Part shown: positions 1 to 64,000 of the stretch, piece by piece | How positions within the stretch are numbered: the stretch's first letter is position 1 | How the letters are laid out: each line of letters starts with the position of its first letter | Source of the DNA: Octopus vulgaris | Taxonomy: Eukaryota | Length of the DNA: 64,000 nucleotides | Direction: 5' to 3' | NCBI GenBank assembly: GCA_951406725.2 | Contig: OX597832.1 | Location: 62,001-126,000, forward strand | Notes under the pieces: generated by a model | The model's database searches: none | What the model was told of the DNA's origin: nothing | What the model saw: the letters and a program-made list of their open reading frames with translations, nothing else | Program-made: the position numbers and the translations under genes

Positions 1-44
1 CCCAGGCCGCGCACATTTAAACAACCAACATAAATGTAATCCAT
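1..44 (-). CDS. Start of Tx1 ORF2 (APE endonuclease N-terminus)
   Basis: Translates MDYIYVGCLNVRGL, matching the APE motif I (LNVRGL) and KLGCLNVHVL of the ORF2 at 38931. Confidence 0.75.
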   Translation of the reverse strand, partial: MDYIYVGCLNVRGL

Positions 45-53
45 TACTTACCT

Positions 54-1403
54 TTATATCAGTGGTTCGGTTTTTTCTTCTTCTTCCTTCTCTTTTTCTG
101 GGCCTCGTGGGGGAGTCTGACGTAGGCCCTCGAATATATGTGGAGATGTTACATCCAACCTAAGTGGGCCTACGTCATGGAAGAATTCTGACTTTATCCG
201 CCCGTAATCCTTCCGGTCTATTTTGTAAATTGCAAAGTCATTTTTTTTTCTACTCTCTTCACATTGGCCATGGCTGCCAACACGTTTCCGAGTCTGCTAT
301 TTGATGCTTTTACGGCCATATATGAGTTCATTGACTCTTTTTTCTTTTTTAAAATTACTCTGGGAGGGGTGGTTTCCGTTTTTCTTTTTTTTTTTCCGAT
401 AATTTTTGCCCACCCCTCCTCATTTATCTTTTCTTCGCTCTTTTTTTCTCCGCCGCTGGTTCTGCTGTTACCATCACCTCCACACCTTCAGTCTTCCCAT
501 CTGGGCCGTCTGACGCTGCTTCTGGTGACACATTGTCTTCTTTTCCTTTTGGCTTAGGTGCTTCCTGCGGTTTGGGTTGGGGCTGGCATTCCGCCCTTAC
601 ATGCCCCTTCTTACCGCAGCCGAAGCACCTCGGCTTTCTGCCCTCTACGAAGACTGTGACTCTTTCATCTTCGCTTATCCTAAGAGTCTCTGGGATCTCT
701 TCCAGGGTTTGTACTTCTGCTTGTATGGCTATTATTATCTTTTGCCCTTTCCAGAATTCTTCTTCTTCTACGGTGGCCTGGAGGATGTTTATTTTTTCCT
801 CCAGGCCTACCATAACTGCTGCCACTAGGACTTCGGCATCCGCTTCTGGCGGGATGTTGTTCATAGTGATTTTGGAAGTTCTCTTGCCTTTATACAGGGG
901 TAGGAGAACAATATCCTCCGCTTTTATGGGTTCCATGGATAGCTTCTTCGCTACCTCCTCTGACGTGAATCTCACCTCCACTGTGCCGTATTTCTTCCCT
1001 CGATTGATATACGTAATTTTATCCATTATTGGCTTTAAGCAGTTTTCAATCTTTTTCTCCTCTATTTTTTGGATTGCTCTGTTTGTTATACTGAATGTCT
1101 TATAGATTATTCTCCTATTCGAAATATCCTCCTGTATTTGGGCGTTTGAAGCCACGGTTACTTCCGTGCCCTCTTTTGACACACAGTCCGCATGTTTTCC
1201 CAGGTTGTCCACGTTAATTTTTTTAATTTTCTTCCCAGCCACTTCAGCGAATTTTTTTGCTGGAGTTGATGCTGGTACTGGTTTTACCATTTTCTTGGGC
1301 GACGCCGCCTCTTTTTCTTCGGCGACAGCGCCTCTTTTTTTCTTGGCGACAACGCCTCTTTTTTACTTGGCGACAACGCCGGGTATTCATCCTCGCTCGT
1401 CAT
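54..1403 (-). CDS. LINE ORF1 (gag-like RNA-binding protein, zinc knuckle); core ORF 424-1290, extended across homopolymer frameshifts
   Basis: ORF 424..1290 carries a CX2CX4HX4C knuckle. Adding one base at the runs 1312-1316 and 441-447 joins an upstream ATG (1403, MTSEDEYPALSPSKK...) and a downstream EEGWAKIIGKKKRK segment. That segment resembles QEWVVIGPSKRKRK in the 37989 ORF1. The end at 54 needs a third +1 at 241-249 and is less certain. Confidence 0.7.
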
Positions 1404-1661
1404 GGGCGAATAAGTGATGGGGGACTCCATTTTGAACAAATGGCTTTAACAAGCCTTTGGTAATCTAAATTAATTGTAGTTTTCCCCCACTGAGGGGGGA
1501 ACACCAACGCGAAGTCTTCGCGCGAAGGTTGACTTCGTCCGTTAGACAACAATGGACAAAAAAAGGTAGACCAACAGTATATAATAACAGAGATAAGTAG
1601 TATGAGAGCAAAAATATATATCAACTTACTAATAACGCAATAAATTGATTTCCTCCATGTG

Positions 1662-3428
1662 ATTTTATTACTACCCACAAGGGGCGAACATAGAGGGGAC
1701 AATACAATCGGGGAACTTAAAATAAGAAAGCGAAATGACAAGAAGGGAAAAAATAAAAATAAAAATGACAAATGAAAGAATATTTACAATGAGATGCAAA
1801 TGCCCACTCGATCCCCGGAATCGAGAGGTTACATTTTCGTCACATATAGTTCACAATTTTTTTTTCCTTTTTTCTCTTCTTTCTTCTCTCTCCTCTCACA
1901 ATCTCACACGTATTCCATAATACCTTTCAAGTCTCTAAAGTCAATCACTGAGCCCTCAGGCAGCCGCTCTTTCATTCGAACACCCGTGTAAAAAATTACA
2001 CTCTCTCCAGCTGCTCTGAGGAACTCAGCGACTCTTTCTTCGGGGATCAGAGCAGTCTCCTGCCACTGATCAGTCATCCTGTTGACCCACACATGTCCCT
2101 CCATACTACATGTCAATTCCTTCATTTCGGGGCTGAAATGGAAGGTTATTAACTTGTAGTAATCTTGTTTCCGTCCTACGTTTTCTCTCGTTTTTCTTTT
2201 CGGGCTTACTTCTTCCTTGTTCTCCTCTCTTTGTTTCTCTCTTTCTCTCTTTTTGCCTTCTTTTCTTTCTCCTTCCTTCTCTTGTCTTTTTGGTTCTTTG
2301 TCTGTTCTCTCTTTCTCTCGTGTTTTATGTTCCTTTTCTTTTTCTTTTTGTGTGCCGTCTTTTCTTTTCGTTTGATTCTGATCTCTCTCTTGTTTTTTTC
2401 CTGTTGTTTCTTTTTCCTTTTTCTTTTCCTGACTCTGTTTTGGTTCTATTTCTTTCTTTTCTTTTATTTCTTTTTCCTTCATTGACTTATTATTTCCTTT
2501 CTCTTGTTGTTTTGTTTCCTTTTCTATGTTTTCTTTTTCATTTACCGTATTCTTCTTTTCGAGTTCCTGCTCGCACTCCGCTACGAATTCGTATAACGGG
2601 CACTCTTTTTTAATGTGCCCCCTTGTCCCGCACAAGTAGCAGTTTGGCTTTCTTCCCTCTACAATTACACTGAGGGTTTTCTCGTCTTCGATTTCTATTC
2701 TATAGGGGAACCTTTCAATGTCCTCTTTTGTGGCCATCAAACACAGTTCTACCCCATATCCTCTCCAATTTACTGCGTTGGACTCCTTAAAGGATTCCAC
2801 CTCCACTTCCTCTTCTGCTGCTCCTAGAATAGCTGTTGCCAGCCATTCTGTTTTTACTTCTGGGGGTATATTCGGGATTTTAACCCGGACCCCTCTTCTT
2901 CCCTTGTATGAGGGCCACATTATAAATGTTTCCGCTCTTAGAACAGTGGTAGCCAGTGAGGCTGCAATTTCTTCCGTTGCACATCTCACCTCCACCGTAC
3001 CAAATTTTTTTCCTCTACTCACGTAGGTCGATTTATCCATTATGTCTCCCAGACATTTTTCGATCTCTACTATCTCCACTCTTGCCAGTTTCTTTGTACT
3101 TTTGTCCTGGGTTCTATACGTTACAGTCTTGTTTTCTTTGTCCTCTTTTGCTTTCGCGGGGGGATTAGCTTCACGCTATCACCCTCCCTTTTGAATAGCT
3201 TTTCATATTCTTTGATTTTACTTTTCTCAAAGAAAACATCCTTCACGATTATCGACGAATCATTATTTTTCTTTCCCGTGACCCCCGCGTAAGTCGCCAT
3301 GACTAGAGGGTCAATTCACCTTCTTCGGAAGGTTTCCACAGGTGGAGGCAAACGCCTCGCGCGATATTAATCACTTTACACAACAAAATTTCAACTTCTA
3401 ATCACAGATAACAACACACGTGGGTAAA
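1662..3428 (-). mobile_element. ORF1-only non-autonomous non-LTR retroelement (HAL1-like, Tx1-derived) with 13-bp TSD
   Basis: Flanked by identical TTTCCTCCATGTG at 1649-1661 and 3429-3441. Contains a short 5'UTR, one gag-like ORF and a Tx1-style 3'UTR ending in AATAAAAT. No endonuclease or RT sequence. Confidence 0.8.
1904..3300 (-). CDS. ORF1 (gag-like, CCHC knuckle, charged C-terminal region)
   Basis: ORF 1904..3079 has CYLCGTRGHIKKEC and RGKKFGTVEVR, homologous to ORF 424..1290. One extra base in the G6 run at 3158-3163 joins it to the ATG at 3300 (MATYAGVTGK). Confidence 0.78.
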
Positions 3429-3965
3429 TTTCCTCCATGTGTTCAAATCTTTTTTTCCTCTACATTGTATACTTTATAGACAATAGTCTTTTCTTTAATT
3501 TAATTTTTTATTATCCATCTGGACTATTCCATTTCTGCACGCTAATTTTATTTTTAATTTATTCCCATTCATGTGAAACCACTTATTCAAGTTCAAGTCA
3601 TTGATGCAATTTCATACCAATTGCTATTTTTACTTTTGTTATGTTACGATTATATTATACTTTAGTTTGATTTTAACTATTACTTACTACATATAATTCA
3701 ATTGTTATTATTATTTTTATTGTTAAAGTGAAAGTATCTGACATAAAATAGAGAAATGTTTTTGTTTCACTTTTAACACGTAATACTGAAATAGTGGAGA
3801 AGATATGATATTGCTATGGGCTTGCCCTAGTCAAGAAGTTGAACATTTTTTTTGCCCATGAAACTACTTGGATGCTAAGTAAGGCATGTGTTAAATTTGA
3901 ATGAAATTGTTTGTGTAGTTCTCAAGTTTTAGGGAAACACTCAGACAGACAGACACACATTCTCA

Positions 3966-3970
<5 letters not shown>
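3429..3970 (-). mobile_element. Non-autonomous Helitron, 5' half, interrupted by retroelement insertions
   Basis: Near-identical to 4542-5090; the similarity ends exactly at the 13-mer 3429-3441. Confidence 0.8.
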
Positions 3971-4009
<39 letters not shown>

Positions 4010-4010
<1 letters not shown>

Positions 4011-5099
4011 TAGCATTAAAGACCCGTCGTTGCCGGGTCATAGTGCTAGTGCATGTATATATGTGTACATATGTGTCTTGCAAACAACTTGCACGTGCAA
4101 GTGCTACCAGTTAAAAGCTCCATATATCGGAAGCTAGCAAGTGTATTGGGTCATCTACACATAAAATACAAAATACAAAGCTATATCTTGATATTGCTAG
4201 TGATAACAATACTCAAAATACTCAAAATATATAACAGACTGGAATTGTTAGCCCGTCTCTTGTAATTTCGATCAATTGTATCTTGTCCTCCCTCTTGTAT
4301 AGAAGTGTGGCTACAATCCTGCCTACCTCTACTTCGGGGGGTGGGGTGGGGGGCATTAAAAATTTTTTTCCGGAACGTCCTACGTCCCAGATATAAAGGT
4401 AAAAATAAGATATTTCCACTTTGTAAGTTCGAGTCGAGTACTCCCTTGCATGCTCCGTTGACTCGAACCTTGCTTCTATTGTGGCGAATTTACCGCCTCT
4501 GATACCTTTCATAGTCGCACCAAGACACTTTTCGAAGGCGCTTTCCTCCATGTGTTCAAATCTTTTTTTCCTCTACATTGTATACTTTATAGACAATAGT
4601 CTTTTCTTTAATTTAATTTTTTATTATCCATCTGGACTATTCCATTTCTGCACGCTAATTTTATTTTTAATTTATTCCCATTCATGTGAAACCACTTATT
4701 CAAGTTCAAGTCATTGATGCAATTTCATACCAATTGCTATTTTTACTTTTGTTATGTTACGATTATATTATACTTTAGTTTGATTTTAACTATTACTTAC
4801 TACATATAATTCAATTGTTATTATTATTTTTATTGTTAAAGTGAAAGTATCTGACATAAAATAGAGAAACATTTTTGTTTCACTTTTAACACGTAATACT
4901 GAAATAGTGGAGACGATATGATATTGCTATGGGCTCGCTCTAGGCAAGAAGTTGAACATTTTTTTTTTTGCCCATGAAACTACATGGATCCTAAGTAAGG
5001 CATGTGTTAAATTTGAATGAAATTGGTTGTGTAGTTCTCAAGTTTTAGGGAAACACACAGACAGACAGACACACATTCTCAGTTTTATATATATAAAGA
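4010..5099 (-). mobile_element. Complete non-autonomous Helitron carrying a captured LINE ORF1 fragment
   Basis: Minus strand: 5'-TC (5099) with a (CTGT)n tract near the 5' end, subterminal hairpin CCCGGCAACGACGGG and 3'-CTAG (4010-4013), inserted between A and T. Confidence 0.85.
4222..4605 (-). pseudogene. Captured Tx1 ORF1 fragment inside the Helitron
   Basis: KTIVYKVY...MEESAFEKCLGATM..RGGKFATIEARF..PPEVEV..EDKIQL aligns with the two neighbouring ORF1s. Confidence 0.75.
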
Positions 5100-5110
5100 T
5101 ATATATATAT

Positions 5111-5271
5111 ATATTCTGTTGTGTCTGGGGGAGAGTCATGTTCTTTTTGTGCCATATAATTTAATGCAGTCACTGGTAAAATTTTAAGAAAATAAAAAAT
5201 AAGTGGAAATTTTACTGGTGAAATTATATGGCACAAAAAGAAAATTGCTCTCCCCAGACACAACAGAATAT
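5111..5271. repeat. Inverted repeat, arms about 65-75 bp (MITE-like or inverted PLE terminal repeat)
   Basis: ATATTCTGTTGTGTCTGGGG..TTCTTTTTGTGCCATATAATTT on the left and its reverse complement on the right. Confidence 0.7.
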
Positions 5272-5339
5272 GCTTCAACAAACAAACTCACATAAAGAAT
5301 CTTGCAAACCAAATCCAAAAATGAAATATATATATATAT

Positions 5340-8300
5340 CATGAAGCCAGACAGCCACCTTATAACCTATCAATCAGGGAACTGTGCTAGCCAGATTGAT
5401 TTCATCCTCACCAGACAGTGGGATGCAGGGTTGCTCTTAAACAAAGATCTTCCCATGTGAAGAATGTACTCCCCAGCATAGGCTAGTCATTAGTAACTTT
5501 AGGCTAGAGGCCAGAAGGATACCTAGAAGCAGACCAATCCAGAAAAGAGGATTTGGAAGCTAAAGAACCCTTCACACAGTCAGAGATTTAGGGACATCCT
5601 CATCAAGAAATTTGATGAGCGGGAGGAGGAGCTACAGACGTCGGACATAGAAGGTAGCTGGAAATTCCTATGGGACAGCTTGCTGAGTGCCATCGACCAA
5701 GTCTGTGGATGGTGCAAAGTCCCTTCCAGACCCATTGGTATGTGGTGGTGGAATAGTACGGTAGACAAAGCCATTAGGGCAAAGAAACAAGCGTGGAAAG
5801 CCTGGAAGGATGGTGGTAGCAGGGAACGGTACCAGGTAGCCAGAAGGGAGGCTGGACTGCAGGTATACATAGCCAAGGGCGAAGCAGAAAAGAAGAAGTT
5901 TGCCAATGTCCAGAGACGTGAGGACCAAAGAACTGAAGTATTTCAGATTGCAAAACAGTGTGTAAGAGAAAATTGTGATTTCACAGGAGAGAAATGTGTT
6001 CGAATGGATGATGGTGCACTTGCTTTTAGTGATTCTGAAAAGAAAGATGCTTGGAGAAGCAATTATGAAAGACTGCTGAATGTGGAGAATGAATGGGAGG
6101 AGGAGAGCCTTCCAAATGTTGACCCAGTAGAGGGACCAGCTATCCCAATAGAGAGCTCCCTAGTAGATAAAGCAATTAAGGGCATAAAGCCAGAAAAAGC
6201 CCCTGGCCCATCAGGAATCACTGCTGAGATGCTTAAAGCATCTGGTGGTGTAGGCTATGGCCTAGTCACCCGCATTGTAAACCAGGTAGTACATAACGGA
6301 GTCATACCCAATGACTAGCGTAGCAGCACCATATTCAACTGCTACATGGGTAAAGGTGATGCTCTAGATCGGAATAACTACAGGGGTATTAAACTGCTGG
6401 ATCAGGTGATGAAGGTTACAGAGAGGATCATAGTTCATCTCATTAGGGAGAGAGTCTGCTTAGATGAGATGCAGTTTGGTTTTGTTCCGAATAGAAGCAC
6501 CACTGATGCCATATTCCTGGTTCAACAACTGCAGGACAAATACCTAGCTAAAGATAAACCCCTCTACTTGGCTTTTGTGGACTTGGAGAAAGCCTATGAC
6601 AGGGTCCCCCTATCCCTTATCTGGTGGGCAATGCGGAAACTGGAGATTGATGAATGGTTGATAAGGGCTGTACAGGCCCTATACAGAGAGGCCGTTAGTA
6701 AGGTTAGGATTGGCAACGAGTATAGTGAAGAATTCCGGGTCCACCAAGGTTCGGCCCTTAGTTCCCTTCTATTCATCATAGTCCCCCAGGCAATAACAGA
6801 GGAATTCAAGACGGGTTGCTCCTGGGAGATCCTCTATGCTGATGACCTGGCCCTACAGGAACTAGAAAAGAAATTTCGGGTGTGGAAGCTAGGTTTAGAT
6901 TCAAAAGGCCTTAGAGTCAATGTAGCAAAGACCAAAGTTATAGTAAGCAGAAAGGCGAACTCATCACACACACCCTTTAAGCAGGTGGCCCTGTTTGATC
7001 TATAGAAATGGTGTAGGTAGAAACTCCATAAGATGTACCCAGTGTAAGCTATGGATGCATGAGAGGTGCAGCAACATCAAAGGAAAATTAACCGAGAAGA
7101 TAGCTTTCATGTGCGGCAGATGCACAGGGGCAATAGACACCACAGATGCTCAGAAAATTGATTCCATCACACTCCAGGTGGAGAAACTAGAAGTAGTTGA
7201 TAGTTTCTGCTACCTAGGTGACCAAGTTAGTAGTGGAGGTGGATGCTCAGAGAGTGTCACCACTATAATACGAATAGCCTGGGCAAAGTTTAGAAAGCTC
7301 CTACCCCTACTGGTGACAAAGGGTCTCTCGCTCAGAGTGAAAAGTAGATTGTACGTTGCATGTATGCGAACTGCCATGCTTCATGGTAATGAAACACGGG
7401 CTGTGACTGCAGAGGACATGCGTAGGCTTGAAAGAAATGAAGCTAGCATGATCCGCTAGATGTGTAACATCAGTGTGCACACTCGACAGTGTAAGCACCC
7501 TGAGAGAAATGCTGCACATAAGAAGCATCGGATATGGTGTGCAAGAGAGACGTTTGCGCTGATATGGTCATGTACTACGGATGGATGAGGAGAGATGTGT
7601 GAAGAATTGGCACTCTCAAACAGTTGAATGTATCCGGGGGAGAGGTAAACCCTGGAAGACATGGGATGAGCTAGTCAAGTATGACCTTCGAACGTTGGGC
7701 CTTACAGAGGCAATGATGAAAGACCGAGATCTCTAGAGATATACTGTGACTGCAAAGACCCGACAAATAATGTGAGTTCATGGCTGCTTGCTACACCAGT
7801 TTCGCATAGCCTCAACCCATCCAAAGTACCTTGGATTGCAGAACGACCTGCTTTGTTTACCTTGGATCGTAGGGTGACCTGCTGTGCTTGAGAAGACCTA
7901 TTGAGTCAAATACATCAAAATAAATATCAAATGGAAATTGTAGTTGTGATACCTATGCTGGCGGCACGTAAAAAGCACCATCCGAACGTGGCCAATGCCA
8001 GCGCCGCCTTGACTGGCTTCTGTGCCGGTGGCATGTAACCTGCTGTGCTTGAGGAGACCTATTAAGTCAAGTACATCAACATCAAAATAAATATCAAATG
8101 GAAATTGTAGTTGTGATACCTATGACAGTGGCACGTAAAAAGCACCATCCGAATGTGGCCGATGCCAGTGGCGCGTAAAAAACACCATCTGATCGTGGCC
8201 GCTGCCAGCCTCCCCTGGCACTTGTTCTGGTGGTACGTAAAAAGCACCCACAACACTCACAGAGTGGTTGGTGTTAGGAAGGGCATCCAGCTGTAGAAAC

Positions 8301-8409
8301 ACTGCCAGATCAGACTGAAGCCTGGTGCAGCCTCCTGGCTTCCCAGACCCCGTTTGAACCGTCCAACCCATGCTAGCACGGAAAACGGATGTTAAACAAT
8401 GATGATGAT
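5340..8409 (+). mobile_element. RTE-clade LINE (PHD-insert family), 5'-truncated, disrupted ORF
   Basis: ORFs 5680, 6346 and 6995 carry KAPGPSG, NYRGIKLL, FVDLEKAYD, QGSALS and YADDL. The 3'UTR repeats and (GAT)n tail are shared with the copies at 21882 and 33230. Confidence 0.9.
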
Positions 8410-8429
8410 ATATATATATATATATATAT

Positions 8430-10796
8430 ATTAGTGAACACATAACCTATTTCCCTAAAAAAACAACAAATTAAATCCAACCTTAATTTAAATGAATGGA
8501 AAGACCTTGTTGAGCTAAAAAATGACATAAACCTCACCATTAAAGAAGCCGACAAAGGAAGTGCGGTAGTAGTGATGGATACAGAGTACTACAAAAATTT
8601 AATGCTTTCCATGTTGGAAAATAATACTATGAGAAATTAATACAATGCAACCCACAGAAAACACTGAAAAACATATCCTCTTTACTCCAAATTCATGGAA
8701 AGGGTCTCACTAAACTTGAAATAGACTATTTATCCAATTTTAAATACAGTCCTAGTCTATTCTACGGATTACCCAAAATACATAAAAATCCACACATTTG
8801 TGAAGCCTGCAAAGTCTCTACAAGCCTATGCATTAATGTCCATCCCCCTACTGACCTCAGACTGAGACCCATCATAGCTGGCCCTTCTTGTGAAACCCAC
8901 CGTTTGAGCAACTTCCTCGACATATTACTCAAACCTTTTTTAAAATATGTGAAAAGCTTTATCAGGGATGACCTAGACATGCTGAACCACTTCCCGAAGA
9001 CAGTAAAGGAAGGAACCCTGCTGGTATCTTTCGATGTGATGAATCTCTACACCAATATCTCACAACTATGGTATAGAATCAATCACATTCTGGCTAGAAA
9101 AATACCCAGAAGAGATCCCAAGACGCATTAACCACTGTTTTATAATTGAAGCACTTAAATTCATCCTGCTGAACAATTATTTCATGTTCGATACAACTTA
9201 CTATCAACAAAAATGTGGAATTGCAATGGGAACCAGAGCTGCTCCAGTGATTGCAAACCTTGTAATGGGTTACCTAGAACTTAAGTTATACCAATCATCA
9301 CTAGAAAAATATGGCGCCTCTTTTAATTGCTATTTAAAGGAGAACTGGAAGAGATATTTGGATGATTGCTTCATACTTTGGAAAGACAGCATGGACAAAC
9401 TCCTTGATTTCAAAATAATGCTTAACAACATACATAGCAATATACAATTCACTATGGAACACAACAGTAAACAACTCCCTTTTCTAGACATCTTAATTAA
9501 AATAGTTAATAACCACATAGAAACAGACATCTTTTATAAACCCACAGATTCTAAACAATACCTATTATTTAACTCTTGCCACCCCAAACACAAAAATTAA
9601 TATACCTTTTAATCTAGCGAAAAGAATCTGTACCATAGTTTCGGATGCATATACTCGTGAACAAAGACTCCTTGAACTTAGATCAACACTAACTAAATGA
9701 CATTACCCAATCTCATTAATAAATGAAGGCATTAAAAGAGCTAAGGAAATAGATATACAAATATTAAGGCAAACCAGCCGAAATACTAAACCAGATTTAA
9801 AAATACTCCCATACATTTCCACACATAACCCTAGAAACAACGAAGCCTTCAACATTATCACCTAAAATCTTCCCATCCTCACAGCAGACAAAACAATGAA
9901 TGAAATTTTAAGCTCATACAAAATTATAAAAAGCAAAAGGCAACCGAAATCACTGAAAAAATATTAACCAGCGCAAGACTATATCCACTAACAACAGAGC
10001 CAAAAGTGAAAAAATGCGGTCGTCCTAACTGTGGAACATGCCCCCACCTTTTGGAGGGTTCAGAATTTCACTTCAAACCCTTGGAGGGTTCAGAATTTCA
10101 CTTCAAACAAGGAGAAATATTTAATATCAAATCAAATTTCACCTGCGCCTCGGAAAATCTAATCTATGTCATGACATGCTTAGGATGTGGTAACCACTAT
10201 ATTGGACAAACAGGAATATCACACCGTCGAAAAACCACCATCCACAAAGAGCAAATCCGCCACCCACAATACAGACAGTTACAGGTTTGTGAACACATAC
10301 CAGGAATCTTAATCCTAATTTCCAAATCTTCCCCTTCTATCAATGTTTACAGAACACAACAATGCAACAAAGGTTGAATAAAGGGGCAATTTTCATCAAT
10401 AAATATCTTCCCCAACTAAATATGAACACCCAACTTAATACAGAACACCACTAACCCCTATACACTCCCTACACCATTCACATTACAATTCTATATCTAA
10501 CACAACTGCACTAAATCCAGAACTACTTACCTCCCTTACAAATAATCTTTTTACTCAGGAACTATTAGACCTGACACTGTTCATTAGCCGGTGTTTATTC
10601 AAAGCAATGAATAGCTTATGACGAAACCATGGTATGCTTTGCTTTCTGACTTTTTAATCTTCTCATTATAATGACTTTTATGACTTTTATTACTACCTCA
10701 GTCCATCTAAATGTATATATCTGTTGTTACCTTTCATAAAAAGCCATTTCTTTTTTTATTTACAATATGCATTTTCGTTGATTTTTCTTACTTTCC

Positions 10797-10800
<4 letters not shown>
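8430..10800 (+). mobile_element. Penelope-like element (RT + GIY-YIG endonuclease), frameshifted, with 3' terminal region
   Basis: LVSFDVMNLYTNI, GIAMGTRAAP, RYLDDCF, LPFLDI, YKPTDSKQYL, CGRPNCGTC and NLIYVMTC..YIGQTG; 30-bp internal tandem duplication at 10051-10108. Confidence 0.9.
10600..10641 (+). ncRNA. Degenerate minimal hammerhead in the PLE 3' region
   Basis: Stem I CAAAGCA/TGCTTTG and GAAAC-CATG-GTA with palindromic ACCATGGT; the CTGANGA box is damaged (only ATGA remains). Confidence 0.4.
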
Positions 10801-10849
<49 letters not shown>

Positions 10850-11388
10850 TACATACACACACACACATTAGCATTATGTGTTTTGTTCATGTTTTAATAT
10901 GTGCACATAATTGTGGAATTTCACAGATTTTTTTATGTTAGACATGGTCCATGGGATTGTTAATTCATATATATGAGATCTCTCTTCATATGAAATTATA
11001 TGTAGCCTTGTTAACCCATAAAGAAAGAATATTTATCCACCAATGTGATGTTGAACACTCATTCTCACTGTCCAGTATTAACATACATATATGGAACATC
11101 CAGTTTTACATACTCACATGGATCACACAGATTTTGTATAGCTGGATGCCATTCCCGTTACAGTCCTCGCCTATTTTCAAGTAAAGAAATATTTCACCTT
11201 GCCTAGATATTACATGGAATATTGGAAACTAAGAACACCTCTTACATGCCAGTGACAACTATTGCCCAATATCAAGGCAAGGAGACAGTAAAACAAACAT
11301 AGTCGAATCATTGGTATAACAACGATGTTCTGGTGACCTGATGAGCTAGTTTCCTTTATTTCCATTGATTTGTGATTATATAATTATA

Positions 11389-12163
11389 TGAGCAGGTACC
11401 CAAAAGTAACCAGAAACAGTCTCTGTGGGACAAGCCTGTTGTAGTTCGGCTTCCACTGCTAGAAGCCACTTGATGCCACCCGTAGGCATCAGTCTGCCAA
11501 CCAGTGTCATCCAGTAAAGTCATACTGCCATTTGGTGTGTCTTTGTTTTGCAGTGCTTCTCCCGTTTGTCAATTTTTGCGATGGCTGAAGCAAAGGACCA
11601 GCATGCTTCAGTGAACTCCTGTTTTCTGTTGGGGAAAACAGTTGTCATGCTTCAAACAGTTTACAAGGATGCTGCCATGAGCAAAACACAAGCTTACAAC
11701 TGGTTTTTACGCTTTAGGAATGGTCACTTGTTGCTTGATGATCAACTTCATTCAGAATGACTTCAACCACCTGAATGAATGAAAACATGCAAATTTATGA
11801 ATTGATCTTGGAGGACTGTTGCCAAACAATTGATGAACTTGTTGATATGACTAGTCCTGGAGCTCCTGCTAACAAATTTTGTGCAAAGAATTGGGAATGA
11901 GTTGCAGCAAAACTTGTGGCTCACTTGCTCACAGAAGATCAAAAGCAGTCATGACTGAATGCGAAGGTGTGAAATGACTGGTGATGAAAGCTGTTACTGT
12001 GGAATTTGCAGATGAAGGAAAAACGACAGAGGTGTTAAAAGGTATCACTTCACAAGAGTTCGAGGACTGCTTTGAACAATAGGAAATGTGTCTGGACCAG
12101 TGCACTTCTTCACAGTGAATAACAAATATTGCAAAATTCTGGTTTCTTTTGGGTACCCCCTCA
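11389..12163 (+). mobile_element. Mariner-family DNA transposon, internally deleted
   Basis: TIRs TGAGCAGGTACCCAAAAGTAACCAGAA / TTCTGGTTTCTTTTGGGTACCCCCTCA with TA flanks; HTH remnant CFLLGKT..MLQTVYKDAAMSKTQAYNWF. Confidence 0.85.
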
Positions 12164-12682
12164 TATTGTGTAATGTCAAGCTTACATATTTATGCAAGCA
12201 TGTAAGCATAATTTTTACCCCACTGAAATTAATACTACCTGAACAAGATTGTGGAATGGTCATAATCTTAATGGTGTCATGTGGTTAAATATTTTCACCT
12301 CTCATACCTCTTGATTTTTATGGTTTATATATACACATATGTATCTATGTATGTTTGTATTTGTGTATATACTAGCTGCTTTCTCATATACAAGCAAAGC
12401 CATTGCTAGAAAGAATCACTGAAATGAGTCATTGATGAAGCAGTGTGAGGCCCTTGTATGACTCTTGAGTCCAGCAAAAGATTTGCACATTCTGTTGCAT
12501 AATGCATAGCTATGTTGGCTGGCAGAAGGAACAGGTACCATAGTATGAACTCTTTTAACATGTCATTTTCAATCCTCCAACTGAAAGTCACACCTTTCCA
12601 CAGGTTGCATATTTTCTGTTGTGAACAATAGCTATATCACAATTTACACATGTACGTACCAACCTACCTACATACATATATA

Positions 12683-12990
12683 TGATGGGCTTCTTCCAGT
12701 TTCCATTTACCAAATCTTCTCACAAGGCTTTGATTGACATTTTATTATAATAAAAGACACTTGCTCAATACCTATCCATGTCAGTACATTTATGTGTGTG
12801 TATAATGTTCTATCTTTTATTTGTATTAGTCATTTGATTTTGGGCATATAATATAGAGGTTTTAGTTGAACAAATCAACTCCAGTACTTATTTTTTAAAG
12901 CTTACTACTCATTCTATCAGGCTCTTTTGCTGAACTGCAAAGTTACAAGGAATAAACCATGTGGGGGTGAGGAGCAAACACAGTCACATA
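12683..12990 (-). mobile_element. Decayed fragments of the tRNA-derived SINE family
   Basis: Similar to parts of the 16785-17172 SINE (GATGGGCTTCTT..CAAATC..CACAAGGCTTTG; CCAGTACTTATT..CTCTTTTGC). Confidence 0.6.
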
Positions 12991-12991
12991 G

Positions 12992-13052
<61 letters not shown>

Positions 13053-13267
13053 AAAATATTAGGGAATAAATCCAAACTTACAGGGAAAAATCAGATTTAG
13101 GATTAAATCCAATTTTATAGTATAAATATATTATATTATATTATATTAAATTAGAGATAAAACCACTATTAGGCAAATCAAACAATGAAAAACATAAACC
13201 AATATATAAAATTAATTTAATTTATATTATTTTAAATATATATCAAAAGTATTAAAAGTTTAATAAA

Positions 13268-13306
<39 letters not shown>

Positions 13307-13341
13307 GCTTCTTTAGTTTCCATTATCAAATCTAGTCACAA

Positions 13342-14748
13342 TGTGATTTCCAAAGCGCCCGCTCAACTGTTGACATGATCTTTGTCTCACGTCTTCTCCA
13401 GGAGAAATGCCGTGAACAAAACCACTCCCTTTACATGGCTTTTATAGACTTAACCACAGCCTTTGACACCATTGACCATGATGTTTTGTGGGAAATCCTG
13501 AAAAAAATTTGGCTGCCCAGCAAATTTTCTTGCCATTGTGAAGGACTTCCACAACAGTGATGACCAGAGTCATCCATAATGGCACACAGTCTGACTTATT
13601 CTGGGTCCAAGTCAGTGTCAAGCAAGGATGCATACTTGCCCTGGTCATCTTCAACTTCTACATGGCAGTTGTAGCCCTCCATGCCAGGCATTCATTCAAG
13701 CTGAAAGATGCAATAACTATCAGATACCGGCCAGATGGCAGTATCTTCAATCTGAGGTGCCTGAAGCAAAGACGTCATCTCAACACATCTTTGAGTTGCA
13801 ATAAGCAGATAATACAGCACTCGTCAGCCATAGCTCTGCTGGCCTTCAAAGGCTCTTGGACCACATGTCAGATGCATACAGCCATGCTGGCCTAGTCATC
13901 AATACCAAGAAGATGGAAATCCTCCAACAGCCTTGTACCCCTGACACCAACCCATGCTCCTTCCATGTTGAAGATGTGACAATTGTTAATATAAACTAAT
14001 TCACGTACCTTGGCTCAGTCCTCAACAACACTCTTGATCTGACAGACGATATTTAACGCTGTATTCATCATGCCTCTGCTGTGTTTGGTCGGCTACGTAC
14101 TCGCGTCCTTCTTAACAAAAACATCAACATCATAACAAGAGTGGGTGTCTATAATACTGTTTGTGTCTCAATCCTGCTATATGGCTGTGAGTCTTGGGTG
14201 TCCTACTGGTGTGATATCAAGACGCTCGAAAGGTTTCGTATCTCTTGTCTTCAACAACTCCTTGGCTTACATTGGTGGAACAGAATCCCTCATGCTGAGA
14301 TACGTGGCTGAACAAACAGCCAGCCATTGGAGGTAACAATCTCTAATCACCAACTCAGATGGGCAGGGCATGCCATTCAAATGCTTTCAAATCAATTGGC
14401 CTGCCTTGTTATGTACAGTCAACTTGAATATAGAAGATGCTCTGTCAGTGGCCAGCACAAGTGCTTTAAAGATCACCTGAAGGCAACACTGAAAAAGTGT
14501 CATATCATTCCTGACAGTCTCGAATCAATGGCTGCAGATTGTACTAGCTGGCACGATGCTTACAAGACTGGCAGTACGTGGAGAACGCTGGAAGTCAATA
14601 GCAGCAAGGCTTTACTTGTTCCACTTGCAGATGTATCTGTCTCTCCAGAATTGGACTTCATAGTCATCAGAGATCACATAACTACAAATGATGTCTGGGA
14701 AAAGTACTCATTGCTTCGCGATGTTCACGAAATGAGATGATAATGATA
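13342..14748 (+). mobile_element. BovB-like RTE LINE 3' fragment with long TSD
   Basis: DMIFVSRLLQEKCREQN..AFIDLTTAFD, VKQGCIL, LLYGCESW, QLRWAGH; flanked by ~41-bp direct repeats at 13301-13341 and 14749-14789. Confidence 0.85.
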
Positions 14749-14900
14749 TGATGGGCTTCTTTAGTCTCCACTATCAAATCTAGTCACAAAGCTTTGGTTG
14801 GGGTGGGGCTATAGTAGAAGATACTTACCCAAAGTGTCATGCAGTAGGACTGAACCTAGACCCATGTGGTTGAGCAGCAAACTTCTTACGACATAGCCAC
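14749..14900 (-). mobile_element. tRNA-derived SINE head (target of the RTE insertion)
   Basis: Reverse-complement match to the SINE at 21715. Confidence 0.7.
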
Positions 14901-14906
14901 ACACAC

Positions 14907-15260
14907 ACGAGGTCTAATCAAAAAGTATTAGGGTTGGTGCTATAAAAAGAAAACTACATCACTTATCATTTTGGCATTTAATCTCCTTCACAGTAGTCCC
15001 CTTCTAAAGCCACACAGTTTATCCAGCACTTTTTCCATTGATTGAAGCATTTCTGGAACTCCTTTTTTGGGATAGTGAGCAGCTGTCTAGTCACATTCTT
15101 TCCTTTATATAGGATTTGATTTTTGTCTTTGTTTCAGGGTCATAGCCATAGACTCATGATTCATTATCTGATATGACCATTTTCAAAAACGTTTTTGACT
15201 TTATCACTACAAATAAGGAAATTCTGCACAGCTGAAACCCAGTCTTCTTGAGATAATCAT
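14907..15260 (-). mobile_element. Mariner fragment (C-terminus and TIR)
   Basis: Minus-strand FQKCFNQWKKCWINCVALEGDY resembles a mariner C-terminus; CGAGGTCTAATCAAAAAGTA is TIR-like. Confidence 0.6.
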
Positions 15261-16784
15261 ACTCTTCACACTTTATGTCCAAGCACTGCTATAAACAGTA
15301 GAAGTGAGTGAGAATGTTATATAGATCAATCTGTGCCAAGCAGCTTCAGTCTGTGTACCTTAGCTCTATTACCTCTGTGCATGTGTGTCTGTACGTTTGT
15401 GTCACCTTGTGCTGGTATTACATGATAGTTGCACAAGAATTGTTGCCGTACAAGCAGTGTCATTCATTTCTAATCCTCTGTGAAAACATCTAGTCATGGG
15501 AAATATCACCTTGTTTGGGAAATAAGTAAGGGAAGTAACCGGAAGAGCATTTTGACTTAGAAAATTTGCCGTAACAAATTCTGTCTGACCTGTGCAAGCA
15601 TGGAAAAGTGGATATTAAAATGTTGATAATAATAGCACTATTGTTACTGAAACGTTATACTAAGGCATTCTCAATTCACTTGTCCCTTACATTGCCTATA
15701 TTTTGTACTAGCCCCCCCCCCCCCCTCCCCCGCCTCTCCCACTAAGTCACTGTCCTAATATTTCTAGTTTCTTTTCTTCAGAACATCATCACTCTGGAAA
15801 TTCTTCTCTGCTTATGTCTTTCCTTCAGTTATCAGTTTGCAAAAGTTCATGAGGAACAGTAATCACATCAATCTCGTGTGCACAAACCCTTTTCTAGAGC
15901 AGCAACAGAAACTGTTAAACTATTCAATATGGTAATGAGTAGTATTCTGGGAAGGACATTTTTATCTAGAAGTTTGTTGTTGATATATATATATATATAT
16001 TGTCAGTTAATTCTCCTCAAATTTAATGATATATAGATGAAGGAATATGTAATCATAATCCATACTTCTCACATGATCTGTAAATTACTGATGTATCAAT
16101 AGTGTTTTCTTTGAATGTTATATAGTACTACAGAATATATATAGATATATATAGATGCTATACTGTATTACAGAATATATCTAAAGATTTATAGATATAC
16201 AATACGGCATTCAAGATGCTAAACAAGGTTGATTAATAGAAATGCTGTTATCTAAATTGGAGTTGCATCAAAACTATCTATATTCTGATATAAATGTGAT
16301 CTAGCATTGAGCTTTAGCAACAGATGAATGATATCTAATTAAAAATAAGATGGGGGCAGGTGATTGTTGCTACTTGTTAGAGAAAGTAGTTTTGCTTTAA
16401 AAGTAATGGTATTGATTTCTAATATATTTCCATCAGTTATTAATCTGATTACAACTGCAAAGTAGAATTTAAAGTTCTCTCATTCACAGTTTGGTATTCT
16501 ATAAAATCTCTCTTACCTTTCTTTAGGGCACTAACACGTTTTATGTTTGTATGAACTAATTTAGCTATCCCTTACAATCAACTCTGTTGCTTTCATAGTC
16601 CTTTTCAAAATAGTGAATCTGTTTTAGATAGACGTGAAATTCACTCTTTACATTTAGCAACAGATACATGTTAAATATTCAATAAAGAGTTAATAGGATT
16701 TACTATTAGCTGGCAGGAAATGTTGTTACTGCTTAAAAGTAATGATATTCATTCCTGTTATATTTCCATTAGTATTTTTTTTTT

Positions 16785-17172
16785 TCTTTTACTTCTTTCA
16801 GTCATTTAACTGCGGCTATGCTGGAGCACCGCCTTTAGTCGAGCAACTCGACCCCGGGACTTATTCTTTGTAAGCCCAGTACTTATTCTATCGGTCTCTT
16901 TTGCCGAACCGCTAAGTGACGGGGACATAAACACACCAGCATCGATTGTCAAGCAATGCTAGGGGGACAAACACAGACACACAACACACATGCACACATA
17001 TATATATACATATATACGATGGGCTTCTTTCAGTTTCCGTCTACCAAATCCACTCACAAGGCTTTGGTCGGCCCGAGGCTATAGAAGAAGACACTTGCCC
17101 AAGGTGCCACATGAACCCAGAACCATGTGGTTGGTAAGCAAGCTACTTACCACACATCCACTCCTGCGCCTA
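16785..17172 (-). mobile_element. tRNA-derived SINE, near full-length (B-box region deleted)
   Basis: Head GGCGCAGGAGTGGATGTGTGGTAAG, internal (TA/CA) tract, A-rich tail; related copies at 21715 and 60700. Confidence 0.8.
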
Positions 17173-18749
17173 TGGTAGTATTAGTTCTCTGATTCAAGAT
17201 ATTTGCTTCATTAGCAGCATCTGCCACTACCAGCAGAACCACCATCACAATATATGAGGCAACAAAGGAACCTCTACATTGTTGTTCAGTCTGGTAGAAA
17301 TATGAGAAAAATTCCCTTATCACATCCTATTATTAAATAAGGAAAGGAAACATCAGCTGAAATGTGCATTTTTTGCAACAGGTGTAGGCATAACAGTATA
17401 CTTTAGAAAGAAGTTCAGTTTATAACACTTTTGATTTTCATTCCACTTCATGTCACCTTGAGGCTTGTGTCTTCAGCTATTACTTCAATTTGACCAATGC
17501 TTTACAAGTGAAATTTGGTAAGCAGAAACTGCATGGAAGTCCATCACATGTAATAAATATGTGTATCCATGTGTGTTTCTCCATGTCTTCACATTGGCAC
17601 TGCTTTGATAGAGGTGATGTTCATGTCATTGCATCTTGGTGATTTAATAAACTAAGGTTTGTGTCAAGGTAATCTAAGCAATAATGATGATGAACTACTG
17701 ATGCAAATTTTGCATGTATAAGTGTTGGCTTAGAAATGGAATCACTAAATGTATATGGTATTGGACTACTAACTCATAAATGTTGAGTTCAGATCCATTG
17801 CAAGCACTTATTTGGGGTAGCATACACAACTATCAATAATTGGCACTAGATCACAAGTTTAGAAATGGTTATCTGTGACAAACAGGTAAAAAATATTTCT
17901 CTGATCCACATAAAGTCATGGAGGATCTTAACACTGGTTCATAAAATCCATCAGTGCTTAAGAAATATTTACATCCAGCTAGTCTGACCCTATTGATACC
18001 AGCCCACAACATGGCTCCTCCACCTTGTTGTTGATGTCGTAAACATTGGTGATGCTCTTCTCAAATAGACCTAACCATTTGCCCAACTGTCAGGTTCATC
18101 AAGGGTCACCCTGGTTTTGTCAGTGAACAGAACACAACCGTCTAACGTCATGTACTTTTGGGCCCATTGAAACCTCAAACTCCTGTGGTGGGATGTTAAA
18201 GGAGGCAGTTTCAGGGGTTCTTGCATGGAAGCCATGGTCCCAAGGATGCGATTTCTGATGGTTTTGGTACATGAGGAAGTTTGGAGGTAGTGAAAATGGC
18301 TTTGCTTGTTTGTCCAGCTTTCCCACGTAACTTGCAGCCAATATTCCTTAAATCTCTAGCTTGGAGGTCTCACAATCAGGTCGTTTCTTCCTTGGTACTC
18401 ATGTGGCCAAATAATTCATTATGTCAATAAATGTTATAATATCATTATGGTTTTCTGTTAAATATATACTCAATGTATGCTTAATATGTATGAGTACCCT
18501 TCATTTTCTAAAAACAAAATGTCAATGTGGGCTATTTTCATTCAAAAGCTATTAGCGTGTTCACCCCCAAACTGAAGAATCTGAAATAAAAAAGAAAGGA
18601 CGTTACACAGAATAATGAAAACAACAATGGTGTTGCCATAGTGTGCAAACCAGCTGGGAAAAGTTTTATCAAAATTGATTCACAGAAAATTGAGAAATCC
18701 TAAATCTCACTCCTAATCTATTAGCGTGGTTCAGGGAGTATTGTTATTC

Positions 18750-21620
18750 TAATTTCATTTTTCTCTGCTCGACGGCAGTTTATCGAATATGGATTTAATC
18801 TTTCTTGTAAACATTAGTTCAACTGAGGATTTACTTGATAATGTGTTTGAGTTTTGAGTAACTCTATATACCCTTAGAAAGTTTATTAATGCCAGGTCAT
18901 CAATCCTTCCATTGTTTGCTTTTCTTAGTGCCCTCTTGAATGTGTCCACAAACCGTTCTGCCTGACCATTTAACTGTGACTAATATAATGGCGTGGTTAT
19001 ATGATCAATTTGGAACATCTGGCAGAAATCTCTGAATTGAGATCCTGTAAACTGTGTTCCTTTATCAGACACAATGGTATCCAGTATACCATATCAAGCA
19101 AATATCTCATGAAGGAAATCAATTATTGCAAAGGATGTAGGATGTTTACATTTACATACTTCTGGCCATTTTGTGTAGCTATCCACTACAAGAAAATAGC
19201 TTCCATATAGTGGGCCTTTGAAGTCCATGTGAAGCTGGGACCATGGTGTCTCAGTCTTTGGCCACAGTTAACATCTTACAGTAGGTGATTTTGTTGTCAG
19301 AGCATAGCGTCTGTGGGATCTTACAAGAGTTTTGATATCTTTATCTGTCTTTGGCCAATACACATAGCTTCTCATAAGTGCTTCCATGAGTGACATTCCT
19401 GGATGTCCAACATGAAAATCTTTCAGAATTCTTTTTTGCTGTGTAAATGGTACTACAATCCTCTGTGCGTACATTAGAATGTTGTTGCATACAGTCTGGC
19501 ATGTATTTACTTTAAAGTCATCTTTCAATGCTTTGGCTTTAATTTCTTCTAAGGTTAAAGGCAATTCACTAATCACGATAAAATGCTTTTTATCTCTGTT
19601 TCAACTCTTAAGAATGCAATCATACTTATTTTGAATGATCCAACATTTTCAGGTATTAACCTAGATAACCTGTCTGCTTGGCTTAACAATTTTGAGGAGA
19701 GGTTTTCCATTTTGAAATTGTAGTTCAACAAAATGGTTCCCCATCTCTGTAATCTATTGGTTTTGTGTGCTGGGATGCCCTTCTTAGAGCCAAATATAGT
19801 CAATAAGGGGCAATGATCAGTTTGATGACAAAACCTTCTGTTATGGATGAATTTATGGAACTTTTTTTACAGCATAAATACTTGCCAAAGCTTCTTTCTC
19901 AATCTGGCTATAATTCCTCTCAATGGGCAATAGTGTATGTGATGTATGTGCTACAGGTTTTGTATTACCATCTTCATACTTATGCAAAATTACTGCACTA
20001 ATAACATATTCACTGACATCTGAAGCTACTATAATTTCCTTTTTCATATCGTAGTGTGTTAAAGATAGCTCGGAAGTTAGTTTATCTTTTAATTGTTTGA
20101 AGGCTCCTTGGCATTTTTACATCCCATTTCATTCCTTTCTTTAGCAGGTAATTTAATGGTGCACGCAAGTTATGAATATTAGGGATGTAACTTTGGTAAT
20201 AATTCTCCAAACCCCCAAAACTTGTAATCAAAGCTGTGGAGTCAGAGTTGGAAACAGTTAATGCTTAGCTGGAGTCAGAGTTGATAAAACTATACCAACC
20301 CTGATTCTGACTCACAGTGTCTTTATTCTTTAATATAAACCAGTTATAACATGTAGGTCTACTCAAAGTACAAGCATATGCATATGCTTTATGAGATATG
20401 CAGACCATAATCACTTAATTACATAAGTAGGAGTCAGAGGTGCCAATAATACAGGAGTTGGAGTCAAAGTTTTTTGTTTTGACTCCACAGCGCTGCTTGT
20501 AATGTCACCATGTTCTTTCTCGAGGACATATTTTTAATTGCTGATGCCCTGGTAGGATCCAGACTCCAACCCTTTCGATCTATGATTTTCCCCAAATATC
20601 TAATTTTAGGCAAAAAGAAATCACACTTACCTCTGCTCAGTGTGAATCTGTATTCATTTAGTTTTTTAAATGTCTTTTTCACATGTTGTACATGCTGACT
20701 TCTTGATCCACTCTTAATCAATATGTCATCGAGATATACAATTGCAAATTCACAGTTTGCTAACATTGCATCCATAATTTGTTCGAAGATCACCAGTGTG
20801 ACTTTTAAGCCAAATGATAACCTGTTGTATTTATACAGTCCTTTATGTATGTTAATTGTTAGGTATTTAGAGCATTCATCATCTAATCTAATTTGTAGAT
20901 ATGCATCAGAGAGATCCAGTTTAGAAAATATCTTGCCACTGTCTAATTTCGCAAATATGTCCTCTGGAGTAGGTAGCGGATAGTTGAACATTTTAAGACA
21001 TTAGTTTAACCCAGTGAAAAAATCACCACACAATCTGATTTTATTCTTTTTCTTAACATACACAGTTGATGATGCCCATTTAGAATATGGCAATCTTTGG
21101 ATAACTCCAATTTTTTCTAGTCTCTCTAAGTTTATCTGTTCTAACACAGTGTATGGCACATTTCTTTTTGGTTTAAAAATTGGTACTGCATTTTTTTAAA
21201 TCTCAAATTTTGCTTTTGTTTTCAAACATGCACATAGTTTGTCTGAAAACACATCTGGGAATACTTTCATTAATTCTTTTTGCAATTTGTCCGAGTCTGT
21301 GTTAGAACTTGTGCCTGTCTGTACCTATTACATTTTTGCAATAGTGATTAATGGGTAAATCCCAGAGATCAAACTTCACTATCCAATTCGTTCCAAATAG
21401 ATCGTTAGTATTATTTAGCTCAAAAGCCTTTGCTTTTATCTTTCTAACTTGAAAAGTCACATTGTAATTGAATTCACCTCTAAACAATAATTTACTTCCC
21501 GAAACACCTCTTTTGTAGTTTTACTTAGTACTGGTTTACCAAAAACATTCATGTTTGTCATTTAATATAGTTATATCATTCCCAGTATCGAGCTGTAATC
21601 TGATATTTGTTCCATTTATT
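18750..21620 (-). mobile_element. Decayed Ty3/Gypsy LTR retrotransposon pol (protease-RT-RNase H-integrase)
   Basis: Protease LQLDTG; RT FSKLDLSDAYLQI and YLDDILI; RNase H IVASDVSEY and ERNYSQIEKEALA; integrase HVGHPG..RSYVYWP and DTFKRAL, in Gypsy domain order. Confidence 0.9.
20229..20495. mobile_element. hAT-type MITE inserted in the Gypsy RT
   Basis: TIRs CAAAGCTGTGGAGTC / GACTCCACAGCGCTG; 8-bp TSD CTTGTAAT at 20221-20228 and 20496-20503; internal GGAGTC repeats. Confidence 0.85.
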
Positions 21621-21712
21621 CAAATGGAAATTAAGGCAAAAAAATAAATTAAAAAGTAATGAAAAGTATTTTTTAAAAACCGGTAGAACCTGATTTGCTC
21701 TTCTACTTTTTC

Positions 21713-21881
21713 AGGCACAGGAGTGGCTGTGTGGTAAGAAGCTTGCTTCCCAACCACATAGTTCTGGGTTCAGTCCTACTGCGTAGCAACTTGGGCAAAT
21801 GTCTACTATAGCCTTGGGCCAACCAAAGCCTTGTGAGTGGATTTGGTAGACAGAAACTGAAAGAAGCCCGTCATATATATA
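21713..21881 (+). mobile_element. tRNA-derived SINE head with Pol III A and B boxes
   Basis: A-box-like TGGCTGTGTGG and B-box-like GGTTCAGTCC; ends in a (TA)n tract abutting the RTE tail. Confidence 0.8.
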
Positions 21882-22056
21882 TCATCATCATCATCATCAT
21901 CGTTTAACGTCCGCTTTCCATGCTAGCATGGGTTGGACGGTTCAACTGGGGTCTGGCAAGCCCGAAGGCTGCACCAGGCCAGTCAGATCTGGCAGTGTTT
22001 CTACAGCTGGATGCCCTTCCTAACGCCAACCACTCCGAGAGTGTAGTGGGTGATTT

Positions 22057-22410
22057 TATGTGCCACCGACACAGGTGCCAGACGAGGCTGGCAGATGGTC
22101 ACGCTCGGATGGTGTTTTTTTATGTGCCACCGACACAGGTGCCAGACGAGGCTGGCAGACGGCCACGCTCGGATGGTGTTTTTTATGTGCCACCGACACA
22201 GGTGCCAGACGAGGCTGGCAGACGACCACGCTCGGATGGTGTTTTCGGTGTTTTCTTATGTGCCACCGACACAGGTGCCAGACGAGGCTGGCGAACGGCT
22301 ACGCTCGGATGGTGTTTGTTACGTGCCCACAGCACGGAGTCCAGTCAATGCGGTACTAGCTACGGTCCCGTTCGGATGGTTTTCTTATGTGCCACCGGCA
22401 CTGGTACCAC
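22057..22410. repeat. ~63-bp minisatellite in the RTE 3'UTR
   Basis: TGTGCCACCGACACAGGTGCCAGACGAGGCTGGCAGACGGCCACGCTCGGATGGTG repeated four times plus degenerate units. Confidence 0.9.
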
Positions 22411-22562
22411 AAGGATACAAATTCCATTGATGTTCATCTATTTTGATTTGATTCGATTTGACTTTCACTTGCCTCAACAGGTCTTCACAAGTATCACAAG
22501 CAGGAAGGTATGCACAGGTGGACTGACTACGTCCCAGGTAGGGGCCATGGGTTATGGCTTCA

Positions 22563-25500
22563 CTAGTCTTGCCGGGTCTTCTCACGCACAGCATACTTCC
22601 ATAGGTCTCGGTCTCTAGTCATTTCCATGGTGAGACCTAACGTTCGAAGGTCGTGCTTCACCACCTCGTCCCAGGTTTTCCTGGGTCTACCTCTTCCACG
22701 GGTTCCCTCAACTGCAAGGGATTGGCACTTTCTCACACACCTATCTTCATCCATTCTCGCCACATGCCCATACCAGCGCAATCGTCTCTCTTGCACACAA
22801 CAACTGATGCTTCTTAGGTACAACATTTCTCTCAAGGAACTAACGCTCTGTCGAGTAAGTACACTGACATTACACATCCATCGGAGCATACTGGCTTCAT
22901 TCCTCATGAGCTTACGCATGTCCTCAGCAGTCACGGCCCATGTTTCACTGCCATGTAGCATGGCAGTTCGTACACATGCATCATACAGTCTGCCCTTTAC
23001 TCTGAGCGAGAGGCCTTTAGTCACCAGCAGAGGTAAGAGCTCCCTAAACTTTGCCCAGCCTATTCTTATTCTAGCAGTTACACTCTCAGTGCACCCACCC
23101 CCACTACTGACTTGGTCACCTAGATAACGGAAGCTATCAACTACTTCTAATTTTTCCCCTTGGAAAGTGACGGAAGTTGTTTTCTGCAGATCTTCGGAGG
23201 TCAATGCTCCCGAGCATCTGCCACATACAAAAACTATCTTCTCAGTTAGCCTACCTTTGACATTGCTGCACCTCTTATGTGTCCATAGCTTACACTGGGT
23301 ACATCTTATAGAGTTTCTACCTACACCTTTTCTACAGATCGAGCAGGGCCATCTTCCTGAGGACATTTGTGGATTGTCTACCTTCCTACTTATTAGTACT
23401 TTGGTTTTAGCTAGGTTGACTCTAAGGTCCCTCGATTCTAAACCCTCCTTCCACACCTGGAACTTCTCCTCCAGTTCTGATAGTGACTCAGCAATTAGAG
23501 CGAGGTCGTCAGCATAGAAGAGCTCCCAGGGGCAACCTGTCTTGAATTCCTCCACAATTGCCTGGAGGACTATGATAAATAGGAGGGGGCTGAGTACTGA
23601 ACCCTGGTGGACCCCAACCTCTACTTTGAATTCTTCTGTGTACATGTTGCCAACCCTAACCTTACTTACGGCATCTCTGTACATGGCTTGCACAGCCCTC
23701 ACCAGCCATTCATCTATCCCTAGTTTCCTCATTGACCACCAGATGAGGGATCGGGGGACCCTGTCAAAGGCTTTCTCCATGTCAACGAAAGCCAGGTACA
23801 GGGGCTTATCTTTGGCTAGGTATTTCTCCTGCAGCTGCCTTACCAGGAATATAGATAGCATCAGTGGTGCTTTTCCCTGGCACGAACCCAAACTGCATCT
23901 CATCTAAACTAACTCTCTCTCTAATTAGTTGGGCTATGACCCTCTCCGTATCCTTCATTACCTGATCCAACAGCTTGATACCTCTGTAATTATTAGTATC
24001 TAGGGCATCACCTTTACCTTTGTAGCAGTTGACTAGTATGCTGCTACACCAGTCATTGGGTATGACTCCTTCGTGTATCACCTGGTTGACTATACAGGTG
24101 ACTAGGTTATAGCCGACACTGCCAGATATTTTGAGCATCTCTGCAGTAATTCCTGATGGGCCTGGGGCTTTCCCTGTCTTCATGCTTCTAATTGCCTTAG
24201 CTACAACGGAACTATCAACTCGGATAGCTGGTCCCTCTGTTGGGTCAACATTCGGCAGACTCTCTTTATCCCATTCATTTTCTTTATTCAGCAACCTTTC
24301 ATAGTGGCATCTCCAAACCTCTCTCTTTGCATCCTCATTTAGCGCAAGTGAACCATCATCCATGCGAACACACTTCTCTCCTACCACATCATGATTCTCT
24401 CTCACACACTGTCTTGCAACACGAAATACCTCAAGTCTTTCATCCTCACGGCGCAGAACATTGGCAAATTTTTTCTTATCCGCTTCCCCTCTGGCTAAAT
24501 AAACCTGTCTCCTAGCTTCCCTTCTGGCTGTCTGATACAATTCCCTGCTACCACCGTTCTTCCAGTCCTTCCAAGCCTGTCTCTTTTGTCTAATAGCCCT
24601 GTCAACCACAGTGTTCCACCACCATGTTACTCTGGGTCGAGATGGTACTTTGCTCCATCCACAGATCTGGTCAGTGGCTGTCAGCAGATTGTCCCGTAGA
24701 AATCTCCAGTTGTCTTCCACATTAAGTGAAGCTATATCCCCTTCTATTTCGTCAAAGGCTTCGAGTAGTATGTCTCTAAATCTCTGTCCATTTGCAGGAT
24801 CTTTAAGCTTCCAGACCCTTCTCCTCCAAGCTGGTCTTCTTCTGGGCAACCATTTAGCTCTGATCCTGAAGTCGCTAACTACTAATCTATGTTGAGGAGT
24901 ACATTCTTCGCCTGGAAAGGTTTTGGCATTTATAATCAGCCCTCTTTCCCTTTTTCTGGAAAGGATGTAGTCAATCTGGCTGGTGTGTCTGCCAGAACGG
25001 TAGGTGACTAGGTGAGAGGTGGGTTTCCTGAAGTTGGTATTGCAGACCATAAGGTCATTTGCATCGCAGAACTCCAGCAGCCTGGTTCCCTCCTCATTAC
25101 GAGAGCCAAAGCCGTAGCCTCCATGGATGCCATGGAAGCCCCCAACATGCCGTCCGACATGTCCATTGAAATCACCTGCCACGAAGAGAAGGTCACTGTC
25201 ATTTGTCAACGAGGTAGTCCGCAATAGGGTGTCATAGAATTGGTCTTTTTGTCCTTCCGGTAGTCCTGGTTGAGGGGCATATGCCGAGATGATGGTAGCT
25301 GTCCTGTGGTGAAGGACTAATCTAATTTTAATTACTCTGTCACTTACTCTGACTACCTCGATTACCTTACCTACCCATTTCTCCGCAAGTAGTATACCCA
25401 CGCCCCCGACCCCGTCAGTGTTCCCTGCCCAGAAAATCTTGTACCTGTGTTCCTTGCCTGTGAGGAGCCTAGCGGAACCTCCTCTCCACCTTACTTCCTG

Positions 25501-25686
25501 AATACAACATACATCCACACGTCTCCGTTCAAGCAGCTCTACAATCTCTCCAGACCTACCTTTCAATGTGCCAACATTGAGTGTGCCAACTCTGAGGGTG
25601 TGGGAGGTGTAGGCCTCTGAGACCCTGGGATGAGGGACAGTCGTGTCATGTACCTGAAAAGAAAGCTTGCAGTTGGCAGATTTCAT
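22563..25686 (-). CDS. RTE ORF: APE endonuclease + reverse transcriptase + PHD insert; one frameshift
   Basis: GTLNVGTL, CIQEVRW, AGDFNGH, QIDYIL, QHRLV, then QGSVLSP and YADDL. The two ORFs (626 aa and 446 aa) are split by a 4-bp ATAG duplication near 23851-23858. Confidence 0.9.
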
Positions 25687-25963
25687 ACTGAAACACTAGA
25701 CTTCAACCTGCATACATTTCACAGTTTTTGCGCTATATGATCAAATAAGCCCTACATGGGGATGCGGTTGGGGGGTGGTAAAGTAAGACGGGGTTAGAAA
25801 CTTCCAGTGTTGGTGGAGGGCGAGAGACTACAGCTGCATACGTTTCACCGTTTTTGCTCCATATGATCAAATAGAACTGACGTCGGTGTATACGCGGGGG
25901 GGGGGTCAAGACAGCGGTAGAAACTTCCGGTATTGGTGGAGGGGGTGGGAGGGCGGGCGCCTC

Positions 25964-27169
25964 GAAGGAGCAACGAGAATGAATATAAATCGTACGGAGT
26001 ATTACCCACCATCTAGAAACTTTGGAAATTTAGTAGAACATAATTTAAATGAGAGGGAGCGAGATAGTACTTTGTAAAGGAATCATGGGGAATGGAATAA
26101 CACGGGGAGGCCTGAAAACAAAGAAGGAATTGAAACAGACAGGAAGCCATGTTAACAACATGGCGATATAGATAATAGAGAAACGGGATTAGGTTTATGA
26201 TCAACGCTTAAAAGTATGAATATGAATGGCAGGTGAAAAGTTAAGATCGCTTAGCTGGTCATATTTCTGAGATCCGTGTTGTCATCAAGTAGCTTGAGAA
26301 ATGGGACGAAATAAAATCGTACACTGGTTTATAAGGAGTTAGGGATTGGGGGGGGGGGTGAGTAAAACAATTTAAATGAGAGGGAGCGAGAATAGTACTT
26401 TGTAAGGAATCCTGGGGATGGAATAACAGGGTGGCCTTGAAAGCAAAGAAGGAATTGAAAAGACAGGAAGCCATGTTGACAGTATGGCAATATAGATAAT
26501 AGAGAAACGGGATTTGGTTTACGATCAACGCTTAAAATATGGGGTTGAATATAATTCATAGGGAATATTACACACCATCTAGAAACTTTGGAAGGAGCAA
26601 CGAGAATGAATATAAATCGTAGGGAATATTACCCACCATCTAGAAACTTTGGAAATTTAGTAGAACATAATTTAAATGAGAGGGAGCGAGATAGTACTTT
26701 GTAAAGGAATCATGGGGAATGGAATAACATGGGGAGGCCTGAAAACAAAGAAGGAATTGAAACAGACAGGAAGCCATGTTGACAACATGGCGATATAGAT
26801 AATAGAGAAACGGGATTTGGTTTACGATCAACGCTTAAAATATGGGGTTGAATATAATTCATAGGGAATATTACACACCATCTAGAAACTTTGGAAGGAG
26901 CAACGAGAATGAATATAAATCGTAGGGAATATTACCCACCATCTAGAAACTTTGGAAATTTAGTAGAACATAATTTAAATGAGAGGGAGCGAGATAGTAC
27001 TTTGTAAAGGAATCATGGGGAATGGAATAACATGGGGAGGCCTGAAAACAAAGAAGGAATTGAAACAGACAGGAAGCCATGTTGACAACATGGCGATATA
27101 GATAATAGAGAAACGGGATTAGGTTTACGATCAACGCTTAAAAGTATGAATATGAATGGCAGGTGAAAA

Positions 27170-27170
<1 letters not shown>
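25964..27170. repeat. ~303-bp tandem repeat array upstream of the RTE ORF
   Basis: Near-identical segments giving near-identical short ORFs at 26013, 26640 and 26943 (last spacing 303 bp), plus a variant unit around 26360. Confidence 0.9.
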
Positions 27171-27231
<61 letters not shown>

Positions 27232-27491
27232 TAGGGATAAAACCACTATTATGCAACTCAGACAGTGATAGACATAAACCAAACATAAATAACAAATAAA
27301 AAATATTTTTATAAAACATTTAACTAAATCTCAAAAAGTATAAAAATGAATAATCAATATATAATAAGTAAAAAAACTACGTACGTTTCATGGCTAGAAT
27401 TAAATTCGAATTACAATTAAATTTAAATTTAATTGAAATGAATTTCAATATTAATACTTATTACTATTATCAAAAACATTTTTATGATATA

Positions 27492-27876
27492 CTAACAGTA
27501 TCGCCCGGCGTTGCTCGGGTTGTAAGGGAAATAACTATATAAGCATTTTTAGAGAGTTATAGCCAAAAAATGCATTAAAAATTGAAAAAAAATAAAGGTA
27601 AATTTTTTTAAAAAATCGTTGACACATCGTAGATATTTTTAGAGAGTTACTTCCTTTATATAAAAGCGAAAAAAATGCATTAAAATGGGAAAATATGATG
27701 GTAAATTTTTTTAAAATCGTAGACTCATCATAGACGCGCGCTAATACCCAGAAGGGCTCGATATGAATCACGACTATAAGATACCCGCTTTTGGTTAAAC
27801 TGCACCGCAAAATGTGGGAGTAGTTACAAATCTAAATCGTAGGAGACAGACACACAACTTCACTCTTATATAAAGA
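27492..27876 (-). mobile_element. Short non-autonomous Helitron
   Basis: 5'-TC, CTGT tract, hairpin CCCGAGCAACGCCGGG and 3' TTAG (CTAG variant), inserted between A and T. Confidence 0.75.
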
Positions 27877-27879
27877 TGC

Positions 27880-28202
27880 TTTTTTTTTTCAGTCATAGAG
27901 TTAGATTTATGAAGGTCTTCAGTAGAAAATCCTTCGAATTCTGACTCGCTGCTTGATATAATGAAATTCGTATCCATTTTTTGTCAGAATTACAAATTTT
28001 GAAAACACAATAGGAACAAATTTCGGAAAAAAATCTCCCATAATTCACGGAATTAAAATTACACTTCGATTTTTGTACAAAACTGTATTTGAAGTGTTTA
28101 CGAAGTATAATACGTGTTTTCACGAATGTACTAAAGAGATTTACTCTGATATTCTCATTTAAATATAAATAGGTAAATTCGGGCGGTTTGGTAACGAAAG
28201 GG
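27880..28202 (-). mobile_element. piggyBac-like 5' end fragment
   Basis: TTAA followed by CCCTTTCGTTACC; acidic N-terminal peptide SSSESEFEGFS typical of piggyBac transposases. Confidence 0.6.
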
Positions 28203-28259
28203 TTAAACGGATGCATACATTTATTAATAACTATATATAAGTGTCGTCTGTTTATACAT

Positions 28260-29111
28260 AAACACTGTTTCATACTGCAATTATATATACATATATCTAT
28301 AGAGTAAAATAAAAACCAATTTACCTTTTCTGTATTGTTATAGCAATTCGACCGTCCGTGTGTCTTTGCAAATGTGTTGGAATGATAAGTGAGTTGTGTT
28401 TTGGCGCCTTTTTTACTAATAACAAACACACACGTGTTTGTATGTAGTTGTTTGAAACGTTTGTGTTTGCCACTCTCATATATGTATGTGTATGCATGTG
28501 TGTGAGGAATGACACACACACACTCATGCACGCACACATGTACATCAATGCTTTCAGAGTGAAATGTTAAAATATTGAGTTTTCTCGAATTTTGTCTTAA
28601 TTGGTGGTAAAATTGAAAGAAATTTTTTATGGCATCACCCACTGGAAGTACTCTGAAAAATCATGGGTACACTCTAATTGAAGAAATTGTGTGAGGAGTA
28701 AATCGTTATGTATTTATTTGTTTCTGTTTGCTGTTTTTTTTTTTTTTTAGTAGTGGTTTAAGGTACACTTCTCGTTTTATCGAATTAGTTTCACTTTAAT
28801 CGCTGCAAACTTGCAAAGAGAAAGTCGTAGAAATGAGTGATAGAGTGAGTGAATGAGATCGCTCCCTTTTTGTGTGTGTGTGTGAGTGCTGTAGCCCACA
28901 TTAAGAGAAGCATTTGACTCATACACCACAATGTGAGTTTTCTCTAAATTTTGCTTAATTGGGGTTGAAATTTTAAAAACTGGACCTGGCATGACCTGAT
29001 GCATTCTACTCTTAAAAATGCTAGGTAAATTGTAATTGAAGAAATCCTATATTGTAGATTTCTATAAGTGACAAAGGGAGGCAGATAAAATCTGCCTTTT
29101 ATAATAAGAGA
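28260..29111 (-). mobile_element. Probable Helitron 5' portion
   Basis: Starts TCTCTTATTATAAAAGGCAGATTTTATCTGCC after an A; internal duplicated blocks; no 3' hairpin or CTAG found. Confidence 0.4.
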
Positions 29112-29146
29112 TATCGCAAAGTGACTAACTAATGTATACTCCCTAA

Positions 29147-29192
<46 letters not shown>

Positions 29193-29225
29193 TATAGTAT
29201 ATATATATAGTATAATAGATAATGG

Positions 29226-29273
<48 letters not shown>

Positions 29274-29480
29274 TATATATAATAGGGAATGAATCCAAAC
29301 TTACAGGGAAAAATCAGATTTAGGATTGAATCCAATTTTATAGTAAAATATTATATTAAATTAGAGATAAAACCACTATTAGGCAAATCATACAATGAAA
29401 AACTTAAGCCAATACATAAGATTATTTAATTTATATTATTTAAATATATATCAAAATTATTTAAAAAATAATTAGTATAA

Positions 29481-29542
29481 CACTACGATTGTTTCATGAC
29501 TGTCAATTCTTAAAATTTCGAGTTACAGTCATTCTTCAGGTG
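29481..29542 (-). ncRNA. Minimal type I hammerhead ribozyme (canonical core)
   Basis: CAC-CTGAAGA-ATGACTGT..ACAGTCAT-GAAAC-AATC-GTA-GTG: stems I-III and all conserved core nucleotides present, GUA cleavage triplet. Confidence 0.8.
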
Positions 29543-30663
29543 GTTTAAATATCTAAAATATAATCAATATTTTAAAGATATAAATAATATATATAATATA
29601 ATAATTTTACTTATAATAAACTCTATTATCAATTATGATTATATCCAAATCGACTATAATGTTAAATATTAATTTTAATTTATAAGGTAGGAAACCCATA
29701 ATCTAATATCAATATTAGTCTATATCTAATTACATAAATATTTAAAATGACTAATATATATAAATTATCAATGAAAATATATATATAAATATTATAATCA
29801 AGATCTAAAATAATCTCTATAAATAATTGTATATGCACATATAATAAAAACCTAATAAATTTAATTTTTCATATTTAAAGATGAAATAGCTAATTTCAAA
29901 ATACAAATAAACTAACTTAAACGAACTTTCAGAAATCTTATGTAAAATACTTTTAGAAATAATCAAATCGTAGTGATATAGTATCGAATAAATACTATAA
30001 GTACTATAAATATAATTATGAATGGGAATAATTATCGAATATAAATTTAAAGTAATAACTAAGTTATGATATTAAATTAGACATGGCCTGGACCAATCTT
30101 TAGTCGAAACATATCTAAGTTTATCAAAGTTTATCTAATTTAATTATAAATTTAAAACTACAATTAATACTATTAAAACATGTATATACAAAGCCTAACT
30201 TAATACACCTCTTATGCTTGCTATCAAATAATAAATCTATCGCTAAGAAGTATCTTACAAATAAACTTAAATTTAATATCTAATAATATAGAAAATTACG
30301 ATAATTAGATCATTACATAAACAACGATATTTACATAAGGAGAATATTATTACTCCAAAGGCTTATACAATATTAAAATTTACAATTTGAAGATCTTAAA
30401 TAAATACATACTTAACTTAGCGAGGTTTAATCAATGAACTAAAATTTTGAATCAGAAAACGTCTTTTACAGCGTTTATAAGAATACTCGTGGAATTACGT
30501 TATTAGCAAAAAAAAGAATAAATTGTTGAAGAATTCATTACGCGTGAGGAACCTACGTTTATTAAAGATTATGAATGGGAAAATTATTTGTTTATCATTG
30601 TAAAAAGAATGAATTCACAAATAAAGAATAAAATCTCTCTATACTATATTTATTAATCTCTAA

Positions 30664-30667
<4 letters not shown>

Positions 30668-30731
<64 letters not shown>

Positions 30732-30756
30732 GTACATATATATATATATATGTATG

Positions 30757-30787
<31 letters not shown>

Positions 30788-30830
30788 ATATATATATATA
30801 TGTATGTATGTATATATATATATATATATG

Positions 30831-30873
<43 letters not shown>

Positions 30874-30905
30874 ATATATATATATATACATATATGTATG
30901 TATAA
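30668..30905. repeat. (TA)n/(TATG)n microsatellite
   Basis: Direct reading. Confidence 0.95.
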
Positions 30906-31425
30906 GTAATTAAAAACACTTTAATATTGAAATGCGTCTGTGGCTAATCGGATTTGTTGTTTTTCTCTTTGCCTACATAAAAAAGTGTGTTACTGTCATG
31001 GAGATTCTTATAGTAGCAGAAAAGGAATTTTTAACTCCTATTTCTAAATTCAGTATGTGAAGCTGACCCCTAATTATAATTATGTTTATAATTATAGAAT
31101 ATTTGTATAATTTTACCTATAAAGGTTATTTTAATGTACCGAGCTACTTGGTAAAATTATTAATTAATTGATTATATATGTGTGCGTGTGAGTATATATG
31201 TATGTATATATATTTGTGTGTGTATTGAAATTGAAATAGGCTGTAACTCTCATAGCCTGTGGAAATTACTCCTGGAAGTGACTTTCTTTATCATAAGATG
31301 TAATCCCATAGCTTATGGATATCACTGTGGAATTGATGTTCTTACCATTCCTTACTGTCTCTATTATGTTATTTTATTATTTTATTTTACTCTACTTCCT
31401 CACTTGTTAGATTCCTAACATTATG

Positions 31426-31552
31426 GTCTCTCTGATGAAGCTTTGGGGCTCAATCATTGTCCAATGTTTGTTCAACCTTTGTAAAATCCCTGTATGTTAC
31501 TGGTATGATGTGGAAAACTTGAACAGCCCCATAATAGAAACAGTCGTAAAAG
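31426..31552 (+). ncRNA. Hammerhead-like motif with extended stem II
   Basis: CTGATGA-A-..TGGGGCT...AGCCCCA..-GAAAC-AGTC-GTA; stem I and the base of stem II are imperfect. Confidence 0.5.
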
Positions 31553-31616
31553 TTTAGTATTTTTTCATTCATTTATTGTTATTCACTTATTTATTTTTAT
31601 TTATCTTTAATTTATA

Positions 31617-33152
31617 CTAGCTTAAGGTGACCCATTCTACGTGCGGGTAAGAGTGTGGTTGTTACTTTCTGTTGCTTCCTTTCTGTTTTTTATCACCACA
31701 TTCTCCCTCTTTGTTTCTCTCCCCTTTCTCTCTCACTTTCACACTCTTTTACTCTTCCTTTCTCTCGGACTTTCCCTCGCTTTCTCTTACTCTATCTTTC
31801 TCTATCTATCTCTCTCCCATTTATAAACAACAAAAAGCTTGAGTAAGTTTAGAAAGAAAATATTTTGAAAGATCAATCATAAATATCAGGCAGTGACAAC
31901 GGAAAGGTCTGCTTCAAGGCAGACAGCAAAACACTAACATTTAAAAGGGACAGACGAACTTGCGAGCTGAATAAAAATTAAAAAATTTTAGAAACCAAAG
32001 TTTGAAGGGATAGAATCTGAGGATAGTAGAGTCACTGTGACTGGTATTTCTTAATGCTGGACAGCAACGTAGTGGCAGTTTAATGGCTGGCGTAAAATTT
32101 TGAATTTGATGTAAAAGAAAATTCCTAAACACCAAGTTTTGAAATGATTCTTTCTCACGATAGTAGACTCACCAATGCAAGCATTAACAACTTCTTCATC
32201 ATTGATGGCAACACATTGAAGATTTAAAGGCTGGCGCAAATTTTTTAGCTTGATGTAACAGAGAATTCCTAAACACCCGCTCCTGTAAATTTTAATCCCC
32301 TTCCAGCCCCATTTAGACCCCTTTTCACATTTTGGTTAATATAACCCGATTTCATTCAGGTCTACTCAGGCCACATTTTATAAGATGAGGAATTTTGTCC
32401 TAGAAGTCATGCCTTTCATTTGAGGAAAAAAATAGTTGCCATGCAAACTCACCAGCACTTTTAACATAGGTGTGCATATTTTCAACTCAACCGACCACAT
32501 AATGCACACATTATATATATATATATATATATAAAGTTAATCCAAACATGAAAACACAAAGATAAAACACAACGCGAGGACGTGGAACAAATATAGTATT
32601 ATTGGACGCTCAGGAAGGGAGGGATACATATATATAAATACAGATATATACACTTTGTATATATACATTATATATACATATTTATATATAGAACACACAC
32701 ACACACACACATATATTTAAATTAACTCAATAAATATCTGATTCATAATATTTGTTCTCATGATTGTGTGGTGGTGGTGGCGATAATAAAACTCTATGAA
32801 TGCAGACAGACATATATATATAGAGAGAGAGGGAGGCGGTTGGGGAAAGAGGGACAGCGCTGGCGAAGGCAGCGGGGGGAAAGATAGTAGTATCTGTCAA
32901 ACGTCGTTATAGAGAGAAAGTGAGGAAGACATGCAGATAAGAGAATGAGAGGAGACTTGTCAAAGTGTGCGTTTTTTGCCCTAGTAATCACACCTTTTAA
33001 GATAGGGATTTCTAACCTAGTCCACTTGCATCTTCACCTCATTTTACATGTCCCTGTAAATTTTGGAGTCAATCCAACGGGATCTAGTGGCCTTTAAACC
33101 GTTCCAATGCCAAAACCAGACAAACAAACTTTTCGCATTTCAGATTTATAGA
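31617..33152 (-). mobile_element. Non-autonomous Helitron
   Basis: 3' CTAG at 31617-31620 with an imperfect hairpin ACCCGCACGTAGAATGGGT; 5' TC with a (TTGT/CTG) tract near 33152. Confidence 0.6.
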
Positions 33153-33229
33153 TATTGATTTTTATTTATTTACTTGTTTATTTGCTTATTTCATTTGTTT
33201 ATTTTGATTATTTATACATATGATTGTAA

Positions 33230-36200
33230 TCATCATCATCATCATCGTTTAGCGTCCGTTTTCTGCACTAGCACGGGTTGGACGGTTCGACCAGGTTCTG
33301 AGAAGCCAGGGGCTGCACCAGGCTCCAGTCTGATCTGGCAGTGTTTCTACAGCTGGATGCCCTTCCTAACGCCAACCACTCCATGAATGTAGTGGGTGCT
33401 TTTTACGTGCCAGGGGAGTCTGGCATCGGCCACGATCGGTTGGTGCTTTTAACGTGCCACCGGCACGGGAGCCAGAGGAGACTTGTCAAAGTGTGCGTTT
33501 TTTGCCCTAGTAATCACACCTTTTACGATAGGGATTTCTAACCTAGTCCACTTGCATCTTCACCTCATTTGGCATTGACCACGTTCAGTTGTTGCTTTTT
33601 ATGTGCCACCGGCACAGAAGCCAGTCGAGGTGGCGCTGGTATCGGCCACGTTCAGATGGTGCTTTTTATGTGCCACCGGCACAGAAGCCAGTCAAGGCTG
33701 CACTGGGATCGGCCACGTTTGGATGGTGCTTTTTATGTGCCACCGGCACAGGTATCACATCTACTATTTCCATTGATATTTATTTCAGTGTTCATGTACT
33801 TGACTCAATAGGTCTCCTCAAGCACAGCAGGATGTTCTGGAATCCAGGTACTTTGAATGGGCAGGGTCTATGCGGAACTGGTGCAGGAAGCAGCCCGGGT
33901 CTTTGCAGTCACAGCATATCTCCAGAGATCTCGGTCCTTCGCCATTGCCTCTGTGAGGCCCAGCGCTCTGAGGTCATGCTTGACTATCTCATCCCATGTC
34001 TTCCTGGGTCTACCTCTCCCCCTGATACCTTCAACTGTTTGGGAGCGGCACTTCTTCACACATCTCTACTCATCAGTAGTACATGAGCATACCAGCGCAA
34101 ACGTCTCTCATGCACACCACATCCAGCATTTCTCTCAGGGCGCTTACACTCTGTCGCGTGTGCACACTGACATTACACATCCAGCGGATCATGCTAGCTT
34201 CATTTCTTTCAAGTCTACACATGTCCTCTGCAGTCACGGCCCATGTTTCACTACCGTGAAGCATGGCAGTTCGCACACATGCATCATACAATCTACCTTT
34301 CACTCTGAGCGAGAGACCCTTTGTCGCCAGTAGGGGTAGGAGCTTTCTAAACTTTGCCCAGGCTATTCGTATTCTAGTGGTGACACTCTGAGCATCCACC
34401 TCCACTACTAACTTGGTCACCCAGTAGTGGAAACTATCAACTACTTCTAGTTTCTCCCCCTGGAGTGTGATGAAATCTGTTTTCTGAGTATCTGTGGTGT
34501 CTATTGCCCCTGTGCATCTGCCACACACGAAAGCTATCTTATCAGTTAATTTCCTTTTGATGTTGTTGCACCTCTTATGTGTCCATAGCTTACACTGGGT
34601 ACATCTTATGGAGTTTCTACCTACACCTTTCCTACAGATCGAGCAGGGCCACCTGCCCGAGGGGGTGTGTGCTGAGTTCGCCTTTCTGCTTACTATAACT
34701 TTGGTCTTTGCTACATTTACTCTAAGGCCCTTTGATTCTAACCCTTGCTTCCACACCCAAAATTTCTTTTCTAGTTCCTGTAGTGATTCTGCTATGAGAG
34801 CCAGGTCATCAGCATAGAGGAGCTCCCAGGGGCAACCTGTTTTGAATTCCTCTGTTATTGCCTGGAGGACTATGATGAATAAAAGGGGACTGAGGGCTGA
34901 GCCTTGGTGTACACCTACTTCTACCCGGAATTCTTCACTATATTTGTTGCCAATCCTAACCTTGCTGACAGCCTCTCTATATAGGGCCTGTACAGCCCTT
35001 ATTAGCCATTCGTCAATCTCCAGTTTCCGCATCAACCACCAGATAAGGGATTGGGGGACCCTGTCAAAATCCACAAAAGCTATGTAGAGGGGTTTATCTT
35101 TAGCTAGGTACTTCTCTTGCAGTTGTCGGACCAGGAATATAGCATCAGTGGTGCTTCTACCCGGCACAAAACTGAACTGCATCTCATCTAAGCAAATTCT
35201 CTCCCTAATGAGATGGGTTATGACCCACTCTGTGACCTTCATCACCTGATCCAACAGTTTAATACCCCTGTAGTTATTTCTAACTAGAGCATCACCCTTA
35301 CCCTTGTAGCAGTTGATTATGGTGCTGCTACGCCAGTCATTGGGTATGACTCCATTATGAACTACCTGGTTTACAATGCGGGTGACTAGGCCATAGCCCA
35401 CATAACCAGCTGTTTTAAGCATCTCAGCAGTGATTCCTGATGGGCCGGGGGCTTTACCTGGTTTCATACCCCTACCCCTAATTGCCTTAACTACAAGGGA
35501 GCTGTCTATTCGGATAGCTGGTCCCTCTGCTGGGTCAACATTTGGCAGGCTCTCCTCCTCCCATTCATTCTCCACATTCAGCAGTCTTTCATAATGGCTT
35601 CTCCAAGCCTCTTTCTTTTCACCATCATTAAAAGCAAGTGCACCATCATCCATGCGGACACATTTCTCTCCTGTAACATCACTATTTTCTCTCACACACT
35701 GTCTAACAATCCAAAATACCTCAGTTCTTTGGTCCTCACGTCGCTGGACATTGGCAAACTTCTTTTCTGCTACATCTTTGGCTATGTGTACCTGCCGCCC
35801 AGCCTCCCTTTTGGCTACCGGGTACAGTTCCCTGCTACCCCCATCCCTCCAGGCTTTCCAGGCCTGTTTCTTTGCACTAATAGCTTTGTCTACTGCACTA
35901 TTCCACCACCAAGTAACTCTAGGTCTGGAAGGGACTTTGCACCATCCACAGACTTGGTCTGTGGCACTCAGCAAACTATCCCGTAGGAATCTCCAGCTAC
36001 CTTCTATGTCTGACGTCTGTAGCTCCTCCTCCCTCTCATCAAATTTCTTGATGAGGATGTCCCTAAATCTCTGACCATGTGAAGGGTTCTTTAGCTTCCA
36101 AATCCTTTTTTGGATTGGTCTGTTTCTTGGAATCCTTCTGGCCTCAAGCCTAAAGTCACTAATGATTAGCCTATGTTGAGGGATACATTCTTCACCCGGG

Positions 36201-37870
36201 AGGGTCTTTGTATTTAAGAGCAACCCTGCATCCCACTCTCTGGTGAGGATGAAGTCTATTTGGCTAGCAGCGTCTCCTGACTGATAGGTTATAAGGTGGC
36301 AGTCAGGCTTCCTGAAGTTAGTGTTGCAGATTAACAGGTTATATGCATCACAGTATTCCAGTAGTCTAGTTCCCTCATCATTTCTGGTGCCAATACCATG
36401 GCCACCGTGTGCCCCAGTGAAGATACCCGATTCCCGCCCAACATGCCCATTAAAGTCTCCACCCACAAAGATGAGGTCCTTGCCACTAGTCTTTGAGGTA
36501 GCCTGTAGAAGGGTATCATAAAAGTGGTCCTTCTGATCATTTGGTAACCCTGCATGTGGGGCATAGGCGGAGATAATCGTAGCTGTGTCACTCTGTAGGA
36601 CTAACCTGAGCTTAAGCACTCTATCGCAAACCCTGACAACCTCTATGACCTTATCTACCCATTTTTCTGCAAGGAGAATGCCTACACCCCCTACACCATC
36701 CATGTTACCTTGCCAGAAGACTTTATACCTATGTGCCTTGCCTGTGAGGACCCTAGCTGAAGCACCTCTCCATCTTACTTCTTGTATGCAGCATACATCA
36801 ACCCGTCTTTTCTCAAGCATCTCTACAATCTCACTAGACCTACCTTTCAGTGTACCAACATTGACAGTGCCAACTCTGAAGACTGGGAAGGAGATGTGGG
36901 AAGGAGGGGTGCAATTCAGCACCTGAAAAGAAGAGGGTTGTTGTGGTGGTGATCGTTTTTTAGGCATTTTCATCTGATCTCTCTTCCGACCTGACAACAT
37001 TCAAGCATTTAGGCATGTTAAGGTTGTGGCCCCTGCCGTAGGCAGGAGCTGGTGTTAGCAACGTTGTAAGCATAAGCATTAAGGTCATTGATGATGTAGA
37101 TGTAAGCTCTGAAATTCTAGGTGTTAGTAGCATTCTAAGCAAGCATTATGGTCATTGAGTAACGTATTTAAGCAGCGTAGCAGAAACATGGATATTCTAG
37201 TGTTTGGTTGGGGGGGGGGGGGGGTTCCAGCTGAAAAATTGGTTGCATTGCGGCGGGGAAGGGTTCCAGCAGAGAGAAGAGAGATAGAGAGGGAGAGAAA
37301 GTGGGGGAGGGTAATATAGGGGAGCACCAGTAGGGAGGGGTGTTAGGAGAAACGATGACAGGTAGGGGTGGTGGCAGGTTCTATACAGAATGAAAGTAGG
37401 ATGTCACGAGTGAGGTAGGGGACTGGAAGGAGATAGCCGGTTGAGGTGGTGACAGATTTCAAAACAGAGAGAAACGTAAGATAACTGGTGCGACGGTTGA
37501 TGAGCAGCTGCGCTAGCTGCTTCTGTCTTAGGGAGGAGAAGTAGGGGTAATACATAGTGAAATAGCATATTGAGGAGGAGGGGTTCGAGGAATAGACACA
37601 AGTAATGGTGGTGGGAGAAGGGATATCTGATGTGTGGTGTAGATGGCGTAGACATAGTGTTATCCGGTATTGGTGGTGGGGGTGGGAAGGGGCGGGTGCA
37701 CCGCGAATGGCGAAGTTTTGATTTGGGACAGAGTGGCAGAGATATGGAAATAGCAGTGTAAAGAATTAAGCAATCGGGGTTTGAAGAAACAATATTGTAG
37801 AGAACGAACAAAGTGTCGTAGAGAAAGAAACAAAGTATCATACAGAAAGAAACAAATTATCATCACACAG
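33230..37870 (-). mobile_element. RTE LINE (PHD-insert family), near full-length
   Basis: 975-aa ORF 34073..37000 with APE and RT motifs, (GAT)n tail at 33230; the upstream motif TCCGGTATTGGTGG..GGGGTGGGA is shared with the copy at 25925. The 5' limit is approximate. Confidence 0.88.
34073..37000 (-). CDS. RTE APE-RT polyprotein, C-terminally frameshifted
   Basis: GTVNVGTL, GGDFNGH, QGSALSP, YADDL and PHD cysteines; the remaining C-terminus is in ORF 33868..34059. Confidence 0.85.
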   Translation of the reverse strand: MLSGRKRDQMKMPKKRSPPQQPSSFQVLNCTPPSHISFPVFRVGTVNVGTLKGRSSEIVEMLEKRRVDVCCIQEVRWRGASARVLTGKAHRYKVFWQGNMDGVGGVGILLAEKWVDKVIEVVRVCDRVLKLRLVLQSDTATIISAYAPHAGLPNDQKDHFYDTLLQATSKTSGKDLIFVGGDFNGHVGRESGIFTGAHGGHGIGTRNDEGTRLLEYCDAYNLLICNTNFRKPDCHLITYQSGDAASQIDFILTREWDAGLLLNTKTLPGEECIPQHRLIISDFRLEARRIPRNRPIQKRIWKLKNPSHGQRFRDILIKKFDEREEELQTSDIEGSWRFLRDSLLSATDQVCGWCKVPSRPRVTWWWNSAVDKAISAKKQAWKAWRDGGSRELYPVAKREAGRQVHIAKDVAEKKFANVQRREDQRTEVFWIVRQCVRENSDVTGEKCVRMDDGALAFNDGEKKEAWRSHYERLLNVENEWEEESLPNVDPAEGPAIRIDSSLVVKAIRGRGMKPGKAPGPSGITAEMLKTAGYVGYGLVTRIVNQVVHNGVIPNDWRSSTIINCYKGKGDALVRNNYRGIKLLDQVMKVTEWVITHLIRERICLDEMQFSFVPGRSTTDAIFLVRQLQEKYLAKDKPLYIAFVDFDRVPQSLIWWLMRKLEIDEWLIRAVQALYREAVSKVRIGNKYSEEFRVEVGVHQGSALSPLLFIIVLQAITEEFKTGCPWELLYADDLALIAESLQELEKKFWVWKQGLESKGLRVNVAKTKVIVSRKANSAHTPSGRWPCSICRKGVGRNSIRCTQCKLWTHKRCNNIKRKLTDKIAFVCGRCTGAIDTTDTQKTDFITLQGEKLEVVDSFHYWVTKLVVEVDAQSVTTRIRIAWAKFRKLLPLLATKGLSLRVKGRLYDACVRTAMLHGSETWAVTAEDMCRLERNEASMIRWMCNVSVHTRQSVSALREMLDVVCMRDVCAGMLMYY

Positions 37871-37899
37871 GGACGAATTATTACGAGATAGGACTAAAA

Positions 37900-40800
37900 A
37901 TGAAAAGATTATATTTGGGGGACAATATTAACAGTTAGCTCATGAAAAAAGACAGCAAGCAGATTAGTGAATAGATGATACATTTTAAGTGTTGGATGCC
38001 GTTGACTGTTCCGTCATTCTCTATCTTGTTCTCATGGGCCTAGAGGATAAAATTACCATTCTGCAGGCGACCAGCTACCACCACATGAACTGGGTCGGAC
38101 AGGCTTTAGAGCTGGTCATTCAAGTAAACCCCCTTGATTTGAAAGAAATGCCAAATTCAATTTTAATTGGGGAAAATACCAGCCTGATGGTGGTAGTCGA
38201 GGGGTGCAAGCCGAGGTGTTATAAATGTGGCGAGAAAGGCCACATAATGTCGAATTGCGAGAAGGAAAAAGACAACGAAGATGCAGTAGAAAAGGCAAGT
38301 GCACCACCAAGTAAAACGACCACACCACTAGAAATAGCAGCCACGTTGCACACACAGACAAAAGAACACCCAGCAGCATGGGAAGACACCAACAACAACC
38401 AGGAGTGGGTTGTCATTGGACCATCAAAGAGAAAGCGGAAACGGAAAGACCCCCCCTTTCGGATACACAGAATTATCCACAAATACAGCCACAAGCACAC
38501 ATGTAGCCAAGAAAACACACGCACTAAAAAAAGCACAGGCATCCACAAGCACACACACACCTACAAACACCCACACATCTACAAGCACACATACACCCAC
38601 TCCTCCACATTCACTAATAAAAATGATAAACAAAAACAATAAACTCTTACGAGAGAAAATGCTATTAATGAAGTCATCGAAAAAATATAATGTAGCAGAA
38701 TCAAACAGTTCTATTCTCGCAAATGCCAAATTTTACACTGTTTCAAACTAAAAAATCATTTGCGGAGGATGTCGGCCCGTTACAGATTAACTTCCTGAGT
38801 CATTTGTAGAGGCAATTTTCAAAAATGACTGCGCAAACCACAACACCTACAGACAGGAAAGAAGAGGGTGAAACTATACTCTTCATCCTCTTAAAACTGT
38901 AAGTTTTTAAATAACAGTTAATTTTTCACATTGTCGTTTAAACTCGGTTGTTTAAATGTACATGTTCTGGGTTCAGATTGGAAGCAAGGCTGTCTCCTTG
39001 ACGACTTCAGGTTGCATTGTTTGGATGTGGTTGTAATTACCGAATCCGGACTGAGTGGGTTGCAGGCTTTTTCACCCCTCCTAAACAGCTACGAGAAATA
39101 CGTTTCTCCCTTCCGACCAGGAGGGGGTGGAGGGGTCACAATGCTAGTCAGGAAAAACCTGGATTTAGAGATGAGAAGTGTCTTTATAGATCCAGAAGAC
39201 AGGCTAGTTGTTTTGGATGTGATGCACATCAGTGGTAAAGTGTTTAGGCTGGTTGTTGTCTATGCTCCCTGCGAAGGAAGAGCCATACAGTACGATTACT
39301 TCAGAAGCCTAGAGAATTTTCTAGGCATGCCGAACATGTTAGTATTGCTAGGCAATTTTAACACAATCTGCGATGCACGCGTAGATTATGTTGGCTTGAG
39401 ACAGGATAGGAGGGGATACCCTTGCCTCAGCGGTCTGCTAAGTCGTTTTGAGTTGGCAGACTGATTCAGACTGGACTATCCAGATCTTACATAGAATCAT
39501 TACAAGAAGAAAAGATAAGAAAATACTTAGCTGTCCACAACACCATATCGTCAGCTACAGTAATCACAAATTAGTGACCTGTATGCTTGACTTAGATAGT
39601 ATGTGTAGACGAGGTACAGGTTACTGGAAGCTAAACAAGTCGCTATTGGACTGTGAAGCCTACAGGAACCGGATTAGACAGTTAGTAATGAGGGCATTAA
39701 CTGGATCCATTATCAACAACAAATGGTGGTTTGCCCTCAAAAGAGCCATAAAATTCGAGTCAATTAGGTTTAGAAAAGAATTAGCTAGTGCTAGAAACAA
39801 AGTAGAAAGGGAGCTAGTTGAGGCAGTAGAAGAGGCAATGAGGTCAGGCTGTGCATCAAAAGTGTTAGTGGTGAGGTTGGCACTAGACCAACATCTCAAA
39901 GCTAAACATGTTGTCAGGGCGAAGATACATGCAGTGAGACAGGAAGGGATCAATGCAGTTGGATGAGCCTGGGTGGTGGAGAGCCAGCGTGGCAACAACT
40001 CAATCATTCTGTCTTTGACAGACCCACATGGTTGATCAGTAAACAAACCTGAGGAGATGTGCAAGGTGTTTCACGATCATTTCGCCCAGCTTTTCAGGAG
40101 GGGCGGTGGACTGGAGCATGGGGAGAAACTCGCAGACTTTCTGTCCGGTTCACCATGTCTCTTGGGGCAGCATGCAGAATCTTGTGAAGTGCCGATCATA
40201 GCCAAGGAGGTTGAGGATGTGTTGGCAGACTGCGGTGGTGACAAATCACCGGGACTTGATGGTCTGCCTTACAAACTCTATAGTAGCATGCCAGACTTGT
40301 TTGGGCACCTACATGCAGGTGTGTACACCAACTGGCAGCAGAAAGGGAGAATTCTTAAGTCTGTGAGCTGGGGGTGGGGTGGGGTGTAGCGCTGTTAAGA
40401 AAGAACCCAAACAAGGGGGACTTAATTAATAATTTTCGGCCCATCACTCTGCTTAACGCAGAGTTGAAGATTTTGGCCAAGGTCTTAGCAAAAAGGTTGG
40501 CATGGGTTTTGGATGGACTTGTTGGCGAGGTGCAAACGTGTACCATCCCTGGCAGGACTGTTCACGACAAACTTCCTTTTCTATACTATGCATTAGAAAG
40601 GGTAAATAGGGTTCCTGGCAAGGGTGGAGCTATGGTCAATTTAGACCAATCCAAAGCATTCGATAGGGTGGACCATCAGTATCTGACGGTGGTCCTCATG
40701 GTGGCTGGCTTTGGCCTGACCTTCTGTAGATGGATCACTGCTTTATACAGCAACATCGAATCGCTAGTTCAGGTGAACAGTTTCTTTTTGGAGCCGTTCT

Positions 40801-42476
40801 GCATTGAATGATTAGTATGTTATGGGTGCCCTCTCTCTACATTTTGGCCCTCGAGCCATTGCTGAGGAAGTTGGAGGCTATGAGGGGCTCTCCGCAAGAT
40901 CTAGGGTGCAGAAAGTCAGTTTTGGCGTATGCTGATGACATCACCATTATTGTATCCCGGGTCAAGCACTTACAGTGTGTGGGTGAAGCCTTAAGGGATT
41001 ACGAAGCGGTGGCAGGAGCGAAAATCAACCAGGATAAATCGGTTGGCTTGCAACTCAGCACCTGGAGGAGCAAGTTGATGCCTTCCGACAGTGTCATGAG
41101 ATGTTAGACGGAAGGGCCAGTGAAAATGCTTGGAGTCTGGTTTGGTCCAGATCTCCAGATAGAGAAGAATTGGAGCAAGGTGGCTCTCCTAACTCAGACC
41201 TGGTTTGAGCAGAGGCTATCCTTAAAAGGGAGGGTGGAAGTTGCAGAGGTGTTCATCGCCTCTGTAATCAGCTACCGCCTGACCATCGTACCTTGCCTAG
41301 ATTTGTGGCTGAACAAGGTGGAATGTGTGCCCTTCCACTTTTTGTGGAGGGGCAGCAGACCTCTTGTAAGGTGCTCTATCTGCTGCCAAAAGCCACTGAA
41401 GGGTGGGCTAGGGATGCTGTAGCTAAAAATGTGCAGTTATGTGCTGAGGCTTAGGCACCTCTGGCTTTACCTGTACAGTGATCAGGTGTGGTCTGCATGA
41501 AAATGTTATTTCTGCAGTTCACATTGTTTTCTGGACTGGACCCATGGATCATGTGTAGACCAAGGTTGGGTGCATGGCATGCAGAATGCCATCAGGCACT
41601 AGTGCTTCTTTCCCAGTTGGGCAACACCGGTAGCGGGTGTACTACCTCGTTCTTCTCTAGAAGGTTAGTAGAATTGAAGCGTGATGACATCCTGGGAGAA
41701 ACCCTAGGCTTCGATGAAGATCAACTTACCAACCTATTCCAAAGAACATTCAGGCCAGGGCCTATGGATAATTACCAGAAGTCCCTGGCCTGGCTATGTT
41801 ACAGAGGAGCTTTACCGGTTCGAGGTAAGCTCTGCCGGTTTGTGAAAGATGTGAGCAAGACAGTGAAACTGTCCTGCACATGATTGTGCAATGCCCAAAG
41901 ATGACTGAACTTTGAGCTTATGTCGAACACCTTCTGTCGCATTCGAGAAGTGTACAACTGTCAAGCGAATCTGTAATTAAGATCGTTCCGCTGCCCTCGC
42001 TGAATAGGGAGGAGTGAGCTTGTTTTCTCTCGGTAGTTGCTGTTGCAAAAGAGGTAGTATGGAAGACGAGAGTGAAAGGAATTGCAATAGGCAGTTTCAT
42101 CTCCAGTCTCGGGTTCATTGACTTTTTCGTTTTCCACATGAAACAGAGAATAAGGCTGGAGAAGAAATGCCTGTCACAAAGTGTGTTTCGTAAAAGATAG
42201 AAGTCTGTAGCTAGCATGTTGTGAGTGAAAGAACCTGTCTAAACGAGAAGAAAAAAAGGGAAAACAACAAAGTCTTCAGTGTGAGAATGTGGTTTGTGGG
42301 GTAGACCGTGTCCTACGCTTCATTTTATGTTTATACATTCATTCGCATTTTATTGTATATATTTAAAATTATTTATGCATATGTTTTGTCCCATTTGATC
42401 CCCTGACCCTGTGTTTGTTTTGTCTGTCCTCATATCGTCCCCTCTTTTTCTTAACTTTATATGGTAAATAAAGAAA
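37900..42476 (+). mobile_element. Decayed Tx1/L1-clade LINE (ORF1 + ORF2 + 3'UTR)
   Basis: ORF1 knuckle CYKCGEKGHIMSNC. ORF2 GCLNV, LLGNFN, SNHKLV, GTGYWKLN, KSPGLDGLP, FRPITLLN, DQSKAFDRVDH, YADDIT, GGLGM. AATAAA near 42467. Confidence 0.9.
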
Positions 42477-42829
42477 TTGACTGTTCAGGAGTTCCTCTGC
42501 CCTTTGACGAGTCTTATTTTTTATTCCGCTGGGTGTCCAGCAACACACTTCTCACCAAGCAAGCCTGGTGGGGTTGCCAGTTTAGTCGCCGACCTCCCAA
42601 CCATGTAACAGGTTGTACTGGATTACATGTTACCAGTAGCACTCAAGAGTGACCTGACATATATATGTTATTTTTTTTTATATGTATACATACGTATATT
42701 TTTACTTTTATATACATATTTATATTTATTGTATACCTTTTACTTTTTTATATTTATATATAATTCTTATTTACATTTGCAAATCACATATACTTGTTTG
42801 CTTTTCTTTTTTTATGTATGAATGAGGCA

Positions 42830-45800
42830 TTCCACATCGGTCACCGGAGTGATAGATGATCACTTTATAGAGTGTTTGAGTGTCGGTTTGGTGTCTGGAA
42901 TGGGATAGCTTACTTCATGGGCAGGTAGAAGCTCTTTAACCTTGGTTGGTAATCTACCTAGGAGAAGGAAATCTCTGAAATAAAACCTGAGGCCTTGGAA
43001 GTTCCTGGTTTTGTCAGTTTTCATGTCACACTCGCAAAAGTCTTCTTGGGCCAATAGGTGGGGTAGTGCAGTGCAATCTACACCCACTGAAAATTATTCA
43101 TCTGCACAGGTACTTCCTGTACTCCAAATCTCAGTAAAATCATTGAATTGGTGGGTTGGCAGAAACCTAAAAATGCATTTGTAACTGACTCTGAAATGTC
43201 TCAAACAGATTCAGTAAATTGCAAAATAGGCTTGGGAACGTCTGGGGAAAAGGTCTGGCTCGGCAAGTGTCCAGTGAATCACAGGCTGGACCCACTCGTC
43301 ATCCTGCCACTGTGGTCAAACAGTCTTCAAGAAAAAGTAAAAATAAACATCCCTCGAATTTTGGCTGTTGGAATGTGTGCACACTTCTTGATGATAATTT
43401 CAACAAGAGGCCAGAAAGGTGTGCTGCACTTATTGCTTGTGAGCTTAAGAAATATTCTCTTGATAAAGTTGTTCTCTCTAAAATTCATCTCTCTGGTGAG
43501 GATCAAGTAAATGAACCTACCTATGGATATACTATATTTTGGAGAGGCCTACCTAAGGGTCAGCATAGAGAATTCGAAGTTGGGTTTGCTCTCAAGAATA
43601 CATTAGTATCCTCTATTGCAGAGCTTCCAAGTGATATATCTAAACAGACCATGTCATGCCATATTAAACTGACAAAAGGTAGGTTTCTTACCATTGTCAG
43701 TATTTCTGCACCAACAATGTCCCATTCAGATGAAACTGCAGGACAGTTTTATGATGATCTAGCATAATTATTGAGGAAAGTACCAGTTTCTGACTAGCTA
43801 GTCATATTGGGAGATTTCAACGCAAGAGTTGGAAAGGACTGTTTCATGGCCTGTTTTAGGTTGACATGGGATTGGAAAGTTTTGTACTGAGAATAATCTG
43901 GTTGTCACCAACACTGTTTAAGCAGAAAAATAAATATAAAACCATCTGGATGCACCCAAGATCTAAGCACAGGCATCTCATAGATTATATTCTGATCAGA
44001 AAATGTGATATGAAAGACGTTTCTAGCATTCAGGCCATGAGAGGGGCAGAGAGCTGGACTGACCATCATCTAGTGCATGGAAAAATAGATTTTTTAATAA
44101 TGCCTAAAAATCAACTGTCTGGTCCTAAGGGACCCAAAAAGTTAAATGTTGCAAACTTTGAATTATCAAGCAACTTGGAAAGATTCCACAGTGCTATAGA
44201 AAGTATCAGACTTGACCCAAACTATGGGAAGATTTCAAAACAAAAGTATTTCAGGCTGCATGTTCGGCAGTGGGATTTAAATCACATAAGTCCAGTGACT
44301 GGTTCTCATATAGATCAGCAGAAATTCATGATCTACTTTTAGAAAAACAAAACTTAGGCAATGCACTTCTTTCTCAGTCCTTGAACCCCAACTCATATGA
44401 AGCTTATAGAAAGCTGAAAAGGAAAGTGCAGACTTCTCTAAGGAAAATTAAACAGGAATGGTGGAATGATAGAACAAAAGAGGCACAAGAAGCAGCTGAT
44501 AGAAATGATACTAAGGGTTTGTACTCTTATGTTACGGAGGTATATGGCTCAAATTCTTCTACAATAGCTCTAGTGAGAACAGCAAATGGATGTTTTCTTC
44601 TGACTGATACCACCTCTATTCATAAGCGCTGGGTAGAACATTTTTCTGCACTTTCGAATTGACCATCATCCGCTGACATGAGGATGATAGAAAAAAAATC
44701 GAACACCTTCTAGTTACAGAAGAGATGGCATTTGAACCAACTCTAAGTAACATTTATTTAGTTGTGAATAAACTGAATAACAATAAGTCTCCAGTGTCTG
44801 ATGGAATTTGTGCAGAAGTCTTGAAATATGGAGGTGACAAAATGTTTGAACTCTTAAATATATTAATTTGTCACTGTTGGAGAACTGAGAAAATGCCTAA
44901 AGACTAGATTGATGCCAATTTAGTCTCCTTGTATAAATCGGGGCCAAAGGATCTGTGTGGTAATTTTTGTGGGTTTTCACTTTTGTCTAGATGGAAAGGT
45001 ACTTGCCCGCATTTTGTTAGAACATTTAGATAACTTTATAGTTCCAAATATAGTGGTTTTCATTCCTCCAGGGGCACAGCTGATTGTATCTTTACTGTCA
45101 GAAAATTACAAGAAAAGTGCATTGCACAGAATCTTGCTCTATACCATTGCTTTGTTGATTTGAGCAAAGCATTCGATACTGTTAACCAAAATGCACTGTG
45201 GCTAATTCTAAGGAAAATAGGTTGCCCAGAAAAATTTGTAAACATGATCATGGCTTTGCATCAAGATATGAAAGCTAGAGTTAATTTTGGTGGTAGGCTC
45301 TCTGAATCTTTTGCTGTGGAAAATGAAGTAAAGCAAAAAAACCTTGATGCACCCATCCTCTTTGTAATATACTTTGCTATATATATATTCTTTTGTTTCG
45401 TTCTCGAGCCATGCCAGGCTCATAAGGGCCGGTTTCCCGGTTTCAGTGGCAAATAAATTCCCCACCTGGACAGGACGCCGGTCCATCGCAGGATTACTCA
45501 TTTTGGCCAGCTGAGCGGACTGGAGCAATGTGAAATGAAGTGTTTTGCTCAGGAACACAACACATCGCCTGGTCCAGGAATCGAAACCACAATCTTACGA
45601 CTATGAATCCAGCACCCTAACCCCTAAGCCACGCGCCTCCACATATACTTTGCTGTTGTGTTGTCACATGCTTTTCAAAACTCTGAGGAGGGTATTTACA
45701 TAAAATATTGAACAACAGAATATTTTCAATCTGACCAGACTGAAATTCAAAACAGAGGTTTTTAGTTCACTCATTAGGGAACTTTTGTATGCTGACGATT

Positions 45801-46970
45801 GCAATCTTGTCAGTAATTCTGAAACAAGTCTGCAATCTCTTATCTCTGCATTTGACTTGGCTTATATTGATTTTGGCTTGACCATCAACTTGGAAAAAAA
45901 CAGTTGTAATGCATCAACCTGCGTGTGCTGCTGTTTGTAACCCCTCTAAAATTTTTGTTAAGGGTAAGTTACTTGAGGTTGTCGATTTGTTCATCTACCT
46001 TGGAAAGCTCTGTTCAAGATGATGGAAATCTTGATACAGAAATACATCTGCAAATTCAGAGGGCAGCAAAAGCATTTGGTGGTTTGGAGTCGCATGTTTT
46101 GTCCAGCAACATATAAATAAGAATCATTTGTCTTACCATGCCTGTTATATTCCTGTGAAACTTGGACTTGTTATGAAAGGCATTTTAAATTATTAGAACA
46201 AAAATGCCTTCATCGCATTTTAAAAATTAAATGGAGTTCTTTTACTCTAACCATAGATGTCCTTGCATCTGCAGGCATCACCTCAATTAAAGCTATAGAT
46301 TTGAGAAACCAAATAAGATGGTGTGGCCATATTGTTCAAATGGCAGATGAACGCTTGCTGAAACAGCTGTTTTATGGTGAGATTGCAGAGTGGAAATACT
46401 ATTGGCGTAAACCTAAAAAAAAAGGTTTAAGGACGGCTTAATGACTACTATAAAGTCACTTGTAATGGATCTAGAAGACATAGAAACCCTTGCTTCGGAT
46501 CAAGTTGGATGGCAAACAAATGTGTGGAGTCGAGTGAAAGCATTTGAAGAGGCCAGGATAACGCATGTAAGACTCAAAAGAGATCTAAGGAAGAATGTAA
46601 CAATCAAGAAGGTGAATGACAATGACCTTTTTGTGTGCACAGTCTGTGACTGATCATACGTGTCTTTTGTTGGGCTCAAATCTCATCTACGAACCCATGG
46701 ATAATGAACCTCCACCAACTATTCTGCTATCATATGTCTGTACACACCTTTGAATGCAGTTTATGCCAGAAGATTTGCAAATCCAACAGAGGCCTCAAGG
46801 GATATTTTAAGATCCACAAAGATGAGAACTTAGCTGCAGCTCCTGGTGGTCCAAATCAGATGTGCAATCTGTGTGGGTGTCTTTTCAGAACATTGTCTGG
46901 TTTAAAAAGCCATATGGTGCTAAGGTGTAGATACAGGAGGTGGTCAAACTCTGCATAAGGAGTAGATAAC
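42830..46970 (+). mobile_element. BovB-like RTE LINE, near full-length, decayed, with C-terminal C2H2 fingers
   Basis: GCWNVCTLLD..RPER, WMHPRSKH, WTDHHLV, SKAFDTVN and YADD (about 45788); three CxxC..H motifs at 46630-46915. Confidence 0.88.
45379..45642 (-). mobile_element. tRNA-derived SINE inserted in the RTE RT, 12-bp TSD
   Basis: TSD ATATACTTTGCT at 45367-45378 and 45643-45654; head GGAGGCGCGTGGCTTAGGGG..GGTTTCGATTCC. Confidence 0.88.
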
Positions 46971-47163
46971 CACCATGTATACATATATATACATATATGT
47001 ATGTATTCATATATATATATAGGTATTTATTTATATATATATATATGTATGTATTTATATATATATATCTATATATATATGACAATTGCAGCGTGCAAGG
47101 TGTTTGTAAGCCATTTAAGAAACACACAAAAGTCGTTCGATTCACTTCAACATTTAAGTTTAA

Positions 47164-47214
47164 TTTGTCAAAATATTTTCGTCGCTATAAGACCGCGACC
47201 TGTTCACTGACAAA
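47164..47214 (-). ncRNA. Minimal hammerhead variant with G3-C8 core
   Basis: TTTGTCA-GTGAACA-G-GTCGC..GCGAC-GAAAA-TA-TTT-TGACAAA: 7-bp stem I, 5-bp stem II, palindromic stem III. Confidence 0.6.
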
Positions 47215-47249
47215 AATCCGTGCTGCATCTGAGAAAGTAACAGTTCGTT

Positions 47250-48409
47250 ATATATATGTACGTATGTATGTGTGTATGTATGTATACACGCATGTATGCA
47301 TGCATACATGTATGTATGTATGTACGTACGCCTGTGTGTATGTATGTATGTGTGTGTGTGTGTGTATATGCACGCACATACACACTATAAACTTAAAGCT
47401 ATAAACCTGTAGTGATGGATAGATGTAGACTGACCACTCATCACAACAATATCAAATTTCAACCTCTACCGCCCCCCCTCCGCCAAAACTAGGAAGTGAT
47501 TTACAACCCTCACCACCAAGACAAAACTCTAAAACCTATTATCAGACATTTATCTCTATATCACAAAACTTTTGTTTTACTATTACTTATTTTTTTCTCT
47601 CCCTTACATCTAGTTAGTTCAGGTTATATATATATACACACGTATGTATGTGTGTATGCATGTACGTACGCATGTGCGTATGTATGTATACGTGCACGTA
47701 TGCATGTGCCTATATATGTGTGTGCATACATGTACGTGCATATGTACGTGTGTATGCCCATACGTAGGTATGTATGTATGTTTGTACTTATGTGCTACGT
47801 ATGTATGTGAGTATCTAGGAGAATGGGCAGACGCGTCTGTGTGTGTGTACATGTGTATGTATGTCTGTGTACTGGTATGTGTCCGTCCAAGTTGTGTACA
47901 TGACTGTTACTTTGTTGAAGGTTGTATATATACACACATATGTTTGTATAGACACACACACATATATATATGTGTTGGTGTGTGTTTGTTCCTCTCATCA
48001 TCGTCTAACTGTGAATGGGTACAACGTTTAGGTGCAACTGTGCATATATAACCATATATATATACGCAAGTACACACAATCATATAGACACACTCATAAA
48101 TATACATATAATCTTAAATTATATACTCATATATTCTTATCCACTTCTACATACATATGTCCTATTACACACATACACATACATAAACATACATATGCAC
48201 ACACACATGCACATACATACAAAATACGACACAGTATACAAGGGCAACGGTTAAAAATCGAACATGCATTATATTAACCTATCTGCTCTTTTTTCTTATT
48301 TTTAAAAAAATTTTATATATGCATAAATGCATACATATACAATACATACATACATCCATACATGCTCATATGTGCATTTTTTTTATAGCACCGCACACGC
48401 ACATATATA

Positions 48410-48445
<36 letters not shown>

Positions 48446-48490
48446 TGTATGTACGTATGTATGTATGTATGTATATGTGTATATAAATAT
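47250..48490. repeat. Degenerate (TG/TA/CA)n low-complexity tracts
   Basis: Direct reading. Confidence 0.85.
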
Positions 48491-49484
48491 ATATGTATTA
48501 GATCGTTAGCCACTACACATTCTTTATTTTCTCTCCTTGTTTCTTTCTGTGTTACTTTTTGTGGAAGAGCATAGACTTGAAACGTTAAAGACTTTTTCAC
48601 TTCCTGAGTGTTAAACTAATATATCTGTTTGTTGTCTACACCAGCTGTGTTCTTTTGTGAATTCTCCTTATATATATATATATATAAACTTGGAAATGGA
48701 TGTGTGGCTTTCAATCATTTAATAATACAAATAATATATATATATCTACATACATATATGTACATGCTTACATATATATGTATATACATATGCATATATG
48801 GGTACAGGACAACATGAAATATGAAAACATGGAATACAAACTTTTTTTGCGAACAGCGAAAGAAACAAATGGAAAACAAGACAAGTAACATAAAGAACAA
48901 CCCTTCATCAGTTGTCGGCTGTTTATCCATTCCACATTTCAAGCAATTATGACAAGATGTGTCTTTGAGAAAACAGTTGCTCCTGCAAAGCAAAATAAAA
49001 TTTGGCATTTGCAGAGGGTCAAAGTTGGTAACAAAAACAGGACAGTGAAAACAAACAGTAAGGGCTGCTAAGACATAACAGGGTAAGGTGGCGAACACTA
49101 GAGGAACAAGCTTTGACTGGAGGAAAGATAGGAGAGGAGACAGACAAGAATGCGTGTGATCTGTGTAGCAGATCAAAAGGAAAGAAAGAAGCTCAAGTTA
49201 GGAAAAGAAAGATGGCCGATGGTCATGTGTAAGCAGCGAGAGAGTAAAAGAGGAAGAGTGAGAAAGAGAGAGGGACAGATAGAGAATGGTGAAGGAAAAA
49301 TGAAAAGAATTAGAGACAGGATGATAGAGGAAAAAAAAAACAAAATGAGGAGAAGGGGAGATTAAAAGATTTAGAGAAAAGAGAGAGGAAACGAAAGGGG
49401 AGAAAAGAACAGTACAGAGAGTCGCATCAAAATTATTAAGATCAACTTATTTGGAAATGGATGTGTGGCATTCAGTCATATAAT

Positions 49485-49522
<38 letters not shown>

Positions 49523-49909
49523 TATATACATACAGATGTGTACATACTTACATATATATGTATATACATTTGCATATAGGAGTTCAGGACATCATAAAAT
49601 GTAAACAACATGAAATACAAAATACAAAATCATGGAATACAAACTTTTTTTGAAAAGAACAAAAGAAACAAATGGAAGACAGTATATATATATGGATGTA
49701 TATATAATATGTATGTGTATATATATATGCATCTATGTATGTATGTGTATGTGCGTATATATATGTGTGTGTAATAGACAGACCATATTTAAGTTCCAGG
49801 TATGTATGTGTGTATATATATAGTGAGAATTTATAAAAAATAAAGGATGAAGACGGGTGTGTAAACAACAAACATATGTATTAGTTTTACGCTTGGGAAG
49901 TGAGTAAGT

Positions 49910-49945
49910 CTTTTACATTTCGAGCCTACACTCTTCGACAGAAAG
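49910..49945 (-). ncRNA. Hammerhead-like motif (A6U variant) in a PLE terminal repeat
   Basis: CTTT-CTGTCGA-A-GAGT-GTAG-GCTC-GAAA-TG-TA-AAAG; related copies at 48555-48590 and 54519-54554. Confidence 0.5.
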
Positions 49946-50439
49946 GAACACAGAAATAAACAGGGAAAGAAAATAGAAAATGGTTTAGTGGCTAAGGAGT
50001 TGTCATGGCAAATGCAGGACAGAGGGGTCACACAGGAGAGCTAGGAAGAAGGGGAGATAACAAAGTAGTTGTGATCCCAAAACGACGGTGTGCATGCATG
50101 TGTATGTGGAAGGAGGTCGGTGACATTGACATGTGCGTGTGTGATGGTGTAGGTGCTGGAAAGTGGTCAGTGCTAGTGTGGGTGCTGGGAAGTGGTCATT
50201 GCTAGTGTGTGAGGGGTGGTGGGATGGGATGTATAGGTGCGGTGGGGTAACAAGGGAGAAGGTGGAAGAGGTGGGTAGGAGTGAAGAGAAGAGTAGGTGC
50301 CACAGCAAGAGAGACAAAAGAGATGTGGGTGGGAGGAAGTAGGTGTCAGAGGGAAAGAGGAGGAGGATCAGATGAAGAGGGAAAGAGAGTTGAGCCCATG
50401 TGGCGCAAAAGAGCAAAGAGAGAAGATTAATCCTTGCTC

Positions 50440-51002
50440 ACAGCGAAGATGGGTGTCTGGATGGCCCCTGTGCAAGAACAATCTGAACACCGACAGGTGT
50501 TGTAAAGAGTAACCGGTAGAGCGGAAATGGCGCGAGACCGGGGTGTTGTTGCTAAGTCAGATGTTTCGGAGGTGTTCTGCGAACCGGTCAGCCAAGCAGG
50601 GTCCCGTTTGTCCGATATATAGAGGACAGAGAGAGCAGGAGATGCAGCAGATGATGTTGCTAGAAGTGCAGGTAAAGGAGTCAGTGATATGATAGGGTCA
50701 ATGATGGGTGCCTGTGAGGAGGGTGGTGTTGGAGAGGTAAGGACAAGTATAGCAGCATAGGTGGGAGCAGGGGAACGAGCTGGGTTGGGAGGTTGGGTTA
50801 GGGAAGAAGCTGTGGACTGAGAGGTTTCATAGGTTTAGGGCTCGTTTGAAGGAGGGGAAGGGTCGAACTGGAGTTGCCGGAAGGCTGGGAGAATGGTGCA
50901 TTGGAGAGGTAGGGTGGTAGGGTGTTAGGTGAGTGGAAATAGGGACAGGTGCAGGGGGAGAGAGCAGATGCATGGTTCCCGGAACATGCTCTGACAAGGG
51001 TG
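50440..51002 (-). mobile_element. Penelope-like GIY-YIG fragment
   Basis: Minus-strand DSFTCTSSNIICCISCSLCPLYIGQTG..LADRFAEHLR. Confidence 0.75.
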
Positions 51003-53310
51003 GTGAACAGACCCTGTTCCACACACTTCTCCTGAAGCTGTCTAACTGAAAAGATCATATCAGCAGTGCCACGTTCCACACGAAAGCCAGATTGACTTTC
51101 TAGAAGAACACAATCTGCAACATGTTTCAGCAGACGATCCAGAAGTACCCTGCATAAAACCTTTCCTACGACAGAAAGCAATGATACTCCCCTATAATTA
51201 CCACAATCATTCCTGTTGCCCTTTCTCTTATACAAGACCACCATTACTGTATCTCTCCAGTCCTCAGGTACAGGTTCACTAGTCCATATCTTACCAAACA
51301 AAGAGTGAAGTTTCTGCAGAAGTTTCTCACCACCATGCTGTAACAACTTCGCATGTATGCCATCCATACCCGGAGACTTCCCATTATTCATCCTTGAGAC
51401 AGCCACTGCAACTTCTTCCAACTTTAGTGGTACCTTCACAGGTAATCCTAGGATGAGATTGGGAACATCCTCACTAACTACAGATTGCTGATTCAAAAGT
51501 TCATCAAAGTGTTCTTGCCACCTTCGCAGAATTCCGTGTGAATCACGAAGAAGTTCTTTACCATCCCTGCTTCGAAGTGGTGTCATCAGAGAAGACATTG
51601 GTCCATAAACTTCTCGCAAAAGACCATACAACAGCTTTGTGTTATTGGAATCCGATGCCACCTGTATCTCATCAACCCTCTTACTCCACCACGTATCCCT
51701 CATCTGAGAGAGTCTTTGCCTCACAAGTGACTTTACATCCTTGAGTTCCCTATGCAACACTACCCTTTCCTGTGGCTTTGCTGACAAATAGCGTGACAAA
51801 GTAGGTTTTTATCAGCCAATAAATCATCTATATGTTCATCATTTTCTTCAAACAAATCTTGATGCTTTCTTTGTATCAATCCCAGAACTTTCTTGCCTAT
51901 ATCATAAACTGACTTTTTAAGGATCGGCCAATCCTCCCCAATATCTGCAGCATTCATTTCCTCTTGTAAAGTTCTCTTCACACTATTACACCTAAGATGA
52001 TCAACATTCAGTCTTTTAGGCTTGGGTAATCCCTGCAGCTCAGATTTTATGTTTAGTGACTAATTTCACTTTTGCACGTACTAGGCGGTGGTCAGTCCAA
52101 CACTCAGCTCCACGAAGAACACGAACACACAGCACATCCTATCTGTCATGCACCCTAACAAGGATGTAATCCAGAATATGCCATTCTTTAGATGCAAGGT
52201 GCATCTATGTGGTCTTAAACTTATTCTTTTGTTGAAACATGGCATTGGTAACACACAGACGCAGCTCCTCACACATCTGCAGCAAAAGCATGCCATTACT
52301 ATTACACTTTCCCACCCCATGCTTTCCAATTACAGTCCATGTGTTAAAATCCCTACCCACTCTAGCATTAAAGTCACCCAGTACAATGACTTTGTCTGCC
52401 CGAGGGATATTTCTTATAATGCTCTTCAAAGCATGGTCGAAAGAAATTTTTTCGTCATCAGTATAGCACATAGTTGGAGCATACACACTCACCAAGGTCA
52501 CATAATTTCCTTTAACCGAAGGAATTCTCATGTTCATAAGGCGCTCATTAATTCCGACTGGAAATTCTTCCAACTTGTCCACAAGAGTAGTCTTAACAGC
52601 AAATACTACTCTAGCCTCTCCTCTAAACTCTTCATTCCTCCCTCTCCAAAAGAATGTATATTTTCCACAAGATTCTGTAAGATGACCATCTCCAGGTAAT
52701 CTCGTCTCAGATAAAGCAACGATGTCAAGATCATAGCGTTGAAGCTCCTTCGCAACAAGCGCAGTCCTTCTTTCAAGATATTCAGAGGACTTGCGGTCAA
52801 GCAGTGTCCATACATTCCAACAGCCAATATTCAATATTTTATTTGGATCTATCACAGTAGCATGATGATGGCCGGGTTCAGACTGTGATGCTTTGGAGCC
52901 CCTGCCGGGCCAGACTCTTTCATCTGATGTGGTTCCAGAGTCCTTACTGTGATTTATTTTTATACTGTTTTGGTATATCATTGATTATTTGCTTTTTAAG
53001 GCTACAGCCAGCCATTCAGTTGAGACTCACAGCACTATCAACAATCATGAATTAGTTAATCAATCAATCAATCAATGTTGTTATCGTGCAATGCCTGTGC
53101 AAGATTTTTTTTAAGTGAGGAAAGGCTGTGCACTGAGTCAATCCCACTCACTAAGCAACAGCAGCCATAATCCGAAAAGAACAAGTCAACATCATCGGTA
53201 ACCACTGAGCCACAGGTTTTTTTATGTCAGATATATCCCAGTTACCTGAGTTACCTTCTCCTTGAAGGATGCCCTAACAAAGGCTAGGAGTCATTCACTC
53301 CCAGTGGTTT
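51003..53310 (-). mobile_element. BovB-like RTE LINE, 5' half (endonuclease and start of RT)
   Basis: GCWNVWTLLD..ERRTALVAKEL..ALSETRL, LGDFNARVG, KSPGMDGI, NYRGVSLL, DMIFSVRQLQEKC; truncated at the PLE fragment. Confidence 0.88.
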
Positions 53311-53317
53311 AATCGTT

Positions 53318-54450
53318 TTGACGAAGAAATACGTGGGCCTTACAGAGGGTAATTTCAAGGCCAGGTTCAATAACCACACCTTGAGTTTTAGGCACTGGAA
53401 CAAAAGAAAAGCGACAAAATTATCCAATCATATTTGGTCATTAAAAGATAAAGGTGTCAATTACAGCATCCATTGGAAAATTTTGGCCAAAAATAAGCCC
53501 TACACCAACTGCAGCAGAAAGTGCGGTCTATGCAACATGGAGAGATGGCTTATCTGGAAGAGCAGCTTAGACCCTACTACATGTCTAAACTCAAGGACAG
53601 AACTTTTCGGATCATGCCCGAATGTAACAAAATTTTTGTTGCGTTTTTGGTCCCCCCAAGAATACAGATAGAACTTGCTTTCTATATTATGTCCAAAAAA
53701 GTTTTTTTATCTCATTATACCTTTTATTTTTTCATATATTTTTATATTTTCACACATAATAATTTTTTCTGTACTCTTCCATCCTGCATTTTTTCCTGTG
53801 CCTATATAGACGTGTATATAGATTCATTTGTACACGTGTGTGAATATGTATGAGTGTACGGGTATTTACATATATGGGCGTGTGTGTATGTGTGCATAAG
53901 GGCATGTCCGTATATGAACGTGGATTTTACGCTTTGTATACTTCCTTATGTTTTTTTCTGTATTGTTACCTTTAACCATGTTTCTTCTTGTGCTTGTGCG
54001 TTTATAGACGTATGTATGAACTTTTACGGTATGCGTGTGTGTGTATGAGTTTGTATATATATGCGTATACATTTGGCGAAAAATGCGAGTGAAGATGTGT
54101 ACGTTTTCATAGTGACATATAAGTACGCACGTGGGTGTGCGAGCGCACATGTGAGCGTATGAGTAGCCATGCTTACGTGTTTACTATGAACTTTTAATCT
54201 TAATTTATATAAGTAGTGGAATTATAACACAGTAATTTCCCTTTACATAACGGTATTTTTTCATAGTGTTTTTTCAGATGGCCAGATAACCGAAGAGATG
54301 GTGTTGTGGATTTCCACTTCGGCATCCGAAACTCAGAGTTTTATCTTGGCTATTGTATAATTGTCATATATTAATTTACAGATAAATTTCCTCTATTTAC
54401 ATAATATTGAGGTCTCTTTCTTTTGTTATCTTACCGTTTTCAAATTTACA
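53318..54450 (+). mobile_element. Penelope-like 3' fragment (GIY-YIG C-terminal half and terminal repeat)
   Basis: KYVGLTEGNFKARFNNH..TKLSNHIW..CGLCNMER..LNSRTEL followed by a hammerhead. Confidence 0.8.
54281..54350 (+). ncRNA. Hammerhead-like motif of the PLE terminal repeat
   Basis: AGATAA-CCGAAGA-GATG..CATC-C-GAAAC-TCAGA-GTT-TTATCT; U4C in the core. Confidence 0.6.
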
Positions 54451-54661
54451 AAAAAAATAAAAAGGAAGACTGGTGTAGGAACAAGTATTAGTTTAACACT
54501 TGGGAAGAATGGAAAAGTCTTTTACGTCTTGAGCCTACGCTGTTCAACAGAAAGGATTATGAGGAAAGAAAGGAGAGAGAATGAATAAAATGGTAAGAAA
54601 AAAAATGTGTAGGGATTAACAGTTCAACATGATGAAAAAATATATATATACATGTATGTAC

Positions 54662-57050
54662 ATCGTGATCATCATCATCATCATTAATTAATGTCCAGTT
54701 GGATGGTTTGATGTGGAGTTGGCTAGTGGGGAGCTGTCTGGATATTAACTGCCTGTTGTGGCATGGTTTCTGTGGCTGGATGCCCTTCCTAATGCCAACC
54801 ACTTAACAGAGTATGCTGTGTGCTTTTTATGTGTTACTTTATGTGTGGAAGACAGCGATTTTACTTAGCTTGATGTGTCTTATCAAGTACAGCAAATCAC
54901 CACATCTCCTGGTTCCTTGTCATTTCTGTAGTGTGTCCCAGCATCTGAAGATCTTTTCTCACCACTTCATCCCACATCTTCCTGGGTCCACCATTTCCAC
55001 AGGTACCCTCCACAATTAGAGCTCAGCACTTCTTTATGCAGCTGTCCTCATGCATACGCATCAAATGATCAAACCAGTGCAGTCTTCTCTCTTGCACACA
55101 GCATCTGATGGCCCTTATACACAGTTTTCCTCTTAAATCATTTACACACTGACATTACCCATCTGACAGAACATGTTGGCTTCATTTCTTTCAAGCCTTC
55201 ACAGAAGCTATTTACTTCTTCTAATGAACCACCTGAGCATTTGAAGGAGCCTGTCGTCTGTGTATTTTTAGTGTTTATTGTACCTGCACATTTGCCACAC
55301 ACACAAAGGCTATATTCTCTGTTAACCTTCCTTTGATACTGCTGCACCTCTTATGTGTCCAAAGCCTGCACTGGGTACAATGTATGGAATTTCTGCCAAC
55401 ATCCTTCTTACATATTGAGCTGGGCCATCTCCCAGAAGGGACTTATGGTCTGTCTGTTTTCCTACTTACTTAGACTTTGGTTTTTGCTAAATTTACCCTA
55501 AGGCCCTTAGATTCCAGACCTTGTTTCCACACCTGAAATTTTTTCTCTAGGTCAGGTAGTGAGTTCAGCTATAAGAACTAGGTCATCAGTATAGAAGAAC
55601 TGCCAGGGACAGCCAGTCTTGAATTCCTCTGTTAAGGCCTAAAAGACTAGGATAAATGGGGCTGAGAACTGAGCCTTGGTGGACTTCTACCTATACACTG
55701 AATTCATTACTATCCTCATTACCAACCTTCACCTTACTTGCAGCATCCCTGTACATGGCTTGTACTGCTCTCACTAACCACTCATCTATCCCTAGTTTCT
55801 GCATTGACAACCAGATAAGGGTTTTTGGCTAAATATTTCTCCTGCAGTTGCGTAACCAGGAATATAGGATCAGTCATGCTCCTACATGGAACAAGTCTGA
55901 GCTAGCTATTTCATACAATTTCCTGCTACCCTGACACTTCCAATTCTTCCAGACCTGTTTTCTCTAATGGCCCTGTCATCTACACTGTTCCATCACCATG
56001 TCACCTTAGGTCAAGAAGGAACTTTGCACCAGCCACAGATTTGTTCAGTAGCCCTCAGCAAGTTGTGCTGTAGGAACCTCCAGTTGTCCTCCATGTTGTA
56101 TGTCACTATATGTTCCTCTTTTTTGTCAAATGCTTCAAGTAACACATCTCTAAATCTCTGTTCGTTCAGAGCATACTGTTCGTCTTCTTGGCAGCTATTT
56201 AGCCCTGATCCCGAAGTTGCTAACAACTAACCTATGTTGTGGGACGTTTTCTTCACCTGGGAATGTTATGGCATTTATAAGCAGCCAACTTTCCCATTTT
56301 CTGGTGAGAATGTAGTTGATCTGACTAGTGTGCACACCCAATTGATAGGTGAACAGGTGATTGGCAGGTTTCCTATAGTATTGCAGATCATAAGAACATT
56401 TGCATTGCAAAATTCTAGTAGACTGGTTCCCTCATTATGAGAACCAAATCCATTGCCATCATGCATGCCATTGTAGCCACCTAGATGTTGCCCAACATGT
56501 CCATTAAAGTCGCCAACCACAAAGTGAAGGTCCCAATGAGGTGGTCTGCAAGAGGATGTCATAAAAATGGTCTTTCTGTTCATCATGTAGATTTGGCTGA
56601 GGGCATAGGCTGAGGTAATGGTTGTTGTTCCATGCTGCAACACTATTCTTAGCTTAAGTATTCTATCACACCTTGATTACCTTATCAACCCATTTCTCAG
56701 CTAGAAGTATGCCCATGCCTCCTACCCCATTACTAGTCCCTATCCAGAAGATTTTATACCTATATTCTTTGTTTGCGAGGAACCTAGCAGAACCTCCTCT
56801 CCACCTTCGTAGATGCAACACACATCTACATGCTTCCATTCAAGCATCTCAACAATCTCGCCAGACCTACCTTTCAATGTGTCTACATTACGTGTGCTAA
56901 CTCTGAGGGTGTAGAAAAGCGTGGGTCAGGAAGACACAGACGAGGGACAGCATTTTGCATCTGAAAATAAAGCTCGCATGTATGTTTCACAGGCATATTA
57001 TATAAGTACAAATAGGTTTCAACCTGCATTTACTTCACTGTCATTTTATT
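54662..57050 (-). mobile_element. Old RTE LINE (PHD-insert family) with internal deletions
   Basis: TLKGRSGEIVEML, VGDFNGHVG, PQHRLVV, EQICGWCKVPS and CVCGKC; (GAT)n tail. Confidence 0.85.
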
Positions 57051-57134
57051 CGCTTCACATTCACCAGCAGATAGCCACTAGACACAGATGGAAATGGGGA
57101 AGAGAGCATTCTGTATAGGTATCCAATAGAGGTA

Positions 57135-57240
57135 TTAGGAGAAAGACTGCTGGTAGAGATTCGAGGAGAAAGACTTCTGGTAGAGGCTCAAGGATAAAGA
57201 CTTCCAGTAGAGGTTCAAGAAGAAAGATTTCCCATACAGG
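57135..57240. repeat. ~27-bp tandem repeat
   Basis: AGAGGYTCAAGGAKAAAGACTTCYRGT units, about four copies. Confidence 0.7.
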
Positions 57241-57619
57241 TGGTGGGGGTGAGTTGGGCAGGTGCACCACAAATGACAAAACATCATGGCTGCCCTATTC
57301 GCTAGATAAGGCCATGTAAAATATCCAAACAAAAGCAAAAGCCATTATTTAACATGTAACATGGAAAAAGCAAGGATTCAGACATAATATGAGTAACATG
57401 GGAGAAGAAACAGAGTTGAACAGAAGAGAAGAAACAGATTTCTTAACTTCACTATAACATACAGCATAGGAATAGACGAAACTTTATAGATAATTAGATA
57501 GATAGATAAATAAATAATAATAATATGAGTGCTATAAAATGAGGTTAATAATACTAGATCAAACAAAGTTGCTTATCTGAACATTTCTTCTTTTGGGTCC
57601 TTTGGTATCTTATCATTTT

Positions 57620-58360
57620 ATATGATTTCAGGACCCAGTCCCAGTACCTTGCCCACCTGTTCATGCATCAAGGATACCCCTCAACCCTTATCCAACTTGC
57701 CCTTGCCTGAACTTATCGAATCGATTGCACCACCACCCTCTCTCCTTCCCCACAACAATTGCCTAACTGCACCCTCTTTCCCCTCCTTTTCCACACCTTC
57801 CACCCTACCCCTTCGTTGGAGGATCCTACGGGCCTTCCATTGTCTCCAGCTCGATCCCGCCACTCGTCCCATTTTCCCCAACCTACCCTTCTTTAAACGC
57901 ACCCAGAACTTACGTGATCTACTGGTCTGCAGCACCTTCTCTTCCCCCCACCCTGATCCTTCCTGTGCTCCAGATCCTGCTGACACACCTGCCCCTTCAT
58001 CACCAACACCATTTCCCTCACTGGTTCCAACCAGCACACTCTCCACATCACAAATTCCTTCTCTTGCACCCTTTCTAGTCTCATATACTGTATTAGATGC
58101 AACCTCCATATACCTCCACGCAACATACCCCCATGCAAACACTCACTACACACACGCTCATACATGCATACACACACATACATGTACACACACATACATG
58201 CACACACACACATACGCCCACACGTACATATCAATGCACATATACCTCACATTCGAACACCCCCGTCGCCTGGTCACGGATTCACACACTCGCAACTCAA
58301 CCTGGAACAGCGTTATATTTTTAATCTACGAACAACTATCCCCTTTGGACTAAACACAAC
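57620..58360 (+). mobile_element. Decayed Penelope-like fragment
   Basis: ILRAFHCLQLDPATRPIFP..FKRTQNLRDLLV, same family as 50440-51002. Confidence 0.55.
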
Positions 58361-58549
58361 CCCCACCTCCATATGACTGTCTCTACAACCTCCTGCAACA
58401 AAACAACTTTATTTCCTTTTATTTTGTTTTTAATTGTGCCATTTTATATTGTAATTAACTTCTTCTTTATCCCTTATCAACCTTATTTTATTATAATTTA
58501 GTATATTTTATTTCTATATACACACACACATACATGTACATATACACGC

Positions 58550-58927
58550 ACTGGGGAAGCACTCCGTCGGTTACGACGACGAGGGTTCCGGTTGATCCGA
58601 ATCAACGGAACAGCCTGCTCGTGAAATTAACGTGTAAGTGGCTGAGCACTCCACAGACACGTGTACCCCTAACGTAGTTCTCGGGGATATTCAGAGAGTG
58701 ACAAGGCCGGCCCTTTGAAATACAGGTACAACAGAAACAGGAAGTAAGAGTGAGAGAAAGTTGTGGTGAAAGAGTACAGCAGGGATCACCACCATGCCCT
58801 GCCGGAGCCTCGTGGAGCTTTAGGTGTTTTCGCTCAATAAACACTCACAACGCCCGGTCTGGGAATCGAAACCGCGATCCTATGACCGTGAGTCCGCTGC
58901 CCTAACCACTGGGCCATTGCGCCTCCA
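58550..58927 (-). mobile_element. tRNA-derived SINE, full-length and young-looking
   Basis: Head TGGAGGCGCAATGGCCCAGTGGTTAGGGCAGCGGACTC..GGTTTCGATTCCC with A and B boxes. Confidence 0.85.
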
Positions 58928-58929
58928 CT

Positions 58930-59910
58930 AACGCACATGTGAACACACATATACCTCCCACACACATCATGCACATACATGTACACACACACATCCACAC
59001 ACACGCACACACATGCACACACAAATGCACATATACCTCCACGCAACACCCCCATGCAAACATTCACTACACACACGCTCATACATGCATACACACACAT
59101 ACATGTACACACGCTCATACATGCACACACACACATACACCCACACGTACATATCAATGCACATATACCTCACATATCTCTCACACACATCACATTCACA
59201 TACATGTGTGCACACATGTACACAAATGCACATACATATACACACATACCCACACATACGCACAAAAATGCATACATACCTAACCCACACAACCCCCCCA
59301 TACACACACGCACACATAAACATACACATGTACACACAACCACATACACATATACACACACATAACTCGACACATATACACATGCACATATACACGCACA
59401 TTCACACTTGCACATGTATGCACACATACAGATATGCATACAGTTACACACACATAGATATGCATACCGTTACACACACATGGGCATAAGCACAACACAT
59501 ATACACATGTAAGCACATGCATGCACACACAAAGGAACACACATATACCCCACACATACACAAACACATGCACACACGTGCGCACACATGAATGCACACA
59601 TACCTAACACTCACAACCCCATGTACACATGCCCACATATACACACGCACAAGTACATGCACACACACATGCATGTGCCTACACCCACAAAAATGTACAT
59701 ATACCTCCACATACATACACACACATGTACACACATACACTCACACTCACATACACTCACACACATGCGCGCACACACATACATGCACACACAAATGAAC
59801 CCATACATGGACACACACACACATACATGTACATACATACACATGCACGCACACAGACACAGGTACACACTGCACACAAAACACAAATGCATAAACGCAC
59901 ACACACATAC
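58930..59910. repeat. ~1-kb degenerate (CA)n tract
   Basis: Direct reading. Confidence 0.9.
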
Positions 59911-60272
59911 TTCAAACTACCAGTTAAACACCTTTCTACTGACCATTCTCCTGCACAAAAGACAGCCACTCCTATAAATTCTTACTGTAAATTCTTCCTT
60001 GACATTAAGTGACATTAGCACAAAGTCCACTCACACACACACACATAAACAGTCAAAACCACACACATACGAACACACACGTGCTATTATTACATTCACC
60101 TCACACACACACAGACCTTTGTGCATGCACATGCATACACATACCTCCTTCTCTTGCACTCTCCTGTCTTAGAAATTTTTCTTCCCCCATTCTCTTCCAG
60201 TCATTTCAAAATGTAACCACGTATGTATCGTTGGCAATTTTCTTCTTCCATCTTCTCTTCCTTTGGACTTTT

Positions 60273-60307
60273 ATTTCTGAAGAAGAGCTTTGCTCGAAAC
60301 ATTAAAT
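60273..60307 (+). ncRNA. Minimal hammerhead motif in a PLE terminal repeat
   Basis: ATTT-CTGAAGA-A-GAGC-TTT-GCTC-GAAA-CA-TT-AAAT. Confidence 0.55.
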
Positions 60308-60699
60308 CCTCTTTTCCTTCCTTTTTTGAGTATCTGATAATACATTACTTATACCATGTCCTCACGTTGTTGTTTTTTCATGTTTGTTCTTTGTTTGGAT
60401 TCACTATATATATCTATATATATGTATATATGGTTAAAATTAACAATATTTAACCAGTATAACGGGGTAAGGGAGATATTTTAGCAGACCTACTTAGGAA
60501 TAATGTTTATCAGATCATGCTTGATCTGAGACTTAGTTTCTACTATCACTGATCATTCAAATTGTCATATTTCCTAAAATATCCAAATTTCACTATTGAG
60601 GTATCAAAATGTTTCTTTTTGGATACTCTCCAAGAAAAAGTACAGTAGAAATTAAATTTTATTATTTTCAAAAATTCATAGTGATATCAACTTCAACTT

Positions 60700-61095
60700 A
60701 TTTTTGTCATTAGACTGTGGCCATGCTGGGGCATTGCCTTCAAGAAATTTTAGTCAGCTGAATCAACCTGGTTTATGTTTTTTAAGCCTGGCACTTATTC
60801 TCTCTTTTGCTGAACCACTAAGTTATGGGAACATAAACACACCAACACTTGCAGTCAAGTGGTGGTGGGGACAAACAGACACAAAGACACACGCACATGC
60901 ATGCATGCATGCGTGCGCGCGCACACACACACACAATGGGTTTCTATCAGTTTCTGTCCATCAAATCGATCCACAAGGCCTTGGTCAGCCTGAAGCTATA
61001 GTAGAAGACACCTACCCTAGGTGCCACACAGTAGGACTGAACCTGGAACCATGTGGTTGGGAAGCAAACTTCCCTCCATACAGTCATGTCTGCAC
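60700..61095 (-). mobile_element. tRNA-derived SINE (same family as 16785)
   Basis: Colinear similarity with 16785-17172. Confidence 0.8.
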
Positions 61096-61842
61096 TTATC
61101 TTCAGGAAACCTGAAGGTCAATCTATATTAAGTAGTCTTTAACTACACCTTTCATACCACTAATATTCTTTTGATTCTATATGAAGTCTAGAACCATTTA
61201 TCGTGTAGTCACTGAGTACACAGTAACAGCATCTGTGATACATTGAGAACTGAATGTATTCACTTGATAAAATCACACTGAAGGTTTTACCTGAAATATC
61301 ACAACTCACTTCTCAAGGCATACACATTTTTCTTCTGTTTATAGATTATATCAACTGTTCTTTGTTGACACTGACCATCATTAGTTATTTAGTTTTTGAT
61401 CTCTCTATCTTTACTAGGGGAGTTTTATGTAGATCCACTTTATCAGCTCAACTCTTAAATAATTGTAATCATAAAACAGAGAATTCTGAGAGTAAATATA
61501 TGAAGATCTGAACAAAAGTCTGCTGTGTTTTAAATTTGGAATATCTAATATTTTCCCTACCTTCACTATTTTCCCACTGATACAATTGTCTCTGCTCTCT
61601 TATTCACTATCATATGTCTCTCTGACTACTACCACTTCAGAATAATGACCATTCCTTATCACAGTGCTTCTCCAGAATTATGACCACTCCACCCCATTTT
61701 ATCACAGTATTTCAACAGAATATTGCCCCCTGCCCACTTCAGTTTTATCAATATTATTTTCAATCTATCAAAATCTTAATTTAGTTATTGAAAAATTTCA
61801 TATATTCTAATTTTTCTAATTACTTTTCATTTTATATTTTAG

Positions 61843-61882
61843 ATCTCTTAAAATTATGGAGGGCCCACCTACACCAAAAAAG
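61843..61882 (+). other. Candidate host exon (40 bp; SLKIMEGPPTPKK)
   Basis: Branch-point-like TTCTAAT, T-rich tract ending TTTTAG, open frame, donor AG|GTATGT, in non-repetitive-looking DNA. Confidence 0.35.
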
Positions 61883-62670
61883 GTATGTTTAATTTTTTTT
61901 TTATCATAAAAGAATATCTACATTGAAAATTTTATCCTTAAAAGAAAAGTGGAAAAGTTTTAACATATTTAAACTCAGAATTGTAAGTTATTCATATATT
62001 TGTTGATCATCTGTTAAGTCCATCTGCATATTGTCACCATCATTCTTTAACTCTTATGTTTCAAACTTTTTGCAACTTCCAGCTAAGTTCTTTAACAGTC
62101 TCCTTCAGGTACTTGTTTTTTTGTTTTTTTTTAATGGGACCTGAGCTCAAAATTTTGCTAAACATTCATGCATACATTCATCATATGACATAATTGTGAT
62201 TATACTTTTGGTTTCCTTATTCCTATTCTCTTTGCTGGCATAATTATTATTTACTGGGTTTGGAAAAGGAAGTGCTGCTTATGTCCTTTGCTAATTCTCT
62301 AAGACTAACGAGATTGATGTTGTTAATATTCTGCTTAAACTTGTAAGTCACCACCTTCATGAAAGACATGAGGAGAGAGGTAGTTCTAAATTCTGGGTAA
62401 GAAGCAGTAGGCGTAGTGGCTAGTGGTGGAGTTGGACACAACATAGGTGAAGAGAGGTAAATTTCATTGGTTTTGCCTGAAGTGTGCTGATATGAGGCCA
62501 GCCAATTCCAGGAAAGGAAGAGAGAAGCATGCTTGTGAGCCAAAGGCTAAAATGTGTCTGCGAGACTTTATGCCAATGATTTGAGTAGCCTTACTCTGAA
62601 TGTGGTCTCATCACTAGTGTTCCTTCGTCATATGATGTAATGACAGTGAAAACCTCTTGTCTTTGTTATG

Positions 62671-64000
62671 TATTGGGTCATCCCATAAATAATGCAGTTT
62701 TTTTTATACTTTCATTTTTAAAATTAAGATAAAGATTTTTTTTTTCATCTAAAATATATTCTCCTTCATTTTCTACAATACACTTCCATCTATCTGGTAG
62801 ATTTGCAAGGCCCCCCTCCCAGAATTCACTTGTCTGTGATGAAAAATACTCCTCCAGTACTGTTCTGACCTTGTCTACAGAGTTCATATTTTTTCCATCC
62901 AAATGATTTTGAAGACTGCAGAATAAATGATAATCAGATGGGGCCATGTCCAGCAAATATGGTGGGTGAGGCATCGTTTCCCATTTACACTGCTCCAGCC
63001 TTTGGTACGTCATCCTTACTGTATGTGGCTGAGCATTATCCTGATGGAGGAATACCTTTCATTTTGAAACCAAAGATGGTTGTTTTTCTTCTAGCGCTGA
63101 CTTAAGTCATTTAAGCTACTCGCAGTAGATCTCCTTTGTTATCATTTGGTTTTGGTTTAAAAGTTCAAAGTGGACTAAACTTTTCACATCCCACCAAACA
63201 GATAACAACCCCTTACGTGGGTGAAGACCTTCTGTAGCCTGGGTTGCCGATGTTTCTCCTGTCCCTATTCACTGTCTTTGGCACTTGACATTTTTATAGA
63301 GAACCCATTTCTTGTCACCTGTCACTATTCTGTTCAAAAAAGGTTCATTCATGAGATGTGACAACAAAGAAGAGCACATTCATTCCCTGCATGCGATTAG
63401 ACTCGGAAAGTTTGTGAGGAAGCCACTGACCCAATTTGCTGACTTTTCCGATGGCATGCAAGTGTCGATGAATGGTTGAATGACCAAATCCAAGCTTCTC
63501 TGCTAGTTCCTCGACAGTTACAATAGGATTTTGTTCCACCAGGGTTTGCAGGACATCCTCGACCAGCTCTACGGATCTACCTTGACGTGGCTTTTCTTCT
63601 AGGCTGTAGTTTCTGGCTCGGAATTTCTGGAACCTCTATTGACACTGGCGTATACTTATTGTCCAATCCTCATATACTGCATTAATATTCCTCGCACTTT
63701 CCATTGCATTGTTGCACTTGACATTTTTGGCACTTGACATTTTTATAGAGAACCCATTTCTTGTCACCTGTCACTATTCTGTTCAAAAAAGGTTCATTCA
63801 TGAGATGTGACAACAAAGAAGAGCACATTCATTCCCTGCATGCGATTAGACTCGGAAAGTTTATGAGGAAGCCACTGACCCAATTTGCTGACTTTTCCGA
63901 TGGCATGCAAGTGTCGATGAATGGTTGAATGACCAAATCCAAGCTTCTCTGCTAGTTCCTCGACAGTTACAATAGGATTTTGTTCCACCAGGGTTTGCAG
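62671..64000 (-). mobile_element. Mariner transposase pseudogene with TIR and 449-bp tandem duplication
   Basis: GQWLPHKL, HPPYLLDMAPSDYHLF, RWKCIVENEGEY; TIR-like TATTGGGTCATCCCATAAATAATGC at 62671. Confidence 0.9.

Follow-up and report, generated by a model that had tools for sequence, protein, structure and literature searches.

The window analysed here is a stretch of 64,000 nucleotides of Octopus vulgaris contig OX597832.1 (C19 in the following), and all features described for it lie on the minus strand. At 4010..5099 it contains an intact, empty copy of a repeat which is likely, judged by its structure, a non-autonomous Helitron-like element: the copy has 5' TC, a subterminal hairpin and 3' CTAG, and is located within a TA run. 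It harbors two empty target sites, site 1 at 4542..4553 and site 2 at 4234..4245; elsewhere in the genome, site 2 is occupied by a sister LINE lineage. The 5' half of an interrupted copy is found at 3441..3987, its 3' half being located outside the window at C19:52598-53132. Positions 3429-3979 and 4542-5095 are 97.7% identical, and this likeness breaks off precisely at a 13-mer, which occurs in the window with three exact matches (1649, 3429 and 4542). A 12-bp spacer (3429..3440) joins the host 5' half to an ORF1-only non-autonomous element of 1.77 kb (family A, 1661..3428) without ORF2 remnant. The ORF of this element (1904-3175, 423 aa stop to stop) has a zinc knuckle (CCHC) and a K/E-rich tail, and matches PF00098 with an E-value of 7e-5. 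The 47 nt of its 3' tail (1663..1709) are 91-94% identical to the tail of an autonomous LINE (family C), whose 5' third (1..1648) lies beyond a further 12-bp spacer, a regenerated target (1649..1660). This LINE comprises 5,246 bp (~5.26 kb), extends as far as C19:58403 and is followed there by another complete copy; its ORF1 is located at 424-1362, and ORF2 (ATG at 44, 1132 codons stop to stop) is predicted to encode an APE endonuclease, an RT and a zf-RVT domain. An earlier note on this DNA had correctly described the three 13-mers, the Helitron copy broken off at one of them and the minus-strand succession of an ORF1-only unit and the 5' end of an ORF1+ORF2 element.

To the left of the window, the same note had expected the end of one LINE, a third 13-mer and the missing Helitron half. 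The host half (C19:52598-53144, 99.3% identical to window 4009-4553) is present; however, there are two complete EN+RT LINEs (C19:53145-58390 and 58403-63648) and, beside the two spacers of the window, two more, and the spacers behind these long elements match the 13-mer at 12 of 13 bases. The whole locus thus consists of two host halves that enclose two C units and one A unit, in the order C, C, A, with a spacer at each of the four junctions. The 13th base is common only to the host and to units with a tail ending in C; the constant target duplication has a length of 12 bp and not of 13 bp as proposed. In view of the left extension and the recurrence of the junctions at 114 loci, we rejected a deletion or an assembly chimera. 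The ORF1s of A and C are each one base short in the window (after 1311 and 3157); because the missing base is present in contigs of four public runs, these copies contain a frameshift or an assembly slip. The contigs of these runs (two guessed-RNA and two unlabelled, coded as other organisms) cover 29-30 of the 30 bins of window 1-3960; among the listed pieces from them, none crosses a spacer with 31 letters to spare at each side. No RNA is on record among the listed holders of the sequence.

Family C ORF2 contains the domains PF03372, PF00078 and PF13966, and its best PDB match is human L1 ORF2p (E 4e-65, residues 3-867); an ORF2 of at least 1100 aa is retained in 20 of 39 units. A CCHC zinc knuckle in ORF1 is a feature of the Tx1 clade; family C ORF1 possesses the motif, with a Pfam score (14.2) under the cut-off. 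More than 20% of flanks in a multicopy target has been used to define target preference in Tx1 elements (PMC4494074); for family C, the values are 28/30 and, in a positional sample of A/C-type tails, 73/100. Among 23 homologues, one distant hit (25%) is named TX1 and 22 are unnamed. These data point to an LINE of the L1/Tx1 group, and the name Tx1, like the label Helitron, is one given by structure. A conserved fold of the 3' tail found no support (z 0.23 and -1.37). The assignment of the host as Helitron-like holds genome-wide: in a sample of 30 loci, the 5' end lies between A and TC at 18 of the 22 loci where it was found, the 3' end is CTAG in 24/26 and is followed by T in 26/26 cases, and a GC-rich hairpin precedes it by ~10 nt (z -6.0, 0/200 shuffles).

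An exact-pattern search of the whole genome gave 917 empty copies of site 1 versus 114 occupied ones (stack ends). With flank-free queries, 28/30 C ends and 28/30 A ends were located at the host or at stack spacers, which bears out the site specificity suggested for both elements; note that these 30 + 30 samples consist of the best-scoring copies only, and that 1/30 host loci was unmatched in this survey. The A/C-type tails number 303; when the first 100 by position were tallied by hand, 73 were assigned to site 1, 10 to site 2 (at or probably), six to site 3, two to a fourth site and nine elsewhere. About a quarter of the A/C-type tails thus lie away from site 1. At off-target copies, which begin with ACAT, no clear target duplication was seen at the 5' junctions of five copies; this start may be due to endonuclease choice or to RNA annealing. 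One of two host site variants is preferred: counted by hand in the first 100 sites of each kind, ACATGG occurs in 29 of the empty and in 88 of the occupied ones (Fisher p 5e-18). Across loci, the identity is mostly 99% for the long elements, whereas it is 87-98% for the host halves. Consequently, the idea that a rolling-circle transposon spread the target applies to the empty site, which the host dispersed earlier; the loaded copies, by this sequence comparison, were not spread.

The shared site exists genome-wide, as had been proposed for the LINE and one non-autonomous partner, but at least three divergent ORF1-only lineages, rather than one, use it and possess a similar 3' tail (groups A, B/D/E, F, K and L). 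In 148 non-autonomous units, tblastn detected no match to ORF2, and a CCHC ORF was found in 146 of them. The ORF1 cores are 34-37% identical to that of the helper LINE, with saturated pS, and 28-39% identical between the main lineages. In the ORF1 core, pN is well under pS (D/E 0.03 vs 0.21; A/L 0.12 vs 0.69), and several ancient ORF1-only lineages are under purifying selection; they would likely keep ORF1 for packaging their own RNA. We rejected an origin by internal deletion of the present LINE, as the match to C is confined, beyond these distant cores, to the last ~47 nt. Likewise, the units are not members of SINEU, which have an snRNA-derived head and no ORF: their ORF1 frame extends over 1.1-1.5 kb. 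Among the first 100 occupied sites, 36 have an ORF1-only unit in last place, and some entire stacks contain no LINE; these units can therefore reach a site independently. As they have site and tail in common with the LINE, we infer that their RNAs are mobilised in trans by it. The tail alone does not identify a helper, since its motif is generic: relaxed in stringency, it matches at 115,750 places, and the 30 loci inspected represent one SINE. A protein search for a helper of this SINE or of the B group gave only relatives of at least 91% among 143 scored of 25,884 candidates.

The stacks comprise up to 23 units and 44 kb. Our set consists of 43 stacks seeded with the window's elements, such that LINE-ended stacks are over-represented; of the 44 regions parsed, one lacks the host right half (C25, an off-target pair) and three lack the left half. 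The order of units is almost fixed: 1 of 150 adjacent pairs is out of order, compared to 23.6 on shuffling (minimum 15; three A/K/L-type pairs excluded). The 5' spacer of a unit equals that of the next unit in 39 of 62 informative cases and the host right spacer in three; after removal of possible local duplicates, the values are 14 vs 3 of 33. A unit thus takes over the spacer of its 3' neighbour, and the likely direction of stack growth is to the 5' side of the units already present. In 16 of the 33 filtered cases the spacer equals neither neighbour nor host, and left and right spacers are unequal in 11 of 38 terminal units; a spacer is therefore no faithful TSD. Stacking, as put forward in the earlier note, is seen genome-wide, but the 5' spacer falls short of a clean TSD: among 26 complete stacks that begin with an A or C unit, it differs from the right-hand one in 15. 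Stacks led by the B group have no 5' spacer altogether; their left junction is identical in 14/14 cases, and internal B units show other 5' ends. Growth at the 5' side would need variable nicking to account for this difference. Private substitutions reveal no age gradient (stacks with the higher value in the 3' half: 7 vs 4 for A, 3 vs 6 for B, 3 vs 3 for C).

Taken together, we assign a probability of about 0.8 to the following reading. A LINE and at least three ORF1-only lineages are arranged head-to-tail at one 12-bp site of a Helitron-like repeat at more than 100 loci, and the ORF2 protein of the LINE likely nicks this site, reverse-transcribes the LINE RNA there and copies, in trans, the ORF1-only RNAs into the same site. 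With high probability, target-primed reverse transcription would begin at the 5' edge of the 12-mer and a staggered second cut would regenerate the site. A new unit probably enters on the 5' side of older ones, using either the host-left spacer or one inside the stack. RNAs of the B group bear flank sequence at their 5' ends: among B units inside Helitron stacks, eight begin with sequence of the site-3 repeat and seven with 30-70 nt of host, so that the leaders are RNA-borne. These RNAs join the host 11-14 bp further upstream and delete the left 12-mer, which would account for the absence of A and C units on the 5' side of B units. More tentatively, and rather doubtful at present, a pecking order may exist, in which the RNA-borne flank of ORF1-only lineages guides and rewrites the junction so that only the own group can re-enter the site, yielding the order B-A-LINE.

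An alternative that shares the site-specific system but places every new unit at the right-hand spacer, downstream in the host, with 5' spacers and leaders brought by the RNA and with successive waves of B, A and C, is unlikely, yet the strongest of the competitors. It would fit the RNA-borne leaders of the B group, the recurrence of spacer variants across chromosomes and the closeness of terminal LINEs to their relatives. The latter distances are mostly 0.1-0.3%, as small as or smaller than those of units 5' of them, and fit growth at the 3' side better. However, spacers go with the locus rather than with the haplotype of the element (39 vs 5 of 68 when compared to the leader of the nearest relative), and at C13 a young LINE is placed between two locus-specific variant spacers. 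Moreover, B and D units are identical to copies at other loci, which contradicts an old wave, and the last base of the most frequent B tail is C where a 12-mer follows (8/8) but A where another B follows (21/21). Copying of blocks, i.e. reverse transcription in cis of a multi-unit read-through RNA by the terminal LINE, would explain why the LINE is usually last; both members are close in an A-C dimer pair (C19, C11) and in a B-B pair (C23, C15), and B>B pairs are weakly correlated (rho 0.24, p 0.03, 36 pairs). We consider it improbable, since the haplotypes of upstream unit and LINE show no linkage (A>C rho 0.17, p 0.16, n 15; B>C and D>C negative, n 5 each) and many stacks have no LINE.

Still less credible is a history in which each locus received one or two insertions and the remainder was generated by unequal exchange or gene conversion that homogenised the spacers too. 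This route has been described for R1 arrays (10.1101/158386), and runs of identical units (p-distance 0) occur at C7:100.09, C22:41.95 and C2:138.77. As the sole cause it is refuted by the mixed-family stacks; in addition, adjacent units are 1-5% apart with their nearest relatives on other chromosomes, 5' ends are unit-specific, and the spacer signal survives the filtering of near-duplicates. Local duplication is visible in long arrays, and it seems somewhat more probable than not that some long runs have expanded by unequal exchange. Finally, a single composite spread by rolling-circle copying of the Helitron, or an assembly chimera, would profit from the Helitron-like host and from the difficulty of assembling tandem arrays. 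It is highly improbable: no two loci have the same stack contents, the majority of host copies are empty, and neither the recurring junctions nor the higher divergence of the host halves relative to the LINEs agrees with it.

HeT-A with TART/TAHRE resembles the Octopus system in that elements with ORF1 only form head-to-tail arrays together with a helper that encodes RT; these elements, however, belong to the Jockey clade and are added at chromosome ends without an endonuclease site. The closest counterpart is crocodilian Tx1-Mar with SINEU-1/2/3 in Mariner-N4_AMi (Kojima 2015, PMC4494074). According to the passages on these families, an autonomous Tx1 and non-autonomous partners likewise share one site in a non-autonomous DNA transposon, tandem copies flank a TSD, two preferred positions within one host are used by different families, and some copies have host-derived 5' extensions. 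In contrast, the Octopus host is Helitron-like, the partners encode ORF1 instead of possessing snRNA heads, the copies are young (~99% versus 85-91%), and long stacks combine several families in a set order. Xenopus Tx1L in Tx1D is also an APE-type LINE with a specific endonuclease and another transposon as target, but the host is of piggyBac type, and the accounts of this system in PMC4494074, PMC1950540 and PMC6719617 describe, where they treat it, neither ORF1-only partners nor mixed stacks. Mammalian HAL1 (half-L1) comprises ORF1-only non-autonomous elements of the L1 group with several origins; the HAL1 sections of PMC5753468 describe no site specificity, and the Octopus ORF1 cores are, as given above, only 34-37% identical to that of their helper. 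Drosophila R1 arrays, as outlined by McGurk and Barbash (10.1101/158386), arise by repeated insertion at a regenerated TSD and subsequent expansion by unequal exchange, but involve a single family and an rDNA target. With crocodilians and Xenopus as precedents, the overall architecture is less of a surprise; for the Helitron target, the ORF1-coding passengers and the ordering of units, no earlier description was found in the literature searched. In the Octopus system, site-specific LINEs and their passengers can be studied at sequence resolution and at a very young stage, and it is a test case for how jumping genes choose and share one landing site. Its ordered stacks record insertion history and a route from site preference to satellite-like arrays, and its ancient ORF1-only lineages bear on the question why ORF1 stays in cis.

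Sister LINEs, which are 93-94% identical in ORF2, use other fixed sites. Their ORF2s differ most in the loop matching L1 Asn118, a residue that touches the major groove (PMC8565326): in nine intact copies, the most variable six-column windows are located at this YAPN loop, and the minor-groove hairpin is nearly invariant. There is about an even chance that target switches arose from this Asn118-equivalent loop; the link is based on about five lineages, in which other endonuclease positions co-vary too. Near-identical endonucleases with different 12-bp targets make a change of specificity in APE-type retrotransposons testable. Note that the hairpin, and not the Asn118-equivalent loop, is the part grafted in the experiments of PMC1950540, whereas the Octopus variation falls in the loop.

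The exact 13-mer occurs at window positions 1649, 3429 and 4542, and the right part of the host repeat at 4010-5099 is duplicated by 3429-3979, the likeness stopping at the 13-mer. The earlier note had predicted that leftward extension would reveal, beyond a single long element, the missing half of this Helitron-like host. The window corresponds to G000:C19:62001-126000. Read in + order, the contig carries a host half (C19:52598-53132), a spacer, a 5.26-kb element, a spacer, a second 5.26-kb element ending at window 1648, and then a spacer, a 1.77-kb element, a spacer and a host half. The missing half and the spacers are present; there are two long elements rather than one, and behind these only 12 of the 13 bases match. 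Directly left of the stack (L032/L031, G000:C19:51,054-52,586) is another host copy, more diverged and of the other site variant, so that the contig start carries a small cluster of host copies. Window positions 38946-42231 hold a distant relative of the long element (66% DNA identity across the ORF2 region), and a short inverted-repeat element (5128-5255) lies ahead of broken LINE fragments on the + strand (5527-7700), which we take to be RTE-like.

The long element (family C) encodes ORF1 and an ORF2 of 1132 codons with APE endonuclease, RT and zf-RVT domains, whose closest relative among solved structures is human L1 ORF2p. The 1.77-kb element (family A) has a single CCHC ORF with 37% identity to family C ORF1 over 186 amino acids; the last 47 nt are the sole stretch common to both families. 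Of 44 regions from which complete stacks were retrieved, 43 were resolved into units, 191 in all: 80 A, 39 full C, 66 of the ORF1-only B/D/E/F group (B group; 1.6-1.85 kb) and 6 singles. The idea that the ORF1-only units are decayed family C copies was rejected: ORF2 remnants were found in none of the 148 non-autonomous units, the ORF1 cores of A, B/D/E, F and C are 28-39% identical, and pN is far below pS wherever pS is unsaturated. Judged from these comparisons, the ORF1-only types are old lineages under selection. One common family A 5' end opens with a stretch of the family's own 3' tail motif in reverse complement (window 3421-3428); other copies start like the LINE.

Both families are faithful to the 12-bp target (site 1). 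With flank-free queries, 28 of 30 family C ends and 28 of 30 family A ends among the best-scoring copies coincided with the site or a stack spacer. Genome-wide, exact patterns matched 917 empty sites and 114 right ends of stacks; they also matched 303 tails of the A/C type and 194 tails with an in-register spacer after them, these last two patterns differing slightly. Reversed controls gave 0. When the first 100 tails, taken in positional order, were tallied by hand, 73 belonged to site 1. Ten lay at, or probably in stacks at, a second target in the same host (site 2; 5 directly on host sequence), 6 at a third site, which belongs to a different repeat (site 3), and 2 at a fourth; the other 9 were elsewhere, several of them starting ACAT. 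Site 2 has 12 exact ends genome-wide. Host copies carry one of two site variants. Among the first 100 empty sites, 29 have the ACATGG variant; among the first 100 occupied sites it is 88 (hand count, tested statistically), an excess to which host subfamily age could contribute. By hand count, 64 of these 100 occupied sites end in a LINE-type unit, 8 in an A unit and 28 in a B-group unit. In the sole parsed region that lacks the host (L068/L069, G000:C25:30.667-30.673 Mb), two young LINE copies abut, by their 3' ends, the head of another tRNA-like repeat where 6 bases match the target. The host itself starts with TC after A at 18 of 22 5' ends found, ends with CTAG in 24 of 26 cases, followed by T in all 26, and carries a subterminal hairpin; structurally it matches a non-autonomous Helitron.

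Units follow the 5'→3' order B-group, A, C, which 1 of 150 adjacent pairs breaks, compared with 23.6 on shuffling; the longest stack comprises 22 A and 1 C in 44 kb. Of 62 informative cases, a unit's 5' spacer equals that of its 3' neighbour in 39 and the host right spacer in 3; without possible local duplicates, 14 of 33 match the neighbour, 3 the host and 16 neither. The spacer follows the leader of the nearest relative in only 5 of 68 cases. Because 5' spacers track the 3' neighbour and rarely the host right spacer or a relative's leader, these counts point to new units going in ahead of resident ones, with an error-prone 5' junction. Against growth on the 5' side, private substitutions form no gradient along stacks, and the LINEs at stack ends seem no older than the units preceding them. 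For the copying of stacks as blocks there is no support from A>C pairs and weak support from B>B pairs. Three long arrays contain runs of identical units, suggesting that local expansion took place in addition to insertion.

In all 14 B-led stacks of the parsed set, the junction with the host lies 11-14 bp upstream of the site and the left 12-mer is absent; among seven further complete B-ended stacks, 5 have this junction and 2 do not. Seven internal B-group units open with 30-70 nt of host sequence unlike the local host and eight with site-3 repeat sequence; flank sequence is therefore carried on RNA.

Eight further intact ORF2s were compared with the window lineage: two from site 1 are 97-98% identical, and six from other sites 93-94% overall and 89-92% in the endonuclease. 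The top-scoring six-column windows of the 1133-column alignment fall at the loop after YAP in the endonuclease. All 7 site-1 copies share one form of this loop, and copies from site 2 and site 3 carry different forms that include indels; the minor-groove hairpin hardly varies. The loop aligns with L1 Asn118, described as contacting the major groove (PMC8565326). Its tie to target choice is a lead, since other endonuclease positions co-vary and the lineages number about five. A-like, K-like and B units, all ORF1-only, are also present at sites 2 and 3. Tandem arrays of a sister lineage with ~5.26-kb spacing (92% C-terminal identity, many ORF2s intact) occur at G000:C27:32.96-32.99 Mb, C22:14.18-14.24 Mb, and C30:10.44 and 13.36 Mb; the copies retrieved are located within or close to the site-3 repeat.

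Alongside the observed anatomy, site fidelity, unit order, spacer inheritance and RNA-borne leaders, we propose that ORF2p would nick the target, with the loop after YAP playing a role, and mobilise ORF1-only RNAs in trans via the shared tail. Stacks would grow on the 5' side, and A and C would be excluded once a B-group unit has removed the left 12-mer. That order by junction rewriting and the loop switch will both be confirmed is rather doubtful, with a chance of about three in ten.

The stack system is real, and a variant on known architecture. In crocodilians, the Tx1 LINE Tx1-Mar and its non-autonomous SINEU partners are described as inserting at two common sites of a DNA transposon, with tandem copies around a TSD and host-derived 5' extensions (PMC4494074); Tx1L in Tx1D, HAL1 and R1 arrays supply the remaining ingredients (PMC1950540, PMC1919474, PMC6719617, PMC8869645, PMC3747384, PMC5753468, 10.1101/158386). 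The literature covered, mainly papers available without subscription, reported neither a Tx1 family targeting a Helitron nor ordered stacks with ORF1-only partners that are site-specific; Repbase may list such families. In character the repeats appear cephalopod-like. One octopus repeat annotation names L1-Tx1 families that were active recently, without a target analysis in the parts covered; its supplements could be relevant here (PMC13282606).

A very abundant SINE of ~240 bp has a tail like the Tx1 tail (L125-L154, G000:C1:60,000-577,000) and a tRNA-like head with A and B boxes recognized by eye. A loose tail pattern gave 115,750 matches genome-wide, compared with 65 for its reversed control; all 30 loci that were read proved to be this SINE. 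Tandem units of 184 bp begin at a fixed point within it, and solo copies often retain the first bases of a next unit, which together suggest that the SINE targets itself by read-through. Its helper is likely to be of the Tx1 type; a candidate by its sequence is an intact sister LINE (L362, G000:C3:23,591,800-23,597,500), whose last bases resemble the SINE ending and whose 3' flank reads, by eye, like SINE-internal sequence.

Follow-up and report, generated by a model that had tools for sequence, protein, structure and literature searches.

An ORF1-only retroelement, probably of a non-autonomous Tx1-like family, inserted in tandem with a related LINE in Octopus vulgaris

The window analysed here, a stretch of 64,000 nucleotides of Octopus vulgaris DNA (contig OX597832.1, positions 62,001 to 126,000), carries at its left end two retroelements arranged in tandem on the same strand. 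The first, referred to below as the unit, has the layout of a half-LINE, that is, a single unit with a 5'UTR, an ORF1 and a LINE 3'UTR from which ORF2 is absent (Table 1). The second, the neighbour, begins immediately past the 3' duplication of the unit and has an endonuclease-like ORF2 that starts, at 44, 9 nt past its ORF1 stop. A third, decayed element at 38-42 kb was used as the comparison LINE. Two further elements of the window have ORF1s that are homologous to that of the unit and stand before EN/RT sequence, with an APE ORF2 following a CCHC-type ORF1.

Table 1. Positions of the features discussed in the text, numbered from the first letter of the window.
Feature	Position	Strand	Remarks
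Unit, 1767 bp	3428->1662	-	bounded by two identical 13-mers
5' copy of the 13-bp target-site duplication	3429..3441	-	same 13-mer as at 1649-1661 and in the empty site 4542-4554
3' copy of the 13-bp duplication	1649..1661	-	also the 5' flank of the neighbour
5'UTR of the unit, 128 nt	3301..3428	-	putative internal promoter
ORF1 of the unit, ATG to stop	1904..3300	-	two frames (59 + 423 codons; 465 if one break)
C run at the frame break	3158..3163	-	relatives P0011/P0012 align colinearly with the frame on each side
Two tandem RRM-like domains	2648..3166	-	model residues 4-93 and 94-176; pLDDT >90
CCHC zinc knuckle	2597..2644	-	Pfam PF00098
Helix and Lys/Glu-rich, mostly disordered linker	2174..2590	-	pLDDT <50 over 231-296 and 321-335
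C-terminal alpha/beta domain	1907..2173	-	fastest-changing part among copies
3'UTR of the unit, 242 nt	1662..1903	-	begins directly after the ORF1 stop; no poly(A) tail
Hairpin in the unit 3'UTR	1825-1807	-	
AATAAA in the unit 3'UTR	1669-1664	-	
Neighbour, L1/Tx1-type element	1..1648	-	5'UTR, ORF1, start of ORF2; rest beyond the window
Full 9-nt splice-donor consensus at the neighbour's ORF1 stop/ORF2 start	46..54	-	putative function
Host repeat, filled copy (5' half)	3442..3970	-	head to tail with the empty copy
Host repeat, empty copy, ~1.08 kb	4010..5087	-	flanked by TA arrays; contains a GTCT microsatellite; CTAG follows a 3' hairpin
Empty copy of the target site	4542..4554	-	same 39-nt upstream flank; continues into host sequence
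Decayed third L1/Tx1-type ORF1 fragment	4258..4621	-	profile iE 8.7e-13; blastp E 1e-12
Comparison LINE, L1/Tx1-type	38013..42477	+	decayed, 5'-truncated; own, different 10-bp duplication
3'UTR of the comparison LINE	42225-42477	+	

The original prediction described a 1767-bp unit with a target-site duplication (TSD) of its own and a 128-nt 5'UTR (measured at 3428-3301), and these boundaries were borne out by the identical 13-mers and the empty site. Both ends of the unit are intact, and the 13-mer has a chance expectation of about 0.002 in the window, both strands considered. A repeat search alone measures the duplication as 14 bp, and comparison with the empty site revealed that both inserted elements start with T; since the empty site fixes its length, the TSD is 13 bp and not 14. 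The 5'UTR has no significant likeness to that of the neighbour (39 of 500 and 103 of 1000 shuffles scored as well), and no motif common to the two 5'UTRs was significant in shuffle tests.

The insertion lies in a repeat that is present in two copies separated by a TA array (3442-5087, minus strand). The duplicated flank is 97.4% identical over 573 bp, and the two host copies differ by 10 mismatches in 544 columns. By comparison with the elements described in PMC4067079, the host repeat is a candidate Helitron/DINE-1-like non-autonomous element. Within it, the relic of a third ORF1 (4621->4258) contains the target site in sense orientation. Rfam at the gathering threshold gave 0 matches in the window, and the target is therefore not a known small-RNA gene. 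Other repeats of the window include, at 5111-5271, a short palindromic MITE that is flanked by TA and has perfect terminal inverted repeats of 20 nt, as well as a 303-bp tandem repeat (96% matches) at 25964-27171 and a 275-bp near-perfect duplication at 63277-64000.

The neighbour occupies the very same target base as the unit, so that two different elements, one base and one 13-bp duplication length were seen together at one locus. As two unrelated elements at one base with the same duplication length suggest insertion directed by sequence, the arrangement points to target-specific insertion of the unit, with a preference that is known from one locus. By way of comparison, the criterion for target preference given in the relevant section of PMC4494074 is that more than 20% of the flanks fall in one repeat. 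That unit and neighbour are adjacent, on the same strand, both young and both inside the repeat might also be explained if the unit had not been targeted on its own, being instead part of a composite with the neighbour (a read-through transcript) or cargo of the Helitron-like host. However, the internal 13-mer is native host sequence, as expected from two successive insertions, and for SINEU-3 the same question was settled as sequential insertion in the portion of PMC4494074 devoted to it; we regard this explanation as very improbable.

The unit ORF1 is read in two frames, 3300->3124 (59 codons) and 3175->1907 (423 codons). In a blastp search of 156 proteins the 59-codon piece matched the N-terminal ends of related ORF1s (E 3e-6 and 1e-4), and it was also recovered by profile search (iE 2.6e-6). 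These N-terminal matches, together with the alignment, put the break at the C run, and the proposal of an ORF1 of about 465 codons after one correction could be upheld. No 465-aa version of it is annotated among the protein matches. The run at 3163-3158 is the sole long C/G run in the unit ORF1, and the break there is either a mutation or a long-read error. Programmed frameshifting at this run is unsupported, as the relatives read straight through it. Frame breaks near homopolymers occur in both the unit and the neighbour ORF1, in the latter near A runs; a 24-bp tandem repeat (1290-1380, minus strand) lies in the N-terminal part of the neighbour ORF1, where its frame breaks.

The only Pfam match of the unit ORF1 was the CCHC knuckle (PF00098, E 7e-5, above the cut-off). 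An AlphaFold2 model built on a 101-row alignment contains two confident RRM-like domains, each with a beta-alpha-beta-beta-alpha-beta order. The best Foldseek match of the model was IMP3 RRM12 (E 3.2e-5), with tandem-RRM proteins as the top matches, and VIA-align matched it to the La RRM (Z 9.0, rmsd 2.8, 83 aligned). In the ESM Atlas the ORF1 core matched unnamed CCHC clusters at 0.91-0.93 and, as a lead only, the ZCCHC3 RBD cluster at 0.89. When solved structures were searched by sequence with the 101-row alignment, the significant rows were zinc-knuckle matches only. The ORF1 of the unit is of the RRM+CCHC 'type I' in the sense of PMC5203782.

The C-terminal domain was also modelled as beta-alpha-beta-beta-alpha-beta, at lower confidence (pLDDT 50-84). 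It had no usable match in the ESM Atlas, and its homology to other ORF1 C-termini was marginal or absent (46 of 944 and 11 of 200 shuffles were as good); the P0040 model, tried as a comparison, was too weak in this part. A weak search for short C-terminal fragment proteins had a single candidate and found none (0 of 1). The idea that the last ORF1 codons derive from an ORF2 C-terminus was rejected, with 1263 of 3000 shuffles scoring as well. Five of the six closest relatives end at the same last residue as the unit, and marginal scores lend marginal support to an ORF1 that would run to its natural end.

No trace of ORF2 was detected in the unit when tblastn was run with three frames of the ORF2 at 38920-42230 (no match at E<=1), and the sole match of a 975-aa EN-RT open reading frame was antisense (E 0.68). 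Neither ORF2 source therefore gave a match in sense, and the absence of an ORF2 remnant stands as it was predicted. The 975-aa frame (34073-37000, minus strand), with an endonuclease, an RT and a C-terminal PHD-like finger, belongs to an unrelated LINE family that has 67-86% identical copies at 5339-8033, 22253-25595 and 54869-56978 and whose 3' end carries tandem repeats of 64-67 bp. In the comparison LINE, Pfam identified Exo_endo_phos and RVT_1 domains at 38-41 kb after an ORF1 homologous to that of the unit. Among solved structures its RT at 40.4 kb matched human L1 ORF2p at E 6e-12, versus R2 at E 3e-3, by which an assignment to the L1 group is supported. The label 'Tx1 type' is likely for the unit, which has no RT of its own.

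The 3'UTR of the neighbour, the candidate partner, lies outside the window. The unit 3'UTR follows the predicted order of purine tract, hairpin, T-rich tract, C-rich tract and AATAAA, and it was said to mirror the 3'UTR at 42240-42476. The two are indeed colinear. Their local alignment scored 53, a value attained by 1 dinucleotide shuffle in 500 and, for block shuffles, by 21, 3 and 3 in 500, and the global alignment (148 identities in 276 columns) was reached by 7, 4, 0 and 1 of 500 block shuffles. With the unit's own reverse complement set aside, the comparison 3'UTR was the best of 5077 window tiles (72.3 versus 58.0 for the next unrelated tile). The last 70 nt, on the other hand, gave no significant similarity (166 of 1000 shuffles as good), and the hairpin sequences differ, the comparison LINE having a weaker, different hairpin in the same place. 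The likeness is above chance and in part a matter of shared composition, and it does not extend to the hairpin sequence. The unit 3'UTR (1662-1903) is in addition loosely self-complementary, with a purine tract on one side of the hairpin facing a pyrimidine tract on the other. No other tile scored as high as its reverse complement, but whole-UTR folding (z -0.92 and 0.36) was no better than that of shuffles.

The two 3'UTRs align from the first bases after their respective stops, which are the ORF1 stop in the unit (followed by 242 nt) and the ORF2 stop in the comparison LINE (followed by 253 nt). This register implies that ORF2 is gone from stop to stop, and a random deletion that spared the whole ORF1 and the whole 3'UTR would be unlikely. 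A one-off internal deletion of an autonomous element, during or after insertion, or a collapse in the assembly would be compatible with the single locus available as DNA and with the homopolymer frame breaks of unit and neighbour, the assembly having been made from Nanopore and 10x reads (PMC13282606, Methods). Nevertheless, a deletion of this kind would need both breakpoints within a few tens of bases of two stops, and the tblastn searches found no ORF2 relic in the unit. We consider such an accident improbable.

Splicing would offer a mechanism for so clean a loss. In a spliced retrocopy, similar to the spliced L1 insertions (SpIREs) known in human (PMC5860796), an autonomous family with the same ORF1 would splice out its ORF2, and the ORF1-only mRNA would occasionally be retrotransposed in trans, leaving copies that are by-products and do not form a self-propagating family. 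A perfect donor falls in the 9-nt ORF1-ORF2 spacer of the neighbour; with both strands counted (128 kb in all), the window has no other match to [AC]AGGT[AG]AGT. In the comparison LINE a GTAAGT, a 6-mer that occurs 28 times in the window, is found at 38899-38904 (plus strand), about 40 nt before the endonuclease start. The stop codon of the unit together with its next base ends in AG, like the end of an exon, and the stop-to-stop precision of the loss is also as splicing would have it. The donor observation was made post hoc and in relatives, the parent being outside the window, and the motif in the neighbour may simply result from the presence of two in-frame stops. Furthermore, none of 635 candidates was a longer (742-2115 aa) fused ORF1-ORF2 protein with the unit core, in a weak search that returned such proteins for no family at all. 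Copies arising only as spliced by-products are the main rival to the explanation favoured below and seem to us rather unlikely; as a hypothesis for the founding event, ORF2 may have been lost by splicing from a donor right past the ORF1 stop to an acceptor near the ORF2 end.

In a protein search with the unit ORF1, 10 matches were obtained among 7998 candidates scored, all labelled Octopus vulgaris. Four clusters, of 6, 9, 7 and 4 members (26 sequences), are 93-98% identical to the unit ORF1, and two more are 82-84% identical. The close clusters sit on chromosome-size sequences of 225.7, 128.6 and 182.4 Mb. Since each cluster is listed with one contig, 26 members need not equal 26 loci, and what can safely be counted is four or more distinct close sequences, located on three or more chromosomes. 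The unit ORF1 is therefore multi-copy in Octopus and not single-copy, as the original prediction of a family required, and at this degree of identity the copies found are young. An autonomous family could give rise to 26 ORF1 models as well, considering that 421 recent near-full-length L1-Tx1 insertions in 13 families, averaging about 5.4 kb, are reported for O. vulgaris in Table 1 of PMC13282606; copy number does not discriminate between the explanations. The source names of P0001 and P0006 include accessions in RefSeq style for 'uncharacterized' loci, a hint that relatives are annotated in other assemblies too.

The unit and four copies showed 0 differences in the 46-aa stretch of the RRM2 end and knuckle, whereas as many as 13 of 92 residues differed in the C-terminal domain, a count made on five protein sequences and not equivalent to a dN/dS test. 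This contrast between core and C-terminus, together with changes common to the copies, is suggestive of several coding source elements. P0004 and P0005 differ from the unit mostly in the C-terminal domain and are nearly identical to it elsewhere, a pattern that could reflect either fast evolution or recombination between subfamilies.

When the full library was searched, 447 relatives were obtained at E<=0.001. A tree was computed from those rows, 41 of 158, in which 140 or more of the 186 core residues are covered; in it the unit fell in a 15-row clade (95/92), apart from a 4-row clade (97/97) that holds the neighbour, whose own ORF1 is 92-93% identical to P0016. Unit and neighbour ORF1 are 37% identical over 186 aa. 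The separate clades exclude the neighbour's family as the parent of the unit, and the loss of ORF2 is not dated thereby. It had been argued that an ORF1 so diverged from that of the neighbour could not belong to a recent deletion derivative. The divergence is real, both in identity and in clade, but it excludes the neighbour's family only. There could be, in another place, an autonomous parent whose ORF1 is nearly identical to that of the unit, and 37% identity does not prove the family to be long-lived, as had been proposed.

For a LINE-type insertion at a common site, an ORF1 with an RNA-binding fold, the absence of ORF2 from one copy and a young ORF1 in several copies, the explanation we favour, with some reservation, is that the unit represents an ORF1-only non-autonomous family of a Tx1-like lineage that follows the HAL1/HeT-A/Ag-Sponge strategy and is moved in trans. 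This reading rests on one locus as DNA, the other copies being known as proteins that ORF2 may follow. The lineage would lead from an L1/Tx1-type ancestor through a clean loss of ORF2 to a young ORF1-only copy. Its own 5'UTR would drive an RNA of about 1.8 kb, which the RRM-RRM-CCHC protein, to judge by its domains, might then coat. The LINE-type 3'UTR would recruit the EN/RT of an autonomous, target-specific relative, most simply one of the neighbour's family, and the unit probably moves with such a full-length relative's enzyme; a borrowed ORF2, as originally suggested, is the sole way in which this ORF1-only unit could have inserted. On the sequences at hand the neighbour's family appears a better candidate donor than the comparison LINE, which is disfavoured as a partner because it is decayed and 5'-truncated and has a different 10-bp duplication. 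The outcome of the final step is seen at the locus, where the unit went in at exactly the base that the neighbour had used, with a 13-bp duplication, within the ORF1 relic that the putative Helitron-like repeat carries, and the two elements stand in tandem around a common duplication. HeT-A sits in tandem with its autonomous partners.

The known ORF1-present non-autonomous LINEs come from the L1, Jockey and CR1 clades, and Tx1 is not named in the part of PMC5786205 that lists them. HAL1 of mammals, as characterized in PMC5753468, shares with the unit the order of 5'UTR, ORF1 and 3'UTR, the lack of ORF2, the L1 group and the need for ORF2 in trans. Unlike HAL1, the unit has a mollusc host, an apparent target specificity, no poly(A) tail and an independent origin, and its RRM-RRM-CCHC ORF1 differs from the coiled-coil/RRM/CTD protein of HAL1. 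Membership of mammalian HAL1, marked by a type II Transposase_22 ORF1, was rejected in view of the zf-CCHC as the only Pfam domain, the two RRM folds with a knuckle and the Octopus host. HeT-A (Jockey clade) and Ag-Sponge (CR1 clade) are likewise bipartite non-autonomous LINEs with ORF1 (PMC5786205, same part), but belong to other clades, and the unit has no telomere role.

As regards targeting, the same section of PMC4494074 describes Xenopus Tx1 in Tx1D and Tx1-Mar with SINEU-3 in Mariner-N4_AMi, and tandem insertions that sandwich a TSD inside a DNA transposon are common there to the non-autonomous SINEU-3 and to Tx1-Mar. The unit appears to share with these a fixed site in another transposon, TSD-sandwiching tandems and a non-autonomous passenger with its partner's target. 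In octopus, by contrast, the passenger has an ORF1 of its own, its target lies in an ORF1 relic of a putative Helitron-like repeat and one locus is known. The birth of the unit by LINE RNA splicing would be a likeness to SpIREs. In the latter, sequence from the 5'UTR or ORF1 is lost, and they are portrayed as dead ends (PMC5860796), whereas the unit keeps its promoter region and ORF1 and loses ORF2. No ORF1-only Tx1 element and no description of this octopus family was found in the literature searched, nor was an ORF1-only element mentioned in the main-text portion and supplement of the O. vulgaris repeat paper that were searched (PMC13282606); Repbase, Dfam or the Zenodo library of that paper may already hold it.

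A bolder proposal, which we hold to be doubtful, combines these elements. Octopus Tx1-like LINEs would splice out ORF2, and one such RNA would have founded an independent, target-specific half-LINE lineage with an evolving ORF1, perhaps the whole 15-member clade, which would hijack the site-specific endonuclease of a relative and stack in tandem in an ORF1 relic spread by the Helitron-like repeat.

If the preferred reading of an ORF1-only family is true, a Tx1-like lineage in a mollusc would offer a young, multi-copy and target-specific case of an ORF1-only element, and the strategy would be one that recurs. Should the bolder proposal hold, a fourth clade would have ORF1-only parasites, together with a concrete route of origin. 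The findings also serve as a warning that several Octopus gene models of the 'uncharacterized protein' kind are transposon ORF1s. Lastly, a family of this type would make it possible to ask in one genome why a LINE parasite keeps ORF1, in terms of the cis preference of ORF1 and the trans use of ORF2, and in that same genome whether ORF1-only elements are born by splicing or by DNA deletion.
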